A DNA stretch of 44,059 bases from a virus, in the IMG/VR virus record IMGVR_UViG_3300025584_000284. One strand, given 5' to 3'. Under the pieces are notes generated by a model. The model was not told the origin of the DNA. It saw nothing but the letters and a program-made list of their open reading frames with translations, and made no database searches. The translations under genes and the position numbers were made by a program. Of this stretch, positions 1-44,059 are shown one piece after another. How positions within the stretch are numbered: the stretch's first letter is position 1; each line of letters opens with the position of its first letter.

Positions 1-126
1 TAAATTAAATTTACATCCATATTTCTCATTAAGTGATTTAAGATATTCCACTTGAACATCGCCTTCAACACCCCAATCCTTTTCAGGATGTACATCATCT
101 ATTGCTATTACTACATTATTTTTCAT
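1..126 (-). CDS. Partial gene (runs off the window): polysaccharide deacetylase-like / DUF2334-like protein, N-terminus
   Basis: Manual translation from ATG at 126 gives MKNNVVIAIDDVHPEKDWGVEGDVQVEYLKSLNEKYGCKFNL. The IDDVHP motif is typical of NodB-like deacetylase folds. It overlaps the stop of the preceding ORF. Confidence 0.55.
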   Translation of the reverse strand, partial: MKNNVVIAIDDVHPEKDWGVEGDVQVEYLKSLNEKYGCKFNL

Positions 127-1093
127 AATCTCTAAACACATCTTCCCAAGTATATGTATATCCTTGTTCAGTTAAATTAAACGCATTCACTTGAGACATC
201 TTATTAGCATTCTTATACCAATATTGTTGTTCTCTCATTCTTGTTTGATCATCATCTTCGTAATCTTGTCCTTTGATGAAACTTCTTTTCTTTGGTAACT
301 TTCTATTATGAACCAATAAGATATTCTTTATAATATATTGTGGTAACTTACCTTTGAATTGTATAAGACAACTATTCATAAATGCTGTATCTTCGTGTAC
401 AAAGAATACACTCTTCGGTATATTAACTCCACTCTTAATTACATCCGATGATATGACTAACCCACACCCATTAAACTTTAATTTGTCTGTTACTTGAATA
501 TCTAAATCATCTACTTTATCGTTTATCTTATCCATTTCATCTTGAGTCATATTGTATCGCAAACTCCACCAATTTGTTAAATCTTGTTCTGTAAATGGTT
601 TGTCTGTAAAATCTGGATGTTCTAATATCTTCCAACTATCATCCCACATCTTACAAGTACTAAAGAATCCAACATACTTTGGTGTTGTTTCTTTTGCTGC
701 TGTATGTAGGTTATCTAATATTTCAAATGTCTGTCTTGGTATTAAAGAATCACTCTCTCCCCACATCAACACATCAACCTTCTCACAATACTTTTCATTG
801 AACTCTCTACGATAATCTGCAATTGTAAATAACCTATCTTTATTAATCCAAAAGTCTACATTATACTTAGCACATATAACATCCATTCTCTTTACTATTT
901 CTTGTGATGTTATCTCATTTCTATCTATCGATTCCAACTTCTCATTCATATTGAAACAGATATCTATAATAACATTTTCCTTGTTATCCACATTCTCTAA
1001 AGCATAACTTACACTTTTAATATAATCTTCTATAATTCTAATCTCATAGAACTGAACCAAACACCCTATTGCTATAGTATTATTTAATTTCAT
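116..1093 (-). CDS. Putative glycosyltransferase (GT-A fold)
   Basis: 325 aa. It has a DxD-like motif (WGESDSLIP), a later HEDTAF motif and VHNRK, and sits in a sugar-gene cluster. Confidence 0.5.
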   Translation of the reverse strand: MKLNNTIAIGCLVQFYEIRIIEDYIKSVSYALENVDNKENVIIDICFNMNEKLESIDRNEITSQEIVKRMDVICAKYNVDFWINKDRLFTIADYRREFNEKYCEKVDVLMWGESDSLIPRQTFEILDNLHTAAKETTPKYVGFFSTCKMWDDSWKILEHPDFTDKPFTEQDLTNWWSLRYNMTQDEMDKINDKVDDLDIQVTDKLKFNGCGLVISSDVIKSGVNIPKSVFFVHEDTAFMNSCLIQFKGKLPQYIIKNILLVHNRKLPKKRSFIKGQDYEDDDQTRMREQQYWYKNANKMSQVNAFNLTEQGYTYTWEDVFRDYEK

Positions 1094-1847
1094 AGTTATC
1101 CTTTATCTTATCCCATACTGATTTCATTAATTCATTTCTCTGTGTTTTTTCAAAACCATTAAAGTGCCATACCCAACCAACATCCCACATATCACATAGC
1201 CCACTAAAAAGTCCTCTTAAATGTAATTGTGATAAATTAAATCTCTCATCAAGATATACTAATTTATGTTCACTTGCTCGTATCATATAGTTTATTGGTG
1301 TTTGATCTGAACCTTTCTTTAATGTCTCATGTTGTCTCTTTCTTAACTCGTCTTCATTCTTGTAATAGAAATCCGTAACACCTTTACACCACTCTTTATG
1401 TTTCTTGTTCAATACAATAAAACCACAATTAAAGTAACTTGTCCAATCAAACTTAACATCAGGCCAGAAATCTTGATAACCTGTAATACTATTGTGTGTC
1501 CACTCAATATTAAATTTATCTTTAACTGCACAAAACTCACCATCAGTTGACTCAAAGAAATTGGGTGCATCCCAATGAATCATTGTATCAACATCAACTA
1601 ATGCCACATTATCATATTCTATTTCATTAGCATCTAATACTTCCATTGCATGCCATCGTTGCCAGGTTGGTTTCATACCTGGAACACTATATGTTCCATC
1701 ACCTTTTGGTCGTAACTCATCTTCTAATATAAACAATTGTACATCATTTTTCTTACACCAATAATCCCAACTATTATAACACCATTCTGCATAATTCAAG
1801 ACATCTGGAGCCTTTACCATTGCTGTCATGAATACTATATTCTTCAT
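1080..1847 (-). CDS. Glycosyltransferase, GT8-like
   Basis: Motifs VDVDTMIHWDAP (DxD), YFNCGFIVLN, SDQTPINY and WHFNG are GT8 hallmarks. Confidence 0.75.
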   Translation of the reverse strand: MKNIVFMTAMVKAPDVLNYAEWCYNSWDYWCKKNDVQLFILEDELRPKGDGTYSVPGMKPTWQRWHAMEVLDANEIEYDNVALVDVDTMIHWDAPNFFESTDGEFCAVKDKFNIEWTHNSITGYQDFWPDVKFDWTSYFNCGFIVLNKKHKEWCKGVTDFYYKNEDELRKRQHETLKKGSDQTPINYMIRASEHKLVYLDERFNLSQLHLRGLFSGLCDMWDVGWVWHFNGFEKTQRNELMKSVWDKIKDNYEIK

Positions 1848-2827
1848 ACATTATACCCACTATAATAAACAACCCAATGCTCAATCATTTCATCCATTAA
1901 TGTTTCAAATGTATATTCTGGTTTCCAACCAAAAGTCTCTCTAAGTTTAGTAGAATCTCCTTTTAAATATTTTAAATCTTCTGCTCTCATAAATCTCTCA
2001 TCTTGTGTTACATAATTTTTATAATTTAAATCTAACTTATTAAATACATAATCACACATATCTCCAACTGAATTTGTAACTCCAGTGGCACATACAAAAT
2101 CATCTGGTTCTGTATGATTGATTATCATGTGCATAGCTCTTACATAATCCTTTGAATGCCCCCAATCTCTGAAGGCATCTAAATTACCAAGTGGTAATTC
2201 TTTTTGTAGTCCATTCTTAATTCTTACTGCCGACTTAACAACTTTATTTGTTACAAAATTAGAACCTCGTCTTGGCGATTCGTGGTTAAATAAAATACCA
2301 TTACATGCAAATAACTTATAAGCGTTTCTGTAATGTTTAACCATGTTGTACCCAAACACCTTTGTACACCCATAAGGACTCGTTGGCTCCATCTTTGTAG
2401 TTTCCCTTTGATAACCATCGTCATCAACAGAACGACCAAACATCTCTGAAGATGATGCCTGATAGAATCTTGCCGTTGGACAATTATTCTTGTAGGCCTC
2501 CAATACATTTAATAATCCAAGAGCATTTGTCTGTACTGTAAATTGTGGAATATCCATACTGATTCGTACATGACTTTGTGCAGCTATATTATATATCTCA
2601 TCAGGTTGTATAGTTCTTATCAATCTCTCTAATGAACTTACATCAAGTAAATCACCATATTCAACTTCAATATCATTTCTGATTGAATCTATTCTACTTT
2701 GTTGGTGTTCTGCTACAGAATTTCTTCTTACTATTCCGTATACATCATAATCTTGTTCTAACAAATATTCGGCAAGATAACTTCCATCTTGTCCGTTAAT
2801 ACCTGTTATAAATGCTTTTCTTTTCAT
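1844..2827 (-). CDS. gmd: GDP-mannose 4,6-dehydratase
   Basis: Motifs AFITGINGQDGSYLAEYLL, AAQSHV, FYQASSSEMFG, SPYGCTK, GILFNHESPRRG, GNLDAFRDWGH. Confidence 0.97.
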   Translation of the reverse strand: MKRKAFITGINGQDGSYLAEYLLEQDYDVYGIVRRNSVAEHQQSRIDSIRNDIEVEYGDLLDVSSLERLIRTIQPDEIYNIAAQSHVRISMDIPQFTVQTNALGLLNVLEAYKNNCPTARFYQASSSEMFGRSVDDDGYQRETTKMEPTSPYGCTKVFGYNMVKHYRNAYKLFACNGILFNHESPRRGSNFVTNKVVKSAVRIKNGLQKELPLGNLDAFRDWGHSKDYVRAMHMIINHTEPDDFVCATGVTNSVGDMCDYVFNKLDLNYKNYVTQDERFMRAEDLKYLKGDSTKLRETFGWKPEYTFETLMDEMIEHWVVYYSGYNV

Positions 2828-3414
2828 TTGTATAACTCCATGTCTCTTAAATCAGGCCAGTCTTCCAATTCCCAATCTTTTGGTTTTGTATTTATTGCTT
2901 CTGGTAATTTCTCTAATCCCAAACTAGCTGTTTCGGGTGTCATGTAATAATGATAGCCCATTGTACTTATATTTTGAACTCGCCATGGAACATCCCATTC
3001 CCTACCATCATACGACATTTTTTTAAGTTCATCATGAGATTCCTTATCATCTGTTAAAATCATTCCACCTCTACCAAGACTTAAATGTTTTTGATATTGA
3101 AAACTCAAACACATAAAGGTATTTGGAATGTAACTATTCTTTTTCCATAGTACAGCAGCATCTATGATATTCGTACCACCTAATTGATAATAGTCTTTCC
3201 ATTCTCTTTCTTCCCACTCAAACTCAATCCCTATCTTCTCTGCTAAATTTGGAATCGATGGATAAGTGTTTGGTGGTACTGTAAATTTCTTTATTTCCTT
3301 GTATCTCAAACACAATTCTATTGCATGTGTACAACAATCCACAGCTACAGCATATGGTGAACCATAAAACTCTGCTATTTTATCTTCAAAATCATCTATT
3401 ACTTTAAAACTCAT
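2824..3414 (-). CDS. Short DegT/DnrJ/EryC1/StrS-family PLP aminotransferase
   Basis: Motifs YAVAVDCCTHAIEL, IIDAA and SFQYQKHLSLGRGGMI (Schiff-base Lys motif). Only 196 aa. Confidence 0.85.
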   Translation of the reverse strand: MSFKVIDDFEDKIAEFYGSPYAVAVDCCTHAIELCLRYKEIKKFTVPPNTYPSIPNLAEKIGIEFEWEEREWKDYYQLGGTNIIDAAVLWKKNSYIPNTFMCLSFQYQKHLSLGRGGMILTDDKESHDELKKMSYDGREWDVPWRVQNISTMGYHYYMTPETASLGLEKLPEAINTKPKDWELEDWPDLRDMELYK

Positions 3415-3931
3415 ACCCTAACACCCTTGCTCTATCTATAATCTTAGAACCATCTATTTTTTTAACTAACTTTGCTGGATTTCCTTTATACACACCCCAT
3501 TCTTCTGTATCTCCCATTAAAACAGAACCAACTGCTAATAAAACTCCCATTCTCAATCTTGCACCACACAATACAACAGAATTAGTTCCAATGTTAGAAA
3601 ATGGCTCCATTATAACAGGACCAAATATCTCGTTACCTCGTAATTCTTCAGGAATTAATGCTCCATGTAACCCCGAACCATCAAACTTATTAGAACCACA
3701 CACAATTCTTGACCCTGCCATTATATTATTAAAACCTTTTGCTACAAACAATCCTTTTGGGTTTCCGATACAAGTTACATATGGACTTATGTGTACATAA
3801 TCTCCTATTTCCACACGAGTGGTACAGTAAAATCCCTTATCTATTGCAACTCTATTTCCTAAAGTAACTAAACCAGAATGTTTTATATAAACATCGTCCG
3901 CGATGATAACATCACTACCCTTATTCATCAT
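3404..3931 (-). CDS. Hexapeptide-repeat (left-handed beta-helix) acyltransferase
   Basis: Repeated [LIV]G-x4 units (LGNRVAIDK, IGDYVHISP, IGTNSVVL) and C-terminal YKGNPAKLVK. Confidence 0.88.
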   Translation of the reverse strand: MMNKGSDVIIADDVYIKHSGLVTLGNRVAIDKGFYCTTRVEIGDYVHISPYVTCIGNPKGLFVAKGFNNIMAGSRIVCGSNKFDGSGLHGALIPEELRGNEIFGPVIMEPFSNIGTNSVVLCGARLRMGVLLAVGSVLMGDTEEWGVYKGNPAKLVKKIDGSKIIDRARVLGYEF

Positions 3932-4346
3932 ACATCACCTTATCATTTTCTATTCCCTTGTATGGTCCCGTTTTATATTCATAAACTAATGTATCGTCTT
4001 CTAAAATCAAGTATGTGTGGCCACCACCTAAAGTTACAGAACAATCTCCACACCTCAGTATTGGTTTTTGTAATAAAGTTGCATCTGTATCATAAAGATG
4101 ACATTCAACACTACCTTTAATAACCACCCAAGATTCTTGTGCTATAGTTCTCTTTTCACCATCTTTCCAAATGTGTTGATGTGGTTTAAAAGTATGGCCA
4201 TGTTGCATATTTAATGCAGATAACTGAATGAATTCCTTTTCTCCTACTATATCTAATCGGTGTCCTTTTATATCATAAAAGTCTCTCTCCCTATATATAA
4301 TGTGTAATAATCTATCAGGGTTTAATTTTGAATATATTAAATCCAT
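3921..4346 (-). CDS. Cupin-fold metalloprotein, WbuC-like
   Basis: Cupin metal ligands in FKPHQH, QESWVVIKG, GGHTY and YEYKTGPY; NDP-sugar gene context. Confidence 0.7.
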   Translation of the reverse strand: MDLIYSKLNPDRLLHIIYRERDFYDIKGHRLDIVGEKEFIQLSALNMQHGHTFKPHQHIWKDGEKRTIAQESWVVIKGSVECHLYDTDATLLQKPILRCGDCSVTLGGGHTYLILEDDTLVYEYKTGPYKGIENDKVMYDE

Positions 4347-4952
4347 TTATACGACTCCATAACTACAAATAACTCCTTCATAATCCTTTAAAATTAATCC
4401 AGGTCTACAATCACTACCCTTTCCTTCTCCAAGATATTGAACTAATTTAAAAAGACTATTTGCTTTAATCACATCTTGTATCGCTTCTTTTACACCAGTA
4501 GTTGGGTGCCCATAATCATCAAAAATCAAATACTGTTTAGAGTCTCCAAAAGTTATACAATTTTGAATATCAGAAATTACTGAATCATATTCATGATTAC
4601 AATCTATAAAACTTACTTCATATTTTGGTAAGTTTAAATCATCCCATGATTCTCTATACACATCCTTTTCGTGATAAATGATATTATCTCTATCCTTATT
4701 TAACTCTTTTGCCATCCTTAGATTTGGTTCTTCATGCCAATCTAAAGTTACAACTTGTTTAAATAAATAACTTAAAATCCTCGTGGTGTGTCCATGATTA
4801 GTTCCAACTTCCAAAATAGTATATTCCTCACACTCTGTATTTTCAAATGCCTCTACCAAATCCTGTTTAAATTTTAAAGAAGTTGTATCTTTGTATTGTC
4901 GTTTATCTGGGATGTCTCTCCACATCTCTCTTTTACCTTCAGTTGAAATCAT
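4347..4952 (-). CDS. Class I SAM-dependent methyltransferase (Methyltransf_24-like)
   Basis: Motifs ILEVGTNHGHTT, FIDCNHEYDSVISDI and LIFDDYG. Confidence 0.85.
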   Translation of the reverse strand: MISTEGKREMWRDIPDKRQYKDTTSLKFKQDLVEAFENTECEEYTILEVGTNHGHTTRILSYLFKQVVTLDWHEEPNLRMAKELNKDRDNIIYHEKDVYRESWDDLNLPKYEVSFIDCNHEYDSVISDIQNCITFGDSKQYLIFDDYGHPTTGVKEAIQDVIKANSLFKLVQYLGEGKGSDCRPGLILKDYEGVICSYGVV

Positions 4953-4954
4953 AA

Positions 4955-5806
4955 CTAATACACCTTTATATTTTCATTACATTTACTAAAAAACCATGCC
5001 ACTTCAGAATAAGTACTGATTCTACACAATATCATTTCAATTCCTTGTGATAATAAAATCATATCTAAAAAATCATTAGAGTAATCACTTTCAAATGGTT
5101 TCTCATATACATCTGTATAATGAATAAATTTCTTTGTTGGACAACTACTCTTTAAAGTTTCTATTTCCAATCTATTATCACTTGAAATGTAAATAACATC
5201 TTCATTTAATTGTTTAACATACTCAATAAATTGATTTCTCTGTACTTCATCCCAATACTTGTGTCGTGCTTGAGCTCTTGGTTTTACATCTCCATCTCTA
5301 TTTGCACCATTCTTAACAAAACCATCTGCATTGTATGACCTTAAATGTACTGATGAGAATTTATTATATTCTTTTTTAAATTCATCTACACAATATTGTA
5401 TTCCTGGATGTATCGTTAAATAATCTTCAAATATTTTTAAAATTTTATCTCTATAAGTTTTGGGTATTCTTAAATATTCACAATCTACATTTCTCCCATC
5501 TTCATTAAATGACCAATGTGAATATGGGTCATGCCATGTAAATCCTTGTCCAACTATTTCATCACCTGTAGTATGTATATTAAATTCTTTTGGTATTTCC
5601 TTATCTTCTGGAAAAACTACGAATCTCCAAGTATTACAATCCTTTCCATTTCTATTACCATTATGATATAACTCTTGATTTTCAAACAAATCATTAAAAT
5701 AACCTAAATCTGTTTGTGAATCTGAATGTAATCTTTTAGCAGAAACTAACTTCTTTATTTGATTACCAACTCCACCACCACCTGTAGCTATATGTTTCTC
5801 ACTCAT
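4955..5806 (-). CDS. Putative fucosyltransferase-like GT-B enzyme (NodZ/GT11/GT23-like)
   Basis: Motifs GGGVGNQIK, SVHLRS (HxR), IYISSDN and DMILLSQ...STYSEVAW match the GDP-fucose transferase motif order. Confidence 0.65.
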   Translation of the reverse strand: MSEKHIATGGGGVGNQIKKLVSAKRLHSDSQTDLGYFNDLFENQELYHNGNRNGKDCNTWRFVVFPEDKEIPKEFNIHTTGDEIVGQGFTWHDPYSHWSFNEDGRNVDCEYLRIPKTYRDKILKIFEDYLTIHPGIQYCVDEFKKEYNKFSSVHLRSYNADGFVKNGANRDGDVKPRAQARHKYWDEVQRNQFIEYVKQLNEDVIYISSDNRLEIETLKSSCPTKKFIHYTDVYEKPFESDYSNDFLDMILLSQGIEMILCRISTYSEVAWFFSKCNENIKVY

Positions 5807-5812
5807 TACAGG

Positions 5813-6610
5813 TTAGTCTAAAAGATTCTTAAAAAATGTTTCATATTGCAATTTGTTTTTCTCTATATTCTCTACAGTACCTTGAGTTTCCCATCTACCA
5901 AAAACTCCGCCCTTTAAATGTAATATATAGTTCTCATCTAATTCTATTTGATGACCTATTTCTTTTTGTCCTTGTGTTATAATAAAATTATATTTTGATG
6001 TTGCATCAAAAATAGTTAATGGAATTCCTAACGCTCCGTTATTAATTTGTTCTTTTAAATCATTACACACACATAACCAATCTTGATCTACCCACCAATC
6101 TAAATTATTTAAGTCTCTATTATATGTATGATTCTTTCTAAAATTAACATAAGGTTCCCAACTTGGATTATTTAGATTAGAGATATAATGTTCCATAAAC
6201 TGGTTACTCTTTTCATTTACTTTAATTCCCCAGACGCCACCATTTGCTTTATATTCATATGAGTAATGTCTTGTAGTATACATAAAATCAAAATCATTAT
6301 CAAACACATCAAAGGGATTTTTTAAGAAGATTAAATCTGAATCAAAACACATAATATTATCTCCTGTATCTAATTTACTCATTAAATCTTTAACCTTTTC
6401 TACCTTGCATGTCATTCTTCTATCTTCCCAATCACTCATAGGAAACTCAACAACATTTACTCCCCTATCTTTTAATAATTCTTGATTATCAAGATTTGGT
6501 GTATAAACATATATTTCACAATCAGATTGTTTCTTTAAACTTCTAATACATACATCAAACATATCATTTTCATAATACACACCATGATAAATAAAATAAG
6601 CTACATTCAT
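5813..6610 (-). CDS. Nucleotide-diphospho-sugar transferase (GT-A)
   Basis: Motifs CFDSDLIFLKNPF (DxD), ANGGVW, DQDWL and ILHLKG. Confidence 0.75.
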   Translation of the reverse strand: MNVAYFIYHGVYYENDMFDVCIRSLKKQSDCEIYVYTPNLDNQELLKDRGVNVVEFPMSDWEDRRMTCKVEKVKDLMSKLDTGDNIMCFDSDLIFLKNPFDVFDNDFDFMYTTRHYSYEYKANGGVWGIKVNEKSNQFMEHYISNLNNPSWEPYVNFRKNHTYNRDLNNLDWWVDQDWLCVCNDLKEQINNGALGIPLTIFDATSKYNFIITQGQKEIGHQIELDENYILHLKGGVFGRWETQGTVENIEKNKLQYETFFKNLLD

Positions 6611-7245
6611 TTATCTCTCCAAAAAGACCATCTCCACATACTATCAAAATAACATTCATGAGTCTTATTTAACTCTTCACATATACTATCATACCTTTTC
6701 TCTGAATCTTCTACATCTTTATGAAATTGAATTTGTAATCTCTCTACTCTATTAATTGTACCAGTATCACACATTCTATCGAGTATATCATATTCAGCTC
6801 CCTCAATATTCATCTTTAATAAATGTACCACATCAAATTTTTCTAACACCTCATTAATATCAATAGTATTAACTTCTTGTAATCCCTTATCTTTATTTTC
6901 TAAATCATCCAAATAATAATTATCAGTAGAATGTACTCGTTTATATTCCGCTAAATCTTCAAGAGTACTTCCTTCATCACAAACATGAATCATATCTGTT
7001 CCTGTTTTACAGGAAACCGCTAACTTATAAGGAATTACATTCCAATAAGCATCTTTTAAATAATTGTTATAATACTCTTCAACAGCCTCATAAGCATGTA
7101 CATTACAATCATACATATTACCTATTCGATGAGCCCACAACCCAGCATAAGCCCCCAAATCTATAACTACACTATTTTCATTTAAATTATCATATTGATA
7201 TCTTTTTTCTTCTAATGAAGAATTCCAATGTCCTGTATCTTTCAT
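6607..7245 (-). CDS. FkbM-family methyltransferase
   Basis: Motifs VIDLGAYAGLW, HAYEAV, LLKMNIEGAEYDIL and LQIQFH. Confidence 0.88.
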   Translation of the reverse strand: MKDTGHWNSSLEEKRYQYDNLNENSVVIDLGAYAGLWAHRIGNMYDCNVHAYEAVEEYYNNYLKDAYWNVIPYKLAVSCKTGTDMIHVCDEGSTLEDLAEYKRVHSTDNYYLDDLENKDKGLQEVNTIDINEVLEKFDVVHLLKMNIEGAEYDILDRMCDTGTINRVERLQIQFHKDVEDSEKRYDSICEELNKTHECYFDSMWRWSFWRDK

Positions 7246-7274
7246 ATCATTTTAACCCCTTTGTAGTTAATGCA

Positions 7275-7919
7275 CTATATTCCAATTATATCACCGTATA
7301 GTTTATTTTGTTCTTCTTGTTTCGATATAGTTTTGACATGATACAAACTCAATTCTTCATTTGGTGGTAGATGTGCATAGGTTTTACATCCATCTATTTG
7401 TTCATGTACTTTTCTTCTCCACCTAATATCTGGTGAATTTCTAAATACTCTTGATTGGAAATCAGGATAATTAATCCATCCTTGTTCTGTAGATTTCCAT
7501 CCCCAATATTTCATATGTTCTTGTGTGATTCCTTCAACGATATTCACTCTTGGTACATATATTAAATCAACTCCATCATTCATTTCTAATATTTCTTTTA
7601 GCTGTAAGAGTAATGCTTCGTGTGGCTGCTCATCCGCATCGATATGAAATATATAATCTCCCGTAGAGTTTTCTATAACCGAATTCTTTTGAGCCGAAAA
7701 ATCACCATCAAGTTTTCTCTGATACACTTTGATAGTTTTCATATCTTCGTGTCCATATTGTTGAACCCATGATTGAATTACAAATTGAGTTTCTTCATCT
7801 GAATAATCATCACATATAACTATCTCATCTTCAGGATCAGTTTTGTGTATTAATATTTCTAATAACTTATTGAGTTCATCGGCCTCATTATGTACAGTTA
7901 TTCCATAACTTATTTTCAT
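7275..7919 (-). CDS. Glycosyltransferase family 2
   Basis: Motifs ISYGITVHNE, ICDDYSD, FSAQKN and FHIDADE (DxD). Confidence 0.9.
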   Translation of the reverse strand: MKISYGITVHNEADELNKLLEILIHKTDPEDEIVICDDYSDEETQFVIQSWVQQYGHEDMKTIKVYQRKLDGDFSAQKNSVIENSTGDYIFHIDADEQPHEALLLQLKEILEMNDGVDLIYVPRVNIVEGITQEHMKYWGWKSTEQGWINYPDFQSRVFRNSPDIRWRRKVHEQIDGCKTYAHLPPNEELSLYHVKTISKQEEQNKLYGDIIGI

Positions 7920-8401
7920 AATTCAAATAACTTCTCGTATTGTTTCATTATCTCTTCACTAAATTTATCTACAGTATCTTTTGGTATTCTCAAATAATCC
8001 ATTTCTAAATAAACTCTTCTCTTTCTACATTCTCGTCTACTATATGTTCTAAAAAATTTATACCAAGGTCTTAATCTACCAGTCAATTTAATTGTTCCAG
8101 CCTTACTCAACCTATCTGGTAAATCTCCAGCAACTGCACCCTCTTCAAACTCTAATCCACCAACTCTTTTGAATAACATCTCTAACTTAGTCTCAGTAAT
8201 TGGTCTTGTAATTTGTGTATCTAATTGAATACCAACTACAAATCTTTTAATTCTTTTTGTAGTTTTCTTTCTATATCTCATATCAGGATTAATTATCAAT
8301 ACAGTTCTCTTGTATGATTTATTTGACCCCTCACTTTTATATCCAAAAGTTACAATCTGTCCTGGTTCAACTGCATGCCAAGCTGTATTTCTAAGAGCCA
8401 T
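7916..8401 (-). CDS. Hypothetical protein
   Basis: 161-aa ORF overlapping neighbours on both sides; no recognised motif. Confidence 0.7.
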   Translation of the reverse strand: MALRNTAWHAVEPGQIVTFGYKSEGSNKSYKRTVLIINPDMRYRKKTTKRIKRFVVGIQLDTQITRPITETKLEMLFKRVGGLEFEEGAVAGDLPDRLSKAGTIKLTGRLRPWYKFFRTYSRRECRKRRVYLEMDYLRIPKDTVDKFSEEIMKQYEKLFEL

Positions 8402-8846
8402 TACTTATATCCTTTACTATTCCCATTTTTTGACAACACTCTAAGAATTCATATTGTCCAAATGTTTTTGAATTATCTACATCTAACATCTTATCATGTC
8501 CTTTATACTTTTCATCCTTTTGTTCTTCTTTCGTTAACTTACGAACTTGAGCTAATTTATAGTTCCAATTAGTTTGAGTTCCCTCTGGATATATCATACC
8601 CAACTCTCCCATATTAACTATAGATGGAAACCACATTATCTCTCTATCTTCATCATAAAAACAAACATCATTCATTAATTGTGTTGCTCCTAATTGTGCC
8701 GTTTTCAATTCATTACTTTCATATTTAAATGTAGTATTAGAATTATATCCACACCTAAAACACATAAAAGAACTAAATTCTTTTTGCATCTCTTCGAAAC
8801 AATGGTCTGTATCAAAACATACTGGACAATCTATTACCTTTTCCAT
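8391..8846 (-). CDS. Hypothetical protein with N-terminal CxxC...CxxC zinc ribbon
   Basis: Motifs CPVC and CFRCG; coupled to neighbouring genes. Confidence 0.7.
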   Translation of the reverse strand: MEKVIDCPVCFDTDHCFEEMQKEFSSFMCFRCGYNSNTTFKYESNELKTAQLGATQLMNDVCFYDEDREIMWFPSIVNMGELGMIYPEGTQTNWNYKLAQVRKLTKEEQKDEKYKGHDKMLDVDNSKTFGQYEFLECCQKMGIVKDISNGS

Positions 8847-8847
8847 A

Positions 8848-10197
8848 TTACTTTGTTACCTTCTTTAAAGCTGGTAATTTCAATTTACCCTTTACTGGTT
8901 CCCCTTTTACTGGAGTACCTTCAATCTTTTGTAATTTGGGTAATTTTAATTCAACTTGTTTTGGAACTGATTCTATCAATGGTGTTATTATTTTATCTAA
9001 CTTTTCCTTCATCTTCTCATAACTAAATAGTGATTTAGTATAAACTTGTAGTTGTTTAGACTTAACTAAATATTTAATATAGTTTTTCACAACATCTTTC
9101 ATTATCTGTGAAGCATGTTGGTAATTAACTTGAAACCATTGTGAACCTTCAAAATATATTTCTTTAGGAAATGAGTTTTTAGGTACTTTAGCTAAACTAC
9201 CACTCAATAGTACTGAATAATTTGGATTCAAGAAATCTTGTTGTCCACTCCAACCTGGAGCAATAACAGGTTTTCCACTTTGAGCTGCCTCTAATAATGG
9301 TCTACCAAATCCCTCTCCGTGTGTGAAAGAAATATGAGCCTTAACCTTTGGATGATTATACATTTCATTCATTTCCTCATCTGTTAAATCTCCGTGTATT
9401 AAATATACTGGAGGTAATATTCCTTTAATATCTTTTTTAATAGTTTTTATTTTTGTTAAAATTTCTTCTCTATCTATAATTGAAAATGTAGCACCACTTG
9501 TTTTCAAAATAAGTCCTGGTGGTTTCTTTTGATTCTTGAATGTCTCACAAAAAACTTTAACCATCATACCTAAATCTTTTCTATCTTCTCCAAGATTTCC
9601 ACTCAACCAATGTCCTGTTGATAAAAAATTCCAATCATTATCAATGGAATCAAATGTTTCTTTAACCACCTCATTTATTTCATTCGTTGGTCTATAAACA
9701 TTAGTATCAACTCCTTCAAATAAAGTTTCCATTGGTTTAGTTACTTTAAGAAGTGAGCCTTTATTTCCTTGTTTATCTTGAGATTCAAATTCTGCTTGAT
9801 CAAATCCTTGTTTAGAAAATTCTGAAGTAAGGATATTTAAATCCATTCTATTCATACCTTCAATCCACTTTGGGGGCGGTATAGTTGTTTCAATACCCGC
9901 AGTCATACCAATATTCTTTTTACCTAATGGTTGAAATTCATTTGGTACTACAATATGAATATGTAATTCTGGTTGTTTTGGTAAACTTGGTTCAGTTAAC
10001 ATACACTCTTTTATTTTATCATGTATTGGATTACCATCTTCTAATGCATTCATTGGTGTATTCCCCCAACGAACTGGATTTACCTTAACTTCGTATTTAT
10101 CTAAATCAAGTAAAGCACTGACAATATCTCGGGAGTGATTTCCGTATCCACTACGAGTTTTTACTGGTGCTGTAACTAAAACTAATGGTTTACTCAT
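8848..10197 (-). CDS. Glycosyltransferase, GT-B fold (GT4-like)
   Basis: Motifs TRSGYGNHSRD and HGEGFGRPLLEAAQSGKPVIAPGWSG (GT4 E-x7-E signature). Confidence 0.88.
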   Translation of the reverse strand: MSKPLVLVTAPVKTRSGYGNHSRDIVSALLDLDKYEVKVNPVRWGNTPMNALEDGNPIHDKIKECMLTEPSLPKQPELHIHIVVPNEFQPLGKKNIGMTAGIETTIPPPKWIEGMNRMDLNILTSEFSKQGFDQAEFESQDKQGNKGSLLKVTKPMETLFEGVDTNVYRPTNEINEVVKETFDSIDNDWNFLSTGHWLSGNLGEDRKDLGMMVKVFCETFKNQKKPPGLILKTSGATFSIIDREEILTKIKTIKKDIKGILPPVYLIHGDLTDEEMNEMYNHPKVKAHISFTHGEGFGRPLLEAAQSGKPVIAPGWSGQQDFLNPNYSVLLSGSLAKVPKNSFPKEIYFEGSQWFQVNYQHASQIMKDVVKNYIKYLVKSKQLQVYTKSLFSYEKMKEKLDKIITPLIESVPKQVELKLPKLQKIEGTPVKGEPVKGKLKLPALKKVTK

Positions 10198-10397
10198 TTA
10201 TTCCTTCTCCGTTTCTGAATCATCTCTTTGGTTATCTCATGATATGGAACTTCATAAATACCTTCCATCATTCTTTTATGTTTATCTCTATTGAGCATCG
10301 CAAGATATGAGTTTGTAGGTTTCTTCCTACGATTACTTAATTTACTTCGTAAAAGTTTTTTAAATTTTTTCTTAGTATTACTTTTCGTTATTCGCAC
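10194..10397 (-). CDS. Small basic hypothetical protein
   Basis: 67 aa, K/R-rich, GTG start after GGAG, ATGA overlap with the next gene. Confidence 0.55.
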   Translation of the reverse strand: MRITKSNTKKKFKKLLRSKLSNRRKKPTNSYLAMLNRDKHKRMMEGIYEVPYHEITKEMIQKRRRNK

Positions 10398-10400
10398 TTG

Positions 10401-10583
10401 TTACTCCCAAATTCTAGCTAATCTACGAATGAAACCAAGTGTGGCTCCGAATCCAAATGCTATTGCGGCTACTTGGAAATTTTCCATATATAGTGCCATA
10501 GCAGATAACATATATGTAGCAAATCTTGCTACACCATATAGTGAAAAATTACCACTTGCTTCTACAAATTGTTGTCTTGTCAT
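10401..10583 (-). CDS. Small putative membrane protein
   Basis: 60 aa with two hydrophobic stretches (FATYMLSAMALY, VAAIAFGFGATLGFI). Confidence 0.6.
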   Translation of the reverse strand: MTRQQFVEASGNFSLYGVARFATYMLSAMALYMENFQVAAIAFGFGATLGFIRRLARIWE

Positions 10584-10762
10584 TATTTACCTCTTTTTTT
10601 AGGGAATGCTGGTGATAAAAGTTTTTTAAATCCTCTTGAAACTCTTGTCCAAAATTGATCTTCTTTACCTCTAAAATTACCGATAATATTACCATCTTTG
10701 GTTCTTTTTACAGTAGTTGTTAGTGATTTTCTTGTTTTTGTTTTTGTTGTTTTTTTCGGCAT
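10583..10762 (-). CDS. Small basic hypothetical protein (59 aa, absent from the ORF track)
   Basis: Manual translation: MPKKTTKTKTRKSLTTTVKRTKDGNIIGNFRGKEDQFWTRVSRGFKKLLSPAFPKKRGK. AGGAG lies upstream and the stop overlaps the next start (TAATG). Confidence 0.65.
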   Translation of the reverse strand: MPKKTTKTKTRKSLTTTVKRTKDGNIIGNFRGKEDQFWTRVSRGFKKLLSPAFPKKRGK

Positions 10763-10772
10763 TTTATTTCTC

Positions 10773-12206
10773 CTATACCTTGTATGTATTTACTCTTTTT
10801 CTTGGTGTCCAGTTTTTCCATGCTGTTTCCATGTGGTCTATGAAATTCTTACTCATCCAACGAACACTCTGCATTGAATCATCACTCTTTACAAAATAAT
10901 GTCCTTTAGTACCACATCTTTTTCTTGGGTCTTTACCCATTTCATACCATTCTTTTATAGCATTTCCTGCATCTACCCAATCACATCTATCATCAAAGAT
11001 ATATGGTGTTGGTACTGAACCCATTAGTGAACGAGTCTTTGGCCATACTGGCTTCACCCATTCTCCCCAAGTTAATTCTTCATTGTGTTCCCACTTTCTC
11101 CAATCGTGTAGTGATTTAATTTCTTTATAATCTTCAGCAGTTAGAAACTTATCCTTTACTTTAAATCCACATTGGTCTTGCATCCCTCCTGTAACATTTA
11201 CTACAATTGGTGTTCCACACATTAATGATTCACAAGTACCTAATCCAAATCCTTCATTGGATGCAAGATTCATTGTTACATCTGATATATTATATAAAAA
11301 ATTCATTTGTTTATTATCAAGTTTTTGGTGCGAAAATACCACTTGACATTCTGGAGCTAAAGCCTCAACAAGTGCTGGAATATCTGTTCCATTATCATCA
11401 ACTGGTTGAGTATGCATTACATAAGCAACTCTACTTTGTTTCTCTTTTGGTAAAGTATTTACAAATTCTTTAAATGCCAAAATAGAATCACCAACCATCT
11501 TTCTTCGTATATTCCTATTCACATATAATAAAATAAAATCAATTGGTCTATTACCTACTAATTCCTGTTTAAACTTTTTCATTTCTAACAATTCTTTGTT
11601 ATCTGTAATGGGATAAAAAATTTCTTCATTAGCCCCATGTGGTGAATAAGTGGAATCCCAATCTGTTCGTGGTTTTCTTGTACAAACATCATTTACAATA
11701 GCAACAGTTTGTTTTGAAATATTCATAATCAAATCAGAACTCTCATAATAATTTTGATTATATTTTGGAGCTGGCCAATCATCCCAAATGTTATAATAAA
11801 AAATAGGAATATTTTGTCTAATTTCGTGTTCCATTTGATATAACCATTGCCAAAATCTTGGGTCTGTATAGTGTAGGATTGCATCAGGTTTTTCTGTTTT
11901 GATTAAATGTCGAATCATATCAGGATTACCATATCCACTTGTTGGGAATATTTTTAATGATGCATCATAAATTCCTGTTTCTTCTCTAATTGATTCATTC
12001 AAATCAAATACTTTACCTTCTTCAGGATGTTTGATTGCTCCACCAACTTGTACCCAATCGTATTTATCAATTGTTGAGAGGACAAATTCTCTTGACATCG
12101 TACCAACCCCACTTGACATACGAAGATCATCTGATAGTAATAAAATCTTTTTCTTTTTTCTTGATTTTTTTATAGATTTTAATTTTGGTAATTTTAGTTC
12201 TGACAT
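10773..12206 (-). CDS. Glycosyltransferase, GT-B fold (GT4-like)
   Basis: Motifs SDDLRMSSGVG, YVNRNIRRK and SNEGFGLGTCESLMCGTPIVVNVTGGMQDQ. Confidence 0.88.
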   Translation of the reverse strand: MSELKLPKLKSIKKSRKKKKILLLSDDLRMSSGVGTMSREFVLSTIDKYDWVQVGGAIKHPEEGKVFDLNESIREETGIYDASLKIFPTSGYGNPDMIRHLIKTEKPDAILHYTDPRFWQWLYQMEHEIRQNIPIFYYNIWDDWPAPKYNQNYYESSDLIMNISKQTVAIVNDVCTRKPRTDWDSTYSPHGANEEIFYPITDNKELLEMKKFKQELVGNRPIDFILLYVNRNIRRKMVGDSILAFKEFVNTLPKEKQSRVAYVMHTQPVDDNGTDIPALVEALAPECQVVFSHQKLDNKQMNFLYNISDVTMNLASNEGFGLGTCESLMCGTPIVVNVTGGMQDQCGFKVKDKFLTAEDYKEIKSLHDWRKWEHNEELTWGEWVKPVWPKTRSLMGSVPTPYIFDDRCDWVDAGNAIKEWYEMGKDPRKRCGTKGHYFVKSDDSMQSVRWMSKNFIDHMETAWKNWTPRKRVNTYKV

Positions 12207-12228
12207 TTATAACCTTTATTGTTTTTAT

Positions 12229-12423
12229 TTAAAATTTACTTCCGCTTTGATGAAGATTATCGTGTTCGAGAATTTTCTTTCTCAACTCCTCATCATAAAC
12301 AAATAAATCAAGAGTCCTATTCACTAATTTTTGTAATGAAAATTCACTCTCAATTGTTTCGTTTTTAAATTTCTTGTATAACTCCGATATAACTTTAACC
12401 GAAGTTAGTTTTATTTCACTCAT
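12229..12423 (-). CDS. Small hypothetical protein, possibly ribbon-helix-helix DNA-binding
   Basis: 64 aa with a beta-strand (KLTSVKV) followed by two helices; GGAG RBS. Confidence 0.55.
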   Translation of the reverse strand: MSEIKLTSVKVISELYKKFKNETIESEFSLQKLVNRTLDLFVYDEELRKKILEHDNLHQSGSKF

Positions 12424-12471
12424 ATTTTAACTCCATCTTGTATATATGTATATATAATAATAAATATAACC

Positions 12472-12879
12472 TTAATCAATAATAATGTACTTTTTTAATA
12501 ACTTTTTTGCGTGTCCAATTGTATCCATTGTTCCTTTAGAGACAACACCATTGGGTATAAATGCTACAACTTTATCACTATATTCTGCTATTTCTTTATT
12601 TCTTTTAAAGTAATTCCATACTGCATATGGTTTACCATAATTGAAACTCTCTTTAACACAATGTATATTGTGTGTATAATGTTGTGGTGGAAATTCTACA
12701 TATTTCATATCAAACTCTAATGCATATTTCTTAGCCAATCCATCAGCTCCATCCTTTTGGCCACCACTAACTATCTCTAATTCATCTCCAAACTTTTCTT
12801 TAAGTTTAAAAATAAAATCTTTTATCTTTTTTGTATTTGTATAACCTCGACTACCGACTATTGCTATCTTAATAATCAT
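12472..12879 (-). CDS. SLOG-superfamily protein (YspA/DUF2493-like)
   Basis: Motifs IAIVGSR, IVSGGQKDGADGLA, RNKEIAEYSD and SKGTMDTI. Confidence 0.8.
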   Translation of the reverse strand: MIIKIAIVGSRGYTNTKKIKDFIFKLKEKFGDELEIVSGGQKDGADGLAKKYALEFDMKYVEFPPQHYTHNIHCVKESFNYGKPYAVWNYFKRNKEIAEYSDKVVAFIPNGVVSKGTMDTIGHAKKLLKKYIIID

Positions 12880-13297
12880 TCCTCTTTTGTTTCCGTTTTG
12901 GCGGTTTTTCTGATACTGTGAAATCCCATGTTGATTTAAAACTATCTAATCCTTCGAGTACACCATCCGCCCCATTTGTATATCTGTAAGCAAATCTTGT
13001 ATACTGTGCCGTGTTGGCAATCGCTATTTGTTTTGGTATAACATCATACCAAATAAAATCTCTAAACAAATCAAAATATTGTGGACGAACTATAGTTTTA
13101 AAATTATTATGTGGTATTCTATCCCACTTCTTAACAAACCCAGCCACATCAACTTTATCTCTCGTTTGGTCGAACCAAAAATATAATTTCATATTATTAA
13201 CTTCATTACCATATTCGGTTATTTTTTCTATAACCTCATCTTCTTTATCTGTACCTATAAAATCTGTTAAATACACTCTTAATGTTGGATTAATCAT
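12869..13297 (-). CDS. Hypothetical protein
   Basis: 142-aa ORF overlapping both neighbours. Confidence 0.65.
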   Translation of the reverse strand: MINPTLRVYLTDFIGTDKEDEVIEKITEYGNEVNNMKLYFWFDQTRDKVDVAGFVKKWDRIPHNNFKTIVRPQYFDLFRDFIWYDVIPKQIAIANTAQYTRFAYRYTNGADGVLEGLDSFKSTWDFTVSEKPPKRKQKRNDY

Positions 13298-14160
13298 ATC
13301 CGTTTCCTATCACATATATCTGGTTTAGTTTTAAACTCACACCACTTACAATTCTTTGTTGATGGTTCTTTACGATATTCTTTTATATAGTGATTTCCAT
13401 CATCATCAAAACAATCACTAATAAACTCATCTAATCTTCCTATAACCCTATTGATACTTGGTTTACCATTTGCTGGTGTAAAAACCTGTATTCTCTTTTG
13501 TGGGAAATCCATATTTTCATATAATTTTCTCTTCAGTATTAAATATTCAATATCTATTTTATCCATCGGAATATCATTCTGTTTAGAAAAGAATTGTTTA
13601 TATAATAATAACTGATTGGTTTTATTCTTATCCATCTTCTGATACTTATTCCAACCCATTGTGGCAGTTTTAATATCAATAATCTTTATACGGCCTGTTA
13701 CCTTATTGTGTATAACCACATCCATATACCCATTAAAATTCATATTGTTGGGTAAATCATACTCTACACTCATTTCAACCCCAACTAACTCGGTATTCTT
13801 CTTTGGAAAATAACCACTCTTTCGTTTCTTAAATTCATTTATCATATAAACACCATCTTGATAAAACTCTTTCATTTCTTGTAGTGTTATTGATAACTCA
13901 TCTTTTGAATCTGATTTAGCGGTTTTGTAATTTTCTTCCATGCGATATTTTAAAATATCTTCTAATGGTAATGCATCTGCTTCTTTAATTGTTCGGCCAT
14001 AATAACAAACTAAATAGGCTTGAATCACTTCATGTACCGAAGTACCGAAGATAGTATAGATATTATCAGTAAATGTACCAAGTTTATCTATATAATTGGA
14101 TTTCCACATATGAGGGCATTTATCCCATTGTGAAAATTGACTATAACTAACTCTACCCAT
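13294..14160 (-). CDS. PD-(D/E)XK nuclease, Cas4/RecB/AddB-like with Fe-S cysteines
   Basis: Motifs SYSQFSQWDKCP, GYMDVV, IIDIKT and QLLLYK, with C-terminal CKWC...C. Confidence 0.85.
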   Translation of the reverse strand: MGRVSYSQFSQWDKCPHMWKSNYIDKLGTFTDNIYTIFGTSVHEVIQAYLVCYYGRTIKEADALPLEDILKYRMEENYKTAKSDSKDELSITLQEMKEFYQDGVYMINEFKKRKSGYFPKKNTELVGVEMSVEYDLPNNMNFNGYMDVVIHNKVTGRIKIIDIKTATMGWNKYQKMDKNKTNQLLLYKQFFSKQNDIPMDKIDIEYLILKRKLYENMDFPQKRIQVFTPANGKPSINRVIGRLDEFISDCFDDDGNHYIKEYRKEPSTKNCKWCEFKTKPDICDRKRI

Positions 14161-14416
14161 CTACTACGGCTCTACCTTTCATATCTTCCCAATCTCTATT
14201 CTTTCTTACTTTATCATTTGTGTCTATAACTGCCTCTAATACTTCTGGTTTAATTACCTCATTAAAGTAATACATTACGGCCGCGTCAATATCCATTAAC
14301 CCAATTGAAATTGGTTTTACTTTATCATCTCTACGAGTTGTATCGTATCCTCTGTTAAAATTTTTTCTCGTTGATAATATTTTTTCTTTTCTTGGTAAAG
14401 TCTTACTTCGTTCCAT
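14153..14416 (-). pseudogene. Chimeric ORF: N-terminus of a probable tail-completion-like structural gene fused to a UDP-glucose-dehydrogenase-type C-terminus
   Basis: The last ~25 aa (NDKVRKNRDWEDMKGRAVV) resemble the tail at 15396-15479 (NLEVRPERDWEQLVGRAVV). The first ~60 aa (SIGLMDIDAAVMYYFNEVIKP) match, from recall, a large-phage tail-gene family. The junction is near 14240. Confidence 0.5.
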
Positions 14417-14576
14417 TAAATACTTCTCACTTCTTCAATGTTAAGATTACTTCGTCTTAACAAGTTAGCACTACATATGACTGAATGAATGTGTTGAAAC
14501 TAATCTCACCCAATGTATTTGTTGAGTTAATTGTGTCCTTTTCAGTATCTCCACCCATTAACATATAGAAAGTCAT
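14416..14576 (-). pseudogene. Two fused gene fragments in different frames
   Basis: ATG at 14576 (ATGA overlap) reads MTFYMLMGGDTEKDTINSTNTLGEISFNTF. A second frame reads HSVICSANLLRRSNLNIEEVRSI* and ends in a TAATG overlap at 14416. The switch lies at the duplicated CATT near 14488. Confidence 0.5.
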
Positions 14577-15343
14577 ACTTCAATTCCCAACCTGTTTAAA
14601 TCTTCTTTTAATAAAATGTCTAATTTTATATTTGGATTACACTTTCGTATCGCTTTAAACTTATCTTTACTGATTGAATAATGGTAGTCATTTTTCACAT
14701 CAACATATCTATCTTCTGTAATTAAATAAAAGTCTGGTAAATAACTATGTTTGTTTCCGTTCATTGTATATGGAATTGTTCCCCTATGAGCTTTAAATGG
14801 AATATTATTCTTGTCTAAATACTCTACATATTTTAGTTCCCAAGTTCCTTGACATTTTACAATTCTACCAGATTTAGTTTCATAATCCCACCATTTAGAT
14901 TGTCCGACATTTACACCGTCCATTTTACCTTCTCTCCAAGCTCTCCTTGTTCCTTCTGAATATTTCTTACGAAGTTCTTCACCACCACCATTTTTAAATA
15001 TTTCTGTTCGTGTCTTACTCATTTTCAATCTTGCTTCAAGTTGTTTCATACCATTTTTCATACCGACATTAATTTTACCTTTTGTCTTTTTACTCAGTTT
15101 CCTAAATTGGTCACTCCACATCTTATCTGCTGTTTCTTGTCCATACTTTTCAATCCAAACATCTTTTACTGAACGGCCATACATTGGATTACTCTTACCA
15201 ACCAAAGAAGGTCTATTTTTTCTTGCTGAACAAGGTCTGCATAATTTATCATACTTAACACCATCTAAATATGTGTATTTATCCAAGTGTTTTACCACTT
15301 CTTTACATTTAGGACAAGTTCTATTATATGTTTTTCTTTTCAT
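14573..15343 (-). CDS. Free-standing homing-endonuclease-like protein (Zn finger + NUMOD3-like + PD-(D/E)XK/TnsA-like nuclease)
   Basis: Motifs CPKC...CRPC, SNPMYGRS, QGTWELKY and YLPDFYL...YVDVK. Confidence 0.75.
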   Translation of the reverse strand: MKRKTYNRTCPKCKEVVKHLDKYTYLDGVKYDKLCRPCSARKNRPSLVGKSNPMYGRSVKDVWIEKYGQETADKMWSDQFRKLSKKTKGKINVGMKNGMKQLEARLKMSKTRTEIFKNGGGEELRKKYSEGTRRAWREGKMDGVNVGQSKWWDYETKSGRIVKCQGTWELKYVEYLDKNNIPFKAHRGTIPYTMNGNKHSYLPDFYLITEDRYVDVKNDYHYSISKDKFKAIRKCNPNIKLDILLKEDLNRLGIEV

Positions 15344-15395
15344 TTGGTTTCCAAGTTAAATGTTTTCCTATATTAATAAGTATCTGAAACTAAAA

Positions 15396-15519
15396 TTATT
15401 CATCATCAGGATTAACAACAGCTCTACCTACTAATTGTTCCCAATCTCTTTCTGGTCTTACTTCTAAATTAGTTTTCCACATAACCGAGTCCTACAATAC
15501 CTATATTTACTTCCCCCAC
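15396..15519 (-). pseudogene. ugd: Internally deleted UDP-glucose/GDP-mannose dehydrogenase remnant
   Basis: GTG at 15519 gives MGEVNIGIVGLGYV (Rossmann GxGxxG start). It shifts frame at ~15478 into WKTNLEVRPERDWEQLVGRAVVNPDDE*. The catalytic body is absent. Confidence 0.65.
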
Positions 15520-15902
15520 TTGTCTCTTCCCACTATAGTTGCCATAATACCATAGTTACTAACATCGAGATAGGCATCTTCAACAGGTTCGTCTTTTACA
15601 GCTGACTTTCTGTTATTCAACAGTAATGTTTTAACTCGTTGTATTTTGTCATTCATCCTGAAAAAAAGACCGATTAGGGATAATCTTACTTCTTCAGGTG
15701 TTTGTAATTGTGTACCAACACTAATATTGCCAGGGCCGTAATCGTGTTGCTTATGTAAGAACAATTCATATTGTTCTCTTTGAATCTTCTTGAACTCTTG
15801 GGTCATTTCAGGCCATTCGAGTTCCATTTGTTCTACTATTGACAGACTATCATCATCCTTAGTATACTTTCTAACTGTCTTAGAATCTGTTATCACTTTC
15901 AT
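15507..15902 (-). CDS. DUF1599 / nucleotide-modification-associated domain 1 protein
   Basis: Motifs KQHDYGPGNI, RMNDKIQR and EDAYLDVSNYGIM. Confidence 0.8.
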   Translation of the reverse strand: MKVITDSKTVRKYTKDDDSLSIVEQMELEWPEMTQEFKKIQREQYELFLHKQHDYGPGNISVGTQLQTPEEVRLSLIGLFFRMNDKIQRVKTLLLNNRKSAVKDEPVEDAYLDVSNYGIMATIVGRDKWGK

Positions 15903-15929
15903 CTATTTTACTCCTATTTTACATACTTG

Positions 15930-15959
15930 AATATACAACACAAAACCTATATAAGTCAA
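15930..15959 (-). promoter_or_regulatory. Sigma70-type promoter TTGACT-N18-TATATT
   Basis: Read directly on the minus strand; the same motif recurs at 30828-30857 and 44012-44040. Confidence 0.75.
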
Positions 15960-16543
15960 GCTATTTTATCAATTATTCCATACTCTAAACACATTTGTGC
16001 GGTTAGATATGTATCATTTCTTTGAATCTTTTTCCAAAAGGATGCATCTTTATTTGATACTTCTCCTAAAATTGAATTTATATTTTTCTGTAAATCTTTT
16101 AGATGGTCAACACCTTTCATCACATCTGTAGTTTTACCTGCCTCAAATGCTGAACCCTCGTGTACCATAACGGTTGAGTTCGTACTCATTGACCTTACTC
16201 CTGTACCACAAGCTAACAATACCGAAGCGGCACTCATACAAGTTCCAATACAATGTGTGTTTACTTTAACTGGTAAACTTCTTATGAAATCAACCAACCC
16301 CAACATTGCATAAACATCACCACCATATGAAGTAATATTCATATTGATAGATTTTTCTGGATTACATCTTAATAAATAATCTAACTTGATTTGTACTGAA
16401 TATACACTATCAATTTCAAACTCGTGGTTCATCCAAGTAGTATTGGTATCTGAATTAACACCCCACTCTATTTCTTTCATATAAAATGATTGTTCTTTTT
16501 TATAGTCCATAATATCTATTTGTTTTTCCATTACTTGCTCCAT
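15956..16543 (-). CDS. clpP: ClpP-family serine protease (likely start 16531)
   Basis: Motifs ITSYGGDV, GTCMSAASVLL (Ser), STVMVHE (His) and NDTYLTA...YGIIDKI (Asp). Confidence 0.92.
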   Translation of the reverse strand: MEQVMEKQIDIMDYKKEQSFYMKEIEWGVNSDTNTTWMNHEFEIDSVYSVQIKLDYLLRCNPEKSINMNITSYGGDVYAMLGLVDFIRSLPVKVNTHCIGTCMSAASVLLACGTGVRSMSTNSTVMVHEGSAFEAGKTTDVMKGVDHLKDLQKNINSILGEVSNKDASFWKKIQRNDTYLTAQMCLEYGIIDKIA

Positions 16544-16959
16544 ATTTTTTTCAATTCCTTATCAGTTACACCATATTTCATTATGATGGATGTAACTTGT
16601 TCTTTGGTTAATATCTCTAAGTACTGTTCTACTTCTCTTGTACTACATTGAAAGTAATCCACTAAGTGTTCCATTGCCCACTTCTCAACTTTAGATTTCT
16701 TCTTTGATTTCGTGTACTTCAAGAAAGTTCTACCTCTTGGTAATACATCTATATAAAACTGATAAAGATTCTTTGGTTTTATTTCCCAATATTTTTGAAT
16801 CTCATTTACAACTTGTATCCATTCTGATTTCATACTAAGAAATCTATGAACCATATAGTTGCTGAAAGTTTTCTTATCACCCTCTTCAAGTGAATCCCAA
16901 TACAAAGTGTTTTGTACATTTGTTATTTGTTTTATGTGGTCGAATAATGATTTAGACAT
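16531..16959 (-). CDS. Clamp loader small subunit (T4 gp62-like)
   Basis: Motifs LFDHIKQI, FSNYMVHRFLSM, LYQFYIDVLP and FLKYTK; T4-type replisome context. Confidence 0.8.
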   Translation of the reverse strand: MSKSLFDHIKQITNVQNTLYWDSLEEGDKKTFSNYMVHRFLSMKSEWIQVVNEIQKYWEIKPKNLYQFYIDVLPRGRTFLKYTKSKKKSKVEKWAMEHLVDYFQCSTREVEQYLEILTKEQVTSIIMKYGVTDKELKKIWSK

Positions 16960-17010
16960 AATAACCTTTTGATATATATAAATAGTTTAAAATAAATTGA
17001 AACTGTGTGT

Positions 17011-17580
17011 TTATTTCCAAGTATCACCATTCATCCATGTAATTAGTGAATATCGTATTCCATTTGTAATTGGTGTTATTCTATGTGATAGAAATGCAGG
17101 AAATATAATTATACTACCTCGTGTTCTTGTAGCGGTATAATTACTTTCTCCAGTTTCATTAGTAATTCCAAATTCTAAATCTCCACCATCATAACTATTT
17201 CCATCACTCAACTGAACAATAGCAGTTAATTTTCGTGTAGAAATTTCTTTTGCTCCACTATCAGTATGCCATTTGTATCTACCACCTTGTGTATATTTTA
17301 ATAACTTAACTTCTTCCATTTCTTTAATATCATAATTGTATGTGGAAACATTTGCCAATTCAAAAACCATTTTTAATTTATTAGTTAATTTTTCATCATC
17401 AAGTACAAGTTCTCTTGTATTACGAACTTCTTTATTAAGTAAATTTTTATCATAAGTTCCAGCAAGTTCTGAATCTTTTGATTCTTTACTTTCAAAATAT
17501 TCAATTAACTCTATACATTGACTTTCTGATAGAAAATTATCTCTATGAATAACAAACTGAAATTTATCATTAGTAATCAT
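17011..17580 (-). CDS. 2OG-Fe(II) oxygenase (prolyl-4-hydroxylase/PKHD-like)
   Basis: Motifs YKWHTD (HxD), YDGGDLEF and FPAFLSHRITP...RYSLITW. Confidence 0.92.
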   Translation of the reverse strand: MITNDKFQFVIHRDNFLSESQCIELIEYFESKESKDSELAGTYDKNLLNKEVRNTRELVLDDEKLTNKLKMVFELANVSTYNYDIKEMEEVKLLKYTQGGRYKWHTDSGAKEISTRKLTAIVQLSDGNSYDGGDLEFGITNETGESNYTATRTRGSIIIFPAFLSHRITPITNGIRYSLITWMNGDTWK

Positions 17581-19730
17581 TAATATCTTCCAGTCGTTGC
17601 AGTTCTTGCTATATTTATTTTATATTTATCTACATTAAGTGAATCCATATATAAATCGTTAACAACTTTATTATCAGAATAATCCCTATCAAAATTACCA
17701 CTTATTTCAAATGTTTCATCCAATTCTAATTCATTCACATTTTTAATATTTAAATACTTTCTATCTTCTTCATCTACATTAATTTTAAAATCTACTTTCA
17801 AATTAAAATCTGAATTTGGTTTGGTTTCAAAATTAATATTAATAATAAACGAAGTGTCCTTTAAATTAAATACTTTAAAATTATCTGTCATACCAAATTC
17901 TAAATTAACATTCTTTTGTAAACTATATATCAACCATACAAATCCTTTAACTTCATCAATTAATGAATTTATTAAAATTTCTTTAAAAGAAGATTCTCCT
18001 GATGATGGTGTTAAAAAAGAGTTTTTAAAAATACTATCATCTGAAACATTACTGTTACTTCCATCACTTTGAAAATTATAAAATGATGTATCCATTGCCC
18101 ATGATTGAGCCTTTGGCATAGTTTCATCTTGAGCCTCACCAATTGGTTTTGACATATCTTCATCTTTAACCAATCCTCTTTGATTTATTTTAAAAATATT
18201 CAAGAATAAATCTGTTAAATGTGCTCTTAAATGTCTACTAAAAATGTTATTTCTATAATCATTACTTATCCAATTTTTAAGTAAATTTTCATCCTTTGAG
18301 ATATCAAAAACATCTCTTTCTGTATCAAGTGGTGTATCCACTAAGGCATCTGTACCTTTCATTAAATTAATTCTACCAGATTTTTCAACATCACATTTAA
18401 AATTATGTTTAGTATCAAACAAAAACTTTAAACTACTTATAAAATCAACAGTAGTTTCTCTTGGATATCCAGGTATCCATCCCGCATCAAATGCAATTTT
18501 ATCATCTTTTGTAACTGCATCTAAATACATTTTAATAACATCAGGAGTTTGGTTCTTTTCCATTAGTGCTAAAGTTTTTGGAACTCCATTCTCTACTCCA
18601 ATATTCATATAAACCAATCCAGATTTTCTTGATTCATCTAAAAACTTCTCATTCATTTTTTTATGAGTTCTAAAATAACCACCGTATCTTATTTTTGGTA
18701 ATTCTCCCTTGTCAATTAAGTCATTCAATACATCAACAAATTTTTTATAATTACTTATTGAACCATTTATCAATGAATCTGTAAACCAAAAATTTTCAAC
18801 TCCATATTCTTTATTTAATTTTGTTATATCTTCAATTAACTTTTCAGGACTTCTGTATCTATACAATCGAGTCTCACTACAAAAAGTACATTTAAAAGTA
18901 CATCCTCTCGAACCTTGAATTGGTACTGTCAACTTTGGGCCAAAATCTGATGTTTTATCTTCTTTTCTAATTTCAGTATAACCTTTTAAAACTTCTTCAC
19001 TCCAAGTTGGTGTACTTAAAGTATTCAAATTCATTATCTGTAAATTGCCAGTATAAACTGGGGTTCTACCACTACGACCTGGTAGTAATGCCGTTGCAAA
19101 TGATGGTCTTAACTTATCCCACTTCCAAATTCCACTTGTATTTTCATAACTTCCAGTTTCTATTAAATCAGTTGCTAAATCTACAATGGTTTTCTCTCCT
19201 TCATTTGTACCACAACCTATGTCAATAAATTCTCTATACTTTCCTTTTCCTGGAATATCTCCATATCCTTCCTGTGTTTGGAATTTTTTAGAACTTTCAA
19301 CTAACCCACCATTTTCACCATACCAACAAAATGGACCACCATACCATATATGTATATTGGGATTAATTTGTCTTAAATAACGAGCAAGATAATCTGTTGT
19401 CATGATGTTTGATGAATATGTAGTAAAACTAACTACATCATATTCCGATAATTCTTTTATTATATCAAACCAAAATTCTTGAAACAATGGAACAATTTCT
19501 TCCCAAAAAACTTGTTTTGTACTCCAGGGATTATCTTGTGTCCATTTTTTGAAATACTCTTTATGATTATTTTTTAAATACAATGAACTCATCATATTAA
19601 TATCATATTGAGTTGAATTAAAACCTGCCTCCGTTAAGGCTGTATTTAAACTACCTAATGCAAATGAAGGTGTTGCTATAGACCATTGTGGACAAATACA
19701 TAATGCTATTTTTAAATCTTCTTTTTTCAT
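17580..19730 (-). CDS. Cobalamin-binding radical SAM enzyme (class B methyltransferase-like)
   Basis: N-terminal B12 domain (PQWSIATPSFALGSL, VSFTTYSSN, WYGGP), then SRGCTFKCTFC (CxxxCxxC), FWFTDS, IGVENG and GYPRET. The start is set at the TGATG overlap at 19730; the ORF track extends it to 19757. Confidence 0.9.
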   Translation of the reverse strand: MKKEDLKIALCICPQWSIATPSFALGSLNTALTEAGFNSTQYDINMMSSLYLKNNHKEYFKKWTQDNPWSTKQVFWEEIVPLFQEFWFDIIKELSEYDVVSFTTYSSNIMTTDYLARYLRQINPNIHIWYGGPFCWYGENGGLVESSKKFQTQEGYGDIPGKGKYREFIDIGCGTNEGEKTIVDLATDLIETGSYENTSGIWKWDKLRPSFATALLPGRSGRTPVYTGNLQIMNLNTLSTPTWSEEVLKGYTEIRKEDKTSDFGPKLTVPIQGSRGCTFKCTFCSETRLYRYRSPEKLIEDITKLNKEYGVENFWFTDSLINGSISNYKKFVDVLNDLIDKGELPKIRYGGYFRTHKKMNEKFLDESRKSGLVYMNIGVENGVPKTLALMEKNQTPDVIKMYLDAVTKDDKIAFDAGWIPGYPRETTVDFISSLKFLFDTKHNFKCDVEKSGRINLMKGTDALVDTPLDTERDVFDISKDENLLKNWISNDYRNNIFSRHLRAHLTDLFLNIFKINQRGLVKDEDMSKPIGEAQDETMPKAQSWAMDTSFYNFQSDGSNSNVSDDSIFKNSFLTPSSGESSFKEILINSLIDEVKGFVWLIYSLQKNVNLEFGMTDNFKVFNLKDTSFIININFETKPNSDFNLKVDFKINVDEEDRKYLNIKNVNELELDETFEISGNFDRDYSDNKVVNDLYMDSLNVDKYKINIARTATTGRY

Positions 19731-20320
19731 CACACAAAAGTATCTCCTACAGCCCAAGTAACTAAAGAATATCTATGTCCATTTGTAATTGGTTTTACTT
19801 CATGTCCATAAAATGATGGAAATATTAAAGCCCTGCCCTTTCTTGATTCAATGTGTGTACCATCGAAAAACTTAAATTCACCACCTTGATAATCCACTCC
19901 CTCATTACTTAAAAATATAATTATAGTTAACTTAACTACAGTAAAAGGATCAATGGGATGGAAATCTGAATGTGGTGTATACCAGTCCTCTCCATCATAT
20001 CTATGCCCCATAAGTTTATTTTTATATATACCTGAAATATTATATTTGAAAGATGTCGTGTTGGCTATTTCAATCAAACTCCAAATTTTATCTAAATATT
20101 TTTGTTCTTCAATATCAGCAATGTTTAACTTACAAATCTCATCGTCCATCATTGGTTGTTCTTCAACAATAGAATACGAACCTACTTTTGGTTTTGCATT
20201 ATTATCAATATATTTTCGTACTTCATTACATTCATCTTCAGTAAAGAAATTATCTCTTGTTAACCACCATCTAAATGATGGATTTTTTTTAAGAGTATCT
20301 ATATCTATTGGTTTATACAA
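19730..20320 (-). CDS. 2OG-Fe(II) oxygenase
   Basis: Motifs YTPHSD, YQGGEFKF and FPSFYGHEVKP...RYSLVTW. Confidence 0.92.
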   Translation of the reverse strand: MYKPIDIDTLKKNPSFRWWLTRDNFFTEDECNEVRKYIDNNAKPKVGSYSIVEEQPMMDDEICKLNIADIEEQKYLDKIWSLIEIANTTSFKYNISGIYKNKLMGHRYDGEDWYTPHSDFHPIDPFTVVKLTIIIFLSNEGVDYQGGEFKFFDGTHIESRKGRALIFPSFYGHEVKPITNGHRYSLVTWAVGDTFV

Positions 20321-20915
20321 AAGTATTTCCTATTATAAATTCTTGTAATGAATATCTAACACCACTTGTAACTGGTGTAACTCTGTGAAATAACAATGGA
20401 CAAAATATTAATAATGTTCCTTTTTCTTTTGGCATTTCATAAAATTCTAAAGTCTTTGGGTCTTGTATTGCTAATTGTGTAGAACCACCTTCATATTCGC
20501 TTGGAGCTGATAATTGAAGTATTGTAACTAATTTTCTTCTTGAACTCTTACCATTATTAAAATCTGAATGCCATGTGTAAAAATTATCTGATTTATATTC
20601 AATCAATTTTATATTATTTTCTGGTTCTTGTATATGAAGATTCCAAGATAAATGATTACACATCTTAGCCGCAATAAATAATTTCTGTTGTAATGAACTA
20701 TAATCCCCTACAACATAATCTCTCATATCTTTGTGTAAATACCATTCTGTAACATCTCTAAAATCTGTATTGTGATCATCACCAAAGTGGTCATCTAAAC
20801 AACCTTGTTCACTTTTTTCGGTATTCTTTATTCTTTCAACCAACTCATCACACTCATCATTTGTGAGAAAATCTGGTTTACTCATATACCACTGCCAATT
20901 ATTATTCTGATTCAT
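20313..20915 (-). CDS. 2OG-Fe(II) oxygenase
   Basis: Motifs YTWHSD, YEGGSTQL and LFHRVTPVTSGVRYSL. Confidence 0.92.
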   Translation of the reverse strand: MNQNNNWQWYMSKPDFLTNDECDELVERIKNTEKSEQGCLDDHFGDDHNTDFRDVTEWYLHKDMRDYVVGDYSSLQQKLFIAAKMCNHLSWNLHIQEPENNIKLIEYKSDNFYTWHSDFNNGKSSRRKLVTILQLSAPSEYEGGSTQLAIQDPKTLEFYEMPKEKGTLLIFCPLLFHRVTPVTSGVRYSLQEFIIGNTFV

Positions 20916-21417
20916 CTATCCATCCTTTTAAATAATCTGCAAAAATTCTATGTCCTTTTTCATTTGGATGTCCATTTTCACAAAAAACCTCATCTAAACT
21001 ATTTTTATCTTGTGTTATAACCTCATAAAAAGCTTTGTCTGTAAAATTATTAATATTTAAATCTTTTTGTGTTTTACCAAATGAAAAAAATAATATGTGT
21101 TCTACTCCAAGTGATTGTAAAAATGCCTGAAATAAAATTATATCATACATTTCCCAATCATATTTAGAACGACTTTCAGCAGTAAATCCTACAATAAATA
21201 TCGTTTCATTAAGAAGTTTTTGATTCTTATAAATCCACTTCATAGTATTAACTATGATTGTCTCATTACTACAACCACATATTGCCAAATTTATTTCTTT
21301 TAAATTTAATTCATCTGATAATAAATGACTAAATCTCGATTTCTTTTTAAATTTAAGTTCATCTCCCTCAACCCAACTACAACCATTCACATATAGAATT
21401 TTTTTATTTAAAACCAT
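20902..21417 (-). CDS. SGNH/GDSL-hydrolase-like protein
   Basis: Motifs VNGCSWVEG (block I Ser), CGCSN (block II) and GHPNEKGH (block V). Confidence 0.7.
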   Translation of the reverse strand: MVLNKKILYVNGCSWVEGDELKFKKKSRFSHLLSDELNLKEINLAICGCSNETIIVNTMKWIYKNQKLLNETIFIVGFTAESRSKYDWEMYDIILFQAFLQSLGVEHILFFSFGKTQKDLNINNFTDKAFYEVITQDKNSLDEVFCENGHPNEKGHRIFADYLKGWIDESE

Positions 21418-21432
21418 TACTTTATATTAAAG

Positions 21433-23193
21433 TTATTTATTATGCACTAAGTAACCCTCAGCATAATAATTATGTGTTCCATCTACTTCAAAATTATATA
21501 CAGTAACCTGTTCATCACTCAACTCAATAGTTTCAATAGTATGTTCCAATCCATCTACATGAAGTATTTTATCACCAATTGATAAATCACCAGCCTCTAC
21601 CCACTTACCATCAATATAAAATGGATGAACAGAAGTAGTTTTAATATTTCCATTTAAAATCATATAATATCTATCAGTATGTACATATGTTTTTGTTACT
21701 TTAGAATCAACAACTGAACTTGTTCCTACATCAAATGATTTAACAATATCACCTATCTCTACCTCTTCAATAGATTTTACTCCTTCATGCATTTGAATTT
21801 GAGTTCCACCAACGAAACATGGTGGTAAATTATGAACAAGAATGTCTGAACCAAAGTATGTATCAATCTCTTCAACATCTAAGGAATAAAAAGTAGTTTT
21901 TTCATTTACTAACGATATACTATCTATATTAATTTCCTCTTCAGAACTACTTAAAATTTTCATTCCAGTCTCAACATATTCAGGCATTTTAAAACTATAC
22001 TCTGAACCTGATTTTATAAAAAGTGATGCCCCAGTTCCTATTTTATATGAACTATTAATAAGATAATATTTATCTAATTCATCACTACTAAATCCAGTTA
22101 CAACTGAACTTGTAAGTTCAGCATTTTCTATAGATGAAGTTGTCCAACTCCACATATTACTTAATTGAAATGGGCCTGCTGTATCTTCTGGTTGTCCAGG
22201 AATATTATAAGATTGTACAATATCTCCAATTTGAATATCTTCAATATCTTTACTACTACCATCATGCATTCTAATTGGTGTTCCCGTTATAAAAGTATCA
22301 GGGTTATGTGCATAACTTATTTTATACTGATTACTACCACTAACAACTGGTGTTTTTCTACATGAGTATCCTCTTAAATCAGATGAATCTGAAGTTAAGT
22401 AAACACTTGAAGCAGTTGTGTGTAAAACCAACCCTCGAATAACATCTGTTTGTAATGAACCTACAAGTGTATCTGGAACAATATATTCTTCCACTACATA
22501 TCCTAAATCAACATAATCTGAAAGTGAACCCGTAGTAGCATCATTCAAATCAAAAAAGTAATTACCCCTTTTTAAATCTGCATTGGGTATTTTCACCACA
22601 ACATCTGGAACACCTGCTCCATTACTAAAATCTGCTGGTAAATCTGTATATTTTCTTGGTTGATAACTATACAATCCAGAAGAGCTTACATAATTATTAA
22701 AATAATATTTATTTCCAGAATAAGTACAGATTGAATTATTAGTATCAAATGCAATTTTCATCACAAAAACATTTGAATCAGATGAAGAAATTTCTGGGAT
22801 AACAACTGGATATGGGTCTACTAATATTTTCTCATATTCTATATCAGCAGAAGATACACTTGAACTCAAATGTGTTAAAAATCCATCTTGTGGTTTTGCT
22901 CCAACTTCAGTATTATCACAAACAACACAAAGTTTATTATAACCACCACTACCTAAAAAAGTATTTAATGCATCAAAATCTACCCAATTAGTATCTATAT
23001 TTCTCATTCGTAAATGAGTATTTATTTCTGCTAAATATATATCACCATCGTGTGCCATCCAATCATACATACCCAAAATACCCTCATTGTTTTGCTCACC
23101 AATCCAATGTTCACTTTGAGTAAAAAGATTAGCAACTTCTAAACTTTTGTCTCGTAAAGAACCACTATATATTGTTGAATCATAATTTGCCAT
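21433..23193 (-). CDS. Circularly permuted ATP-grasp-like domain fused to two tandem Hint (BIL-like) domains
   Basis: D44/E56-x-N58 (YDWMAHDGDIYLAEINT) precedes VVVKIP...G, VEEYI and DVIRG. Hint1 spans T300-N455 (TFITGT...ILVHN), followed by the linker LPP, Hint2 at C459-N585 (CFVGGT...TTSVHPF...YLVHN) and terminal K586. Confidence 0.8.
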   Translation of the reverse strand: MANYDSTIYSGSLRDKSLEVANLFTQSEHWIGEQNNEGILGMYDWMAHDGDIYLAEINTHLRMRNIDTNWVDFDALNTFLGSGGYNKLCVVCDNTEVGAKPQDGFLTHLSSSVSSADIEYEKILVDPYPVVIPEISSSDSNVFVMKIAFDTNNSICTYSGNKYYFNNYVSSSGLYSYQPRKYTDLPADFSNGAGVPDVVVKIPNADLKRGNYFFDLNDATTGSLSDYVDLGYVVEEYIVPDTLVGSLQTDVIRGLVLHTTASSVYLTSDSSDLRGYSCRKTPVVSGSNQYKISYAHNPDTFITGTPIRMHDGSSKDIEDIQIGDIVQSYNIPGQPEDTAGPFQLSNMWSWTTSSIENAELTSSVVTGFSSDELDKYYLINSSYKIGTGASLFIKSGSEYSFKMPEYVETGMKILSSSEEEINIDSISLVNEKTTFYSLDVEEIDTYFGSDILVHNLPPCFVGGTQIQMHEGVKSIEEVEIGDIVKSFDVGTSSVVDSKVTKTYVHTDRYYMILNGNIKTTSVHPFYIDGKWVEAGDLSIGDKILHVDGLEHTIETIELSDEQVTVYNFEVDGTHNYYAEGYLVHNK

Positions 23194-23228
23194 AATTTAT
23201 ATCCTTAATTTGGAAGTTTGTATACACT

Positions 23229-23236
23229 TATAAATA
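23229..23236 (-). promoter_or_regulatory. Candidate late-type promoter element (TATTTATA on the coding strand)
   Basis: The exact 8-mer lies 36 nt upstream of the ATP-grasp/Hint gene; the same 8-mer lies at 16977-16984, upstream of the gp62-like gene. Confidence 0.45.
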
Positions 23237-23680
23237 TCATATTCCTTTTATTTCTGTAAAAATATTTTCTTTCATAACTGATAATGCTGGTGTATTCCAA
23301 TCTTCTAATTTAATTGATGCGTAATTATACCCTTGTTTAACGATTTCATTACATCTCAACCATACTAAATCACTTCCCAATCCTTTGTTTCTATATTCTG
23401 GCATTATATAACGATTACATAAATAAGGATATTTTCTATTCCAATCTATAAAACACCAACCACACTCAGTTAAATAAAATGTCCAATTGTCTTTTAATCT
23501 TTGTTTTAATTCCGTTAAATCCCATTGTTTCCAAGGCCGTCCAAATGAATCTTTGAAGTTATCTAACTCTTCTGATACTACTTGTATCTGTTCTGAATGA
23601 ATATCATTGTAGTTTGTAAACTCTTGATACTTTTGAACTTCTTTTGGTTCGTAATTACTTAAATCTATCTTGTAATACAA
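23237..23680 (-). CDS. GNAT-family acetyltransferase
   Basis: Acetyl-CoA motif A (YIMPEYRNKGLGSDL) and motif B (WNTPAL); TTG start. Confidence 0.8.
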   Translation of the reverse strand: MYYKIDLSNYEPKEVQKYQEFTNYNDIHSEQIQVVSEELDNFKDSFGRPWKQWDLTELKQRLKDNWTFYLTECGWCFIDWNRKYPYLCNRYIMPEYRNKGLGSDLVWLRCNEIVKQGYNYASIKLEDWNTPALSVMKENIFTEIKGI

Positions 23681-23682
23681 AA

Positions 23683-23955
23683 TTATGTATCACTATCTAA
23701 ATCTAAACCAGTTCCTTGTAACATTGTCTTTGGAACTTTTCCACAATTTCCACAACTATAAACATCAATCGGTACTAATGCTTCTTTTCCTGTTGGTGAT
23801 ACAATTGCTGATAATCTTTTTATTATCGTGGATTGTATAAACAACACATTATTACATTCAGGATCATCACACCGTACGGTATCTGCTTTCGATAAATCTA
23901 CCTGTGGTTGTGCTTGTCGTGGCTGTTGGAACTGTCTTTGTGGTTTTGTACTCAT
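23683..23955 (-). CDS. Small Zn-binding hypothetical protein
   Basis: Motifs CDDPEC...CGNCG and a Q/P-rich N-terminus; GGAG RBS. Confidence 0.7.
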   Translation of the reverse strand: MSTKPQRQFQQPRQAQPQVDLSKADTVRCDDPECNNVLFIQSTIIKRLSAIVSPTGKEALVPIDVYSCGNCGKVPKTMLQGTGLDLDSDT

Positions 23956-23965
23956 TTTAACTCCT

Positions 23966-25228
23966 TTATATTTGTTTCTTTATATCATTAATAACTTTAT
24001 TGATACTTATCTTTTTGTAAATCTTATTTATCTCTTCCTGAAACTGATAAATAAACTTATTTCTATAATATAAATATGATTCACCAGATTTTACCAATAT
24101 TTTATCCAAATCTTGTTCTGTAAAAAAGTTTGGTTTCCAATCATCATAGAATTTTCTTTCATAAAAATATTTTTCAATGTTATTTCTCATTGTCCAATAA
24201 TCAAGTTGATAGGCCGTTAACTCTGAATTATTAATATATGCTTCAGAACTATCATGTAATGTTTGTGTCATACTACCATCAAAAACTCTTGGTTTTTCTA
24301 ATCTATGTATATGAGTAAAATTTGTTTTATCATTATATTTTATAACACAATTATTCTTCACAGCTTTAACTATTATAGCCTGCTCTTCTTGTGGTTGAAT
24401 TCCAATTCCACCTAAATCATTATAAATTTTAGCTCTAAATGTTTTAGGCCAAAATTCAGTACCATCGTCTACCCTGTACAATAAATTTTTATCTAAACTA
24501 ACCCCTTCATCTTTTTTAATTCCCCACACTATGTCAAAATTATTATAATACCATTTTCCCAACAATCCGTTCATAGTTTCTATTTCATTTATATAAGGTT
24601 TTAACTTTGAAATATCAATTACACTCTCTAAACTTGTAAAATTATAAGTATCACATTTCGTTACTAATATATCTAACCTATCTTCACCCAAACCTATTGG
24701 ATTTAATTGATGTGGATTTTCATATTTAGATGGATTTTTGAAAGTTTTTAATACTTCTTCAACATAATGATTTTCAAATACATTATCTGCACCAAAGAAT
24801 GCAACTATTCCATCATTAAAATCATCATACTTACTCCATCTATGTAATGCAACATCTATTCCAAATTTTGCAGCTAAGGCTGCACCTTGTATTTCATTGG
24901 GAAATTTTACATTTATTAAATGTATATTATCATATTTGTATTTATCTAATTTTTCTTTAACTACTATTTCAGTATTATCTAATTCTTCTTCTATTGAACA
25001 ATTATTTACAATTAATACTTCAAATTCATAAGGTGAAGTTGTTTGATTAATAAGTGATTCTACACAATCACCTATAAAACTCTCTTCTCTATACGCAATT
25101 ATAATTAGTTGATATTTTACAAAATCATATCTTTCCTGAGTTCCGAAGGGCGCAGGTAGAGCGTTATTAACTAAACTTTTATATTCTTGTTTATACTCTG
25201 GTGGAATTTCTTTTAAATAGTCGTACAT
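23966..25228 (-). CDS. Glycosyltransferase family 2-like
   Basis: Motifs IIIAYREESFIGDCVESL, LIVNNCS, FFGADN (DxD-like) and EEQA. Confidence 0.75.
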   Translation of the reverse strand: MYDYLKEIPPEYKQEYKSLVNNALPAPFGTQERYDFVKYQLIIIAYREESFIGDCVESLINQTTSPYEFEVLIVNNCSIEEELDNTEIVVKEKLDKYKYDNIHLINVKFPNEIQGAALAAKFGIDVALHRWSKYDDFNDGIVAFFGADNVFENHYVEEVLKTFKNPSKYENPHQLNPIGLGEDRLDILVTKCDTYNFTSLESVIDISKLKPYINEIETMNGLLGKWYYNNFDIVWGIKKDEGVSLDKNLLYRVDDGTEFWPKTFRAKIYNDLGGIGIQPQEEQAIIVKAVKNNCVIKYNDKTNFTHIHRLEKPRVFDGSMTQTLHDSSEAYINNSELTAYQLDYWTMRNNIEKYFYERKFYDDWKPNFFTEQDLDKILVKSGESYLYYRNKFIYQFQEEINKIYKKISINKVINDIKKQI

Positions 25229-25353
25229 AATATATCTTTATAATTACTAACTCTATTAAAATTATCCACTTCGCCTATACAACCATCACAAACATCTCCA
25301 TTATCTCTTATTTCAGAATATCTAAATGGTGATACACAAAATCCTTTTCTCAT
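25213..25353 (-). pseudogene. 46-aa in-frame remnant of a SPASM/twitch radical-SAM-type gene
   Basis: Manual translation: MRKGFCVSPFRYSEIRDNGDV-CDGCIGEVDNFNRVSNYKDILCTTI*. The FCxxPF...I...GDV start is joined directly to a CxxC tail. ATGA overlap with the clamp-loader stop. Confidence 0.5.
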
Positions 25354-26294
25354 TTTATTTTTCCAATTACCTCAACGAACATAGCCATAATATTAATCTC
25401 TTTATCCACTACTATAGCATCACTTTGTTGATATTGACTTAATGTTAAAATACATTCTGCAACATGACCTCTACCCCAATCATCTACTGTGTCAAATAGT
25501 AATCTAAATAAATCACTAAAGTCTGTTATTTTGGAATCTGCCAATACTTGTCTAATGTTTTTAAACGAATTCTTTTTATCTTGTGTTTTTAAAATATCTA
25601 ATACTTGGTTCTTGTAGTCATTCTGTATTGCCATTCCCTCATCAATAACAAGTTTACCATTTACAACTTGTCGTTGTATAGAATTTATAACTCTTCTTAT
25701 ATCTGGATAACCACCATTAACTATCGTTACAATGTCATCTACTGTTGCATCCACCTTTTCATTCTGTAAAATATTTGAAACATGAAGTGCAACTTGTTTC
25801 CTATCTGGTGGTATAATTTGAAAAGATTGACATCTCGATTGAATTGGGTCTATAACTCTCTCTACGAAATTGCAGGTTAGAATGAATCTACAATGTTTAC
25901 TAAATGTTTCCATCAAGTTACGAAGTGCTGCCTGTGCATTTGGTGTGATGTAATCACACTCATCTAAAATGATAATCTTCATCTCTGCAAACCCAAGTGT
26001 TGAGGCAAAGTTCTTTACTTTATCTCTAACTATCTCTACACTATTCTCATCTGATGCATTAATATATAGATAATCACAATCTATATTATTAACAAGTAGT
26101 TTTGCGAGAGTGGTCTTACCTGTACCAGCTCTTCCGTACAGTAAAAGATGTGGTAAGTCGCCACTCTCCAGATAAACCTTAACCTTACTCTTTAGATGTT
26201 CATTTCCAATGTAAGTGTCAAGGTTTGAAGGCCGATATCTTTCCGTCCAAAGTGAATTTTTAATTTCATCCATTATAATTTTTTCCAAATCCAA
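25350..26294 (-). CDS. Clamp loader AAA+ subunit (T4 gp44 / RFC-like)
   Basis: Motifs LWTERYRP, GRAGTGKTT (Walker A), ILDECD (Walker B) and SRC. Confidence 0.95.
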   Translation of the reverse strand: MDLEKIIMDEIKNSLWTERYRPSNLDTYIGNEHLKSKVKVYLESGDLPHLLLYGRAGTGKTTLAKLLVNNIDCDYLYINASDENSVEIVRDKVKNFASTLGFAEMKIIILDECDYITPNAQAALRNLMETFSKHCRFILTCNFVERVIDPIQSRCQSFQIIPPDRKQVALHVSNILQNEKVDATVDDIVTIVNGGYPDIRRVINSIQRQVVNGKLVIDEGMAIQNDYKNQVLDILKTQDKKNSFKNIRQVLADSKITDFSDLFRLLFDTVDDWGRGHVAECILTLSQYQQSDAIVVDKEINIMAMFVEVIGKIK

Positions 26295-27502
26295 ATTGGT
26301 TCACAAAATCTTTTATCTTTGGTTTCTTCTGCCTTCTTAATCGTAGAGCCATGAAACCTTTCATCTGATGCTCTTGCCATTCCTGCTCCACCACTATTTG
26401 GTCGTTTAGCCATTTCCATTCCAATACAACCTTGATACTCTGAATCACTAAATGTTGATAAAAAATCATTCATAGGATTACAAATCTCTACCATATTTCT
26501 TTGTGTTCCAGTTCTAGCAAATACATCAGCAATATTCACTAATAAATATCCACCACTCTTAATAGAAACCCATAAATTTTCAATAGTTTTCTGTAAAAAG
26601 TTTTTATTCCAATCATCTATTTCTTTATATCGTACCCAACTTTGAGTATCTTCATAACTATATCGTTCAACTGAAAAATATGGTGGTGATGTGAATACGG
26701 TATCAAATATATTTTCATACTCTTTGAAATCCACATCCTCTGCGGGGGATTCAATAAATTCACAATCCTTATCGACTTCAAAAAACATATTTCTATGTTT
26801 TTCATAGAACTCTTTTTGTTCTCTGTAGATAGGATGGTTTTCTTTTCTTGGATCTATTCCAAGATAATACTTACCACTTTCACTACCATAGAATCCTGCT
26901 AATCTATCACCCCAACCTGCACTAAAATCAAGTATATTTTGACTACCTAACTTATCGTATAGTACTTTTGCCACATTTGGTTTAAACTGTGAACAAATGT
27001 ACTTTCTCAAACTTATCATAACTCTAAGAGCACCCTTATTTATTTTGGGAAGTTTTAAAGTATATGCGGCACCCATTAATGTAGTCATAAACTTATAACT
27101 ACCCCAAGTTCTAATTGGTCCTGGTGCTATTGTTCCATCCACACTCCATCGATTTTCTTGTTGAAAGTAATTACTTGAAGCGTTACCTGTATTGATTCGT
27201 TTAAAGTATTGTTGTTTACCTTCGAATGTTAAATCATAACGATACTTTGTACCCTCTCGTGCAAACCACTCACCATCTACCAATAAATCATTATGTCTCA
27301 TACCTTTAAGTTTCTGTAACTCTTTGTATGCTCCATTTTCTGAAATGTTCATGTATGGTGGTGGATATGTCATTGCAACTTTTGCAAGACTTTCTCGTAC
27401 ATCTTGTTTTTCAAAGGTGTTCTTTATGTATTCCCATTCTTTCTCTTCTATTGAAAGATAAGGCTCCATATCATAGAACTTATCAAAGTAAGATAGGTAC
27501 AT
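26273..27502 (-). CDS. DNA amino-methyltransferase (N4-C or N6-A; motif I before SPPY)
   Basis: Motifs LDFSAGWGDRLAG, FTSPPYF and LLVNIAD. Confidence 0.85.
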   Translation of the reverse strand: MYLSYFDKFYDMEPYLSIEEKEWEYIKNTFEKQDVRESLAKVAMTYPPPYMNISENGAYKELQKLKGMRHNDLLVDGEWFAREGTKYRYDLTFEGKQQYFKRINTGNASSNYFQQENRWSVDGTIAPGPIRTWGSYKFMTTLMGAAYTLKLPKINKGALRVMISLRKYICSQFKPNVAKVLYDKLGSQNILDFSAGWGDRLAGFYGSESGKYYLGIDPRKENHPIYREQKEFYEKHRNMFFEVDKDCEFIESPAEDVDFKEYENIFDTVFTSPPYFSVERYSYEDTQSWVRYKEIDDWNKNFLQKTIENLWVSIKSGGYLLVNIADVFARTGTQRNMVEICNPMNDFLSTFSDSEYQGCIGMEMAKRPNSGGAGMARASDERFHGSTIKKAEETKDKRFCEPIWIWKKL

Positions 27503-28233
27503 TAGCTAACTTGTTGTGTTGCTACCAAATAATATTCTGATTTGTATTCATCCACATTAAAGTTTATTTTACTCAAACCTGATTCACTAATCTTTAGAGA
27601 AGCACCTGTACACTCTTTATTTGCACTCAATATATTTGAAAACATATTAGCATTAAATGAGATTGGTTCAATTTCTGTATATTCTTCAACTTCAACTGGA
27701 ATTGTAATACGATTACTTGCAACATTACTATAACCTATAACAACACTAACCTTTCCATCTTTTGTTATTATTGTAAAAGATTCACTATCTGTAAGAGCAC
27801 CCTTACCCATAATGAATGTATTTATAAAGTAAGAATTTACTTTAATATCTAAATCAAATTCACTTGGTAAGTTTTTCAACGCTGGTGGTGTTGGTATTAC
27901 ACTTAAATCACTTAACATATACTTTGAAGTAGTATTATATTTAGTGTCTTTCATGTCAATACTAATAAACTTATCACCCGAAGATGTTAATTTAAACTCT
28001 ACATCATCACTTAAAACTGATAATAATGCTAAAAGTTGTGGTGTATTATAGACTCCTAATTCTGATGCATCTACTCCAGAGAATTTATCTACTACTACCG
28101 AACCAACTACTGATTTATCACCTGAGATAAACCTTGTTGATAGTTTTGTTCCATCACTAACCCACTTAACCGATTTTATTTCTCCGCCAAGTGCATATTT
28201 GTTAATATACCTAATTAGTTGTGTTTTATTCAT
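27502..28233 (-). CDS. Sliding clamp (T4 gp45-like)
   Basis: 243 aa between PolB and the clamp loader, with beta-rich clamp-like sequence (YNTPQLLALL, FNANMFSNILSAN, YYLVA). Confidence 0.8.
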   Translation of the reverse strand: MNKTQLIRYINKYALGGEIKSVKWVSDGTKLSTRFISGDKSVVGSVVVDKFSGVDASELGVYNTPQLLALLSVLSDDVEFKLTSSGDKFISIDMKDTKYNTTSKYMLSDLSVIPTPPALKNLPSEFDLDIKVNSYFINTFIMGKGALTDSESFTIITKDGKVSVVIGYSNVASNRITIPVEVEEYTEIEPISFNANMFSNILSANKECTGASLKISESGLSKINFNVDEYKSEYYLVATQQVS

Positions 28234-28296
28234 AACCGTTTGTTCCTTATGTATGTTATTGTTCCTATATATACATATATATAAGATTGTTCAAAA

Positions 28297-30798
28297 TCAA
28301 AAAAATCTTTCAATACTTTGTTGTTTATCAACTACTGCTTCCCATCCCATGCTTTCATAGAACATACCGAGTTTTTTACTCATAGCCTGTTCGAACATTC
28401 TACTACTATCTATCTTATTTTTAATTAATTCTAATATTTCTTTTGGGTCTTCATAACCTTTATAAGCTATGGTATCAAATCCAAACTCATTATCTTTTAA
28501 ATACACCCATTTAATCTTTGTTCCGTTGGATATCTTTTCATATTTTCTACCCTCATACCAATAATCCAATAATGAATTATAATTTATGGCTGATTTAACA
28601 TGAACTGGCGCACCCTTTTTATATTTACTGAATGATGACTCTTCATCTTTAGAAATATACTTACCAATACCCTTTACACCGATAGGATTTGCCATTACAT
28701 CATAAGATAGATTGTGCATATTTCTTTTGAATATTGATATTCTCTCATCAATTTTTTCTTTTGGTACTTTTGCCAATATATCTTCTAAAACTTTACTTAA
28801 TAAGTCTTTCATAGCTACTGCAAAATTACTACGAACTGTATCTAATCCTTTTACTTGGATCTTATTTACTTTTCTACCAGCATCATTAATAATATGTAAA
28901 CCATATCGTTTTTTCACAATAAACAATGCTGTTTTAGCAATAACTTCTTGTTTGATATCAAACTCGTGTTTATCAACATTAAGAAACTTCTTAGAAAAGA
29001 AATCATAACTTTGATTCAAATAGTCCTGTACTTCACCACACACTTCCATAATTCTCTGTGTCATCATTGTTTCTGATAGTTTCTCGTTTGGAAATCTATG
29101 TTCAATCAATGGTACTGCGGATGCGAAAATAGAGTCTGTGTCGATATAGATAACATAATCCTTATCAGTACCTAACTCTTTATTATAAAAGTGGTTAGTA
29201 ATCTTCTTACTGAACTTAATCAATGATTGACCTGTAAGTGTGGTTGCTTCAGCATTATCAATATCATAAAATCTAAATACTGGTAAACCCAATACACCAT
29301 ATAATGAGTTTAATAGAATCTTCTGTAGATATTGTCGTCTATCAAAGTATTCTTGTTTTTTAGTATCACCTTGTTCATGAAACTTCTTTACAAGTTTTCT
29401 CATCTCTACTCGTTCATTAAACCACTTTGTTAATAGTGCTGGAATCAATCCTTGTCTATCTGTACGATACATTATACCATTACTTGATATACTTATTTTT
29501 TGACTTTCTAAATAATCTTTTAATTCTATTTCAGATAATTTACCAACCTCTTTTCCATTCCTATTTTTAACTTGATATGTTTGTTTATGAGATTTTTTTA
29601 TATATTCATTTGCATTCCAATTTTCAACCTTACCAATCTTGGTTTCGGGTGAAATGTTTAAACTACGAATAACACTTGGATACATTGATGTAATATCTAA
29701 ATCAAATACCCACTCGTGTCTACCTCGTTGTGGTGATTGTACATAAGCACCTGCAAATTTATCTTCAAGCTTCTTTTTAGGTCTTGGTGGTTTATTGGGT
29801 GCCACCACACCAATCTTTTTCAAATAAACTAATATCGCACCCTCAAGATATCTTGAACTCATAAACACATCTTCATATGGTACATGACCAATATGAGCTA
29901 TACCACGAGCAATATCAATGAAATCCAATTTTTCATCTAATTCCACGAGTATTTGAACATCTCGAATATTATAATTTACAAACTTCTGTAAATCTTTCTC
30001 ATACAAATCATTAAGTGTTCCATCATACTCAATTTTCTTCATACCAACTTCAACTTCACCAATGTAATCTAAACGATAACTTGATTGTTGGATGGGTGAA
30101 AACTTTCTATATAAATGTAAATAGTCCATTTGATTAACTCCAGCAATAGTATACTTTTTCTTGTATTCACTATAAAAAATTTGGCCAATTGGTGATAACA
30201 TACTTGCTACATCTTTACCCAATACTCTTACTGAACGATTATATAAATAAGGAATATCAAAACTATCACTATTCCACCCACTTAATATTGTTGGTTGTAT
30301 TTCCGAATATTTTCTATAAAATGAAGTTAACATTTCATACTCTGTAATATAAAACTCAACTATCTGATTATCTTTTGTATAATTCTGAATTTGTTTTTTC
30401 TCATCCAACACATACGCAAAATATGTCTTAGTTATCTCGTCATATAATGAAATTGAAGTTATTTTATTTGGAGCTTTCATTGGATCAGGAAATCCCTCTG
30501 TAACCTCTACCTCAATATCAAAAAATATTTTTCTATTTCCAATGGATGGTTCATCTGAATCCATATATTGGTCAACTAAAAATCTTGTAGTTTGTGGTAC
30601 ATCACTTTCGTGTAAACCAGGAGTGTTATCTTCCCAATGGAAAATCTTTTTAACTTTATCACCATCAAGTGTAAAGTGTTGTCCTGTTGAATTTTTTATA
30701 TAAGCGTATTTTTTATATGGGATTATGAGATATCCCTTTTTATCATCCCACAGATGAATTTTCTGCTTTCTCATTTCAAAATATATTGATTGATACAA
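28297..30798 (-). CDS. Family B DNA polymerase (T4 gp43-like)
   Basis: Exonuclease motifs FDIEVE, GWNSDSFD and YNIRD; polymerase motifs DLDITSMYPS, KILLNSLYG and YIDTDS. Confidence 0.97.
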   Translation of the reverse strand: MYQSIYFEMRKQKIHLWDDKKGYLIIPYKKYAYIKNSTGQHFTLDGDKVKKIFHWEDNTPGLHESDVPQTTRFLVDQYMDSDEPSIGNRKIFFDIEVEVTEGFPDPMKAPNKITSISLYDEITKTYFAYVLDEKKQIQNYTKDNQIVEFYITEYEMLTSFYRKYSEIQPTILSGWNSDSFDIPYLYNRSVRVLGKDVASMLSPIGQIFYSEYKKKYTIAGVNQMDYLHLYRKFSPIQQSSYRLDYIGEVEVGMKKIEYDGTLNDLYEKDLQKFVNYNIRDVQILVELDEKLDFIDIARGIAHIGHVPYEDVFMSSRYLEGAILVYLKKIGVVAPNKPPRPKKKLEDKFAGAYVQSPQRGRHEWVFDLDITSMYPSVIRSLNISPETKIGKVENWNANEYIKKSHKQTYQVKNRNGKEVGKLSEIELKDYLESQKISISSNGIMYRTDRQGLIPALLTKWFNERVEMRKLVKKFHEQGDTKKQEYFDRRQYLQKILLNSLYGVLGLPVFRFYDIDNAEATTLTGQSLIKFSKKITNHFYNKELGTDKDYVIYIDTDSIFASAVPLIEHRFPNEKLSETMMTQRIMEVCGEVQDYLNQSYDFFSKKFLNVDKHEFDIKQEVIAKTALFIVKKRYGLHIINDAGRKVNKIQVKGLDTVRSNFAVAMKDLLSKVLEDILAKVPKEKIDERISIFKRNMHNLSYDVMANPIGVKGIGKYISKDEESSFSKYKKGAPVHVKSAINYNSLLDYWYEGRKYEKISNGTKIKWVYLKDNEFGFDTIAYKGYEDPKEILELIKNKIDSSRMFEQAMSKKLGMFYESMGWEAVVDKQQSIERFF

Positions 30799-30827
30799 CT
30801 ATGTAATTCTCCAATTTTTCATATCTG

Positions 30828-30857
30828 AATATACGAATAAAAACCTATACAAGTCAA
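30828..30857 (-). promoter_or_regulatory. Sigma70-type promoter TTGACT-N18-TATATT upstream of PolB
   Basis: Read directly; preceded by AAATAAAGC as at 44040. Confidence 0.8.
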
Positions 30858-30894
30858 GCTTTATTTGCAATAAGTTCTCCGAACTTAATAAAGT

Positions 30895-30918
30895 GGGGGA
30901 AATATATTCCAATCCCCC
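30895..30918 (-). terminator. Probable intrinsic terminator after the TonB-dependent receptor gene
   Basis: GGGGGA/TCCCCC stem followed by ACTTTATT on the minus strand. Confidence 0.55.
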
Positions 30919-30932
30919 CCAAACTCTACTTT

Positions 30933-33740
30933 TTAGAAATTAACACTTAACCCTAAGTTAAAGTATCTTGGTGTACCAAGAAATACTTCAGCGTTATGTG
31001 CTGAGTGAGTTTTACTCCCATAGCTATTGTATTGACTATGATCTACTGCATCTTGTACATATGTTTCGTCTAAAGCGTTAAACACATGAGCAAATAAAGA
31101 TATGTCATATCCACTAACTGGTAGTAAATATGAAGCATGTAAGTCCACCTTTGAATAAGATGGTGCTTCCCATACTTGTTCTCTGTCTGCATCTTCATCT
31201 GAACCATCGTATTCACGAGAATCAGGACTCCAATCACTATAGTTCTTATCATAAGAATTCCATAGTGCTGAAATTACTAATCCCTTTACAGGAAAAATGG
31301 TTGCACCAAGTGCATATGAAGTCTGTGGCATATCACCAACATTCAACCCGTCAAGGGCGTATTGATAATCTGTAGTGGTTAAACCAGTTACATTACCATC
31401 ATCATCATATTCATTTGATTGATACTTTCCATGAGCATCACCATCAAACTTCCAAGTACCAAGACTTACTGCTGCATCTATACGAACCAATTTATGTAGT
31501 TGTGTAGAAGCTTCAATCTCAAGTCCTTGATGTTTTTGTTGAATACCTGTTAAGAAAATGACATCAGTATCTCCTGAATCACCTTGTCCTGTGGTTACTG
31601 CTTTAGTAAGGTTTCTGTCTTTCCAATCTGTATTGTAAACATTTGCCTTAACAGCAAATCTTTCAGATTCGAAATTGACACCAGCTTCTGAACTAATGAA
31701 ACTTTCATTATTTGGATCAGAAGCAACCGTACCATCAAAGTAAATCACATTATCCATGATAGGTGGTTTTTCAACATATCCAATGTTAGCAAAAAGACTA
31801 ACATTATCATCTATGTCGTACATTGCTCCACCTTTGAACTGAGCAGCATAAATAGCATCAGCTTTTATTACTTCATCAGCAACTGAAAAGTGGTCTTGGT
31901 AAGAATACTTAATACTTGATAATCCACCCATACCATATAGATTTAGATTATCTTTACTATAATTACCTTGTACAAATCCACCCAACCAATCAACGGTAGT
32001 TTCATTGTGATAAGCGATTATATCACCTAACCCAACTCTTTTACCATCTGGTGCGTTATCATCAGCAAAATCCAAATAATAATCTCCACCTAATAAATCA
32101 CGAACTTCTCGTGCGTGTTCTATACCTGCGGTTCTCCAATCAATACCTACTTGTAACTTAAACTCATCACTAATATCGTAATTAAGTTTAGAAATTACAC
32201 CATAAGTATTTTGACGATTGATACTATTACGAAGAATACCAACTGATTGATTATTATCAACACCATGTGTTCGTGTAAGAGCTGACTTATCTACATATAC
32301 TACTGAATCATCTCCAGAATTATATGCTATAAGACTATTCCAATCACGAGTCCAGGGACCACGACCATAATAAAATTTATAGTCATCATCACCAAGATTA
32401 CCATCAGCATCAAATGTAGGAATCTTACCATAAGTTCCTGTTCCACCACCAGAACCACCTGACCAATAAAAGACTGAACTTAAACTTGTCTTATCATCTA
32501 TTGTCCAAAAATGATTTAGATTTACTAATGGTTTGTGAAAGTAGTTTTCTCTTTCGTTTAGATAATCACTTGCGTGTCTATCTTGTAGTCCACTATCAAA
32601 AAGTCCACCTACACCATACATATACCAGTATTGTTTACCTTTATATGATGGGTCAACTGGTGACCAGTTTTGATTAAACTTATGTCCTACATCTGCGAAC
32701 TTACCATCTTCACCAAGTGCTTCAGTATCATATCCATCTACACTTGCAGCAAAATCAGCGTCATAAGCACCGATATTCTGTTTGTATAGATTTTGTCCAT
32801 GTCGCTGTGGAGCACCGATTGCATATAATTCCAATCGATGGTCAGCATTTACTTGATAACTTGAACCAAAATAATATGCCCAAGCGTCTGTCCATGTCTT
32901 GTCAATGACACCATCACCTGTTTTACGAACTACAGTACCACTTAGGGCGAATTTATCACCAATAAGTCCTGAATTGTAATTCAATGTGGTTTTCAGAAAA
33001 CCCCCTGCACCACCTTCCTGTTTAAACTTACCACCTTTTGAAGCGGAAGCAGGATTTGTGATTATGTTCATCGTACCACCAATTGAGGGGGCAGCCAAGT
33101 TAACGGCACTTAATCCACGCTGCATCTGGATAGATTGAGCTGCATCTGCAACTCCATCCCAGTTAGACCAATAGACCCAACCGTTTTCCATATCGTTTTG
33201 TGGAACTCCGTTTATCATTACTGCTACATTCCTCTGATTAAACCCGCGAACATTGATACGGGCATCACCCGCACCCCCACCTTGTTGCGTAGCATATACA
33301 CTTGGTGTAGTATTTAAAGACATTGGTAAGTCTTGTGAACCAAGACGAAATTCAATTTCTTCTTTACTAACTGTAGTATAAGCAACAGGTGTTTTATCAT
33401 CAGCCCTTGAAGCTAAAACTTCAAGTGCAGACATCTCAAGTGCAGATATTAAAAGTGAGAAGTCTACGGTACTAGCCGTTCCCTCTACCACTTCAACCTC
33501 TACTGTATGGGATGCATATCCAATTGAAGAAGCTTTAATTGTATAAGTTCCTGCCCCTAAATCAATAGAGTAAGCTCCATCTGCATCAGCAGATGTACCT
33601 AAATCAGTTCCTTGTACTACAATATCAGCCCCAATCAATGGGTTCTTTTCTGTATCTGTAACTGTTCCGACTACCTGCCCATATAAGAACATTGGCATCA
33701 TCATTGTTAAAAATACAGATATTAGATTATTTTTTTTCAT
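30933..33740 (-). CDS. TonB-dependent outer-membrane receptor (signal peptide, carboxypeptidase-regulatory-like domain, plug, beta-barrel)
   Basis: Signal peptide ending LYG-Q; motifs GTVTD...PLIGADIVVQGT and plug RINVRGF...VMINGVPQND; barrel strands ending PRYFNLGLSVNF (terminal Phe). Confidence 0.93.
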   Translation of the reverse strand: MKKNNLISVFLTMMMPMFLYGQVVGTVTDTEKNPLIGADIVVQGTDLGTSADADGAYSIDLGAGTYTIKASSIGYASHTVEVEVVEGTASTVDFSLLISALEMSALEVLASRADDKTPVAYTTVSKEEIEFRLGSQDLPMSLNTTPSVYATQQGGGAGDARINVRGFNQRNVAVMINGVPQNDMENGWVYWSNWDGVADAAQSIQMQRGLSAVNLAAPSIGGTMNIITNPASASKGGKFKQEGGAGGFLKTTLNYNSGLIGDKFALSGTVVRKTGDGVIDKTWTDAWAYYFGSSYQVNADHRLELYAIGAPQRHGQNLYKQNIGAYDADFAASVDGYDTEALGEDGKFADVGHKFNQNWSPVDPSYKGKQYWYMYGVGGLFDSGLQDRHASDYLNERENYFHKPLVNLNHFWTIDDKTSLSSVFYWSGGSGGGTGTYGKIPTFDADGNLGDDDYKFYYGRGPWTRDWNSLIAYNSGDDSVVYVDKSALTRTHGVDNNQSVGILRNSINRQNTYGVISKLNYDISDEFKLQVGIDWRTAGIEHAREVRDLLGGDYYLDFADDNAPDGKRVGLGDIIAYHNETTVDWLGGFVQGNYSKDNLNLYGMGGLSSIKYSYQDHFSVADEVIKADAIYAAQFKGGAMYDIDDNVSLFANIGYVEKPPIMDNVIYFDGTVASDPNNESFISSEAGVNFESERFAVKANVYNTDWKDRNLTKAVTTGQGDSGDTDVIFLTGIQQKHQGLEIEASTQLHKLVRIDAAVSLGTWKFDGDAHGKYQSNEYDDDGNVTGLTTTDYQYALDGLNVGDMPQTSYALGATIFPVKGLVISALWNSYDKNYSDWSPDSREYDGSDEDADREQVWEAPSYSKVDLHASYLLPVSGYDISLFAHVFNALDETYVQDAVDHSQYNSYGSKTHSAHNAEVFLGTPRYFNLGLSVNF

Positions 33741-33768
33741 TTATAATCTCCTCTGTTTGTTTGTTTGA

Positions 33769-33802
33769 GACGCATTTTTTCATAGGTGCGTCAACTGCCT
33801 AT
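33769..33802 (-). promoter_or_regulatory. H-type pseudoknot in the 5' leader of the TonB-receptor gene
   Basis: Minus strand reads AUAGG-CAGUU-GACGCA-CCUAU-GAAAAAA-UGCGUC: S1 5 bp, S2 6 bp, L2 of 0 nt, A-rich L3. Confidence 0.6.
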
Positions 33803-33818
33803 TCGGGTATGTGAAATC

Positions 33819-36800
33819 TTAGTTTGCATAATCTTGATCATCGTTATCTCCACTTAATGGTTGAATCTCACATGAATCATTATTGCAAAATTTATCTATT
33901 TCAGCCTCTTCATTTTTAATTACACCAAATGAAAGAGGTTTTAATTTTTTTAATTGTTTATTATAAGTTTTCTCATCTATTGCTTCATATGGCATTTGTT
34001 TGTAAGCTCCATAATCATGTCTTGGTAATAATGAAATTCCTTTTAATCTATATTGAAAATAATTCAATACATATGGTAGTTCTTCAGCTTCTGTTTCAGG
34101 ATTGAATGTTGCCGTACAACTAACTTGGTTATCTGCCCAATGTCGTTGTAAGAACGCGGCTAAACTGAATTGTTCCCAAATCGAAAGTTCAGCCGCAGTT
34201 CTTATACCTTCTCCAACATCTACTGGAACATCTACAACCATAGTTGTATTCTCCGAACCAAATGCTGGCTCTAACTTATAACCTGCTTTTTTCAATGGTT
34301 CTATTAATTCAGATTGATTTGATAATCTTACTCTCCGAATATAGAAACGACTTTCGGGATAATGTAATCCTGGAGTTGCTCCTGCTAATAATGAAACCGT
34401 TCCACTTGGTTTAACACTTGTGGTTTTAATTGATTTTGGTATGGCGAACCAATCAGAATATAATTTATCCCATTCTTGTATAACATCATATCCATCTTCT
34501 AACCAAGTTTTTAATTTATCTAATCCATGATTAGTAATGAATTGTGCAACTCCACTAACACTACATCCAATTCTTCTATTTCTCAACATAACTCTATTTG
34601 TATCACTCCAATGAGTTCTACCAAGTGTTACCGTTTTAGCATACAGATAAGCATATTTAAGTGTTCTTTGATAGTCCTCTAATGAGTCGTGATTGTTTGG
34701 AAATGTTTCTACAAGACAACAAAGTTCATAACTTTCCAAACTTTGTTCCAGGCAATTATGGATAAACAAACCAGATGAATCTAAATATTTGTTGTCTTTT
34801 GTAGATGTTATCACACCAAAATTATGTGTATCTTCAACAGTCATATCATAAACATCTTCATACCCATAAAACTCAACTGATACAACTTTATGATTCCAAA
34901 TACCTTGATTTTCCATACTTCTTTTAACATTAGAACAAGAATGACTGCAAGTTTTTCTTTTGGAAGCTTGATATTCTGTAAGTGTCTTATGTTCATTACA
35001 TACTGGACAGTTCCAATCAACCCACGCAGTTCTTGATTTTTTTATGTCGGATAAATGTTTTTTTACTTCATTGGTCATACCATTTTTAATCGATTCAATC
35101 ATAAAATCTCGTTGATTTTCCCAATTTTTAGTTGATTTTTTACCAATAGATTTTAATGCAGAATCTTTGTGATTTTTACCGTACATACCATTTCGCTCAC
35201 CGTAATGACCACCATTAATACGAGTAGTTTCTTTCATCTTTTCTACATTTACAGGGTTATGCATTGGATTTTTATCTAATCTATGTAATCTACTATGTTC
35301 TGATTGAGTAATAACATCTAAATTATCCCATGAATCATTTGTCTTATCAAAATCTATATGATGAATAGCATACTCTTTGGCGGTAGGCATATAACCAAGT
35401 TCTGATTCTGTGATTAATCTATACTGTCTTAATCCACTTGCTTTTTTCCCGGTACCTCGTATGTTTCTATAACCTTTATTACTAAAACTATTAAATGGAA
35501 ATACTGATTCATCTTTTTGTAAATCTCTAAGTTCTTTATATTCACCACTTCGTAACATAATTTTATGGTCAGGTGTTGCTAATAAATTAGAACCATCATC
35601 CAAAGTAAGTTTCCACACTTCTGTATTTTCTTTTGTTTTCCAAGTTTTAATTGATTGTTTGATGACTACTTTTCCATTTTCATCAACTGAATAAACTGGG
35701 TATTGAGTATCTACTAAATCTTTAATTGGAACTGTATTTCTACCATCAGCTACTGCTACTAATGTTTCACCAACAATACAAGGATTTCCACCCATAACTC
35801 TATGGTCTTTATTATCTCCACCATTTTGCATACGAGAAAATTTCCTCATATTTTCTAACCAAGCTAAACCAGGTTCTCCATTATCTACGATTCGTTTTGA
35901 AACTTCTGTATAATCCATACCAAGTTCTGCAAATATACTATTGTTTGAAGTCCACCCATATTGTTCTCTGTCTGGATTAACTTTATAATTTTTTAAATCT
36001 AAATATTCATCATCATGGGGATCACCGAACACAATCTCTGCTGTTCGTCTTACATTCCCTGCTACGACACATTTACCAATTAGGTTCATTATATCCACAA
36101 TTGTAGTTACGGTAATTAGTTCTCCACTATTCTTTTCTAATACTTTTCTTATATCTTCGTGAACTTCTTCTAATGGGTCTGGACCACTTGAAACACCGCC
36201 AAATCCTTTGATTGGTTCTCCTAATGCTCTAATCTTTGTATAATCAAACTCTACTGGGTGTGAACCATGAAAATAACTTTCTAATAATAACCTTAACGAA
36301 TCTACCCAACCTTCTCTTGTGTCTGGAATCTGAAATATTGTTGAATCCCTATCTTTATCTATACCTTTAACAAGTATTTCACCAGCACCCTTACAGTCAA
36401 ATCCAACACCAACACCTAACATACTTGCATCCATTAGAAAACAGAATGGTTTTGAGTAATCTTCTTTAAGTGTTTTAGTAGATACGAATGCACAATTATT
36501 TAGAGCTGCATATAATTTCTTTTCTTCTGTGATTGATGTTCCCATTGCCCATAAACCACGACCAGGTGGTAAAAATTTCATATTGAATATTCTATCATAC
36601 ATATCTTGTGCAGATTTCTGTGCTTGCCACGGATTCCAACCTAATTGATGAGAATTAATCCAATTCCATTGCATTGAATATGTTCCCTCTACAACTCTTT
36701 GGACGGTTTCCCACCATCTCTCATTTTTTCCATTCTCTTTGATACGGGAATAGGTTCTCATATAAACCAGTTCACCTAACCCATTAAAACCAAACGGTGG

Positions 36801-36854
36801 TTTTTTTCTTTTATATTTGTCGATAAAATTTTCCGATAACTTAAACTTTTCCAC
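33819..36854 (-). CDS. nrdJ: Adenosylcobalamin-dependent (class II, monomeric-type) ribonucleotide reductase containing an intein
   Basis: Motifs FLPPGRGLW, LNNCAF, GNVRRTAEI, NP-[intein]-CLEQ...CCLVE, TSVKPSGT and C-terminal CNNDSC. Confidence 0.95.
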   Translation of the reverse strand: MEKFKLSENFIDKYKRKKPPFGFNGLGELVYMRTYSRIKENGKNERWWETVQRVVEGTYSMQWNWINSHQLGWNPWQAQKSAQDMYDRIFNMKFLPPGRGLWAMGTSITEEKKLYAALNNCAFVSTKTLKEDYSKPFCFLMDASMLGVGVGFDCKGAGEILVKGIDKDRDSTIFQIPDTREGWVDSLRLLLESYFHGSHPVEFDYTKIRALGEPIKGFGGVSSGPDPLEEVHEDIRKVLEKNSGELITVTTIVDIMNLIGKCVVAGNVRRTAEIVFGDPHDDEYLDLKNYKVNPDREQYGWTSNNSIFAELGMDYTEVSKRIVDNGEPGLAWLENMRKFSRMQNGGDNKDHRVMGGNPCIVGETLVAVADGRNTVPIKDLVDTQYPVYSVDENGKVVIKQSIKTWKTKENTEVWKLTLDDGSNLLATPDHKIMLRSGEYKELRDLQKDESVFPFNSFSNKGYRNIRGTGKKASGLRQYRLITESELGYMPTAKEYAIHHIDFDKTNDSWDNLDVITQSEHSRLHRLDKNPMHNPVNVEKMKETTRINGGHYGERNGMYGKNHKDSALKSIGKKSTKNWENQRDFMIESIKNGMTNEVKKHLSDIKKSRTAWVDWNCPVCNEHKTLTEYQASKRKTCSHSCSNVKRSMENQGIWNHKVVSVEFYGYEDVYDMTVEDTHNFGVITSTKDNKYLDSSGLFIHNCLEQSLESYELCCLVETFPNNHDSLEDYQRTLKYAYLYAKTVTLGRTHWSDTNRVMLRNRRIGCSVSGVAQFITNHGLDKLKTWLEDGYDVIQEWDKLYSDWFAIPKSIKTTSVKPSGTVSLLAGATPGLHYPESRFYIRRVRLSNQSELIEPLKKAGYKLEPAFGSENTTMVVDVPVDVGEGIRTAAELSIWEQFSLAAFLQRHWADNQVSCTATFNPETEAEELPYVLNYFQYRLKGISLLPRHDYGAYKQMPYEAIDEKTYNKQLKKLKPLSFGVIKNEEAEIDKFCNNDSCEIQPLSGDNDDQDYAN
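34755..35780 (-). mobile_element. 342-aa intein with HNH homing endonuclease in the RNR active-site NPCxE motif
   Basis: Starts CIVGETLV, has block B LATPDHKI and HNH motif AIHHIDFDKTNDSWDNL...EHSRLH, and ends VEDTHNF...FIHN followed by the catalytic Cys. Confidence 0.93.
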
Positions 36855-37008
36855 TACAACTCCTATTTCTGCTTGTTCACAACATTTATCTACTTCCTAA
36901 TATACCTATAATATATATAATATTTTAAACACTATATATACATTTTTTTAGAAGTTTAAAAAACTTTTTCTTTGAAGTTTTAAAAAGTGAACACCAAGTG
37001 TGTACTTT

Positions 37009-38382
37009 TTATTCAAACCCTTCTCCGTCAAAATCTTTCTTCTTCTGTGCTAATGTTTTTCTAATATATTCATCAGCATTATTCATCTTTCCTTGTACTT
37101 CTTTACCACCTTGAGTATTAGTTTCATAAATTTGTATATAACCTGTATTCGTATTAATGGTTGCTGGGAATGTAATTCCATCAGGACCAAAACGATTTTT
37201 AATCACATGAAATCGACCTGTATTTGCGATTTTATCTTCTACTTTTCTACTCATACTCATAACGAAATCTGCTGTCATAACCTTAGAGTAATCTTCTGAT
37301 ACTTTACTAGCATCAATTACATCTTCGTCTAATGATGAACGATTTGCTTGTGAAGCTGTCCATATCGGTATATCAAACTCACCTGCCATACCTCTTAACT
37401 CTTCATATACATGCCCAATCTGATGTCTTTTTTCTGTGAAGTTAGATGTTGATTTCATAATATCAGCGTAATCCACAATAACCAAATCTGGTTTTATTCC
37501 TTGTAATTCACATTGTTGTAAATGTGCAAATATTGTGTTTACACTTGCTGTTCTCGTTGGATAATATTTGATAATAAGATTTCCCTTTAACTTATCAATT
37601 GCTCTCTGTACATCATCCTTGTAGTACTGAAGATTTCCTGTAGGTTGTCCACTTATAATACAATCATATCGTAACCCAACATAAGCCGCATTTAACTCCA
37701 ATGTATAATGAATTACCGTTAATCCTTTTTTCATAGCATGTGTACCGATTGCCTGTAGTGTCCATGATTTACCAATCCCTGCTGGAGCAACTATCACTCC
37801 AAGTTCTCCACCTGCAAGTCCACCATCCATTAAATCATTAACACTATCCCAACCCGTAGGTTGAGTATCTCGTGCTTGTTTTGTCATTCGTTCTTCAAAC
37901 CCAGTAATGTATTCGTGTCCGATATCTCTTTCCATACCAGCAGTCATTGCTTTATCTATAATTCCCTTTATATCGTCATATTGTTGTGTTTCCAACAATT
38001 CTACCGATTGCATAATTGCATTTTTCATTATTTGATTTTTACAAAACTCTAATGTTTTTTCTTTAACAAATTCTAAATCTGGATCTTCTCTATGTTGCCA
38101 AGCACCTCTCAATGAATCTACAATTGCTACCTTTAATACATCATTCTCTACATCATCAACCATAACTTTAATACTTTCCATAGTTGGTTGTGATTTATAT
38201 TTAGTAAAATAATCCTTAATTGATTTAACTAAAAATTTATTTGAATCTGTATCAAAATAACTTACTTCAAGAATATCAATAATTTGTTTTACAAACTTTA
38301 CATCAGTTAATAAACTTGAAATAATTTTACTCTGAAAGGAAGTTCCGTATTTTATTAATGATTCACTCATGGTGTTGCCCAT
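37009..38382 (-). CDS. Replicative DnaB-like helicase (T4 gp41-like)
   Basis: Motifs APAGIGKSW (Walker A), YTLEL, IVDYAD, WTASQANR and IKNRFG. Confidence 0.93.
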   Translation of the reverse strand: MGNTMSESLIKYGTSFQSKIISSLLTDVKFVKQIIDILEVSYFDTDSNKFLVKSIKDYFTKYKSQPTMESIKVMVDDVENDVLKVAIVDSLRGAWQHREDPDLEFVKEKTLEFCKNQIMKNAIMQSVELLETQQYDDIKGIIDKAMTAGMERDIGHEYITGFEERMTKQARDTQPTGWDSVNDLMDGGLAGGELGVIVAPAGIGKSWTLQAIGTHAMKKGLTVIHYTLELNAAYVGLRYDCIISGQPTGNLQYYKDDVQRAIDKLKGNLIIKYYPTRTASVNTIFAHLQQCELQGIKPDLVIVDYADIMKSTSNFTEKRHQIGHVYEELRGMAGEFDIPIWTASQANRSSLDEDVIDASKVSEDYSKVMTADFVMSMSRKVEDKIANTGRFHVIKNRFGPDGITFPATINTNTGYIQIYETNTQGGKEVQGKMNNADEYIRKTLAQKKKDFDGEGFE

Positions 38383-39500
38383 CCATCATCTCCGTATGGA
38401 TTTGGAACATTACTCTCAATATGTTTTTCCTTTTTGAATACAAAGATAGGTTCATACTTTGAACCTGAACCATCACCATCTCTGGCCATGGTAGATAAAT
38501 TTAATCTAAGTGTGTTGATATGACTATAACCTATTTTTTTTGCTATTTCTAAAGTACCGTTTTCAATATTTTTCCCACTCGAAGTGTTCGCTATATTCAA
38601 TAATAAATATCCATTTACTTTCGTAGAATCAAAAGTATTTTGTAAAGTTTGAAATAAAAATCCATCTATCCATTCTTGTTCTGTTGGAAATTTAATATAA
38701 CTTTGAGTAGGTTCATCCGCATACTTTTCAGTATTAAAATATGGTGGTGAAGTAAAACATAAATCTACTTTTTCTTTTGGTTTAAATACTTCACTACCAA
38801 GACAATGTAATTCTACTTCCTTACCAAGATAACTAAACTCTTCTTTAATCTTATTCAATCCCTCAAATGTTTTTGTTGAAGGTTCTGTACCAATATACTT
38901 TTTAATTCTTTTAGATGAAAGTGCACCAAGTAATCGTCCACCCCAACCACAACTCATATCCCAAACAACTCCATCTCCACCATAAGTTTCATAAATGTAT
39001 TTTGCAGCAGTAGGACGAAAGTTAGATACGGTTTGTGTTCCACCATATATCTTTATGTTCTGTCTGAATCTATTCTCTGTCCAATGTGGTTTATCACTAT
39101 GATTGTAATGCCATTTAATTGTCTTCTTGATAACCTCTTTCAACTTGTCATCATTGTGGAAATTTTCCATTGGTGTGGTTTTTGCATTACCACAAGGAAC
39201 TTCCCAAAATTGTGGAAAATAACTCCAAGCCAACCTCAATCCATTCATAGTCTGAGTTATCTCATCACCATCAAGTATTTGTTCGTGTTTAAAATTCTGT
39301 AACTTTCTTATTTGTTCGTGTTTCTCTTCTTCACGAATTGTATAATGTGGGAATCCATTCTTTCTATAATACTTGAAGATAATCTCAACTGCATCTTCTA
39401 TTTCTATTTTATCTAAACTACTACATACCTTATGATAATCTAAAGATAACTTATCTTCATCAAGAAATTTACTCAATACACTATAGTCTACTGAACTCAT
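38367..39500 (-). CDS. DNA amino-methyltransferase, paralogue of 26273-27502
   Basis: Motifs SNFRPTAAK, WDMSCGWGGRLLG and FTSPPYFNTEKY. Confidence 0.85.
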   Translation of the reverse strand: MSSVDYSVLSKFLDEDKLSLDYHKVCSSLDKIEIEDAVEIIFKYYRKNGFPHYTIREEEKHEQIRKLQNFKHEQILDGDEITQTMNGLRLAWSYFPQFWEVPCGNAKTTPMENFHNDDKLKEVIKKTIKWHYNHSDKPHWTENRFRQNIKIYGGTQTVSNFRPTAAKYIYETYGGDGVVWDMSCGWGGRLLGALSSKRIKKYIGTEPSTKTFEGLNKIKEEFSYLGKEVELHCLGSEVFKPKEKVDLCFTSPPYFNTEKYADEPTQSYIKFPTEQEWIDGFLFQTLQNTFDSTKVNGYLLLNIANTSSGKNIENGTLEIAKKIGYSHINTLRLNLSTMARDGDGSGSKYEPIFVFKKEKHIESNVPNPYGDDGWATP

Positions 39501-39682
39501 TCCAAGTTCTCATACATATCATGTACCTTTTTATCATAAAATTCTTTTCTTTTCTTTTCACGATATCTTTCTCGAGCCTTTGATTTTATCGTATCTGAAT
39601 TTCTTCTATAATGCTCCATTTGCCATCTCTTTTGAGCTTCTTTTTTTTCCTTTTTTGTTTTATATTTAATTTTTCTACCCAT
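39497..39682 (-). CDS. Small basic hypothetical protein
   Basis: 61 aa, K/R/E-rich and helical; ATGA overlap with the next gene. Confidence 0.65.
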   Translation of the reverse strand: MGRKIKYKTKKEKKEAQKRWQMEHYRRNSDTIKSKARERYREKKRKEFYDKKVHDMYENLE

Positions 39683-39685
39683 TTT

Positions 39686-39859
39686 TTAATACTCCCCTGA
39701 TTGACAAGTGTAACAGGGGCAATTCCCATACTTATCGGGATCACCTTTGTATTCATTTACATACTCTCTAAAAGTTTTTATATCTTGTGAACCACCATAT
39801 TCATATAACCATTTACCATATATGTGTTCTAATTGTTTTTCTGTATACTCCTTATCCAT
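39686..39859 (-). CDS. Small hypothetical protein (57 aa, absent from the ORF track) with a C-terminal CPCxxC motif
   Basis: Manual translation: MDKEYTEKQLEHIYGKWLYEYGGSQDIKTFREYVNEYKGDPDKYGNCPCYTCQSGEY. It fills the gap exactly and overlaps the exonuclease stop. Confidence 0.6.
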   Translation of the reverse strand: MDKEYTEKQLEHIYGKWLYEYGGSQDIKTFREYVNEYKGDPDKYGNCPCYTCQSGEY

Positions 39860-40922
39860 GAGTTTTCTCCGCCATGAAATTTAATCTATTAAATGTTGTT
39901 GCCAACCAACTATTTAAATTAGGTAGAGCTGTGTATAACTTATCTTCCAAAAACATTTTTTGAAATTTATGTTTAATAATTCTTTGGATTGGTTGTTCTA
40001 ATTGATTCTTAACTCTTAACTTTGAACTGCCAGACATAATACCATCTGTTAAATCCATAAGTTTTTTATTCAAATGTAATTGTTCTTCTGAATCACTAAT
40101 TATTTCACATACTTTATATTTGTCTTTATTTACTTGAGAACTTTTCAATATATCTTCTATTGTAATCTCATGTGGTGATTCAAGAAATGGAAACACTTTC
40201 AATAATGTTTTTAATCCTGCCCCTTTTATTCCTGGTATACCATCTGATTTATCACCATCCAATATTCTATACAATAAAAAGTTTTTAGAATTGACTCCAT
40301 ATTCATTTAAGATTCTCTCTTCATCATACATTAATTTTTTTGTAGGTGAATAGACTTTGATATTTTCATCAACTAATTGTAGAAAATCTTTATCGGTTGA
40401 CATTATAGTAGATTTTGAATCTTTGAATAAATGTTTAGCACAATATCCAATCACATCATCTGCTTCTATATTTTCGATATTGGTAATGGTTAAAGGTAAA
40501 CACTCAAGATATTCAATCACTCTATTTAATTGAGCAATCATCATCTTGTGTTCATCTTCACGAGTAAGCGAAACACCAGTAGTTCTATTCAAACGAACTG
40601 ACATCTTCCTGCCCATTTTATATTCTGGAAAGATTTTTCTACGGCGGTTAGACCCACCTTTACCATCAAAAACTATGATGGTTCGTGTGGGTCTTACCAT
40701 ATTAATAGTATAACCAATTGACCTTAAAAAACCAACTATTCCACCAATGTGGATCCCGTCCTCATTAGTAGTTGGTATAGCGGAAAAAACTCTAATAAAA
40801 GTGTTTAATCCATCAATCAATAAAACCGAGTCATTTGGTTCACCACTATCAACCTTTCCGCCAGATTTTTTTATCTCTTCGAGTATAGATAAGTGTTTTT
40901 GATTAATCACCGATGACCTCAT
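39852..40922 (-). CDS. 5'-3' exonuclease / flap endonuclease (T4 RNase H-like)
   Basis: Motifs LIDGLNTF, VFDGKGGS, EADDVIG, STDKDFLQL and GDKSDGIPGIKG. Confidence 0.93.
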   Translation of the reverse strand: MRSSVINQKHLSILEEIKKSGGKVDSGEPNDSVLLIDGLNTFIRVFSAIPTTNEDGIHIGGIVGFLRSIGYTINMVRPTRTIIVFDGKGGSNRRRKIFPEYKMGRKMSVRLNRTTGVSLTREDEHKMMIAQLNRVIEYLECLPLTITNIENIEADDVIGYCAKHLFKDSKSTIMSTDKDFLQLVDENIKVYSPTKKLMYDEERILNEYGVNSKNFLLYRILDGDKSDGIPGIKGAGLKTLLKVFPFLESPHEITIEDILKSSQVNKDKYKVCEIISDSEEQLHLNKKLMDLTDGIMSGSSKLRVKNQLEQPIQRIIKHKFQKMFLEDKLYTALPNLNSWLATTFNRLNFMAEKTHG

Positions 40923-42003
40923 CTGTGAACTCTACATCATCAATACCAAGTTTTTCTTGATATTTTAATATAACCTTATCACAAATGATTTGATACACAT
41001 ATTCTTTTATTTCATCGTTACTCGTAATTAACTCTTCCCAATCTTTAGATAAGAATTTATGTTCTTTACCTTTTCCATCTGTGAGAGTGTACCATGCACC
41101 ACCTGATTTAACTAACTTATGTTCTTTAAGTACAGTTAACCATGCACCATAATTATCTATTCCTCTATCGAAGTACATATCATAATCGGCATGTCTTAAT
41201 GGTGGCCCTAATCTATTCTTAACAATCTGTGCTCTACATTTCATTCCCAATACATTTTTATCAGTATCTTTGATTTGCCCCATATTCTTTAAACGAATAC
41301 GAGTTGAAGCGTGAAATGGTAATGCTTTTCCACCACTTGTAGTCCAAGGATCTCCAAACATAACACCAAGTTTTTGTCTGAGTTGATTTGTAAACACAAG
41401 AGCAATTTTCTCTCTACCAATCATTTGAGTAATCTTTCTCATAGCCTTCGAGATGATAATTGCTTTGGCTGTTGCCCAACCATCTTTATTAAAGTCCGCT
41501 TCTAACTCTACTTTTGTAGTAGCTCCAGCAAGTGAATCAACCATAATTGTTACCAATCTATCTTTATCTGATTCACGAACTTTTGTTACGATTTCTTCAA
41601 TCGCTTCAAAGATATCTTCTACGGTTTCTAAATGTAGATATAACATCTTATCCATTTCAACACCTATTACTTCCAAAAACTCTTGTGAAACTGAAGTCTC
41701 TGTATCTATATAGACAGCGATTCCATCTTTCTTTTGAGTTTCTGCTAATATGTGGGCACCAAGTAGAGATTTACCACTTGATTCTAATCCATTGATTTCT
41801 GTAATTCTACCAACTGCAATTCCACCATCTGGTCTATTTGATATAGCCAAATCTAACATGGAACTACCAGTAGAAATAAAATCTTTGATATCGGTAGGTG
41901 TTGTATCCGTACCATCAAGAAAGTATGCTACTTTAGTATCTTTGAACTTTTTATTTAGTGAGTCGGCTAATGTTTTAGCCAACACATCATTTACTGATGA
42001 CAT
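40903..42003 (-). CDS. recA: RecA/UvsX recombinase
   Basis: Motifs STGSSMLDLAI, GLESSGKS, VDSLA, FTNQLR and SGGKALPFHASTRI. Confidence 0.95.
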   Translation of the reverse strand: MSSVNDVLAKTLADSLNKKFKDTKVAYFLDGTDTTPTDIKDFISTGSSMLDLAISNRPDGGIAVGRITEINGLESSGKSLLGAHILAETQKKDGIAVYIDTETSVSQEFLEVIGVEMDKMLYLHLETVEDIFEAIEEIVTKVRESDKDRLVTIMVDSLAGATTKVELEADFNKDGWATAKAIIISKAMRKITQMIGREKIALVFTNQLRQKLGVMFGDPWTTSGGKALPFHASTRIRLKNMGQIKDTDKNVLGMKCRAQIVKNRLGPPLRHADYDMYFDRGIDNYGAWLTVLKEHKLVKSGGAWYTLTDGKGKEHKFLSKDWEELITSNDEIKEYVYQIICDKVILKYQEKLGIDDVEFTDEVIGD

Positions 42004-42027
42004 TTTTTTCTCCTATCAATAATGTAA

Positions 42028-42089
42028 TTGGGTGGTTAGGCGTACAATAACAGCCAACTCTTGTTCTCAATCTGTGAACTGCCACCCAA
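42028..42089 (-). ncRNA. Candidate cis-regulatory three-way-junction RNA in the recA leader
   Basis: An 8-bp closing stem UUGGGUGG/CCACCCAA encloses the GUUC/GAAC and UUGGC/GCCUAA hairpins. Confidence 0.45.
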
Positions 42090-42104
42090 GTACGGGGTTC
42101 TTAT

Positions 42105-42866
42105 TTATGAATTAAATAGATCATCGAAAGCATCTGATGTATCAGATACTTTAGACTTTTCCAATTCGGATGAAACAACAGTATCTACTTTAGTAGTAGA
42201 TTCCTCTTCTTTTGCATCTTCTTTTGGATTCAACCATTCATTCAAAATCTCTGTCATATCATCATATGACAATTCTTGATAGATTTCTGTAATGTCCTGT
42301 TGTTTCTTTACGACCTCTAAGACTGTTGGATCATCAGAAATAGGTGTTTGATTCGGTTTAACCCTAATGTTTGTTTTAGGGAAACTTGCACCTGTTTCTT
42401 CAGCTGATAGAAATTCTACCACGACATCACGACCATTTACTGGGTCTGTGATATCACCATAATCTGGGTCAGCAATAATGGAAAGCAACTCTTGATAAAC
42501 CGTTTTACCAAAACCCCAAAACTTCACACCTTGTGATTCTTCACCTCTAACTATTACTGGAGCAAAAGTTCTCATTTTAGCTTCCAACTTTCGAGAAAGT
42601 TGATAGTCTTCTTTACTACCACTTCCTCTTAGTTTTTGAGCAAACTCTTCAATAGGGTCTGGTCTACCAAAAGAAATTGGTGAAAGATAAGAACGGTTGT
42701 TCAAATTGTAGTGAAAGAATAACTCGATAAAAGGATTATCTTTATTAAAAGCGTAAGGTACGATTCTAATTTGTGTTTTTCCTGGTTGTGGTTTCCAAAG
42801 ACTGGAAGTTCGAGTGTTTGTGGTTTGTAACTGATTTAAGCGTTTTTTAATTGCATTTAAGTCCAT
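42105..42866 (-). CDS. Single-stranded DNA-binding protein (T4 gp32-like)
   Basis: Motifs LWKP...RIVP, FFHY, FWGFGKTVYQEL and GRD; acidic C-terminus ending DAFDDLFNS. Confidence 0.85.
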   Translation of the reverse strand: MDLNAIKKRLNQLQTTNTRTSSLWKPQPGKTQIRIVPYAFNKDNPFIELFFHYNLNNRSYLSPISFGRPDPIEEFAQKLRGSGSKEDYQLSRKLEAKMRTFAPVIVRGEESQGVKFWGFGKTVYQELLSIIADPDYGDITDPVNGRDVVVEFLSAEETGASFPKTNIRVKPNQTPISDDPTVLEVVKKQQDITEIYQELSYDDMTEILNEWLNPKEDAKEEESTTKVDTVVSSELEKSKVSDTSDAFDDLFNS

Positions 42867-42986
42867 TGTTTAACTCCTTATGTATTATTATTATTTGTTA
42901 TTTTTCATTTGTTAATCAAGTGTAACCTTGATACAATAATAAGTATCATACCAATAGCTTAAAATGTGATCTATTTTAATTAGATC

Positions 42987-43059
42987 AAAAAAAAAAGGTT
43001 CATTTCGTTTTTAAGTCTATTATAAGTGGAAACTAAAAATCGGTGAGAACCTTTTTTTT
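42987..43059. terminator. Long imperfect hairpin flanked by A10 and T8 runs; probable bidirectional terminator
   Basis: GGTTC/GAACC closing stem with inner CG-T5/A5 pairing. It sits right after the ncRNA candidate. Confidence 0.6.
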
Positions 43060-43060
43060 A

Positions 43061-43474
43061 AATTTTGGAAATTTTAGGGAATGTAGGATTTGCATACCTA
43101 CAACTTTCTGCTCAGATTTTATTGCCCTTGTACCTAACACCCACCAGTTATGGTGATTCTTCTCTGTCTGGTTAAGACTATCGAAGTGAGTACAACCTCT
43201 GTGTTATTGCCTTATCTCTCTGAGTTTAGATTGATTCAGCCATGAAAGTAGGATTTCAGTCTTACCCTTACCTACAACAAGGTCTAAAGAATTGCTTCTT
43301 TATGTGTTCAGAAAGTACATTAGATGATTGATGCCTCAACTACTTAACCATTCGGCCTTGTAGGTTCACCACGAACTCATCTTGGATTACCTTATGGGCT
43401 TCTAAAGTCTACCCATTATTCGGTCAATTCCATACAGAGTTAATTACTCCCTGTACTTTTCAAAATCCCAAATT
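43061..43474 (-). ncRNA. Candidate large structured non-coding RNA (~414 nt, ROOL/GOLLD-like class unconfirmed)
   Basis: No ORF is present. The 5' and 3' ends pair (AGGGAGU/AUUCCCU plus an outer AU-rich stem). Internal helices are CUUUCUG/CAGAAAG, CUCAGA/UCUGAG, UUGUAC/GUACAA and AAAGAA-GCAA-UUCUUU, plus two GUAGG...AAAUCCUAC hairpins. Confidence 0.65.
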
Positions 43475-43560
43475 GTCAAAAAACTTTTGCATCAACCTTG
43501 ATACAATAATATATATATATATAAAACCTCAAAATACATTTTATTTTTATTTTTTTCAAA

Positions 43561-43975
43561 AAACTTTTGGTGATTCCAGAAGAAGTCGTCTGATCTGATT
43601 TCGGACTGCTAGCAGTGATTCTTAATCCTAATCACCAAAAACTTGTGGTGTCGTGGTTTTCTAACGATTCAAGTCAAAAGACTACCTTTCGGTCAACACC
43701 AATTTTGTGGAAAGGTAAGGACTCGAACCTTACAGAAGCTTTCAATCGGTATAGTAGATTGATTAAATCTAACACCCTACTCACTCCACCATTATCTTGG
43801 TTGATTAATCATCTCAACCTTAACGACATACATTCCAATTCTTTGAGATTTCAAATCGGTAGAAATCTCGAAACCACCACTTCGATTTCAAGGACTCGAA
43901 GCCCGTCCTAATTCTTGTGCCTTTACGCCCTTAGACACTTTTCAATCTTATCTCAATCTAATGAGTCGGGCTTTA
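43561..43975 (-). ncRNA. Second candidate structured non-coding RNA (~415 nt) with T-loop and GNRA motifs
   Basis: It begins just downstream of the promoter at 44012-44040. Stems are AAGCCCG/CGGGCUU, GAGAUUUC/GAAAUCUC, GGUUGA/UCAACC, UAGAUU/AAUCUA, GUAAGG-UUCGAGU-CCUUAC, ACC-GAAA-GGU and the 11-bp UUUUGGUGAUU/AAUCACCAAAA. Confidence 0.6.
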
Positions 43976-44011
43976 TCTAATTCAATCTTTATCATCCATT
44001 TCTTATACTAT

Positions 44012-44040
44012 AATATACAACATATATATGAGAAAGTCAA
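44012..44040 (-). promoter_or_regulatory. Sigma70-type promoter TTGACT-N17-TATATT
   Basis: Read directly, with AAATAAAGC upstream; third copy of this motif. Confidence 0.8.
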
Positions 44041-44059
44041 GCTTTATTTTGAATGTAGT

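Follow-up and report, generated by a model that had tools for sequence, protein, structure and literature searches.

The locus raises the question of why a phage would carry, side by side, genes for an ATP-grasp-type ligase, three oxygenases, a radical SAM enzyme and an acetyltransferase, and what these enzymes might act on. It lies within a 44,059-nt stretch of viral DNA (referred to below as the window), for which an earlier note had proposed a phage-encoded biosynthetic or post-translational modification system.

Layout and conservation of the module

Seven co-directional genes, all on the minus strand, span positions 17011-23680. In coding order, these are a GNAT acetyltransferase gene (23237..23680; 147 aa, TTG start), a ligase-Hint-Hint gene (21433-23193), an SGNH/GDSL-fold hydrolase gene (20902..21417; 171 aa), 2OG-Fe(II) oxygenase paralogues c (20313..20915; 200 aa) and b (19730..20320; 196 aa, with a TTG start backed by homologues beginning with MYKPID), a class-B-type (B12-binding) radical SAM gene (17580..19730; 716 aa) and oxygenase paralogue a (17011..17580; 189 aa). 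For the radical SAM gene a 725-aa ORF with a TTG start was rejected, the real start being the ATG at 19730. A 43-nt gap separates the GNAT gene from the ligase gene, and the junctions that follow measure +15, -14, -8, -1 (TGATG) and -1 (TAATG) nt; the gene coordinates thus confirmed the run of six genes from 23193 to 17011, with one 15-nt gap and overlapping ends, that had been described before. The protein families named at that time (ATP-grasp, two Hint domains, SGNH, three 2OG oxygenases, radical SAM and GNAT) were all borne out by Pfam matches or predicted folds.

The module is carried by the genome of an uncultured marine T4-like phage clade, where it is an accessory island between clamp-loader genes. 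On its upstream side are genes, also on the minus strand, for a gp44-like clamp-loader AAA+ subunit (25350..26294; Pfam AAA and DNA_pol3_delta2) and a 90-aa zinc-ribbon protein (23683..23955), and on its downstream side is the minus-strand gene of a gp62-like small subunit (16531..16959; phrog_225, E 4.6e-19). The zinc-ribbon protein is 44% identical (E 2e-18) to the product of an 81-aa gene that Microcystis phage Mel-JY01, the nearest isolate, carries between its clamp-loader genes, and it therefore belongs to the clamp-loader backbone and not to the island; in Mel-JY01 gp44, the 81-aa gene and gp62 are adjacent and the island is lacking.

Conservation of the gene neighbourhood was analyzed in 80 loci on IMG/VR contigs, retrieved via the radical SAM protein (39-100% identity). 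The ligase-Hint gene was found upstream of the radical SAM gene in 40/40 informative loci, the GNAT gene upstream of the ligase gene in 25/25, and gp62 downstream of the radical SAM gene in 52/52 loci, while 61 of 63 loci contained at least three 2OG genes. The genes therefore co-occur in every informative relative, down to a radical SAM identity of 39%. It should be stressed that all 80 loci occupy one genomic position in one phage lineage, so the co-occurrence could reflect inherited synteny, and that these phages carry further 2OG genes elsewhere, for which reason the presence of 2OG genes nearby is not peculiar to the module. The genes of the module are all under purifying selection, with a dN/dS of 0.14-0.48 for the enzymes.

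The block had also been described as bounded by two copies of TATTTATA. The two copies are indeed present on the coding strand, the plus strand reading TATAAATA at 23229-23236 and 16977-16984. They lie in the 43-nt gap upstream of the ligase gene (23194..23236, minus strand; ATATTTATA on the coding strand) and in the 51-nt gap upstream of gp62 (16960..17010, minus strand; CTATTTATA on the coding strand). In distant relatives, the related motifs ATATTTAT and AACTATTTAT are found again at both positions; the upstream motif is kept before the orthologous ligase gene in L008, L010 and L011, and AACTATTTAT upstream of gp62 is conserved in L008 and L010. The pair does not mark the module boundary, because its upstream copy sits inside the conserved module, between the GNAT and ligase genes, and the window as a whole shows no enrichment of the octamer (5 copies versus 10.7 expected). 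Judging from its sequence, the octamer-bearing 43-nt gap is a possible promoter or regulatory site.

The ligase-Hint protein and its C-terminal tail

The N-terminal 300 aa of the ligase-Hint protein gave no sequence match in Pfam, NCBIfam or PDB. In the AF2 model (pLDDT 86.6), residues 1-299 (22297..23193, minus strand) form a domain for which Foldseek returned YgiC, YjfC, GspS and eukaryotic glutathione synthetase (E 1e-6), and VIA gave a Z of 13.4 over 262 residues to 1m0w. The classical ATP-grasp type was considered as well and rejected, since it reached a Z of about 5 only, versus 11.5-13.4 for the circularly permuted enzymes. The domain is thus predicted, from its modelled fold, to be a permuted ATP-grasp amide ligase of the GspS/YgiC/eukaryotic glutathione synthetase type. 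Among 30 homologues D44 and N58 are invariant and E56 is nearly so. The dN/dS of the domain (0.49-0.74) is the highest in the locus, and such quick evolution fits a role in host interaction no less well than a fixed biosynthetic role.

The first Hint domain, Hint1 (residues 300-455; 21829..22296, minus strand), matches Pfam Hom_end_hint, Vint and AXH; among PDB profiles its best matches are a BIL domain and the Hint domain carried by an ADP-ribosyltransferase toxin. Its first residue is Thr, a block-B TxxH is lacking and the domain ends with VHN, features from which cleavage is predicted solely at the C-terminal boundary of the domain, between Asn455 and Leu456. Every clade member retains the terminal HN. 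The first residue varies across the wider family but is invariably Ser or Thr in the clade, and therefore other processing schemes are possible. Hint2 ('HintA'; residues 459-585; 21439..21819, minus strand; PT-HINT, E 9.7e-24, and Intein_splicing, E 1.8e-13) possesses Cys1, TxxH (T520, H523) and a terminal His-Asn. A splicing intein was rejected for both domains, as their +1 residues are Leu and Lys.

The earlier note had seen a 'Pro-Pro extein' here, which proved not to be a free-standing element. Leu456-Pro457-Pro458 (21820..21828, minus strand) makes up the first three residues of a C-terminal tail conserved as [LI]-P-P-K, the last residue of which, Lys586, is also the +1 residue of Hint2 (21433..21438 with the stop codon, minus strand). 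The comparison of 68 loci revealed LPPK, LPP[Hint]K, IPP(G/R)K[Hint], IPQK, LPKK and IPGKE as the micro-tails following Hint1. In the window, Hint2 is inserted exactly between Pro458 and the final Lys (LPP/Hint2/K); a sister clade ends with LPPK without Hint2, in another clade a different Hint is located exactly after the tail Lys, and excision of either Hint restores the same tail. The HN end of Hint1 and the [LI]P..K tail persist even where the identity of the ligase domain falls to 22-26%. Purifying selection in the locus is strongest on Hint2 (dN/dS 0.00-0.08; PolB 0.12), which indicates that this domain is functional and not decaying, and it shares 47-49% identity with the same insertion in a distant clade, in step with Hint1 (43%).

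In distant members of the family the piece following the Hint is a Cys-rich peptide, and the cargo varies across the family, including large repeat domains as well as Laminin_G. One jumbo phage encodes a 27-residue Cys/Trp peptide between two Hints, beside a Trp halogenase and a twitch/SPASM-like radical SAM protein. The genes adjoining distant homologues encode GNAT, 2OG, C39-like peptidase, Trp halogenase, radical SAM, sulfotransferase and Orn/Arg decarboxylase proteins.

The tailoring enzymes

The GNAT protein exceeds the Pfam cut-off for Acetyltransf_1 (26.7 versus 20.7 bits), and its gene has a dN/dS of 0.19-0.28 and also adjoins the ligase-Hint gene in the distant homologues L014 and L016; by sequence and gene order it is a core member of the module. 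The three oxygenases match 2OG-FeII_Oxy_3 above the Pfam cut-off (paralogue a, E 5.4e-15; b, E 6.9e-14; c, E 5.5e-12). Their HxD...H...R signature (facial triad and Arg) is invariant across 12 orthologues and intact in all three copies of the window. The paralogues represent three orthologue clades, each found in nearly every sampled locus; paralogue a precedes the radical SAM gene in most other clades and follows it in the window. The best profile matches were PKHD hydroxylases, bacterial and viral prolyl 4-hydroxylases and the mimivirus lysyl hydroxylase, so the prolyl-hydroxylase-like label previously given to the oxygenases holds, the nearest enzymes being prolyl and lysyl hydroxylases.

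The Radical_SAM domain scored 41 bits, above the Pfam cut-off, and its CxxxCxxC motif is invariant among 16 homologues. The B12-binding domain reached 20.2 bits, below the cut-off of 32.1, and relatives of the protein carry PF02310; the NCBIfam matches were all sub-threshold and all to class-B families, RiPP C-methyltransferases included. A C-terminal region of about 230 aa has no family assignment, and the dN/dS of the gene is about 0.27. The 171-aa protein showed no significant family match, and its AF2 model (pLDDT 80.3) resembles GDSL esterases and E. coli TesA (Foldseek E 6e-6, TMq 0.6-0.67); the motifs GCSW, CSNE and NGHPN..H are conserved. The SGNH fold of the proposed module member was thus supported by the model, but the gene is accessory and not core, being present in some clades only and elsewhere absent or replaced by a 140-aa sulfotransferase-like gene.

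Possible functions and closest known systems

We tentatively suggest, as a reading that may well be wrong, that the module is a RiPP-like pathway in which the tail of its own ligase serves as the precursor, tailored by the enzymes and released or activated for the ligase by the Hints. We infer here that the tail is the substrate, and likewise in which order the steps occur and what the ligase does. The three prolyl/lysyl-hydroxylase-like oxygenases would modify tail residues, the B12 radical SAM enzyme would perform a C-methylation or a related radical step on the tail, and the GNAT would N-acetylate it. Cyclisation of Asn455 would then free the tail at its N-terminal side, and Cys459 of Hint2 would convert the Pro458 carbonyl to a thioester, or, in clades lacking Hint2, a free Lys carboxylate would remain. 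Finally, the ATP-grasp domain could ligate the small peptide with a partner that offers an amine or a carboxylate, with optional trimming or thioester hydrolysis by the SGNH esterase. Two observations speak against the tail as precursor: the three oxygenase lineages persist with one-Pro tails (IPQK, LPKK), there being no one-enzyme-per-residue match, and a 460-586-aa protein per tetrapeptide is costly. The broader claim of a biosynthetic or modification system is partly supported, by the existence of one conserved unit, the purifying selection, the likeness of the oxygenases to prolyl and lysyl hydroxylases and the tailoring-enzyme neighbours of distant homologues.

It is fairly unlikely, in our opinion, that the hydroxylases, radical SAM enzyme and GNAT modify other proteins, such as Pro/Lys-rich or collagen-like virion proteins or host translation/transcription factors, the ligase-Hint protein being a separate self-processing enzyme that shares the operon or ligates onto the same targets. 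The kinship of the oxygenases to protein prolyl/lysyl hydroxylases, viral ones included, would agree with this, as would a match of the Hint1 region to a PHROG annotated as virion structural protein, the similar C-terminal Hint domains with short tails at the ends of phage NCTB tail-region proteins, and the abundance of glycosyltransferases in the window. However, the module lies in the replication region and not among structural genes, a search of partial genomes found no collagen-like target, and the strict [LI]PPK conservation and the tail-respecting Hint insertions are left without explanation. The one glycosyltransferase adjoining the module, formerly proposed as a decorating partner, is confined to the sub-clade of the window and is not conserved with the module. 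The tailoring of a non-ribosomal small molecule, sugar or amino acid is also unlikely. In that case the ATP-grasp domain would link a free carboxylate and an amine, e.g., a polyamine, the oxygenases, radical SAM enzyme, GNAT and esterase would act on the metabolite, and the Hint would merely mature or regulate the ligase. The structural neighbours are indeed all small-molecule ligases (GspS, YgiC/YjfC, glutathione synthetase and Cp1B, the fungal E-64 ligase partnered with a 2OG oxygenase (PMC12568646)), one distant homologue lies beside Orn/Arg decarboxylase, sulfotransferase and FabA-like dehydratase genes and another beside an AMP-binding enzyme, and cyanophage amino-acid/sugar-modifying clusters have been proposed to yield a secondary metabolite (PMC7824862). 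Yet this gives no reason for the conserved tail, the Cys-rich cargo peptides of relatives or the extreme constraint on Hint2.

Hypermodification of phage DNA bases or nucleotides seems highly improbable, despite the position of the module within the replication region, near a DUF1599 ('nucleotide modification associated domain 1') gene, two DNA-methylase-like genes and an SLOG-family gene, and a weak Oxygenase-NA match of one oxygenase (Pfam, E 4.6e-4, below threshold). The DUF1599 gene flanks gp62 in all relatives as a backbone gene, a hydroxymethylase, a base kinase and a pyrophosphorylase-type transferase are all missing from the block, the oxygenases are of the P4H-like family and not TET/JBP or AlkB, and, to our knowledge, Hint-tail proteins play no part in base-modification pathways. 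We consider least probable a polymorphic-toxin-like or counter-defence effector, whose Hint would free a C-terminal cargo against the host or competing phages while the neighbours are unrelated auxiliary metabolic genes. The PT-HINT match of Hint2, the similarity of Hint1 to a toxin-borne Hint, the variable cargo across the family and the fast-evolving ligase domain point in this direction, but the cargo in this clade comprises only 3-5 conserved residues in place of a toxin domain, an immunity gene is not apparent and the enzyme set is conserved as a unit.

The literature search found no paper describing the ligase-Hint module; if true, the tail-as-precursor pathway would be an undescribed route to make or decorate a very small peptide or protein end. 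Enzymes of the GspS/glutathione synthetase type couple a short peptide to an amine, for which they activate the C-terminal carboxylate of the peptide. The phage domain shares with GspS, YgiC, YjfC and eukaryotic glutathione synthetase the predicted fold (about 260 residues, Z 11.5-13.4) and retains the early acidic/Asn cluster (D44, E56, N58), but it is shorter (about 300 versus 380-480 aa), has no detectable sequence similarity to them and is fused to Hint domains. PT-HINT (PF07591) and BIL domains, into which the Pfam and PDB profile matches of the phage Hints fall, likewise have a Hint fold without homing endonuclease just before a variable C-terminal piece, and since both they and the phage Hints lack a +1 Cys/Ser/Thr, they cleave rather than splice. 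In the phage, however, the Hint is preceded by an ATP-grasp ligase instead of a secretion or Rhs module, a conserved tail of 4-5 residues takes the place of a toxin domain as 'cargo', and a second Hint is nested inside this tail.

Microviridin-type graspetide clusters combine an ATP-grasp enzyme with a GNAT, and polytheonamide/proteusin clusters combine class-B radical SAM C-methyltransferases with a 2OG hydroxylase; the same enzyme classes are thus clustered with a genetically encoded peptide. The phage module differs in the lack of a separate leader-core precursor gene, the candidate core being the C-terminal tail of the ligase, in the proposed release by Hint autoproteolysis instead of a protease, and in its GspS-type ATP-grasp domain, that of graspetides being RimK-like. 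Mycofactocin, PQQ and pearlin/3-thiaglutamate are small molecules carved from C-terminal residues of a ribosomal peptide, and in the phage, too, a few terminal residues of a translated product are proposed to reach the final compound. Those pathways rely on small scaffold peptides together with dedicated peptidases, and we know of none with a Hint domain or an enzyme-borne precursor.

The cyanophage sugar/amino-acid-modifying clusters, proposed by Iyer et al. 2021 (PMC7824862) for a secondary metabolite or polysaccharide decoration, are similar in that large marine phages carry genes for halogenases, 2OG oxygenases, methylases and carbamoyltransferases grouped in blocks; one distant ligase-Hint homologue is located beside carbamoyltransferase and halogenase genes. 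The passages searched do not mention the ligase-Hint protein, and the module described here differs from these clusters in its fixed composition and its fixed place between the clamp-loader genes.

Limits and gene content of the island

The window covers the part of a T4-like phage genome devoted to replication, in which every gene lies on the minus strand, the GC content is about 30% and the GC skew is strongly negative all along. Its genes comprise, in order, gp32, a RecA/UvsX-like gene, a 5'-3' exonuclease gene, a methylase-like gene, a DnaB-type helicase gene, nrdJ (with an intein and HNH), a TonB-dependent receptor gene, a family-B polymerase gene, a 243-aa gene, a second methylase-like gene and the gp44-like AAA+ clamp-loader gene, while a gp62-like clamp-loader subunit gene (phrog_225), clpP, a DUF1599 gene and nuclease genes follow after the block of interest. 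The closest isolate by polymerase is Microcystis phage Mel-JY01 (44% identity only), which carries a polymerase, a 250-aa gene, a clamp-loader ATPase, an 81-aa gene and a clamp-loader A subunit with no intervening genes. Since its 81-aa gene is homologous to the 90-aa zinc-ribbon gene of the window (44% identity, E 2e-18), the island extends from the GNAT gene through the last oxygenase gene, i.e., over 17011-23680, which is exactly the span of the operon proposed in the earlier note. The 90-aa gene was considered as a further member of the module and rejected, as its homologue resides between the clamp-loader genes of an island-free phage. The GT2 gene (23966-25228) is a separate insertion confined to the sub-clade of the window.

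The island comprises seven genes, which encode a GNAT, the ligase-Hint protein, an SGNH-like protein, two 2OG oxygenases, a radical SAM enzyme and a third 2OG oxygenase. The previously described ORFs and their junctions (+15 nt, -14, -8, -1 (TGATG) and -1 (TAATG)) were borne out, with the start of the radical SAM gene corrected to the ATG at 19730 (giving a protein of 716 aa); the middle oxygenase and GNAT genes have TTG starts backed by homologues. The family assignments hold as well: those of the three 2OG oxygenases, the radical SAM enzyme, the GNAT and both Hint domains by profile, and those of the ATP-grasp and SGNH proteins by fold.

The two copies of the octamer TATAAATA/TATTTATA that were thought to bound the operon are both present; however, the octamer is not more frequent than expected by chance, being under-represented in the window (5 copies observed vs 10.7 expected), and as one of the two copies separates the GNAT gene from the ligase gene within the module, the pair does not delimit it. 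Because similar motifs recur at both places in distant relatives, TATTTATA-like motifs may nevertheless be regulatory. TATTTAT was rejected as a general intergenic motif of the window. Sigma-70-type promoter matches were rarer than in shuffled sequences (46 vs 73), the few terminator-like hairpins within the block were all inside genes, and no transcription unit could be defined from promoter and hairpin matches. A motif resembling TATA(T)AGG, which may serve as a promoter or leader element of the phage, was found in several intergenic regions of the window (e.g., upstream of 15902, 28233, 30798 and 36854) and upstream of the ligase gene in the relative loci L008 and L011.

Several features outside the island are also worth describing. 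In the 121-nt gap between the gp44 and GT2 genes, a 46-codon ORF with five cysteines (25213-25353) overlaps both its neighbours; the same spot in relatives is occupied by very different genes (a 385-aa gene, or a 2OG_5 gene and a 267-aa gene), and this ORF may be the remnant of a rearrangement. A complete TonB-dependent receptor gene with CarboxypepD_reg and Plug domains, a type known mainly from Bacteroidota, is situated between nrdJ and the polymerase gene (30933-33740); loci L001-L004 carry a 330-aa glutamine-synthetase-like gene, which the window lacks, between the receptor and polymerase genes. The B12-dependent ribonucleotide reductase gene nrdJ (33819-36854) is split by an intein with an HNH endonuclease; unlike the cleavage-only Hints in the module, this one is a true intein.

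Retention of the module in relatives

A blastn search with the block found no counterpart among 50,697 isolate phage records, and tblastn searches of isolate phages with the ligase-Hint and radical SAM proteins returned only unrelated Hint or radical SAM pieces; neither the ligase domain nor this radical SAM enzyme was found in any isolate phage searched. When only the ligase-Hint protein was used, the pattern scan of IMG/VR yielded no confirmed relative, whereas a scan with an alignment of the radical SAM enzyme, whose full-length relatives reach down to 30% identity, confirmed 152 relatives and returned 80 loci. Close homologues of the ligase-Hint protein are few (68-88% identity), and all have the same architecture and neighbours.

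The 80 loci were annotated with profiles built from our own alignments, and counts were limited to loci with enough flanking DNA. Among such informative loci, the ligase-Hint gene was upstream of the radical SAM gene in all 40, the GNAT gene was upstream of the ligase-Hint gene in 25 of 25, three or more oxygenase genes were present in 61 of 63, and gp62 was downstream in 52 of 52. The genes thus co-occur in the IMG/VR loci, in agreement with the operon described in the earlier note. All sampled loci represent one genomic position in one phage lineage, and the co-occurrence therefore reflects long-term retention as a unit and not independent assembly. Moreover, the oxygenases form three orthologue clades, each present in nearly every sampled locus, which indicates that the triplication is old and that every copy has been kept. 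All module enzymes are under purifying selection (dN/dS 0.14-0.48).

In population variants from one metagenome, the first oxygenase is split into ORFs of 105 and 68 aa, or the GNAT is cut to 90 aa (L003:12279-12754 and L004:9612-9884), and single module members can therefore decay in some genomes. The SGNH gene is present in some clades only, being replaced elsewhere by a 140-aa gene with a sulfotransferase-like P-loop or by no gene. This 140-aa gene (L008:9582-10004, L011, L096-L099) has the P-loop motif HFRVGSTNF and is located before the radical SAM gene; the clades carrying it have no SGNH gene, and their ligase-Hint proteins end in the tails IPQK or LPKK.

The ligase domain served as query in an exhaustive search without profiles, which revealed 35 representative proteins; in every one extending far enough, a Hint follows the ligase domain. 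The neighbourhoods of these distant homologues differ, yet they are again enzyme-rich, with a GNAT gene immediately upstream (L014), two 2OG genes, a GNAT gene and a C39-like peptidase gene (L016/17), Trp halogenase and twitch/SPASM-like radical SAM genes on a 250-kb phage contig (L012/13), a GNAT-like gene together with genes for a FabA-like dehydratase, a sulfotransferase and an Orn/Arg decarboxylase (L020/21), or a gene for an AMP-binding enzyme (L019). In the homologue of L012 (10001-11959; P0170), two Hint domains enclose a Cys/Trp-rich peptide of 27 residues, and its gene is followed by a 37-aa ORF and then by the halogenase and radical SAM genes.

The ligase-Hint protein and the putative tailoring enzymes

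The 586-aa ligase-Hint protein (21433-23193, minus strand) consists of a ligase domain, Hint1, Leu456-Pro457-Pro458, Hint2 and Lys586. Residues 1-300 gave no match in Pfam, NCBIfam or PHROGs, and in a PDB profile search only the Hint parts were matched. The AF2 model of this domain (pLDDT 86.6) matched circularly permuted ATP-grasp ligases in Foldseek with an E-value of 1e-6, and VIA comparisons gave Z-scores of 11.5-13.4 over about 260 residues of such enzymes (Z 13.4, rmsd 4.8 and 262 residues for 1m0w; Z 12.8 for YgiC). The permuted matches were eukaryotic glutathione synthetase, YgiC/YjfC and glutathionylspermidine/trypanothione synthetases, and no other ligase type matched well; for the non-permuted (classical) ATP-grasps, VIA gave only Z of about 5, over residues 86-299 only. 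The modelled domain has the permuted order and is thus predicted to be a circularly permuted ATP-grasp of the GspS/eukaryotic GS branch. Within an alignment of 30 homologues, D44 and N58 are invariant and E56 is nearly so; they are candidates for the acidic/Asn residues that bind Mg-ATP in this branch. The ligase domain is the fastest-evolving part (dN/dS 0.49-0.74) and is just 22-26% identical between clades whose radical SAM enzymes share 42-69%. It is also mosaic relative to the radical SAM enzyme. Compared with the window, loci L027 and L030 have radical SAM enzymes of 65-69% identity and ligase domains of only 23-25%, while for L042 the values are 63% and 71%, respectively.

Hint1 can be aligned residue for residue with intein block A, has Thr300 at position 1, lacks the TxxH of block B and ends in VHN followed by Leu456. 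Position 1 is Ser or Thr within the clade and N, H, I or Q in the wider family. Hint2 has C459 at position 1, a TxxH motif (T520..H523) and a VHN end (H584-N585), followed by Lys586 and the stop codon. The +1 residues Leu456 and Lys586 are invariant in close relatives and, as neither is Cys, Ser or Thr, no canonical splicing is expected from either domain and their identity as splicing inteins was rejected. Hint2 matches PT-HINT of Pfam above the cut-off (E 9.7e-24), and the best PDB profile matches of the Hints were a toxin-borne Hint and a BIL domain. By these profiles and motifs, both Hints group with the cleavage-only domains of the pretoxin-Hint and bacterial intein-like (BIL) type, with which they share the Hint fold, the lack of an endonuclease and of a +1 nucleophile, and a C-terminal piece that varies across the ligase-Hint family; cleavage is accordingly what such domains are predicted to perform.

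The sequence after Hint1 was inspected in 68 loci. It was LPPK followed by a stop codon in 13 loci, and LPP, a Hint with Cys1 and an HN end, K and a stop codon (the type of the window) in nine; IPP(G/R)K, a different Hint with Cys1 but a VLVSD end and an acidic tail in 38; and IPQK (four loci), LPKK (one) or IPGKE (one), each followed by a stop codon. The remaining two loci carried both Hints, in the arrangement IPP-[HintA]-K-[HintB]. The invariant feature is therefore a [Leu/Ile]-Pro-x-(x)-Lys tail directly after His-Asn. The extra Hints are placed exactly before or exactly after the tail Lys, and by sequence the deletion of either would restore the same tail or leave a tail with an activated carboxyl. 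Hint2 was also considered as a recently spreading selfish intein or a decaying parasite; this was rejected, as its dN/dS (0.00-0.08) is the lowest in the locus (0.12 for the polymerase), indicating very strong purifying selection, and its divergence between clades has kept pace with that of Hint1 (47-49% vs 43% identity).

In more distant members of the family, the Hint is followed by a Cys-rich peptide (27-70 residues), by a large repeat domain or by a Laminin_G domain, an arrangement that corresponds to the one for cargo release in pretoxin-Hint proteins. The clade of the window is distinguished by its micro-tail and its nested Hint. Loci L052 and L079 encode three Hints in series linked by one or two residues (..VHN-K-F-C.. 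ending ..THN-SP). In phage NCTB (L018, LT598654.1, 258 kb), tail-region proteins (2729-3190 and 4554-8468) end in a Hint, His-Asn and a 3-7-residue tail, and one C-terminal Hint comes after a Gly6-Cys junction, which suggests Hint-based autoprocessing of structural proteins.

The three oxygenases matched 2OG-FeII_Oxy_3 (PF13640) with 46.9-56.6 bits (cut-off 27), and their iron triad and 2OG-binding Arg (H105, D107, H166 and R176) are invariant in 12 orthologues, so that they are predicted P4H-like 2OG-Fe(II) enzymes; their closest relatives are prolyl and lysyl hydroxylases. They share G(D/N)T(F/W)(V/K) at the C-terminus, a feature of these three paralogues only, as the GNAT (..EIKGI), the SGNH-like protein (..IDESE) and the radical SAM enzyme (..TTGRY) end differently; no C-terminal tag is common to the different enzyme families of the module, and no tiny partner ORF (about 50 aa) lies beside the ligase gene in the window. 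The radical SAM enzyme scored 41 bits with Radical_SAM (cut-off 29.5), with an invariant CxxxCxxC motif (C277, C281 and C284). Its putative N-terminal cobalamin domain (PF02310) was at 20.2 bits, below the cut-off of 32.1, while several full-length relatives carry precomputed PF02310; the NCBIfam neighbours are all class-B families, each far below its own cut-off, and for the C-terminal 237 residues the atlas search gave nothing above 0.87. The GNAT is above the Pfam threshold. The 171-aa SGNH-like protein gave no match in a PDB sequence search, its sole Pfam match being DUF6071, below the threshold (E 0.005), and fold search alone identified its family: the model (pLDDT 80) resembles GDSL esterases and TesA (Foldseek E 6e-6, TM 0.57-0.67). 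The block I S14 is nearly invariant, and the block III N51 and block V H150 are invariant, whereas conservation does not extend to the acidic residue of block V. The model and these residues point to an SGNH/GDSL-fold hydrolase.

Candidate substrate and relation to known systems

The seven genes probably constitute a single functional tailoring module with the ligase-Hint protein at its centre. Enzymes structurally related to the ligase activate a short peptide at its C-terminal carboxylate and couple it to an amine, the oxygenases are near prolyl and lysyl hydroxylases, and the tail consists of Pro and Lys; the simplest reading, which we hold tentatively, is therefore that the tail is the candidate substrate, being modified, released or activated by the Hints, and ligated. 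Since Asn cyclisation at the C-terminus of a Hint requires no N-terminal nucleophile, Hint1 would be expected to cut between Asn455 and Leu456 and to stay on the ligase, freeing the N-terminus of the peptide. A Hint with Cys1 forms a thioester with the preceding carbonyl, and Hint2 would thus be expected to activate Pro458. Asn585 of Hint2 could release Lys586. The three hydroxylases, the putative B12 radical SAM enzyme and the GNAT would hydroxylate, methylate and acetylate the tail before its release or activation by the Hints, and ligation would come last. The conserved tail would then be a candidate RiPP core. The full scenario, in which the module makes a heavily modified tri- to pentapeptide, possibly amine-joined or cyclised, from the tail of its own ligase (i.e., an enzyme-borne, single-turnover, Hint-released RiPP), with the peptide C-terminus delivered as a thioester by Hint2 or activated as an acyl phosphate by the ATP-grasp, seems to us rather unlikely.

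What speaks against the tail as substrate is that these phages have many other 2OG genes, that all three oxygenases persist with one-proline tails, and that the cost per product is high. Modification of other proteins (of the virion or the host) by these enzymes is a serious rival, as is a non-ribosomal pathway to a small molecule, with the Hint serving only to mature the ligase; both leave the conserved tail and the placement of the Hint insertions unexplained. DNA hypermodification and a toxin-like effector are not serious rivals.

If the tail is the substrate, the module would represent a new route to a peptide natural product of just a few residues, with the precursor within the enzyme and release by Hint chemistry, not by a protease. 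Such a biosynthetic logic, so far undescribed, would occur in abundant marine phages and would provide a function for part of the large set of orphan 2OG oxygenase genes in marine T4-like phages. Nested cleavage-only Hints with Leu or Lys at +1 could, moreover, be useful in protein chemistry, e.g., for C-terminal thioesters without a splice junction. As the module is common (152 IMG/VR relatives) and strictly conserved, its function is important for a group of phages abundant in the ocean and, even should the substrate prove to be a metabolite or some other protein, the fusion of ligase and Hint constitutes an uncharacterised family, with a ligase domain that has no Pfam model.

In our literature search, no paper on an ATP-grasp-Hint fusion or on such a module was found. 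Cyanophage clusters of amino-acid- and sugar-modifying enzymes are considered possible secondary-metabolite systems in passages of Iyer et al. 2021 (PMC7824862), and the passages searched in that article mention no ligase-Hint protein. The parts of the module are of known kinds; their combination is new.

Follow-up and report, generated by a model that had tools for sequence, protein, structure and literature searches.

A predicted ATP-grasp-like ligase of a marine T4-like phage joined to a degenerate Hint domain and an optional BIL-like Hint cassette

An uncultured, marine, T4-like phage, represented by a stretch of 44,059 nucleotides (IMG/VR record IMGVR_UViG_3300025584_000284; hereafter the window), encodes a predicted ligase and two stacked Hint domains in a single protein. 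The reading that we favour, and hold with moderate confidence, is that the second of these domains (Hint2) is an optional, self-removing C-terminal BIL cassette on a GspS/YgiC-like ligase, and that the first (Hint1) is an old, degenerate domain with which this ligase is permanently fused; all chemical steps in this reading are ones that we infer. The combination of a compact GspS/YgiC-like ligase, a degenerate Hint and a prolyl tail is a previously undescribed host protein, and no paper on this ligase-Hint design was found in the literature.

Gene architecture and the ATP-grasp-like N domain

The protein is encoded by an open reading frame (ORF) of 586 codons that is composed as follows:

21433..23193, minus strand: whole ORF of 586 residues, with an ATP-grasp-like N domain, Hint1, Leu-Pro-Pro, Hint2, Lys and a TAA stop
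22297..23193, minus strand: N domain, residues 1-299, with a predicted circularly permuted GspS/YgiC-like ATP-grasp fold (domain model, VIA-align, Foldseek)
21829..22296, minus strand: Hint1, residues 300-455, a degenerate Hint domain ending in V453-H454-N455 (model match, alignment, residue check)
21820..21828, minus strand: Leu456-Pro457-Pro458, the host's conserved C-terminal tail [IL]PP(K), here also the linker to Hint2
21439..21819, minus strand: Hint2, residues 459-585, an A-type BIL-like domain with Cys459, Thr520-x-x-His523, His574 and His584-Asn585
21433..21438, minus strand: Lys586, the +1 residue of Hint2, and the TAA stop (codon check)

Both Hint domains lie within positions 21433-22296 of the minus strand, which code for residues 300-586 and the stop codon. 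Full-length orthologues are 82-92% identical to the protein from end to end, and at least 18 contigs, drawn from different samples, carry the 586-residue architecture, as do several IMG/VR contigs. Duplication of the Hint by misassembly, an outcome for which the preliminary description had allowed, is refuted by these independent assemblies and can be regarded as negligible, Hint1 and Hint2 sharing only about 30% protein identity and no DNA repeat. In IMG/VR, the full-length protein as query gave no match and Hint2 as query gave matches; in the phage GenBank collection there was no full-length relative, and the hits were confined to Hint-level matches, together with phage NCTB, where a domain resembles Hint1.

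The model of the N domain (pLDDT 86.4) was compared with known structures. By VIA-align it was closest to YgiC (7UKA, Z 12.8), with Z 10-12 to glutathione, glutathionylspermidine and trypanothione synthetases; the top 10 fold matches all belonged to this superfamily, after which Z fell to 5.8 for ordinary ATP-grasp enzymes, and Foldseek gave E 2e-6. No Pfam match (GSP_synth or similar) was obtained for residues 1-299 even at E 10, and one orthologue gave only a faint match to Dala_Dala_lig_C (E 0.12). The assignment to the permuted ATP-grasp ligases of the GspS/YgiC type is one of fold, and not of sequence family. Eight residues of the domain are invariant (W30, D44, E56, N58, T59, P101, K162 and P196), and we take the spacing of D44...E56-x-N58 to fit the Mg ligands of GspS. 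The likeness to E. coli YgiC/YjfC, the GspS synthetase and the eukaryotic glutathione synthetases extends over 220-257 residues (Z 10-12.8) and includes the N-terminal placement of this invariant motif, where a permuted Mg/ATP site should lie. The phage domain differs from these enzymes in its size (~300 residues), its low identity (9-14%), the lack of a Pfam- or NCBIfam-level match and its fusion to Hints. We conclude that it is a predicted GspS/YgiC-like ATP-grasp ligase. A search for stand-alone N domains lacking Hint1 returned only truncated fragments on short contigs. An 'HN' at residues 296-297, just before Hint1, was considered as the relic of a further Hint and rejected, being clade-specific and located inside the ATP-grasp fold.

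The two Hint domains

The preliminary description had taken both C-terminal domains for Hint folds, and structural comparison bears this out. The best Pfam match of Hint2 is PT-HINT (PF07591; E 9.7e-24, 84.6 bits against a gathering cutoff of 27.7), and its best sequence match, in the PDB, is the C. thermocellum BIL 2LWY (E 4e-18, 38-39% identity). Its predicted fold is closest to Tetrahymena BIL2 (6Y75; Z 21.4, rmsd 1.3, 131 residues), 2LWY is also a top fold match (Z 20.4; rmsd 1.3-1.5 across about 130 residues for the two), and canonical mini-inteins such as Ssp/Npu DnaB and gp41-1 score Z 18-20.6. C459, T520-x-x-H523, H574, H584-N585, K586 and the TAA stop were verified codon by codon, in agreement with the earlier reading of Cys1, TxxH and VHN followed by a single Lys and the stop.

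A-type BILs cleave at both ends and ligate via a free amine (reviews PMC4031507 and PMC7765530, summarising Amitai 2003 and Dassa 2004). Hint2 shares with them, and with 2LWY in particular, the Hint/intein fold, Cys1 with the block-B TxxH, the terminal His-Asn and the absence of Cys, Ser or Thr at +1. Its location also resembles theirs, a variable host at a non-conserved site: the N domain of the host is fast-evolving and looks non-essential (dN/dS 0.7), and the cassette is optional and also occurs on unrelated proteins. It differs in standing at the very C-terminus with a single Lys behind it, in following a degenerate Hint, in being phage-encoded and in the family-wide preference for Lys at +1 (64%). 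On the evidence of sequence and model we classify Hint2 as an A-type BIL-like domain. Judged by its residues, it has everything an A-type BIL needs for N-terminal thioester formation and Asn585 cyclisation, and it is without a +1 nucleophile.

With canonical mini-inteins Hint2 shares the fold and the residues of blocks A, B, F and G; like them, it is present or absent at a single site, and its history disagrees with that of its host. However, its +1 residue is Lys586 in place of the Cys, Ser or Thr of class-1 inteins, it has no homing endonuclease and no C-extein longer than one residue, and it does not interrupt a conserved active-site motif in an essential protein. A mechanism by which the cassette moves, endonuclease or other, was not identified. 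PT-HINT is its best Pfam family match, and as in Hedgehog proteins it stands behind a cargo whose release or transfer it could bring about, but the phage protein is a fusion to an enzyme of intracellular type. As only one residue follows Hint2, there is neither the sterol- or adduct-recognition region of Hog nor the toxin domain of the pre-toxin HINT class.

dS was alike across the N domain, Hint1 and Hint2, whereas dN/dS was 0.70-0.74, 0.33-0.42 and 0.03-0.04, respectively. Such strong purifying selection on Hint2, compared with the rest of the gene, indicates that the cassette is kept functional. Since self-removal alone does not obviously need a dN/dS as tight as 0.03, Hint2 may in addition do something useful.

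Hint1 gave only a weak N-terminal Pfam match, but it aligns with Hint2 (30% identity, E 4e-15), and its model (residues 300-455) superposes on the Prp8 intein (Z 14.9, rmsd 2.0, 126 residues). Alignment and model together identify it as a real Hint fold. T300 occupies the Cys1 position, and H454-N455 close the domain, followed by L456-P457-P458. The preliminary description had noted the Thr in place of Cys1, the missing block-B His and the VHN end, all of which hold, but had placed block B in IGTGASLF; alignment to Hint2 puts it in KSGSEYSF, where G396 and Y399 stand opposite T520 and H523, respectively. The block-F His is also gone, H574 of Hint2 aligning to a conserved D444. Among 67 distinct Hint1 sequences, position 1 is Ser in 38, Thr in 18 and Cys in 1, and 44 of the 67 have no internal His. 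Hint1 thus lacks the pair of position-1 nucleophile and block-B His, and N-terminal cutting has probably been lost, as far as its residues tell. An intact Cys1 and a TQQH are found in its relative from phage NCTB. Hint1 is nonetheless present in every family member, and H454-N455 is at least 90% conserved while the block-F His has been replaced by D444.

Some Hint-like domains are non-catalytic, and the retention of Hint1 despite its clear loss of catalytic residues would suit a reading in which neither Hint is catalytically active, both serving as structural modules of a protein that remains full-length. We regard this as improbable: Hint2 keeps all catalytic residues under the selection described above, its nearest solved relatives are active BILs, and Cys1, TxxH and HN are retained in 250 of the 289 domains of the family.

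The prolyl tail and the mobility of Hint2

The short segment between the Hints is best understood from relatives that have a single Hint. Syntenic orthologues without Hint2 (451-470 residues) end in VHN-[IL]PPK-stop, and the [IL]PP tail is present in 55 of the 67 distinct Hint1 sequences; in the model, L456-P457-P458 have a pLDDT below 50. Because orthologues from the same neighbourhood that lack Hint2 carry the tail, [IL]PP is the conserved C-terminal tail of the Hint1 host protein, and not a peptide made by the Hint pair. In homologues, the junction after Hint1 reads LPP, IPP, IPPK, IPPGK, IPTK[FL] or IPPKF, and C459 and N455 are retained. The expectation that homologues would show a short, Pro-rich junction was thus borne out.

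The number of extra Hints per relative is 0, 1, 2 or 3, and these states are interspersed on the host tree. P0026, with two, groups with P0115 and P0112, both with none (support 100); P0024, with one, groups with the pair of P0105 and an extra-Hint-free P0100 (support 97). Hint2 is therefore optional among orthologues, and the number of extra Hints shifts repeatedly on the host tree.

The relationships among the cassettes also conflict with those among the hosts. The sister hosts P0001 and P0009 are 68% identical, yet their Hint2 domains are just 48% identical; the Hint2 of P0009 groups with those of P0015 and P0020 (65-72% identity), whose hosts are only 31% identical to P0009. A constraint that made the Hint2 domains of the P0001/P0009 hosts' clade monophyletic was rejected (delta lnL 68, p-AU 1.6e-5). 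Beyond this family of hosts, the DNA of the window's Hint2 is 95% identical to that of the first Hint of an unrelated Hint-only protein, with 3 differences in a core of ~310 nt. Cassettes of 83-84% identity stand at the C-terminus of PKD and InlB-B-repeat (adhesin-like) phage proteins, which end in VHNK-stop, and of a 241-residue protein with an 8-residue tail beyond VHNK. The narrower AU test on P0001/P0009 and the identity to cassettes in unrelated genes, on which the claim rests, show that Hint2 has been exchanged between genes, with a history at odds with that of its host. In P0015 the copy of the cassette is inserted at the identical point, IPP^K. A single old insertion at PP^K, followed by replacement and losses, is possible, because treating all Hint2 domains of ATP-grasp hosts as one clade was not rejected (p-AU 0.097).

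These results divide the earlier interpretation. Its Hint folds, residue pattern and short Pro-rich junction stand; its co-adapted Hint pair producing LPP is not supported, given that orthologues without Hint2 end in VHN-[IL]PPK, that the number of extra Hints varies and that Hint2 is exchanged. The further statement that the protein is something 'rather than a selfish intein' is doubtful, because Hint2 behaves as a mobile, optional cassette, exchanged between genes and 83-95% identical to cassettes on unrelated proteins.

Tandem arrangement is also widespread beyond these hosts. In a survey of 145 family representatives at 50% identity, two or more domains were found in 92 of the 138 representatives holding at least one full-length domain, and the gap between successive domains was at most 12 residues in 104 of 151 cases. 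The residue after the terminal HN was Lys in 175 of 272 domains (64%) and Cys, Ser or Thr in 17 of 272. Copies inside one protein are often sister sequences on the Hint tree, and in arrays of 2-4 copies the downstream ones carry a 'cargo' of 1-6 residues. Tandem Hints with linkers of 1-6 residues and Lys at +1 are thus the norm for this Hint family; the literature searched gave no description of tandem Hint, BIL or intein arrays with such tight linkers. Most work on BIL domains has concerned a small number of bacterial proteins and a single ciliate locus. The phage family offers a natural experiment, in which one enzyme carries 0-3 C-terminal BIL cassettes that are swapped between genes, are far more constrained than their host and are nearly always followed by Lys.

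Proposed processing and alternative roles

In the reading that we favour, the ligase (residues 1-299) is permanently joined to the old, degenerate Hint1 and would end in the conserved [IL]PP(K) tail, and an A-type BIL cassette would have landed within this tail, between Pro458 and the terminal Lys. Cys459, aided by Thr520 and His523, would convert the Pro458-Cys459 bond into a thioester, which would be hydrolysed or taken by the amine of Lys586; Asn585, aided by His584, would then cyclise and cut the C-terminal junction. The product would end in ...VHN-LPP or ...LPP-K, much like the tail of orthologues that never had Hint2. With a single Lys as the C-extein of Hint2, and with LPPK at the end of orthologues that lack the cassette, rejoining would bring back the ancestral terminus. 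Plain hydrolysis of the thioester, in contrast, would leave a product without the terminal Lys that these orthologues keep, which counts against self-removal. The tandem layout would reflect Hint cassettes stacking at a C-terminal tail that tolerates them, as is usual in this Hint family, and would not be a device for excising LPP. If the cassettes merely remove themselves, they would be mobile protein elements that lack an endonuclease and are widespread among marine phages.

The thioester could also serve conjugation, as in Hedgehog or BUBL proteins. Instead of being hydrolysed, the Pro458 thioester would be attacked by an amine, supplied by a polyamine, another small molecule or the Lys side chain of a protein from the phage or its host, so that the ATP-grasp-Hint1 protein, or LPP after cleavage at Asn455, becomes joined to a target. 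The logic has a precedent in the closest structural match of Hint2, BIL2 of the Tetrahymena BUBL locus, which links the domain upstream of it, through an isopeptide bond, to the epsilon-amine of a Lys (PMC8616854). BUBL1 BIL2 (6Y75/6TMM) is also a precedent for a donor function and for rejoining based on Lys586. The very strong purifying selection on Hint2 and its extreme C-terminal position, with no C-extein to rejoin, point the same way, as do the similar cassettes at the ends of adhesin-like PKD and InlB-B-repeat proteins, where covalent anchoring is plausible. However, orthologues work without the cassette, which is swapped among unrelated hosts; the downstream copies in 2-4-copy arrays have a cargo of only 1-6 residues; and there is no known acceptor. 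The cargo of BUBL1 consists of eukaryotic ubiquitin-like folds of about 76 residues, compared with 3 residues in the phage protein, and the phage's upstream Hint is without Cys1 and the catalytic His, a departure from the BIL-cargo-BIL arrangement. A conjugating role for the phage protein is a candidate, and on balance we think it unlikely. If the cassettes do rejoin or transfer their hosts via Lys, they would provide an ATP-independent protein ligation chemistry of practical interest.

Two further readings assign a role to the tail and draw on the neighbouring genes, which are:

23237..23680, minus strand: a 147-residue GNAT-like gene, upstream of the ligase gene (Pfam Acetyltransf_1, E 7e-6)
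17011..21417, minus strand: downstream, a 171-residue ORF, two 2OG-Fe(II) oxygenases, a B12/radical-SAM protein and a third 2OG oxygenase

In the first, the protein is a peptide donor: Asn455 would free the N-terminus of LPP and Hint2 would activate its C-terminus, giving one LPP-X or LPPK per protein, which the neighbouring 2OG, radical-SAM and GNAT proteins might tailor and the ATP-grasp domain might ligate. This would agree with the retention of H454-N455 and [IL]PP(K) down to about 30% host identity, even without Hint2, with the GspS/YgiC-like fold that keeps D44, E56 and N58, and with the syntenic neighbours in relatives. Several findings make it very doubtful nonetheless. Hint1 has neither the block-B nor the block-F His, Hint2 is dispensable and exchangeable, so that the pair is not a conserved device, and the second Hint of the largest clade ends in VLVSD-ESETE, having lost the terminal His-Asn. 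The linker ranges from 3 to 5 residues and is variable in sequence past [IL]P, and a single-turnover precursor of 586 residues would be costly for a tripeptide.

In the second, the tail itself matters. The strict conservation of HN-[IL]PP(K) behind a Hint1 stripped of its other catalytic His hints that the tail is functional. It could be a working part of the enzyme, acted on or extended by the ATP-grasp domain and possibly by the GNAT, 2OG or radical-SAM neighbours; Asn455 would free the modified prolyl peptide, and Lys-flanked BILs would excise themselves by a previously undescribed Lys-amine splicing that rejoins Pro458 and Lys586 and restores LPPK. We give this proposal little credence as a whole. 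If it holds, the phage would encode a scaffold that cleaves itself to yield a small peptide product, and bacterial and phage Hints would have a new splicing variant.

The conserved synteny of the 2OG, radical-SAM and GNAT genes was down-weighted as evidence for a pathway: these phages are collinear throughout the region, the downstream neighbours being syntenic in relatives as part of it, and a distant clade (L013) is without this synteny. No ORF of 45-50 residues that could encode a small partner protein was found beside the ligase gene, and the 44-residue neighbour of the distant relative P0107 had no significant match in the window (best E 0.46, within the GNAT-like gene). The GNAT-like gene always adjoins the ligase gene in the main clade, and the same neighbour is present in L001, L003, L006, L011 and L012.

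A T4-like marine phage and its ligase-like gene

The window comes from a T4-like marine phage of low GC content (about 30%), which encodes a family-B DNA polymerase, a clamp loader, a helicase and nrdJ, as well as many sugar and tailoring genes. Its DNA polymerase is only 44% identical to that of the closest cultured relative. A TonB-dependent receptor of 935 aa (30933-33740, minus strand), whose CarboxypepD_reg and Plug domains give it a SusC/RagA-like layout, lies within the replication module and, together with the GC content, points to a Bacteroidota host. In close relatives of the phage (loci L003, L004 and L005, 1579-2571), a glutamine-synthetase-like gene is located between the TonB receptor and DNA polymerase genes. 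The gene investigated here is:

21433-23193, minus strand: 586-aa ORF, ATP-grasp-like N domain followed by two Hint domains

Positions 21433-22296 encode aa 300-586 and the stop codon, and each residue named was confirmed codon by codon. The N domain has no Pfam match. Modelled alone (pLDDT 86), it matched E. coli YgiC with Z 12.8 and eukaryotic glutathione synthetases, GspS and trypanothione synthetase with Z 10-12; ordinary ATP-grasp enzymes scored lower, falling to Z 5.8. Asp44, Glu56, Asn58 and Lys162 do not vary within the family. A search for the N domain on its own, without Hint1, found none.

The 90-aa product of a nearby gene (23683-23955, minus strand) has two zinc-ribbon-like Cys pairs, and its C-terminal tail, LDLDSDT, is acidic. 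Loci L003, L006 and L007 have a gene of 84-90 aa at the matching place, likewise second upstream from the ligase gene. LysW-type carrier proteins are used by ATP-grasp ligases, and by analogy the 90-aa protein recalls such carriers.

Two Hint domains and the LPPK end

Hint2 (aa 459-585) is unambiguous as a Hint domain. It matches Pfam PT-HINT (84.6 bits, E 1e-23), its best solved sequence relative is 2LWY, a bacterial intein-like (BIL) domain of C. thermocellum (E 4e-18), and the AlphaFold model containing it (mean pLDDT 77) superposes on Tetrahymena BUBL BIL2 (Z 21.4), 2LWY (Z 20.4) and many mini-inteins. As the preliminary description had stated, it has Cys1, TxxH and VHN before a single Lys and the stop: Cys459, Thr520-x-x-His523, His574 and His584-Asn585 are followed by Lys586 and TAA.

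Hint1 (aa 300-455) is likewise a real Hint domain, despite its weak Pfam match. It aligns to Hint2 with 30% identity (E 4e-15), and its model matches the Prp8 intein over 126 residues (Z 14.9, rmsd 2.0). The Thr reported in place of Cys1 and the VHN end were both seen, as Thr300 and Val-His454-Asn455, the latter preceding Leu-Pro-Pro. The reported lack of a block-B His also held, but at another site: alignment to Hint2 places the block-B Thr and His at Gly396 and Tyr399, rather than at IGTGASLF, and the block-F His at Asp444. Internal His is absent from 44 of the 67 distinct Hint1 sequences, in which position 1 is Ser in 38, Thr in 18 and Cys in one. Hint1 is present in every family member, with the ending ILVHN. 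Phage NCTB encodes a 1304-aa protein whose Hint1-like C-terminal domain shares the DTYY block F of Hint1 and has intact Cys1, TQQH and VHN, so Hint1 belongs to an active subfamily and has itself decayed; cutting at Thr300 has very probably been lost. The NCTB protein (locus L028, 1-3462; LT598654.1) is annotated 'large intein domain protein', a Gly6 linker precedes its Hint1-type domain, and the following gene is annotated as aggregation-factor-like.

The window also contains a canonical intein with an HNH endonuclease (Intein_splicing aa 367-679, HNH_3 aa 479-522), which splits nrdJ, the B12-dependent ribonucleotide reductase gene (33819-36854, minus strand), and shows no sequence relationship to Hint1 or Hint2.

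The 586-aa protein belongs to a large family known from metagenomes only, in which a ~300-aa N domain is followed by Hint1 and a tail, [IL]PP in 55 of 67 distinct Hint1 sequences. Members of 451-470 aa lack a second Hint, and their C-terminus reads VHN-[IL]PPK-stop; one of them shares the window gene's neighbourhood (polymerase, clamp loader, small GNAT-like gene, ligase gene, 2OG oxygenases, radical SAM). Since the window protein ends VHN-LPP-[Cys...His-Asn]-Lys-stop, Hint2 is placed exactly within the ancestral LPPK end. That the second Hint is an assembly duplication was refuted: there is no DNA repeat, protein identity is about 30%, and the same architecture is present on at least 18 contigs and also in IMG/VR records.

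Other junctions between Hint1 and a second Hint are IPPK-Cys, IPT-K[FL]-Cys and, in a 600-aa clade whose second Hint lacks the terminal His-Asn and ends VLVSD-ESETE, IPPGK-Cys. Some members carry two or three extra Hints with 1-6-residue joints (K, KF, KL, SRL, RF, FSIR and others). The host-part tree (N domain and Hint1) intermingles, with high support, proteins that have 0, 1, 2 or 3 extra Hints, indicating that extra Hints were gained or lost several times. In the largest family clade (P0030, P0047, P0088 and about 60 relatives; loci L011 and L012), the second Hint has Cys1 and ends VLVSD-ESETE, not His-Asn, and could cut at its N-terminus only.

Exchange of Hint2 and constraint on it

The related protein P0009 has a host part that groups as sister to the window's clade (support 100), at 68% identity, yet the Hint2s of P0009 and the window share only 48%. 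The P0009 Hint2 is instead closer to those of P0015 and P0020, at 65-72% identity, and the hosts of these share 31% with the P0009 host. In the Hint-domain tree, window Hint2 is nested among the cassettes of other proteins (support 97), and a clade apart from it (support 99) unites the Hints of P0009, P0015, P0016 and P0020. A tree constrained to hold the Hint2s of the P0001 (the window's own clade) and P0009 hosts in one clade was worse by 68 log-likelihood units and was rejected (p-AU 1.6e-5). A broader constraint uniting all ATP-grasp-host Hint2 copies was not rejected (p 0.097); a single old insertion followed by replacement is possible. The P0015 copy is inserted at the identical point, IPP^K, ahead of a different Hint type.

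Furthermore, window Hint2 and the leading Hint of a 463-aa Hint-only protein are 95% identical at the DNA level, with three differences in a ~310-nt core. Cassettes of 83-84% identity are C-terminal on a PKD protein and an InlB-B-repeat protein, which finish VHNK-stop, and on a 241-aa phage protein with an 8-residue tail beyond VHNK. Hint2 behaves like a cassette that is optional, mobile and probably self-removing. The Hint-only protein (L008, 8001-9392) begins Met-Gly-Cys and comprises two BIL-type copies and a Hint1-like domain ending ILVHN-stop; its gene starts one base past a glycosyltransferase-like gene.

Pairwise dN/dS of the window gene with two orthologues differed sharply along the gene, with dS alike throughout (0.09-0.13 against one, 0.17-0.26 against the other):

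N domain: 0.70-0.74
Hint1: 0.33-0.42
Hint2: 0.03-0.04

Inheritance of Hint2 is vertical within the close clade, under strong protein-level constraint. Such constraint is to be expected if a cassette without activity would spoil the host protein, and it leaves room for a useful activity of the cassette. The N domain (22297-23193, minus strand) is fast-evolving, yet its putative Mg/ATP residues are kept. Such high dN/dS is odd in housekeeping-type enzymes and commoner in host-interaction proteins.

Possible chemistry and the tandem state

By homology with A-type BILs (PMC4031507, PMC7765530), Cys459, aided by Thr520 and His523, would generate a thioester with Pro458, and Asn585 would cyclise with His584. 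The thioester would be hydrolysed, leaving ...LPP, or captured by an amine. Capture by Lys586, which would restore LPP-K, is an attractive possibility because Lys is near-universal at +1 and Hint2-less orthologues end LPPK; it would resemble the reaction of Tetrahymena BUBL BIL2, which uses a Lys epsilon-amine (PMC8616854). The preliminary description had proposed that the two Hints split their roles to release LPP. This was partly supported: the Hint2 chemistry is reasonable and has precedent, but the two Hints do not form a conserved device for making LPP, Hint2 being optional and mobile. Peptide donation is improbable, as is the idea of the tail as a substrate; both stay in play because His-Asn-[IL]PP(K) is strictly conserved.

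In the literature searched we found no description of a permuted ATP-grasp ligase with a degenerate Hint and BIL cassettes, and the 586-aa design appears undescribed. The tandem Hints are not a special construction of the window gene. An exhaustive HMMER search (E up to 0.001) matched 16,793 proteins, mostly via Hint2. Among the best 145 representatives at 50% identity, 138 contained one full-length domain or more and 92 of these had two or more, and 104 of 151 gaps between successive Hints were at most 12 residues (KG, KGG, KGGG, K...). Cys1, TxxH and His-Asn were kept in 250 of 289 domains, and the residue next to His-Asn was Lys in 175 of 272 and Cys, Ser or Thr in only 17. Hint copies of one protein were often mutual closest relatives in the Hint-domain tree, which indicates local duplication; given these counts and short gaps, two Hints flanking a micro-extein is the common state of the family.

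Follow-up and report, generated by a model that had tools for sequence, protein, structure and literature searches.

Thiol and polyamine metabolism includes several circularly permuted ATP-grasp ligases, namely, glutathione synthetase, GspS, trypanothione synthetase (TryS) and YgiC/YjfC. In TryS/GspS, residues D330, E344, N346, K513 and K548 bind Mg and the ATP phosphates, and the arginine of the R-x-D motif, present in both enzymes, positions the substrate carboxylate (PMC2427367).

The stretch of DNA analysed here (the window), 44,059 nucleotides of the IMG/VR virus record IMGVR_UViG_3300025584_000284, has a G+C content of about 30%, and all of its genes are on the minus strand. It encodes a T4-type DNA polymerase, the best phage match of which is in Microcystis phage Mel-JY01 (44%), followed by cyanomyophages (about 32%), as well as a clamp loader, a class II ribonucleotide reductase with an intein, and many auxiliary enzymes. 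The source of the window is an uncultured marine T4-like phage.

The gene under study encodes a protein in which a predicted ligase domain is followed by two Hint domains, Hint1 and Hint2 (Table 1). The stretch singled out in the original prediction (22297–23193) corresponds exactly to residues 1–299, and all residues and motifs named in the original prediction were found at their positions in the translation, namely, D44, E56, N58, K162, K201, G210, VEEYI (234–238) and DVIRG (250–254). The same ligase/Hint1/Hint2 architecture is present in eight full-length relatives with 68–88% identity. An incorrectly assigned start codon and a split gene, both considered as sources of the apparent permutation, were rejected: the relatives align from residue 1–5, and the upstream GNAT gene is complete.

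Table 1. Coordinates of the ligase–Hint gene, its parts and the adjoining genes in the window.
Feature	Residues or length	Positions	Strand	Basis
Whole gene, predicted permuted ATP-grasp/Hint1/Hint2	586 aa	21433..23193	minus	ORF list and translation
Predicted ligase domain	1–299	22297..23193	minus	
Transposed segment	1–85	22939..23193	minus	Model secondary structure, hhalign, conservation
Rossmann-like substrate subdomain onward	86–299	22297..22938	minus	Structural matches, conservation, colinear motifs
Hint1	300–455	21829..22296	minus	Pfam Hom_end_hint at 301–328 (5.8e-8) and AXH
Leu-Pro-Pro linker between the two Hints	456–458	21820..21828	minus	Translation
Hint2, canonical BIL/PT-HINT type	459–585	21439..21819	minus	Pfam PT-HINT (9.7e-24)
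Lys586 and stop codon	586	21433..21438	minus	
GNAT acetyltransferase gene, directly upstream of the ligase gene	147 aa	23237..23680	minus	Pfam Acetyltransf_1
DUF6071-like gene, 15 nt downstream of the ligase gene	171 aa	20902..21417	minus	Identity to the DUF6071 protein of L016
Clamp-loader gene, island limit		25350..26294	minus	
Conserved gene, island limit	142 aa	16531..16959	minus	

Pfam analysis of the whole protein revealed Hint families only, every match lying after residue 300. Residues 1–299 had no match in Pfam (even at E ≤ 10), NCBIfam, PHROGs or PDB sequences; the thresholds of GSP_synth (PF03738), CP_ATPgrasp_1/2 and GSH_synth_ATP were not reached by the ligase domain, and no ATP-grasp family was matched by Pfam in any of the 49 family members. 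Only Hint domains were matched by the family profile among PDB sequences, and only Hint matches were obtained by tblastn against GenBank phages. Among the viral structures of BFVD (UniProt-derived), nothing better than E 5.7e-3 was found, and none was comparable. The nearest virus record of the collection (G001) contains no copy of the ligase gene, and a locus search with the single protein as query yielded close relatives only. A match of 0.77 in a protein-atlas feature search was meaningless and was set aside. Full-text literature searches revealed no paper in which such a combination of an ATP-grasp and a Hint or BIL domain is described. The ligase–Hint family is thus present in none of the family libraries and papers searched.

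A single-sequence AlphaFold model had a pLDDT of 34 and was discarded; with the alignment of 49 sequences, a pLDDT of 86.3 and a pTM of 0.88 were obtained for residues 1–299. In the Foldseek search of this model against the PDB, the top match was GspS 2ioa (E 1.3e-6), and the other top matches were yeast and human glutathione synthetases, YgiC, YjfC, trypanothione synthetase, 3n6x, 3k1t and Cp1B; 37 matches had E ≤ 1e-3, and all of those among the matches listed were ATP-grasp ligases. In a second, Foldseek-independent structure search of 48,161 chains, YgiC 7uka was matched with Z 12.8 (233 aligned residues, rmsd 3.9), a nematode glutathione-synthetase-like protein with Z 12.7, GspS with Z 12.3 and 3n6x with Z 10.9, all of them spanning residues 1–299 of the model. 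The ten best whole-domain PDB matches (Z 9.7–12.8) are all circularly permuted ATP-grasp ligases, and essentially all structural matches at Z ≥ 4 are ATP-grasp enzymes. Classical ATP-grasps, namely, ArgX, DcsG, LysX, RimK, PurK, Ddl, GshB and ITPK1, were matched with Z 4–6 and only on residues 78/86–299. Full-length matches to permuted enzymes together with matches to classical ones restricted to residues 78/86–299 are the pattern expected of a circular permutation. The assignment to permuted ATP-grasps, originally made from motif order, is accordingly borne out by a model that matches such ligases over its full length.

The permutation was tested with the family profile split into residues 1–85 and 86–299, each of which was aligned by hhalign to GshB and RimK of E. 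coli. Residues 1–85, represented in the model by a helix, a beta-hairpin bearing D44, E56 and N58, and then two helices, aligned to residues 247–315 of the 316 residues of GshB (E 0.0034), with D44/E56/N58 on D273/E281/N283, and to residues 224–298 of the 300 residues of RimK (E 0.031). According to the model and these alignments, the segment is the counterpart of the C-terminus of classical ATP-grasps, which agrees with the earlier claim that the D...E-x-N segment, normally the last, here comes first. Residues 86–299 were colinear with GshB 54–228 and RimK 21–202 in non-significant alignments (E about 0.3), in which NK was placed on the (D/E)K motif, VVVK201 on IILKP/LVVKL, VEEYI on LVQEYI and IR253 on DIR. 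The whole profile was colinear with YgiC/YjfC/Gss, residues 30–269 corresponding to YgiC 90–368, also non-significantly (E 0.18), with D44/E56/N58 on D102/E115/N117 and VVVK201 on YVVKP.

The elements of residues 86–299 follow one another in the order NK helix (K162), VVVK201, compact lid with G210, VEEYI hinge, R253 and SGS285-287. In the model and the alignment, the three-subdomain fold of ATP-grasps, the Mg triad, both lysines and the glycine lid are present, and the D...E-x-N segment lies ahead of both the substrate subdomain and the lid, as is typical for the permuted class. The predicted fold of residues 1–299 is therefore that of an ATP-grasp, and it is circularly permuted. A fold other than ATP-grasp, or lack of conservation of D44, E56, N58 and K201, had been set beforehand as grounds for abandoning the original prediction; the fold found is ATP-grasp, and these residues are conserved.

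Structural matches to ITPK1 (Z 5.5) and PPIP5K2 (Z 4.9), as well as the phosphoryl-transfer step common to all ATP-grasps, would also fit a kinase or another phosphotransferase, similar to inositol-phosphate kinases, in place of an amide ligase. However, both matches cover only residues ~78–299 and lie far below the Z 10–13 of the permuted ligases, and the permuted class, as far as it has been characterised, consists of carboxylate–amine ligases only. A phosphotransferase is therefore regarded as highly improbable, and, by analogy with its structural relatives, the most likely function of residues 1–299 is that of an ATP-dependent carboxylate–amine ligase.

When 1.84 billion representative proteins were searched exhaustively with HMMER, 35 relatives were found, 450–1113 aa in length, with the domain in the N-terminal position in all 35; a profile search added short relatives of about 190–226 aa. 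The alignment used for conservation analysis comprises 49 family members, 23 of them long-form, the distant ones being ~18–32% identical to the query. Across this alignment, D44 and N58 are invariant, E56 is retained in 46 of the 49 sequences and G38 in at least 90%. Among the 23 long forms, K162 is retained in 19 (with Arg in one more), K201 in 22, G210 in 17, E235 in 17, R253 in 14 (with Lys in four more) and G286 in 18; conservation of K162 and K201 extends to long-form relatives of 25–30% identity. The motif string of the ligase domain is real and under selection, since it is conserved across the 49-member alignment.

In ESM Atlas, five clusters with the ligase fold were found (TM 0.70–0.84), four of them virus-only and one half viral, with 55–101 members each, 303–668 aa in length, with and without Hint; the next match was bacterial GSP_synth (TM 0.61). 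These data point to a phage branch of permuted ATP-grasps with at least several hundred metagenomic members, invisible to sequence libraries.

The abundant short relatives of ~190–226 aa retain the D/E/N residues and lack both lysines and the entire ATP-binding half, and the D/E/N part of the fold can therefore be maintained in a non-catalytic protein. One of these relatives, P0062, for which the index of the collection lists 43 blocks, is present on a contig of 131.8 kb. For the short relatives of 199 aa, the missing half was not found by BLAST and hhalign in the neighbouring proteins, a DUF6071 protein and a 390-aa GNAT fusion. The wide distribution of short forms such as P0062, together with the loss of the carboxylate-positioning arginine and a match of part of Hint1 to the PHROG ‘virion structural protein’ (2.9e-9), would be consistent with a pseudo-enzyme, i.e., an ATP-grasp-shaped binding or structural module, for example of the virion or a scaffold, in which the Hints serve only for maturation. 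Yet the Mg triad is present in all long forms, and the lysines, G210 and E235 are retained in 17–22 of the 23, a pattern not easily accounted for unless the domain is catalytic; the PHROG match falls on the Hint fold and not on the ligase, and the gene neighbours encode enzymes and not structural proteins. A non-catalytic module is thus unlikely, and a catalytically competent ligase is the preferred reading.

The residues D44/E56/N58 and K162/K201 correspond to D330/E344/N346 and K513/K548 of TryS. Position 42 matches the arginine of R100-x-D102 in YgiC and of R328-x-D330 in TryS; the R-x-D arginine of GspS, TryS and YgiC is absent here, being replaced by Met, and by A, S, G or M in the relatives. 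No position of the ligase domain could be assigned to TryS Arg613. Residue 146 is basic, Lys here and Arg in most relatives; as a guess, it might replace the missing arginine of the R-x-D motif. The lid of the ligase domain is very small.

Residues 1–299 would thus constitute a compact ATP-grasp carboxylate–amine ligase, permuted similarly to GspS, YgiC/YjfC and eukaryotic glutathione synthetase. By analogy with all its close structural relatives, the enzyme would use ATP to phosphorylate a carboxylate, supplied by a peptide, an amino acid or a small acid, and the acyl group would then be passed to an amine with formation of an amide. The leading guess for the substrate is a peptide or polyamine conjugate.

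Hint2 contains all features of an autoprocessing domain, namely, Cys459 at position 1, T-x-x-H (TSVH) and terminal VHN585, and its score against Pfam PT-HINT is 84.6 bits at a cut-off of 27.7 bits. The best relative of Hint2 among PDB sequences, matched by the family profile, is the bacterial intein-like domain 2LWY (9.5e-20). In Hint1, position 1 is occupied by Thr300, T-x-x-H with the block-B His is absent, and terminal VHN455 is present. Across the family, the first residue of Hint1 is T, G, H, N, K, I, S or Q. The early suggestion that one Hint is unable to cut at its N-side holds not only for the window but also for the relatives, and the ligase stays joined to Hint1, because an N-side nucleophile is missing from Hint1 in all lineages. 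Its terminal His-Asn is retained wherever something follows, either a second Hint or, in P0012, a Cys-rich tail, and is absent from the clearly aligned members of 470 aa that end at Hint1 (P0014, P0015, P0023 and P0026). Most family members end at Hint1. Judging from these sequence features, Hint1 is probably a cutter at the C-side only (Asn455), and we infer that ligase and Hint1 together make up the mature unit conserved in the family.

Hint1 is followed by Leu456 and Hint2 by Lys586 and the stop codon, with no Cys, Ser or Thr to start a C-extein; protein splicing is not expected, because neither Hint has a +1 nucleophile. The stretch between the Hints consists of three residues (LPP) here and of 0, 6, 6 or 27 in relatives, and LPP therefore looks like a linker. 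Its last residue, Pro458, occupies the -1 position of Hint2. Proline at -1 slows N-side cleavage by inteins, which would make the cut at Asn455 the more likely event. Hint1 would accordingly cut only at its own C-terminal Asn455, and Hint2, intact but dispensable, would thereby be released, leaving a mature ligase–Hint1 enzyme of about 455 aa.

The two Hints might instead belong to a peptide factory encoded by one gene, in which Hint1 (Asn455) and Hint2 (Cys459) free or activate the inter-Hint stretch or a Cys-rich tail, and the ligase conjugates its carboxylate to an amine. The closest structural relatives, YgiC/YjfC, GspS and glutathione synthetase, do use the terminal carboxylate of peptides or small acids, and Cys-rich peptides are located after Hint1 or between the Hints in P0012, P0044 and P0045; however, the inter-Hint stretch, with its lengths of 0, 3, 6 or 27 residues, looks like a linker, and most family members carry no cargo after Hint1. 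Such a factory is very unlikely, and release of Hint2 from a permanent ligase–Hint1 unit is the reading retained here.

The ligase gene is located in a swappable island of tailoring enzymes, limited by the clamp-loader gene and by the conserved 142-aa gene, which is 49% identical to the gene closing the equivalent islands in four other loci. The island of the window contains genes of a GT2 glycosyltransferase, a zinc-ribbon-like ORF of 90 aa, GNAT, the ligase, the DUF6071-like protein, three paralogous 2OG oxygenases and a B12 radical-SAM enzyme. Islands elsewhere carry genes for sulfotransferases, FabA, acyl-AMP ligase, KAS III, SPASM radical SAM, ClpP and an ornithine/arginine-decarboxylase-like enzyme.

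In five lineages (the window, L005, L007, L013 and L016), an orthologous GNAT gene adjoins the ligase gene or lies near it, with identities of 26–34% to the copy of the window and 38–61% among the other four. The ligase probably works with this conserved adjoining GNAT. In L016, the gene immediately upstream of the short form encodes a DUF6071 protein, to which the product of the DUF6071-like gene of the window is 37% identical over 86 aa.

When the small ORFs located up to 2.5 kb from the ligase gene in ten loci were compared with one another by BLAST, no conserved candidate for a tiny partner ORF emerged, although short fast-evolving peptides could escape such a comparison. The endings GDTFV, GNTFV and GDTWK were considered as a shared C-terminal tag on island enzymes; they are not a tag, since all of their owners are the three paralogous 2OG oxygenases.

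A wider role may also be considered, in which the ligase–Hint unit serves as a self-contained, virus-only peptide device: a short genetically encoded peptide freed or activated by the Hints (LPP here, Cys-rich in relatives) would be converted into a modified conjugate by the ligase, GNAT, the oxygenases and the radical-SAM enzyme during infection. This proposal is quite unlikely; if it is true, ribosomally encoded natural products would be made by a new route. The best explanation of the locus as a whole, considered reasonably probable, is a predicted permuted carboxylate–amine ligase permanently joined to Hint1, with a cut at Asn455, GNAT as a partner and an island of tailoring enzymes as its setting.

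The locus thus represents a phage branch of permuted ATP-grasps consistently joined to a Hint domain that has lost the chemistry of N-side cleavage, and this branch recurs with a conserved GNAT in the swappable tailoring island of marine T4-like phages. If the enzyme is active, phages would make an amide conjugate during infection, the candidates being a peptide, a polyamine or a modified protein, and in the fusion the Hint fold would be put to a new use. The ligase protein is small, soluble-looking and easy to assay, which makes the question directly testable.

Among known systems, the classical ATP-grasps GshB 1gsa, RimK 4iwx, LysX/ArgX and Ddl share the superfamily fold and the catalytic motifs with the phage domain, but their C-terminal D...E-x-N segment corresponds to its N-terminus. 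Eukaryotic glutathione and homoglutathione synthetases (2hgs, 1m0w, 3kaj and 5oeu) and the fungal E-64 ligase Cp1B (9cjn) are permuted as well and match the whole model with Z 9.7–12.7; they differ in their length of 410–520 aa, extra substrate-binding loops, identity of ~10% and the lack of a Hint fusion. Similar to the BIL and pretoxin-Hint domains (2lwy; PF07591), Hint2 contains Cys1, T-x-x-H and terminal HN; unlike in these systems, no toxin or cargo follows Hint2, and Hint1 lacks Cys1 and the block-B His.

The best structural match to the phage domain is provided by the peptide–spermidine ligases YgiC/YjfC (7uka, 7uk8 and 7uk6; GSP_synth), which have the same permuted order, with the D...E-x-N, VVK and hinge motifs colinear, and are likewise represented by a compact stand-alone synthetase domain with a small lid. 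The phage domain differs from them in its length (299 versus 386 aa), the absence of the arginine of R-x-D, the fusion to Hint, the lack of significant sequence similarity and the viral composition of its ESM Atlas clusters.

The synthetase domains of GspS (2io7/2ioa) and TryS (2vpm) are similar to the phage domain in fold and permuted order, with Z 12.3 and 10.4, respectively, whereas the equivalents of Arg328 and Arg613 are unconserved or could not be placed in the phage domain. GspS and TryS pair the ligase with a papain-like amidase; in the window, no amidase is present in the protein or adjoining it, and in two phage lineages (L007–L009 and L013) a papain-like C39-type peptidase gene is located directly upstream of the ligase gene. 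A ligase encoded beside a papain-like hydrolase recalls, as a resemblance, the synthetase–amidase pair of GspS.

Abundant stand-alone proteins of ~190-226 aa (P0047-P0066, P0018, P0021, P0025, P0028 and P0031; also the product of locus L016:8001-8600) match only residues ~12-200 of the ligase, the predicted circularly permuted ATP-grasp part of the 586-aa protein. The putative Mg-binding triad D44/E56/N58 is retained in these short relatives, while of the putative phosphate-binding lysines K162 is lost and K201 mostly lost, and the entire half comprising the lid and hinge is absent. The complementary half was sought among the neighbouring genes and was not found. Genes for AdoMet decarboxylase, EamA, SET and radical-SAM proteins are located near the short-form gene of L016.

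Other relatives differ in their C-terminal parts. In P0032 and P0035, MORN repeats (Pfam MORN_2, 1.2e-9) take the place of the lid/hinge half and the Hint. The cargo following Hint1 varies among P0012, P0044, P0045, P0019 and P0024: P0012 carries a Cys-rich tail of 75 aa after Hint1; in P0045, a Cys-rich stretch of 27 aa separates the two Hints; and in P0044, Hint2 is followed by a Cys-rich tail of 50 aa. P0019 and P0024 contain a C-terminal domain of ~280-310 aa that consists of Gly-rich repeats with the recurring motif GNA(S/T)D.GDL, preceded in P0019 by a third Hint, ending in HN-Thr.

The ligase gene lies in a swappable island of tailoring-enzyme genes. The 142-aa border protein is 49% identical to that encoded at L007:7664-8107, and this same gene also marks the end of the corresponding islands of L010, L011 and L014. 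The 46-aa ORF at the opposite border may be a genuine small gene. Outside the island, the SLOG-family and DUF1599 genes beside ClpP may be a sign of nucleotide or DNA modification.

Features of the viral sequence and of the related locus L016
Feature	Position	Remarks
Swappable island with ligase gene	16531-25353	between gp44-like clamp loader and conserved 142-aa gene
gp44-like clamp loader	25350-26294	island border
Conserved 142-aa gene	16531-16959	other island border
46-aa ORF	25213-25353	overlaps clamp-loader stop codon
SLOG-family (YAcAr/cpYpsA) and DUF1599 'nucleotide modification associated domain 1' proteins	12472-12879 and 15507-15902	just outside island
ClpP	15956-16543	adjoined by SLOG-family and DUF1599 genes
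SusC-like ORF, 935 aa	30933-33740	contains a CarboxypepD_reg domain plus the Plug domain of TonB-dependent receptors
Class II (B12) ribonucleotide reductase	33819-36854	split by intein bearing HNH endonuclease
Short-form ligase relative	L016:8001-8600	flanked by DUF6071 gene and 390-aa GNAT fusion gene

Given the intein in the ribonucleotide reductase, a canonical splicing Hint is also present in the genome of the ligase phage. The SusC-like gene, located between the polymerase and ribonucleotide reductase genes, hints at a Bacteroidota host; such a gene is unusual in phages.

Follow-up and report, generated by a model that had tools for sequence, protein, structure and literature searches.

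An intact TonB-dependent transporter gene of probable Marinimicrobia origin in the replication module of marine T4-like phages

Results

A TonB-dependent transporter gene lies between nrdJ and polB

The window (the whole 44,059-nt stretch of viral DNA analyzed here) contains an intact gene for a TonB-dependent receptor (TBDR), with nrdJ as its upstream neighbor and a T4-type polB downstream (Table 1). The original prediction described a complete 935-aa receptor with signal peptide, plug, barrel and terminal Phe, preceded by a strong ribosome-binding site, followed by its own terminator and wedged between nrdJ and polB; the ORF call, Pfam and the AlphaFold2 (AF2) and Foldseek results bear this out for the protein, and the other three elements were found as described. 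The CarboxypepD_reg-like N-terminal domain was absent from that description. The best named relative of PolB is that of Microcystis phage Mel-JY01 (44% identity), followed by those of T4-like cyanophages.

Table 1. Features of the receptor cassette and its neighbors, with positions in the window.
Feature	Position	Strand	Basis
nrdJ, class II B12-dependent ribonucleotide reductase; intein with HNH endonuclease	33819..36854	-	Pfam RNR_Alpha, RNR-II_ins_dom, Intein_splicing, HNH_3
Conserved box TTCACATAC (usually ATTTCACATAC), 5′ cassette edge	33807..33815	-	Leader alignment
H-type pseudoknot in mRNA leader	33769..33802	-	Covariation
Shine-Dalgarno AGAGGAG, 7 nt before ATG	33748..33754	-	Sequence
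TonB-dependent transporter gene, 935 aa, intact	30933..33740	-	ORF call, Pfam, structure model
Signal peptide, aa 1–21, predicted cleavage LYG/Q	33678..33740	-	Read from sequence
CarboxypepD_reg-like N-terminal domain, aa 22–104	33429..33677	-	Pfam PF13715 (E 2e-17), PF13620 (E 5e-16)
Candidate TonB box ALEVLASR, aa 105–112	33405..33428	-	Conservation in phage and host copies
Plug domain, aa 115–223	33072..33398	-	Pfam PF07715 (E 1.4e-15)
Beta-barrel with long outward loops, aa 231–935, C-terminal Phe	30936..33050	-	AF2 model, Foldseek
Intrinsic terminator, G-rich hairpin (30894–30921) then T run, 3′ cassette end	30886..30921	-	Terminator scan
Sigma-70-like promoter for polB (TTGACT, 18 nt, TATATT), outside cassette	30828..30857	-	Sequence scan
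polB, T4-type family B DNA polymerase	28297..30798	-	Pfam DNA_pol_B and exonuclease domains

The putative signal peptide, recognized by reading the sequence and not with a predictor, has a basic N-terminus and a hydrophobic core; the family consensus at the cleavage site is LFA/Q, and Q22 is almost invariant. The CarboxypepD_reg domain, an N-terminal extension typical of transporters from bacteria of the FCB group, also matched 9gbc_A and SusC N-terminal domains in a PDB profile search. The plug scored 58 bits with PF07715 (cut-off, 23.9). ALEVLASR, the candidate TonB box judging from other members of the family, shows little or no variation in phage and host copies, and none at E107, A110, S111, and R112. 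Pfam did not call the barrel family PF00593 in the window protein at E ≤ 0.01, but precomputed annotations of close relatives include it. At the C-terminus (VNF), F935 is an aromatic residue of the kind that signals barrel assembly, and it is invariant in the family. With the SusC/RagA family TIGR04056 the protein scored 60 bits where 368 are required, over aa 22–183 only; likewise, there was no SusD-like neighbor in the phage or host loci examined. The ESM Atlas holds one viral and several Fidelibacterota clusters for this protein family.

A first AF2 run with 37 close relatives left the plug unfolded (pLDDT 66) and was replaced by one with 89 sequences, yielding a model with pLDDT 88.6 and pTM 0.83. 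This model aligns with solved plug-plus-barrel transporters over 846–888 columns (Foldseek E 1e-44 to 1e-39), with a target-normalized TM of 0.71–0.80 against full-length TonB-dependent transporters. The predicted structure is thus that of a full plug-in-barrel TonB-dependent transporter, in keeping with the 22-stranded barrel of this superfamily. It has the plug-in-barrel fold in common with Fiu (6bpm), PqqU (9c4o), YncD (6v81), FhuA (1by3), FoxA (6i96), and FecA (1kmp), at Foldseek E 1e-44 to 1e-36, although the window protein is ~230 aa longer than the solved transporters and has longer loops and a further domain at the N-terminus. The best fold matches are siderophore, metal and PQQ transporters; because identity is only 12–14%, they were not taken as evidence for iron as the substrate, and no substrate is transferable from the solved transporters.

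The receptor gene is part of a cassette with a structured leader

The conserved box, the pseudoknot, the Shine-Dalgarno (SD) sequence, the ORF, and the terminator make up a cassette of 2.97 kb. A spacer of 78 nt separates nrdJ from the receptor gene, and a terminator scan found no terminator in it. Most phage leaders contain the conserved box, whichever of the two genomic contexts described below they come from, and it could function as a promoter or in RNA processing; we rejected TTCACATAC as a general phage promoter because the coding strand of the window has a single copy.

In the pseudoknot, stem 1 would be formed by pairing of 33798–33802 with 33782–33786 and stem 2 by pairing of 33787–33792 with 33769–33774, enclosing an A-rich loop 3 (33775–33781). 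Across 57 distinct phage leaders, 97.4% of the cells were paired, versus 19–56% in slid controls, and compensatory changes occurred at six of the 11 pairs. Between pseudoknot and SD there is an A/C-rich, apparently unstructured spacer (33755–33768), and the GGAGA core of the SD is invariant in the 57 leaders. All 97 occurrences of the motif in IMG/VR with enough downstream DNA precede a TBDR, and the motif was absent from 60 host loci. No Rfam (15) family reached the gathering threshold, with only chance matches to snoRNAs at E ≤ 10. At the other end of the cassette, the terminator is conserved in loci L090 and L100.

The cassette is widespread, dispensable in some lineages, and exchanged among phages

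The survey of viral contigs proposed with the original prediction revealed that the order nrdJ-TBDR-polB is recurrent: it was found in dozens of independent contigs (loci L001, L002, and L083/L084 among them), and IMG/VR contained 310 coding stretches for the phage receptor family. The TBDR was in a replication-module context in 72 of the 84 phage loci fetched, and directly beside nrdJ in 70. Additionally, the receptor was present in every relative with a PolB identity of at least 73% and enough upstream DNA.

The cassette is cleanly missing from some near-identical phages, and siblings without the receptor keep nrdJ. The differences between loci L100 and L268, and between L090 and L271, consist of exactly the cassette, and L318 retains a deletion scar. 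According to the PolB tree, the receptor was lost from the nrdJ-polB slot at least eight times, indicating that it is not essential. Five receptor-less contigs, all of them partial (9–48% complete), had no relocated copy in the sequence present. Conversely, the same cassette, 95.5% identical over 2,966 nt, appears in two unrelated genomic contexts, the contigs with the second context being without polB and 13–38% complete. TBDR distances track PolB distances only moderately (Mantel r 0.46), and TBDRs only 4–9% apart occur in phages whose PolB are ~40% apart. These comparisons indicate that the cassette is swapped between diverged phages; we found no recombinase or repeat flanking it. Dispensability in some lineages together with exchange among related phages is as expected for a gene of niche-dependent benefit.

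The gene has the synonymous-site composition of its phage and evolves under constraint

The receptor gene had been described as using more C-ending codons than its neighbors. This stood for third-position C alone (10.1% versus a mean of 5.7% in the other genes; z ~2), and did not extend to GC3, which was 0.201 for the receptor gene and 0.192 for the phage mean, with a median of 0.357 for host copies. Overall G+C is 37% versus 31% in the other genes, and the excess is located in codon positions 1 and 2, thus reflecting amino-acid composition. A recent, compositionally foreign acquisition was not supported; the capture is old and the gene fully ameliorated.

Substitution patterns show purifying selection on the receptor within the viral lineage. 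Its dN/dS was 0.15–0.28, compared to 0.12–0.14 for polB and 0.15–0.16 for gp32, with similar dS, and was somewhat above that of most core replication genes.

The phage receptors are nested within Marinimicrobia orthologs

The proposed phylogeny against host TBDRs separated 68 phage copies from 67 cellular copies with 100% support and, with outgroups included, the phage clade (100%) nested inside Marinimicrobia copies; an AU test rejected monophyly of the cellular copies (p 4e-5). That the phage copies form one clade nested among Marinimicrobia (SAR406) orthologs indicates a single, old capture and also points to the host, suggesting that these phages probably infect SAR406 bacteria. The host ortholog occupies a conserved chromosomal context, with genes for DnaG, CvpA, YqeY, and SRAP. 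Each sampled host genome has roughly 8–22 TBDR paralogs, the captured one being that of ~935 aa beside dnaG. Phage and Marinimicrobia proteins have the same architecture and length and are 50–72% identical; however, the Marinimicrobia gene lies among housekeeping genes, is not preceded by the pseudoknot leader and has a higher GC3, whereas the phage copies group apart in a nested clade of their own. On this phylogenetic and contextual basis, the receptor appears to be a phage auxiliary gene of host origin.

Phage and host receptors share one conservation profile

In the alignment, 281 of 935 columns are at least 97% identical in both the phage and the host groups, and no column discriminates phage from host copies. 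The plug is the most conserved segment (entropy 0.21 in phages and 0.23 in hosts), the linker with the TonB box has the same mean entropy in both groups (0.55), and the outward loops are no more diverged among phages than among hosts. Given this shared profile and the lack of discriminating positions, the phage gene most likely does the job of the host protein, that is, nutrient import via the host TonB. We consider it probable, although by no means certain, that the intact transporter captured from the host gives the infected cell import of the same substrate and, with it, more uptake of a limiting nutrient. Against this importer function, a 100-kDa outer-membrane protein made late in the life of the cell would be worth its cost only with long latent periods, which the importer reading assumes. 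The genomic context gave no clues to the substrate: the host neighbors are housekeeping genes, and distant homologs are in mixed housekeeping contexts.

Other explanations for the receptor gene

The original prediction left open whether the receptor serves nutrient capture or superinfection exclusion and receptor replacement. TonB-dependent transporters are common phage receptors, and the host ortholog could be an adsorption receptor that the phage copy replaces or masks, as a swapped receptor, a decoy or an exclusion device. The occurrence of FhuA-pb5 and FhuA-Llp structures among the Foldseek matches, the many envelope-glycan genes in the window, and the presence/absence polymorphism and swapping of the cassette between phages, typical of conflict genes, are consistent with this. 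Nevertheless, columns discriminating phage from host would be expected of a swapped receptor or a decoy, and there are none; the outward loops lack the extra divergence, and the plug and TonB box, superfluous for a decoy, are conserved as in hosts. Of both proposals, capture fits better, and we regard receptor replacement or exclusion as unlikely.

Alternatively, the cassette could be a selfish or neutral passenger that persists by recombinational spread and not by helping infection. Its spread among phages with distant PolB and its repeated loss agree with such behavior, but purifying selection extends along all 935 aa and is almost as strong as on polB, the conservation profile is that of the host protein, and the cassette is devoid of a flanking recombinase or repeat, making a passenger quite improbable.

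The position of the receptor gene directly behind nrdJ without an intervening terminator, seen in 70 of the 84 phage loci fetched, the window among them, suggested that the phage might bring its own BtuB-like receptor to feed the B12-dependent NrdJ, as well as a B12-binding radical SAM enzyme. The radical SAM protein encoded at 17580–19757 has a weak match to the B12-binding family PF02310, below threshold (E 5.6e-4; 20.2 bits versus a cut-off of 32.1), and the BtuB/TonB-B12 receptors (TIGR01779) belong to the same superfamily. However, the phage protein had no match to this NCBIfam B12-receptor model, and no cobalamin riboswitch was found before the phage gene or in the five host ortholog loci searched (L009, L012, L013, L018, and L024). 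Each of five host genomes has a single cobalamin riboswitch, directly upstream of a different receptor of 682–705 aa whose best NCBIfam match is TonB-B12/BtuB and which lacks similarity to the phage protein (BLASTP E 2.2); this BtuB-like receptor is a paralog other than the phage-type transporter. Cobalamin was therefore rejected as the substrate. With the cassette also found far from nrdJ, and nrdJ retained in receptor-less siblings, a role in feeding these enzymes seems very improbable.

Finally, the higher G+C of the receptor gene relative to its flanks and the many contigs that break in or beside it could suggest an assembly chimera or host contamination, but the chance of this is negligible because the gene order recurs in more than 100 independent contigs, with the same junctions in separate ENA, JGI, and IMG/VR samples, GC3 equals the phage background and dN/dS is near that of polB, and because the phage copies form their own clade behind a phage-specific leader; the gene is thus phage-encoded, as originally predicted.

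Discussion

We propose that the transporter was captured once from a Marinimicrobia (SAR406) chromosome by a phage ancestral to a large group of marine T4-like phages with genomes of ~180 kb, as estimated by CheckV. The transporter mRNA would arise by read-through of nrdJ, at a signal inside the cassette, or in both ways, and the protein would be exported by the host Sec system and inserted by the host BAM. The host TonB-ExbBD would then energize the transporter through the conserved TonB box, and the same substrate imported by the host ortholog would enter the cell, increasing its uptake capacity for a limiting nutrient. Pfam identified no TonB, ExbB, or ExbD gene in 39 of the 41 minus-strand ORFs of at least 100 aa in the window, and function would consequently depend wholly on the host. 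As the receptor is common to well over 100 related phage contigs, cells infected by these viruses probably take up more of the nutrient.

Host-derived uptake components that join the host machinery, such as PstS, are variably present in T4-like marine phages infecting cyanobacteria. PstS binds its known substrate in the periplasm, whereas the gene in the window encodes the outer-membrane gate itself and has a dedicated structured leader. A phrase search of the accessible literature retrieved no report of a phage-encoded TonB-dependent receptor; the one relevant mention is of a receptor gene annotated as SusC-like and TonB-dependent in the marine megaphage Mar_Mega_1 and in LR745206 (PMC9723777). 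That gene is likewise phage-borne and was interpreted as an uptake auxiliary gene; however, it belongs to an unrelated family. Similarity extends over only 14–21% of the query and, for LR745206 and related records, is confined to the plug region of the window protein. The phages are also of different types, megaphage versus T4-like, and no lineage-wide conservation, phylogeny or leader RNA was described for the SusC-like receptor (PMC9723777). The description of the first viruses from single cells of Marinimicrobia does not mention a TonB-dependent receptor gene, and we found no cultured strain or phage-host system for SAR406.

The T4 gene 32 mRNA operator and the preQ1-I aptamers are compact H-type pseudoknots with an A-rich third loop. 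The leader described here resembles them in that its H-type knot is followed by an A-rich spacer lacking structure and then by the SD, and differs in that the SD lies outside the knot and there is no Rfam match. We tentatively suggest, as a possibility of rather low probability, that the cassette is an autonomous and horizontally exchanged uptake module whose pseudoknot acts as a hitherto undescribed regulatory RNA. It would sense a ligand as a small aptamer, or serve a phage protein as its operator, and so match importer production to the nutrient being transported or to how far infection has progressed.

Our results suggest that the nutrient-pathway components carried by viruses extend beyond periplasmic or cytoplasmic enzymes to the outer-membrane gate itself. 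That one paralog out of roughly 8–22 was kept for very long implies that its substrate is likely a bottleneck for virus production, marking it as a probable limiting resource. Sibling phages differing only by the 2.97-kb cassette constitute a natural experiment for comparisons across ocean nutrient gradients. SAR406 bacteria are abundant in the ocean interior, and the gene provides a phylogenetic link between them and a widespread group of T4-like phages. The leader pseudoknot adds a small RNA motif that Rfam lacks and whose genetic association is clear; if it is indeed regulatory, its ligand would reveal what limits SAR406 cells and their viruses in the dark ocean.

The receptor gene and its product

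Every long ORF of the window is on the minus strand, and one of them, between nrdJ and polB of a marine T4-like phage, encodes a TonB-dependent transporter (TBDR) that, judged from its sequence, is intact (see table). The original prediction of a complete 935-aa receptor, with signal peptide, plug, barrel and terminal Phe, was confirmed by the ORF, the Pfam Plug domain and the modeled barrel; likewise, the strong ribosome-binding site AGAGGAG, the gene's own terminator and the nrdJ and polB flanks that it described are all present. The barrel received no Pfam call; an AlphaFold2 model from an alignment of 89 relatives (pLDDT 88.6, pTM 0.83) superposed in Foldseek on the full-length solved transporters Fiu, PqqU, YncD, FhuA, FoxA and FecA (E 1e-44 to 1e-36; target-normalised TM 0.71–0.80).

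Features of the receptor locus, of the rest of the window and of related loci
Feature	Location	Strand	Details
TBDR ORF	window 30933..33740	-	935 aa
Signal peptide	aa 1–21
CarboxypepD_reg-like domain	aa 22–104		Pfam; absent from the original prediction
Short linker	between CarboxypepD_reg-like domain and Plug		TonB-box-like ALEVLASR
Plug domain	aa 115–223		Pfam
Barrel			~700 aa, C-terminal Phe
Spacer	after nrdJ		conserved box (ATTTCACATAC), H-type pseudoknot, A/C-rich spacer, SD, in this order
SD	7 nt 5′ of TBDR ATG		AGAGGAG
G-rich hairpin and T run	3′ of TBDR stop
Promoter for polB	beyond TBDR terminator hairpin		sigma-70-like
nrdJ	window 33819–36854, upstream neighbor of TBDR	-	class II (B12-dependent) ribonucleotide reductase, 1011 aa, split by intein with HNH homing endonuclease (aa ~367–679)
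polB	downstream neighbor of TBDR		T4-type PolB
DnaB, 5′-3′ exonuclease, UvsX/RecA, gp32	upstream of TBDR, past nrdJ
manA RNA motif (Rfam RF01745)	window 43078–43258, upstream of gp32	-	63 bits; gathering score 55.2
Envelope-glycan gene cluster	window 116–12206	-	large; GDP-mannose 4,6-dehydratase, DegT-type aminotransferase, hexapeptide transferase, two methyltransferases, at least four glycosyltransferases, nucleotide-diphospho-sugar transferase-like ORF
ClpP-family protease gene	window 15956–16543	-
Pfam-annotated ORFs	window 17011–23680	-	GNAT, three 2OG-Fe(II) oxygenases, ORF with C-terminal Hint/intein-like domains, 725-aa radical SAM protein with weak B12-binding domain match
Cassette copies	L099:9077–12038; L103:9908–12850		phage loci
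Cassette remnant	L318:6340–6510		phage locus
Glutamine-synthetase-like gene	L099:12054–13037; L313:5066–6058		~330 aa; between TBDR (or nrdJ) and polB

A conserved pseudoknot precedes the receptor gene

The 78-nt spacer after nrdJ contains no terminator. Its pseudoknot has a stem 1 of 5 bp and a stem 2 of 6 bp, with zero bases between them, and an A-rich loop 3. Among 57 distinct phage leaders, 97.4% of the pair cells were standard pairs, as opposed to 19–56% in controls with the partner slid by 1–3 columns, and compensatory changes occurred in six of the 11 pairs (e.g., GACGCA/TGCGTC, GACACA/TGTGTC, GGCACA/TGTGCC). No Rfam family matched the structure; a covariance model had a single match in the window, recovered one phage without the receptor and hit 0 of 60 host loci. 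In IMG/VR, a TBDR start came next in all 97 occurrences of the exact pattern that had enough downstream DNA. This covariation shows, at the sequence level, that the leader structure is real. Since the SD lies outside the pseudoknot, the latter could stabilise the mRNA, act as an operator for a protein, like that of T4 gene 32, or be an aptamer.

The receptor gene resides in phage genomes

The order nrdJ-TBDR-polB was found again in an 85-kb ENA contig, a 22.5-kb JGI contig and an IMG/VR record (91, 89, and 99% identical protein, respectively), and relatives of the TBDR are encoded by 310 stretches in IMG/VR. Among 84 fetched phage loci, the gene occupies the replication-module context in 72, being directly beside nrdJ in 70, and in the other 12 it lies among genes for HSP20, IMPDH and peptide deformylase. 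It is present in all contigs with a PolB at least 73% identical to that of the window and sufficient upstream DNA. The G+C content of the gene is 37% vs. 31%, with the excess at codon positions 1 and 2. The original prediction of more C-ending codons was partly confirmed: third-position C is raised (10.1% vs. 5.7% in other genes, ~2 standard deviations over the mean) and GC3 is no different (0.201 vs. 0.192 in the other window genes). GC3 is higher among host copies, with a median of 0.357; the phage-like value of the window gene indicates that its adaptation to the phage genome is complete, which rules out a recent insertion of foreign DNA. Host contamination, which the original prediction had named as a possible refutation, and an assembly chimera were set aside on the recurring gene order in independent contigs and the GC3 of the phage background, which together show a phage-resident gene.

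Many of the IMG/VR contigs anchored on polB (L191–L217) end within the TBDR or 100–500 nt from it, probably from assembly breaks caused by a cassette shared or swapped among co-occurring phages. A phage contig with the order nrdJ-TBDR-polB (L026) was binned into a "Flavobacteriales" MAG. The glutamine-synthetase-like gene before polB occurs in several relatives and is absent from the window, and nrdJ is uninterrupted (669–671 aa) in sibling phages L001 and L002.

The receptor gene moves and is lost as a cassette

Comparison of phage loci L100 and L268, whose flanks are 92–94% identical, revealed 2,972 nt in the former vs. 11 nt in the latter, and L090 and L271 differed likewise (2,986 vs. 18 nt). 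The limits of the unit agree in the two pairs, lying just past the nrdJ stop and just short of the SD of the next gene. L318, otherwise without a receptor, retains the conserved box, pseudoknot, SD and ~27 initial signal-peptide codons, after which comes a stop; this remnant is best read as a deletion scar, showing loss and not gain. Beyond it lies an ORF of 483 aa that had no match in Pfam. The cassettes of L099 and L103 are 95.5% identical over 2,966 nt in two unrelated contexts, one behind nrdJ and the other after a ~330-aa ORF (weak membrane-protein match), among genes for HSP20, IMPDH and peptide deformylase. In phages with 69–74% identical flanks the cassette was 90% identical, TBDR and PolB distances were only moderately correlated (Mantel r 0.46), and in a PolB tree the TBDR appeared in every major clade, with at least eight state changes. 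These comparisons show a cassette behaving as a unit. The module is old and selected, yet some lineages do without it and related phages swap it.

Origin of the receptor

Among species-representative genomes, the cellular relatives belong nearly all to Marinimicrobia (SAR406, Neomarinimicrobiota/Fidelibacterota), with 50–72% identity, and the host orthologues have a conserved chromosomal context adjoining dnaG, a CvpA-family gene and yqeY. A tree of 136 sequences split 68 phage copies from 67 cellular copies with full support, the sole "cellular" exception being a 4.3-kb MAG contig. Rooting on more distant homologues placed the phage clade (100%) inside the Marinimicrobia copies, and an AU test, for a cellular-copy group chosen after the tree was seen, rejected the tree keeping those copies together (p 4e-5). 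This topology points to a single capture from a Marinimicrobia lineage, and by this nesting the hosts are most likely Marinimicrobia. The 8–22 Plug-domain proteins per host genome of 1.5–2.5 Mb (five genomes, one a partial assembly) imply that phages retained one particular paralogue. On the 4.3-kb contig (L040, Marinimicrobia MAG), a phage-clade receptor adjoins a DegT gene and the first part of another receptor copy; this could be due to mis-binning or to a return of the gene from phage to cell.

Selection and function

Values of dN/dS among phage TBDR copies were 0.15–0.28, which denotes purifying selection; in the same genome pairs they were 0.12–0.14 for polB, 0.15–0.16 for gp32 and 0.05–0.12 for other replication genes, with similar dS throughout. 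Phage and host copies showed comparable entropies in the Plug (0.21 and 0.23) and the TonB-box linker (0.55 and 0.56), loops were the most variable segments in both, and 281 of 935 columns reached at least 97% identity in the phage and the host set alike; differing 90% consensus residues between the two sets occurred at none of the alignment columns. The constraints on the phage protein thus equal those on the host protein, as expected if it performs the same job, and this profile is not that of a decoy or neo-functionalised receptor. Of the two roles originally proposed, this shared profile makes nutrient capture more likely than superinfection exclusion.

The original suggestion of B12 import, in which the TBDR would be a cobalamin importer serving the adjoining B12-dependent nrdJ, was not borne out and is very improbable: siblings without the TBDR retain nrdJ, the cassette is also found away from nrdJ, NCBIfam gave no B12-receptor match, and no cobalamin riboswitch lies 5′ of the phage TBDR or of five host orthologues. 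The five host genomes contain exactly one such riboswitch apiece, always directly upstream of a different 682–705-aa receptor (5/5), with TonB-B12/BtuB as its best NCBIfam match and no similarity to the phage TBDR; B12 receptor identity was therefore rejected. Gene context of host orthologues and distant homologues gave no substrate clue, and the structural matches were too remote for ligand transfer.

Elsewhere in the window, the manA motif probably accounts for the large ornate non-coding RNA noticed originally upstream of ssb, and the ATP-grasp domain suggested for 17011–23680 had no Pfam match. With its glycan cluster, the phage may alter the sugars on the host surface in addition to outer-membrane proteins.

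Nutrient-uptake auxiliary genes are known from phages, e.g., cyanophage PstS, and these are the nearest functional analogue of the TBDR. Marine megaphages carry TonB-dependent receptors annotated as SusC-like (PMC9723777), which match the window TBDR in the plug region only, and no paper describing this family turned up in the literature searched. No genes for TonB-ExbBD were found by Pfam in the 39 of 41 minus-strand window ORFs (≥100 aa) scanned. In the most likely mechanism, the phage would produce the TBDR inside the infected cell, where host Sec and BAM would put it into the outer membrane and host TonB-ExbBD would energise it. To the presumed benefit of the phage, the added gates would raise uptake of the orthologue's substrate over what would have to be a long latent period.

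What the first reader, a model, noticed from the sequence alone, without database searches (positions are those of the whole stretch)
43061..43474. Large ornate non-coding RNA candidate upstream of ssb
Seen: this ORF-free stretch is visibly more GC-balanced than the flanking intergenic DNA. Its ends pair, it has at least three long-range helices, a GNRA hairpin and two GUAGG-N-AAAUCCUAC hairpins, and it is bracketed by an AT-rich promoter-like region and a terminator-like hairpin. Established: phages encode large structured RNAs of unknown function (ROOL, GOLLD). Inference: it is a member of, or a new class alongside, these RNAs.
Basis: partly seen in the sequence, partly recalled or inferred. 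Interest (0 to 1): 0.7.

Follow-up and report, generated by a model that had tools for sequence, protein, structure and literature searches.

The report
Two-core manA-type phage RNA gene
The gene-free stretch upstream of the phage's single-strand DNA-binding protein gene is a real, strongly conserved folded RNA of about 410 bases. It is not a new family: it is an enlarged relative of the known manA RNA, with a second manA-like core inserted into the first, and it looks like a gene of its own.

Summary
Window 43472-43064 holds a roughly 410-nt RNA. Its ends pair, four long-range helices are present, and so are both GUAGG...AAAUCCUAC hairpins. An AT-rich promoter-like element lies upstream and a terminator hairpin downstream.

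Rfam's manA model (RF01745) matches 43258-43078 above its cut-off (63 bits) and 43455-43276 weakly (18.8 bits).

An alignment of 73 related marine phage sequences shows these are not two tandem copies. It is one fold. A complete manA frame has a second partial manA core (hairpin, P3, junction) inserted into the internal loop of its P8. On this alignment 89.9% of cells pair, against 75.5% in shuffles, with 97 pairs changed on both sides. Two loop pairings also covary.

The unit has a duplicated promoter element and usually its own terminator. The same RNA sits in front of at least ten unrelated genes, so it is probably an independent RNA gene and not an ssb leader.

It is neither ROOL nor GOLLD. 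However, a 2026 preprint reports that manA RNAs build RNA-only cages through loop pairings of the kind that covary here.

Earlier agents of this scan reported two-core manA-type RNAs on other phage DNA (e1-5362657, e1-5763016, e1-5805293). I rate it a new variant of a known kind.

The parts
43494..43565 (-). AT-rich promoter-like element upstream of the RNA. It begins at the U-run that follows the preceding unit and ends in an 18-nt motif (43511-43494). A paralogous element lies upstream of ssb.
   Evidence: Local alignment with 42905-42992 scores 41, against shuffles of 17.5 sd 2.9 with a maximum of 29. The 18-mer occurs exactly twice in the window. The element matches both the RNA-upstream and the ssb-upstream region of relatives. 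The transcription start itself is inferred, not shown.
43489..43504 (-). Small hairpin between the promoter-like element and the RNA (stem 43504-43499 with 43494-43489). It is followed by the motif AAAAGUUUUUUGA, which also follows the upstream RNA candidate at 43574-43561.
   Evidence: Read from the sequence. The stem changes on both sides between relatives (alignment A1). Its role is unknown.
43064..43472 (-). The two-core manA-type RNA, from the P0 5' strand to the P0 3' strand (409 nt). A possible extension, P0ext, pairs 43483-43476 with 43054-43061.
   Evidence: Rfam hits. Consensus fold. Pair counts. P0 duplex test: cognate -7.47 kcal/mol against permuted partners -5.59 sd 0.21, 0 of 200. 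P0ext is only 61% paired and is not supported.
43322..43456 (-). Module A. It comprises P1 (43456-43450 with 43438-43432), the outer-stem 5' strand (43431-43427), P3 (43424-43389) and junction A (43382-43322) with three hairpins. The GUGGUG loop sits on the first of these hairpins.
   Evidence: cmscan reads it as a weak second manA, 18.8 bits over model positions 1-192. Helices are 92-100% paired with many changes on both sides (helices 3-8 and 11).
43286..43316 (-). 5' strand of helix Y (43316-43309) and hairpin 9A (43301-43286, loop 43295-92). Together these correspond to P8 of canonical manA.
   Evidence: Y is 96.6% paired, with 6 of 8 pairs changed on both sides. The 9A loop pairs with the 10B loop (PK1): 99.6% paired, pair types GC36/AU35 and CG54/UA18 (helices 12-14). 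In P-SSM4 the P8 and P9 loops are complementary in the same way, CUGU with ACAG.
43126..43282 (-). Inserted module B, closed by helix X (43282-43278 with 43130-43126). It holds a P9-like hairpin with an invariant 18-nt loop (43275-43248), P3 of module B (43240-43209), and junction B (43206-43135) with three hairpins.
   Evidence: X is 99.7% paired, with 4 of 5 pairs changed on both sides. The module's helices are 81-100% paired (helices 15-24). Most of the 63-bit Rfam hit lies here.
43111..43116 (-). 3' partner of pseudoknot PK2. The linker between X and Y pairs with the loop of module B's P3 (43224-43219).
   Evidence: 100% paired on 73 sequences; 3 of 6 pairs changed on both sides (helix 19). 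Found first as the mutual-information pairs 43222/43113 and 43221/43114.
43078..43110 (-). 3' strand of Y (43110-43103), terminal hairpin 10B or P9 (43101-43083), and the outer-stem 3' strand (43082-43078).
   Evidence: 10B is 100% paired, with 4 of 5 pairs covarying. The outer stem is 100% paired, with GC62 changing to AU11 (helices 4 and 25).
42989..43059 (-). Long terminator-like hairpin followed by a run of ten U. The lower stem runs 43059-43047 with 43001-42989. The interior sequence is conserved.
   Evidence: Fold of the window. Lower-stem columns covary: 43048 with 43000 gives CG43/UA22. The column-based count is poor (52-78% paired) because the region aligns badly. The hairpin travels with the RNA into other gene contexts.
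42867..42992 (-). ssb's own promoter-like element (second copy of the 70-nt element; 18-mer at 42941-42924), leader hairpin and Shine-Dalgarno sequence.
   Evidence: Relatives that lack the RNA (L070, L071) keep this element in front of ssb.
42105..42866 (-). gp32-type single-strand DNA-binding protein gene, the downstream neighbour.
   Evidence: Pfam gp32 PF08804, E 1.7e-13.

Best explanation
This is a self-contained phage gene for a two-core RNA of the manA family, about 410 nt long and read from the minus strand.

One complete manA frame is present: P1, outer stem, P3, three-hairpin junction, P8 and P9. A second, partial manA core (a P9-like hairpin, P3 and a three-hairpin junction) is inserted on the 3' side of P8's internal loop. 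A new helix, X, closes the insert. A pseudoknot between its P3 loop and the linker beside P8 ties it to the host frame.

The RNA is probably made from its own promoter, which is of the same type as the ssb promoter, and stopped by its own terminator. It would then act as a free RNA and not as a switch for ssb.

By homology with canonical manA RNAs, the most likely activity is self-association through its conserved loops into a defined RNA-only multimer. The loops in question are the P8 loop with the P9 loop, and GUGGUG with UAACCA. The role of such a multimer in infection is unknown.

Shown here: the fold, family membership, nested topology, covarying loop pairings, and cassette-like distribution. 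Inferred: the transcript ends, independence from ssb, and multimerisation.
For: Family:
- RF01745 scores 63 bits against a cut-off of 55.2 in the window, and 51.7-73 bits in 11 relatives.
- The upstream half matches the whole model weakly: 18.8 bits here, 22-28 bits in relatives.

One fold, not two:
- RNAalifold on 24, 88 and 73 sequences each time returns the outer stem, Y and X spanning both halves.
- On A2 these helices are 100%, 96.6% and 99.7% paired, with changes on both sides.
- The outer-stem pair changes G-C to A-U in 11 sequences. The rival local partner (column 238) is an invariant C.

Topology against canonical manA: the P-SSM4 and P-SSM2 copies are single-core, 186-198 nt and 182-184 bits.

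Loop pairings:
- PK1 is 99.6% paired and PK2 is 100% paired, and both covary.
- They correspond to the L8-L9' and L3-L8' kissing loops that hold manA cages together in the cryo-EM preprint 10.64898/2026.07.01.735769.
- The L5-L7' pair (UGGU with ACCA) has its counterpart in the invariant GUGGUG of module A and UAACCA of module B. These two loops change together in one four-sequence clade.

Own gene:
- The 70-nt upstream element is duplicated in front of the RNA and of ssb.
- A terminator hairpin with a U-run follows the RNA.
- I saw no overlap between any RNA helix and the terminator core.
- The same complete RNA lies in front of ssb, Hsp20, a 700-aa protein, an SLT transglycosylase, a PNK-type phosphatase and several unknown genes.
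- Only one manA site was found per phage contig.
Against: - No transcript data were available. The start site, the 3' end and the strength of the terminator are all inferred.
- In some lineages (L094, L238 type) no terminator is seen, and a gene with a Shine-Dalgarno sequence starts about 50 nt after the RNA.
- In P-SSM2 the canonical manA is a true leader of purL-hsp20-purM. A cis role therefore cannot be excluded.
- Covariation cannot tell whether a loop pairing forms within one molecule or between molecules.
- The cage report is an unreviewed in vitro preprint on single-core RNAs under 200 nt.
- My mapping of helix numbers to that preprint rests on helix order and loop sequences, because its figures were not available.
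- Related sequences can exceed shuffle controls without any structure. The slid-partner control argues against that here.
Confidence: 0.6

Rival explanations
1. It is a cis-acting leader or riboswitch. The two-core RNA senses a metabolite or protein and sets how much transcription reads through the terminator at 43059-42989 into ssb. Where there is no terminator, it would control translation of the next gene.
For: - manA was proposed as a riboswitch candidate because it lies upstream of non-homologous genes in the same orientation (PMC2864571). The same holds here for about ten gene families.
- The P-SSM2 manA ends 15 nt before purL.
- L094-type loci have a gene about 50 nt after the RNA with no terminator.
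- The A-run before the terminator could pair either with the 5' U-run (P0ext) or with the terminator's U-tract.
Against: - In the window a terminator and a separate copy of the promoter element lie between the RNA and ssb. Relatives without the RNA keep that promoter.
- No mutually exclusive pairing with the G+C core of the terminator was found.
- P0ext is only 61% paired and shows almost no change on both sides.
- No manA ligand is mentioned in any paper the three-term search returned.
- The conserved loops are the ones reported as contacts between molecules in manA cages.
Confidence: 0.2
2. It is two independent manA RNAs in tandem, each folding on its own, as the two Rfam hits suggest.
For: cmscan reports two full-length matches, at 43258-43078 and 43455-43276.
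Against: - The local closures that cmscan proposes are flagged as non-pairs.
- The outer stem, Y and X each join the two halves, and all covary.
- The upstream half has no P9 of its own that pairs with its P8. The downstream half has no outer stem or P8 of its own.
Confidence: 0.03
3. It is a decayed protein-coding gene, or a DNA-level element only.
For: The ORFs in the stretch are short, at most 37 aa. In more distant relatives an ORF of 130-210 codons occupies the position upstream of ssb.
Against: The substitutions keep base pairs and not reading frames: 97 of 141 pairs change on both sides. The region matches a curated RNA family. Its sequence is conserved at 66-89% across contigs, with RNA-type covariation.
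Confidence: 0.01

Closest known systems
manA RNA motif (Rfam RF01745; Weinberg et al. 2010, PMC2864571). Canonical examples are in Prochlorococcus phages P-SSM4 and P-SSM2.
   Same: - The sequence blocks are shared: UGACYGAAUAA, UAAGG, GUGGUG, and the GGUA...AAUCC terminal hairpin.
- The order of helices is the same: P1, outer stem, P3, three-hairpin junction, P8, P9.
- The P8 and P9 loops are complementary.
- It occurs in marine T4-like phages.
- Hsp20 and nucleotide-metabolism genes are neighbours in some loci.
   Different: - It is twice the size: 409 nt against 186-198 nt.
- A second partial core is inserted in P8, with a new closing helix X and a new pseudoknot.
- Scores are 51-73 bits, against 182-184 for the cyanophage copies.
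- The ACCA loop has moved to the tip of module B's middle hairpin.
- The relatives nearest by ssb are not cyanophages apart from one Microcystis phage at 47%.
- It is usually followed by its own terminator.
manA RNA-only cages (Ren et al. 2026, bioRxiv 10.64898/2026.07.01.735769)
   Same: The loop pairs named there as contacts between molecules (L8-L9', L5-L7', L3-L8') have conserved or covarying counterparts here.
   Different: The constructs studied there are single-core and under 200 nt. Nothing is known for a two-core form. In the two-core RNA some of these contacts could be satisfied within one molecule, between the two cores. The mapping is my inference.
ROOL and GOLLD large phage or prophage RNAs
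   Same: All are large, ornate, phage-borne non-coding RNAs. From my own knowledge, these RNAs were reported to form multimeric RNA assemblies, which is now also reported for manA.
   Different: The Rfam models give no match at E up to 10. The helices and conserved blocks are different. The window holds no tRNA gene.
PeSL composite terminator/promoter elements of T4-like phages (Arbiol et al. 2010, PMC2839356; Comeau et al. 2014, PMC4122927)
   Same: The layout is stem-loop with U-run, then an AT-rich stretch, then a promoter-like box. It is repeated on both sides of a cassette that differs between related phages.
   Different: The -35 box is poor. The -10-like box reads TATTAT, which that paper gives for the middle-mode (PmSL) form, but no Mot box was sought here. 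An extra hairpin follows the box. Promoter class and activity are untested.
Glycine riboswitch and other two-aptamer RNAs
   Same: Two homologous cores lie in one transcript and are joined by tertiary contacts.
   Different: Here the second core is nested inside a helix of the first, not placed beside it. No ligand or expression platform is known.

Membership tests
manA RNA (RF01745) | Score at or above Rfam's gathering cut-off (55.2 bits) | tested here: met
   63 bits at 43258-43078 on the minus strand. In 11 relatives the scores are 51.7-73 bits, and 7 of them are over the cut-off.
manA RNA (RF01745) | Helix order: P1 hairpin, then an outer stem enclosing P3, a three-hairpin junction, P8 and P9 | tested here: met
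   Module A together with Y/9A and 10B gives the full order. All helices are 92-100% paired, except 9A (80%) and the middle hairpin of junction A (76-85%), which align poorly.
manA RNA (RF01745) | Conserved loop and junction sequences (CUGAAUAA, UAAGG, GUGGUG, ACCA loop, GGUA...AAUCC) | tested here: met
   All are present, but divided between the two cores. GUGGUG is in A only, AGGUA after the junction is in B only, and ACCA is on B's middle hairpin.
manA RNA (RF01745) | Complementary P8 and P9 loops (the 'pseudoknot?' of Weinberg 2010; L8-L9' of the preprint) | tested here: met
   PK1 is 99.6% paired and two pairs covary. P-SSM4 has CUGU with ACAG.
manA RNA (RF01745) | A single core of about 190 nt | tested here: not met
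   The RNA is 409 nt, with a second core nested in P8. This is why I file it as a variant.
manA RNA (RF01745) | Lies in the 5' untranslated region of the next gene (Rfam type Cis-reg) | tested here: inconclusive
   In the window a terminator and a second promoter element intervene. In L094-type loci and in P-SSM2 it is a leader.
manA RNA (RF01745) | Self-assembly into closed RNA-only oligomers | not testable with these tools
   Only loop complementarity could be checked.
ROOL / GOLLD | Match to the Rfam models of these families | tested here: not met
   No such hit at E up to 10 over 42800-44059, nor at the gathering score over the whole window.
ROOL / GOLLD | Neighbourhood of tRNA genes (from my own knowledge of these families) | tested here: not met
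   No tRNA gene in the window or in 17 related loci.
Riboswitch with terminator platform | Aptamer strand that competes with the terminator stem | tested here: not met
   By inspection, no RNA helix overlaps the terminator's G+C core. The only candidate, P0ext against the A-run, is 61% paired and does not covary.
PeSL cassette boundary | Stem-loop plus promoter-like element repeated at the borders of a variable cassette | tested here: met
   The 70-nt element is duplicated. The cassette is absent from more distant relatives, which have an ORF there; L070 and L071 among them keep the ssb copy of the element. Promoter activity is not testable here.

The most novel reading that the evidence does not exclude
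The two-core RNA is a natural covalently linked pair of manA protomers. Contacts that hold neighbouring molecules together in canonical manA cages (L5-L7', L3-L8') would here be partly made within one chain, between the cores. The remaining free loops (P8 with P9, and the invariant 18-nt loop of the inner P9-like hairpin) would drive assembly into a cage or lattice with different geometry or stoichiometry. Marine T4-like phages would express this assembly alongside their replication genes.
Probability: 0.25. Interest if true: 0.75.

Novelty: new variant of a known kind. Interest (0 to 1): 0.45.

Why it matters
manA has been an orphan RNA since 2010. It was filed as a possible riboswitch, and a 2026 preprint reports that it builds RNA-only cages in vitro.

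This lineage offers a natural experiment: a nested duplication of the core, in which the loop contacts are marked by covariation in well over a hundred marine phage contigs. The RNA is packaged as a cassette with its own promoter-like element and, in most loci, its own terminator.

That has three uses. It argues against a simple switch role for the neighbouring gene. It supplies a ready construct of defined ends for testing assembly. And it shows that the family extends beyond the cyanophage contexts in which it was described.

The finding does not change what kind of thing manA is. Earlier agents of this scan have also reported two-core forms on other DNA.

Tried and rejected
- **DNA search against GenBank phages.** A blastn search of the intergenic region found nothing.
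- **Nearest held virus record.** It has no manA hit, but it is only an 18-kb fragment.
- **tRNA and tmRNA scans.** Empty for the window and for 17 loci.
- **Tandem-copy reading of the two Rfam hits.** Rejected by covariation of the helices that span both halves.
- **A local alternative for the outer stem** (43431-43427 with 43284-43280). Rejected: the A variant at column 67 faces an invariant C.
- **An early idea that GUAC at 43316 pairs with the 5' end.** Dropped in favour of helix Y.
- **TTGACA at 43479-43474 as a -35 box.** Rejected: no -10 box follows, and the adjoining bases (43472 onward) form the P0 5' strand.
- **P0ext.** Not supported.
- **Pairing of module B's first and third junction loops.** The loops are complementary with one wobble, but their variants do not change together.
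- **Pattern scan of bacterial genomes.** It gave one true copy, on a phage-like contig binned with a Pelagibacter MAG. The other six hits are chance matches.
- **Pattern scan of metagenome contigs.** It gave at least 119 copies, but nothing that could be read as a transcript.
- **Literature.** A search for manA, wcaG and riboswitch returned four papers: the 2010 description, the S-CREM1 genome paper and two unrelated engineering papers. I found no paper on a two-core form, but did not search for that term as such.

Full report
**What is there**

The stretch has no ORF longer than 37 aa. It is richer in G+C (0.35-0.42) than its flanks (0.22). It lies upstream of a minus-strand gp32-type ssb gene, followed by recA/uvsX-type and 5'-3' exonuclease genes.

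A scan of the whole window against Rfam gives a single hit: manA (RF01745), minus strand, 43258-43078, at 63 bits against a cut-off of 55.2. A permissive scan adds a weak second full-length manA match at 43455-43276 (18.8 bits, E 0.03) and nothing else credible. The element is therefore on the minus strand and belongs to a described family, not to ROOL or GOLLD.

**Relatives**

The ssb protein recovers hundreds of IMG/VR contigs. The 24 or so closest keep the whole 690-nt upstream region at 66-89% identity. More distant relatives have an ORF there instead.

It also retrieves one phage-like contig binned with a Pelagibacter MAG.

In relatives the ssb-proximal half scores 51.7-73 bits and the distal half 22-28 bits. 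Four phage contigs of 42-120 kb each hold only this one manA site.

**One fold, not two copies**

RNAalifold was run on 24, 88 and 73 sequences. Each time it returned the same nested structure. The single-sequence fold of the window agrees for P0, Y and X (z = -2.05).

I wrote the structure out in window coordinates and counted it on alignment A2, which has 73 distinct sequences:
- 141 pairs are 89.9% paired, against 75.5% in shuffles (0 of 500 reach it).
- 97 pairs change on both sides.
- The covariation score is 0.44, against 0.18 in shuffles and 0.07-0.12 with slid partners.

Three long-range helices join the two halves:
- the outer stem, 43431-27 with 43082-78: 100% paired, one pair G-C in 62 sequences and A-U in 11;
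- Y, 43316-09 with 43110-03: 96.6% paired, 6 of 8 pairs changed on both sides;
- X, 43282-78 with 43130-26: 99.7% paired, 4 of 5 pairs changed on both sides.

An outermost helix P0 (43472-61 with 43064-76) aligns badly column by column. It is supported by a partner-permutation test: cognate -7.47 kcal/mol against -5.59 sd 0.21, 0 of 200.

A mutual-information scan found two further pairings that are not nested, and both hold on A2:
- PK1, the loop of hairpin 9A (43295-92) with the loop of the last hairpin (around 43093-91): 99.6% paired, pair types GC36/AU35 and CG54/UA18.
- PK2, the loop of module B's P3 (43224-19) with the linker at 43116-11: 100% paired, three pairs covary.

**Topology against canonical manA**

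The P-SSM4 and P-SSM2 copies score 184 and 182 bits, are 186-198 nt long and have one core. Their order is P1, outer stem, P3, three-hairpin junction, P8 (outer stem, internal loop, inner stem), then P9. The P8 and P9 loops are complementary, CUGU with ACAG.

In the window, P1, the outer stem, P3 and junction A are followed by Y and 9A, which together are P8. Hairpin 10B is P9, and PK1 is the P8-P9 loop pairing. On the 3' side of P8's internal loop a whole extra domain is inserted. It is closed by X and holds a P9-like hairpin with an invariant 18-nt loop, a second P3 and a second junction. cmscan scores this insert together with the shared P9 as its best hit, and marks the outer stem and P8 there as missing.

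The two cores keep different canonical signatures. GUGGUG is in A only. AGGUA after the junction is in B only. The ACCA loop has moved to the tip of B's middle hairpin.

**Transcription signals and context**

Upstream lies a roughly 70-nt AT-rich element ending in an 18-mer that occurs exactly twice in the window. The whole element is duplicated in front of ssb: alignment score 41 against 17.5 sd 2.9 in shuffles. Relatives without the RNA keep the ssb copy.

Downstream of the RNA is a long hairpin with a ten-U tail. Its lower stem covaries and its interior is conserved. It stays with the RNA when the cassette is found elsewhere.

This layout is stem-loop with U-run, AT-rich stretch and promoter-like box on both sides of a variable cassette. 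It resembles the PeSL elements described for T4-like phages (PMC4122927).

The complete two-core RNA is found in front of many different genes:
- ssb: 132 of 141 viral loci and 46 of 85 metagenome loci that have enough downstream DNA;
- Hsp20;
- a 700-aa protein;
- an SLT transglycosylase;
- a PNK-type phosphatase;
- several unknown genes.

In a minority of loci (L094/L238 type) there is no terminator, and a gene starts about 50 nt after the RNA.

In the two cyanophages the canonical RNA begins 6-9 nt after a perfect sigma-70 promoter. In P-SSM2 it is a leader of purL-hsp20-purM. In P-SSM4 it is followed by a hairpin.

**How it probably works**

Weinberg et al. (2010) proposed manA as a riboswitch candidate with an unknown ligand. 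A search for manA, wcaG and riboswitch returned only the 2010 paper, the S-CREM1 genome paper and two unrelated engineering papers.

It reports by cryo-EM that manA RNAs under 200 nt form RNA-only octamers, decamers and a 60-mer icosahedral cage. These are held by kissing loops between molecules (L5-L7', L8-L9' and, in one variant, L3-L8') and by an L6 GNRA-receptor contact.

If helices are numbered in 5'-to-3' order, the named loops fit the Rfam consensus:
- L6 is GAAA;
- L5 and L7 are UGGU with ACCA;
- L8 and L9 are CUGU with ACAG.

On that mapping, which is my inference because the figures were not available:
- PK1 is the L8-L9' contact;
- PK2 is an L3-L8'-like contact;
- GUGGUG of module A with UAACCA of module B is the L5-L7' contact.

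Covariation cannot say whether these pairings form within one chain or between chains.

I therefore read the element as an independent gene for a two-core manA RNA that most likely self-associates. The identity and fold are close to certain. Independence from ssb is likely. Assembly is plausible but untested. The rival, a leader that tunes read-through into ssb, keeps about one chance in five. No expression platform was found, and a second promoter element intervenes, but leader-like arrangements do exist in the family.

**Novelty**

The family is known, and so is its presence in marine T4-like phages. I found no description of the nested two-core architecture in the papers I read, and I ran no literature search aimed at it. 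Earlier agents of this scan described two-core manA-type RNAs on other phage DNA, including one next to an SSB gene. I did not use their structures; the model here was derived and tested independently.

Noticed in passing
window 43561-43975 (minus strand): A second ORF-free, G+C-balanced stretch lies directly upstream. It has two T-arm-like hairpins (GGUUCGAGUCC type) and ends in a stem plus AAAAGUUUUUUGA, the same tail that precedes the manA-type RNA at 43489-43476. It has no credible Rfam match and no tRNA call. Only L002 shares it. It is the subject of another finding (e1-5771619).
   Followed up: partly
window 43039-43012; alignment A2 columns about 525-570: The interior of the terminator hairpin (CGAUUUUUAGUUUCCAC ... 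AAACUUAAAAA) is more conserved than its covarying lower stem. It stays with the RNA in front of unrelated genes. That is unusual for a plain terminator and suggests a second role, such as a protein site or part of the RNA.
   Followed up: partly
L058, L063, L085, L112, L117, L129, L133, L141, L169 (A2 columns 485-600): In one sub-lineage the usual terminator is replaced by a different conserved element of about 90 nt (GGAAAGUAUCUUUACAG ... GGUGGUGAGG). It has no Rfam match at E up to 1 in L058 and L063.
   Followed up: no
L209 (contig NHJA01000041.1): A contig of the same phage lineage is filed in a MAG named Candidatus Pelagibacter sp. TMED203. It carries ssb at 90% identity, recA and the full RNA. 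This is either a binning artefact or a hint about the host. Another agent's note suggested a SAR406 host.
   Followed up: partly
L205 1556-1729 (P-SSM4, PSSM4_169.1): An annotated 57-aa hypothetical protein lies almost wholly inside the canonical manA RNA and its trailing hairpin, so it is probably a spurious gene call. In both P-SSM4 and P-SSM2 the manA RNA starts 6-9 nt after a 12-of-12 sigma-70 promoter.
   Followed up: partly
L017 1907-2299: In a 120-kb relative the gene just upstream of the RNA encodes a protein with a TonB C-terminal domain (E 3e-11). This fits the TonB-dependent receptor theme noted elsewhere in this window.
   Followed up: no
window 43271-43252: The 18-nt loop of the inner P9-like hairpin (UAAGGGUAA.AC.GAA.U) is nearly invariant in 73 sequences. 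No partner was found for it within the RNA.
   Followed up: partly
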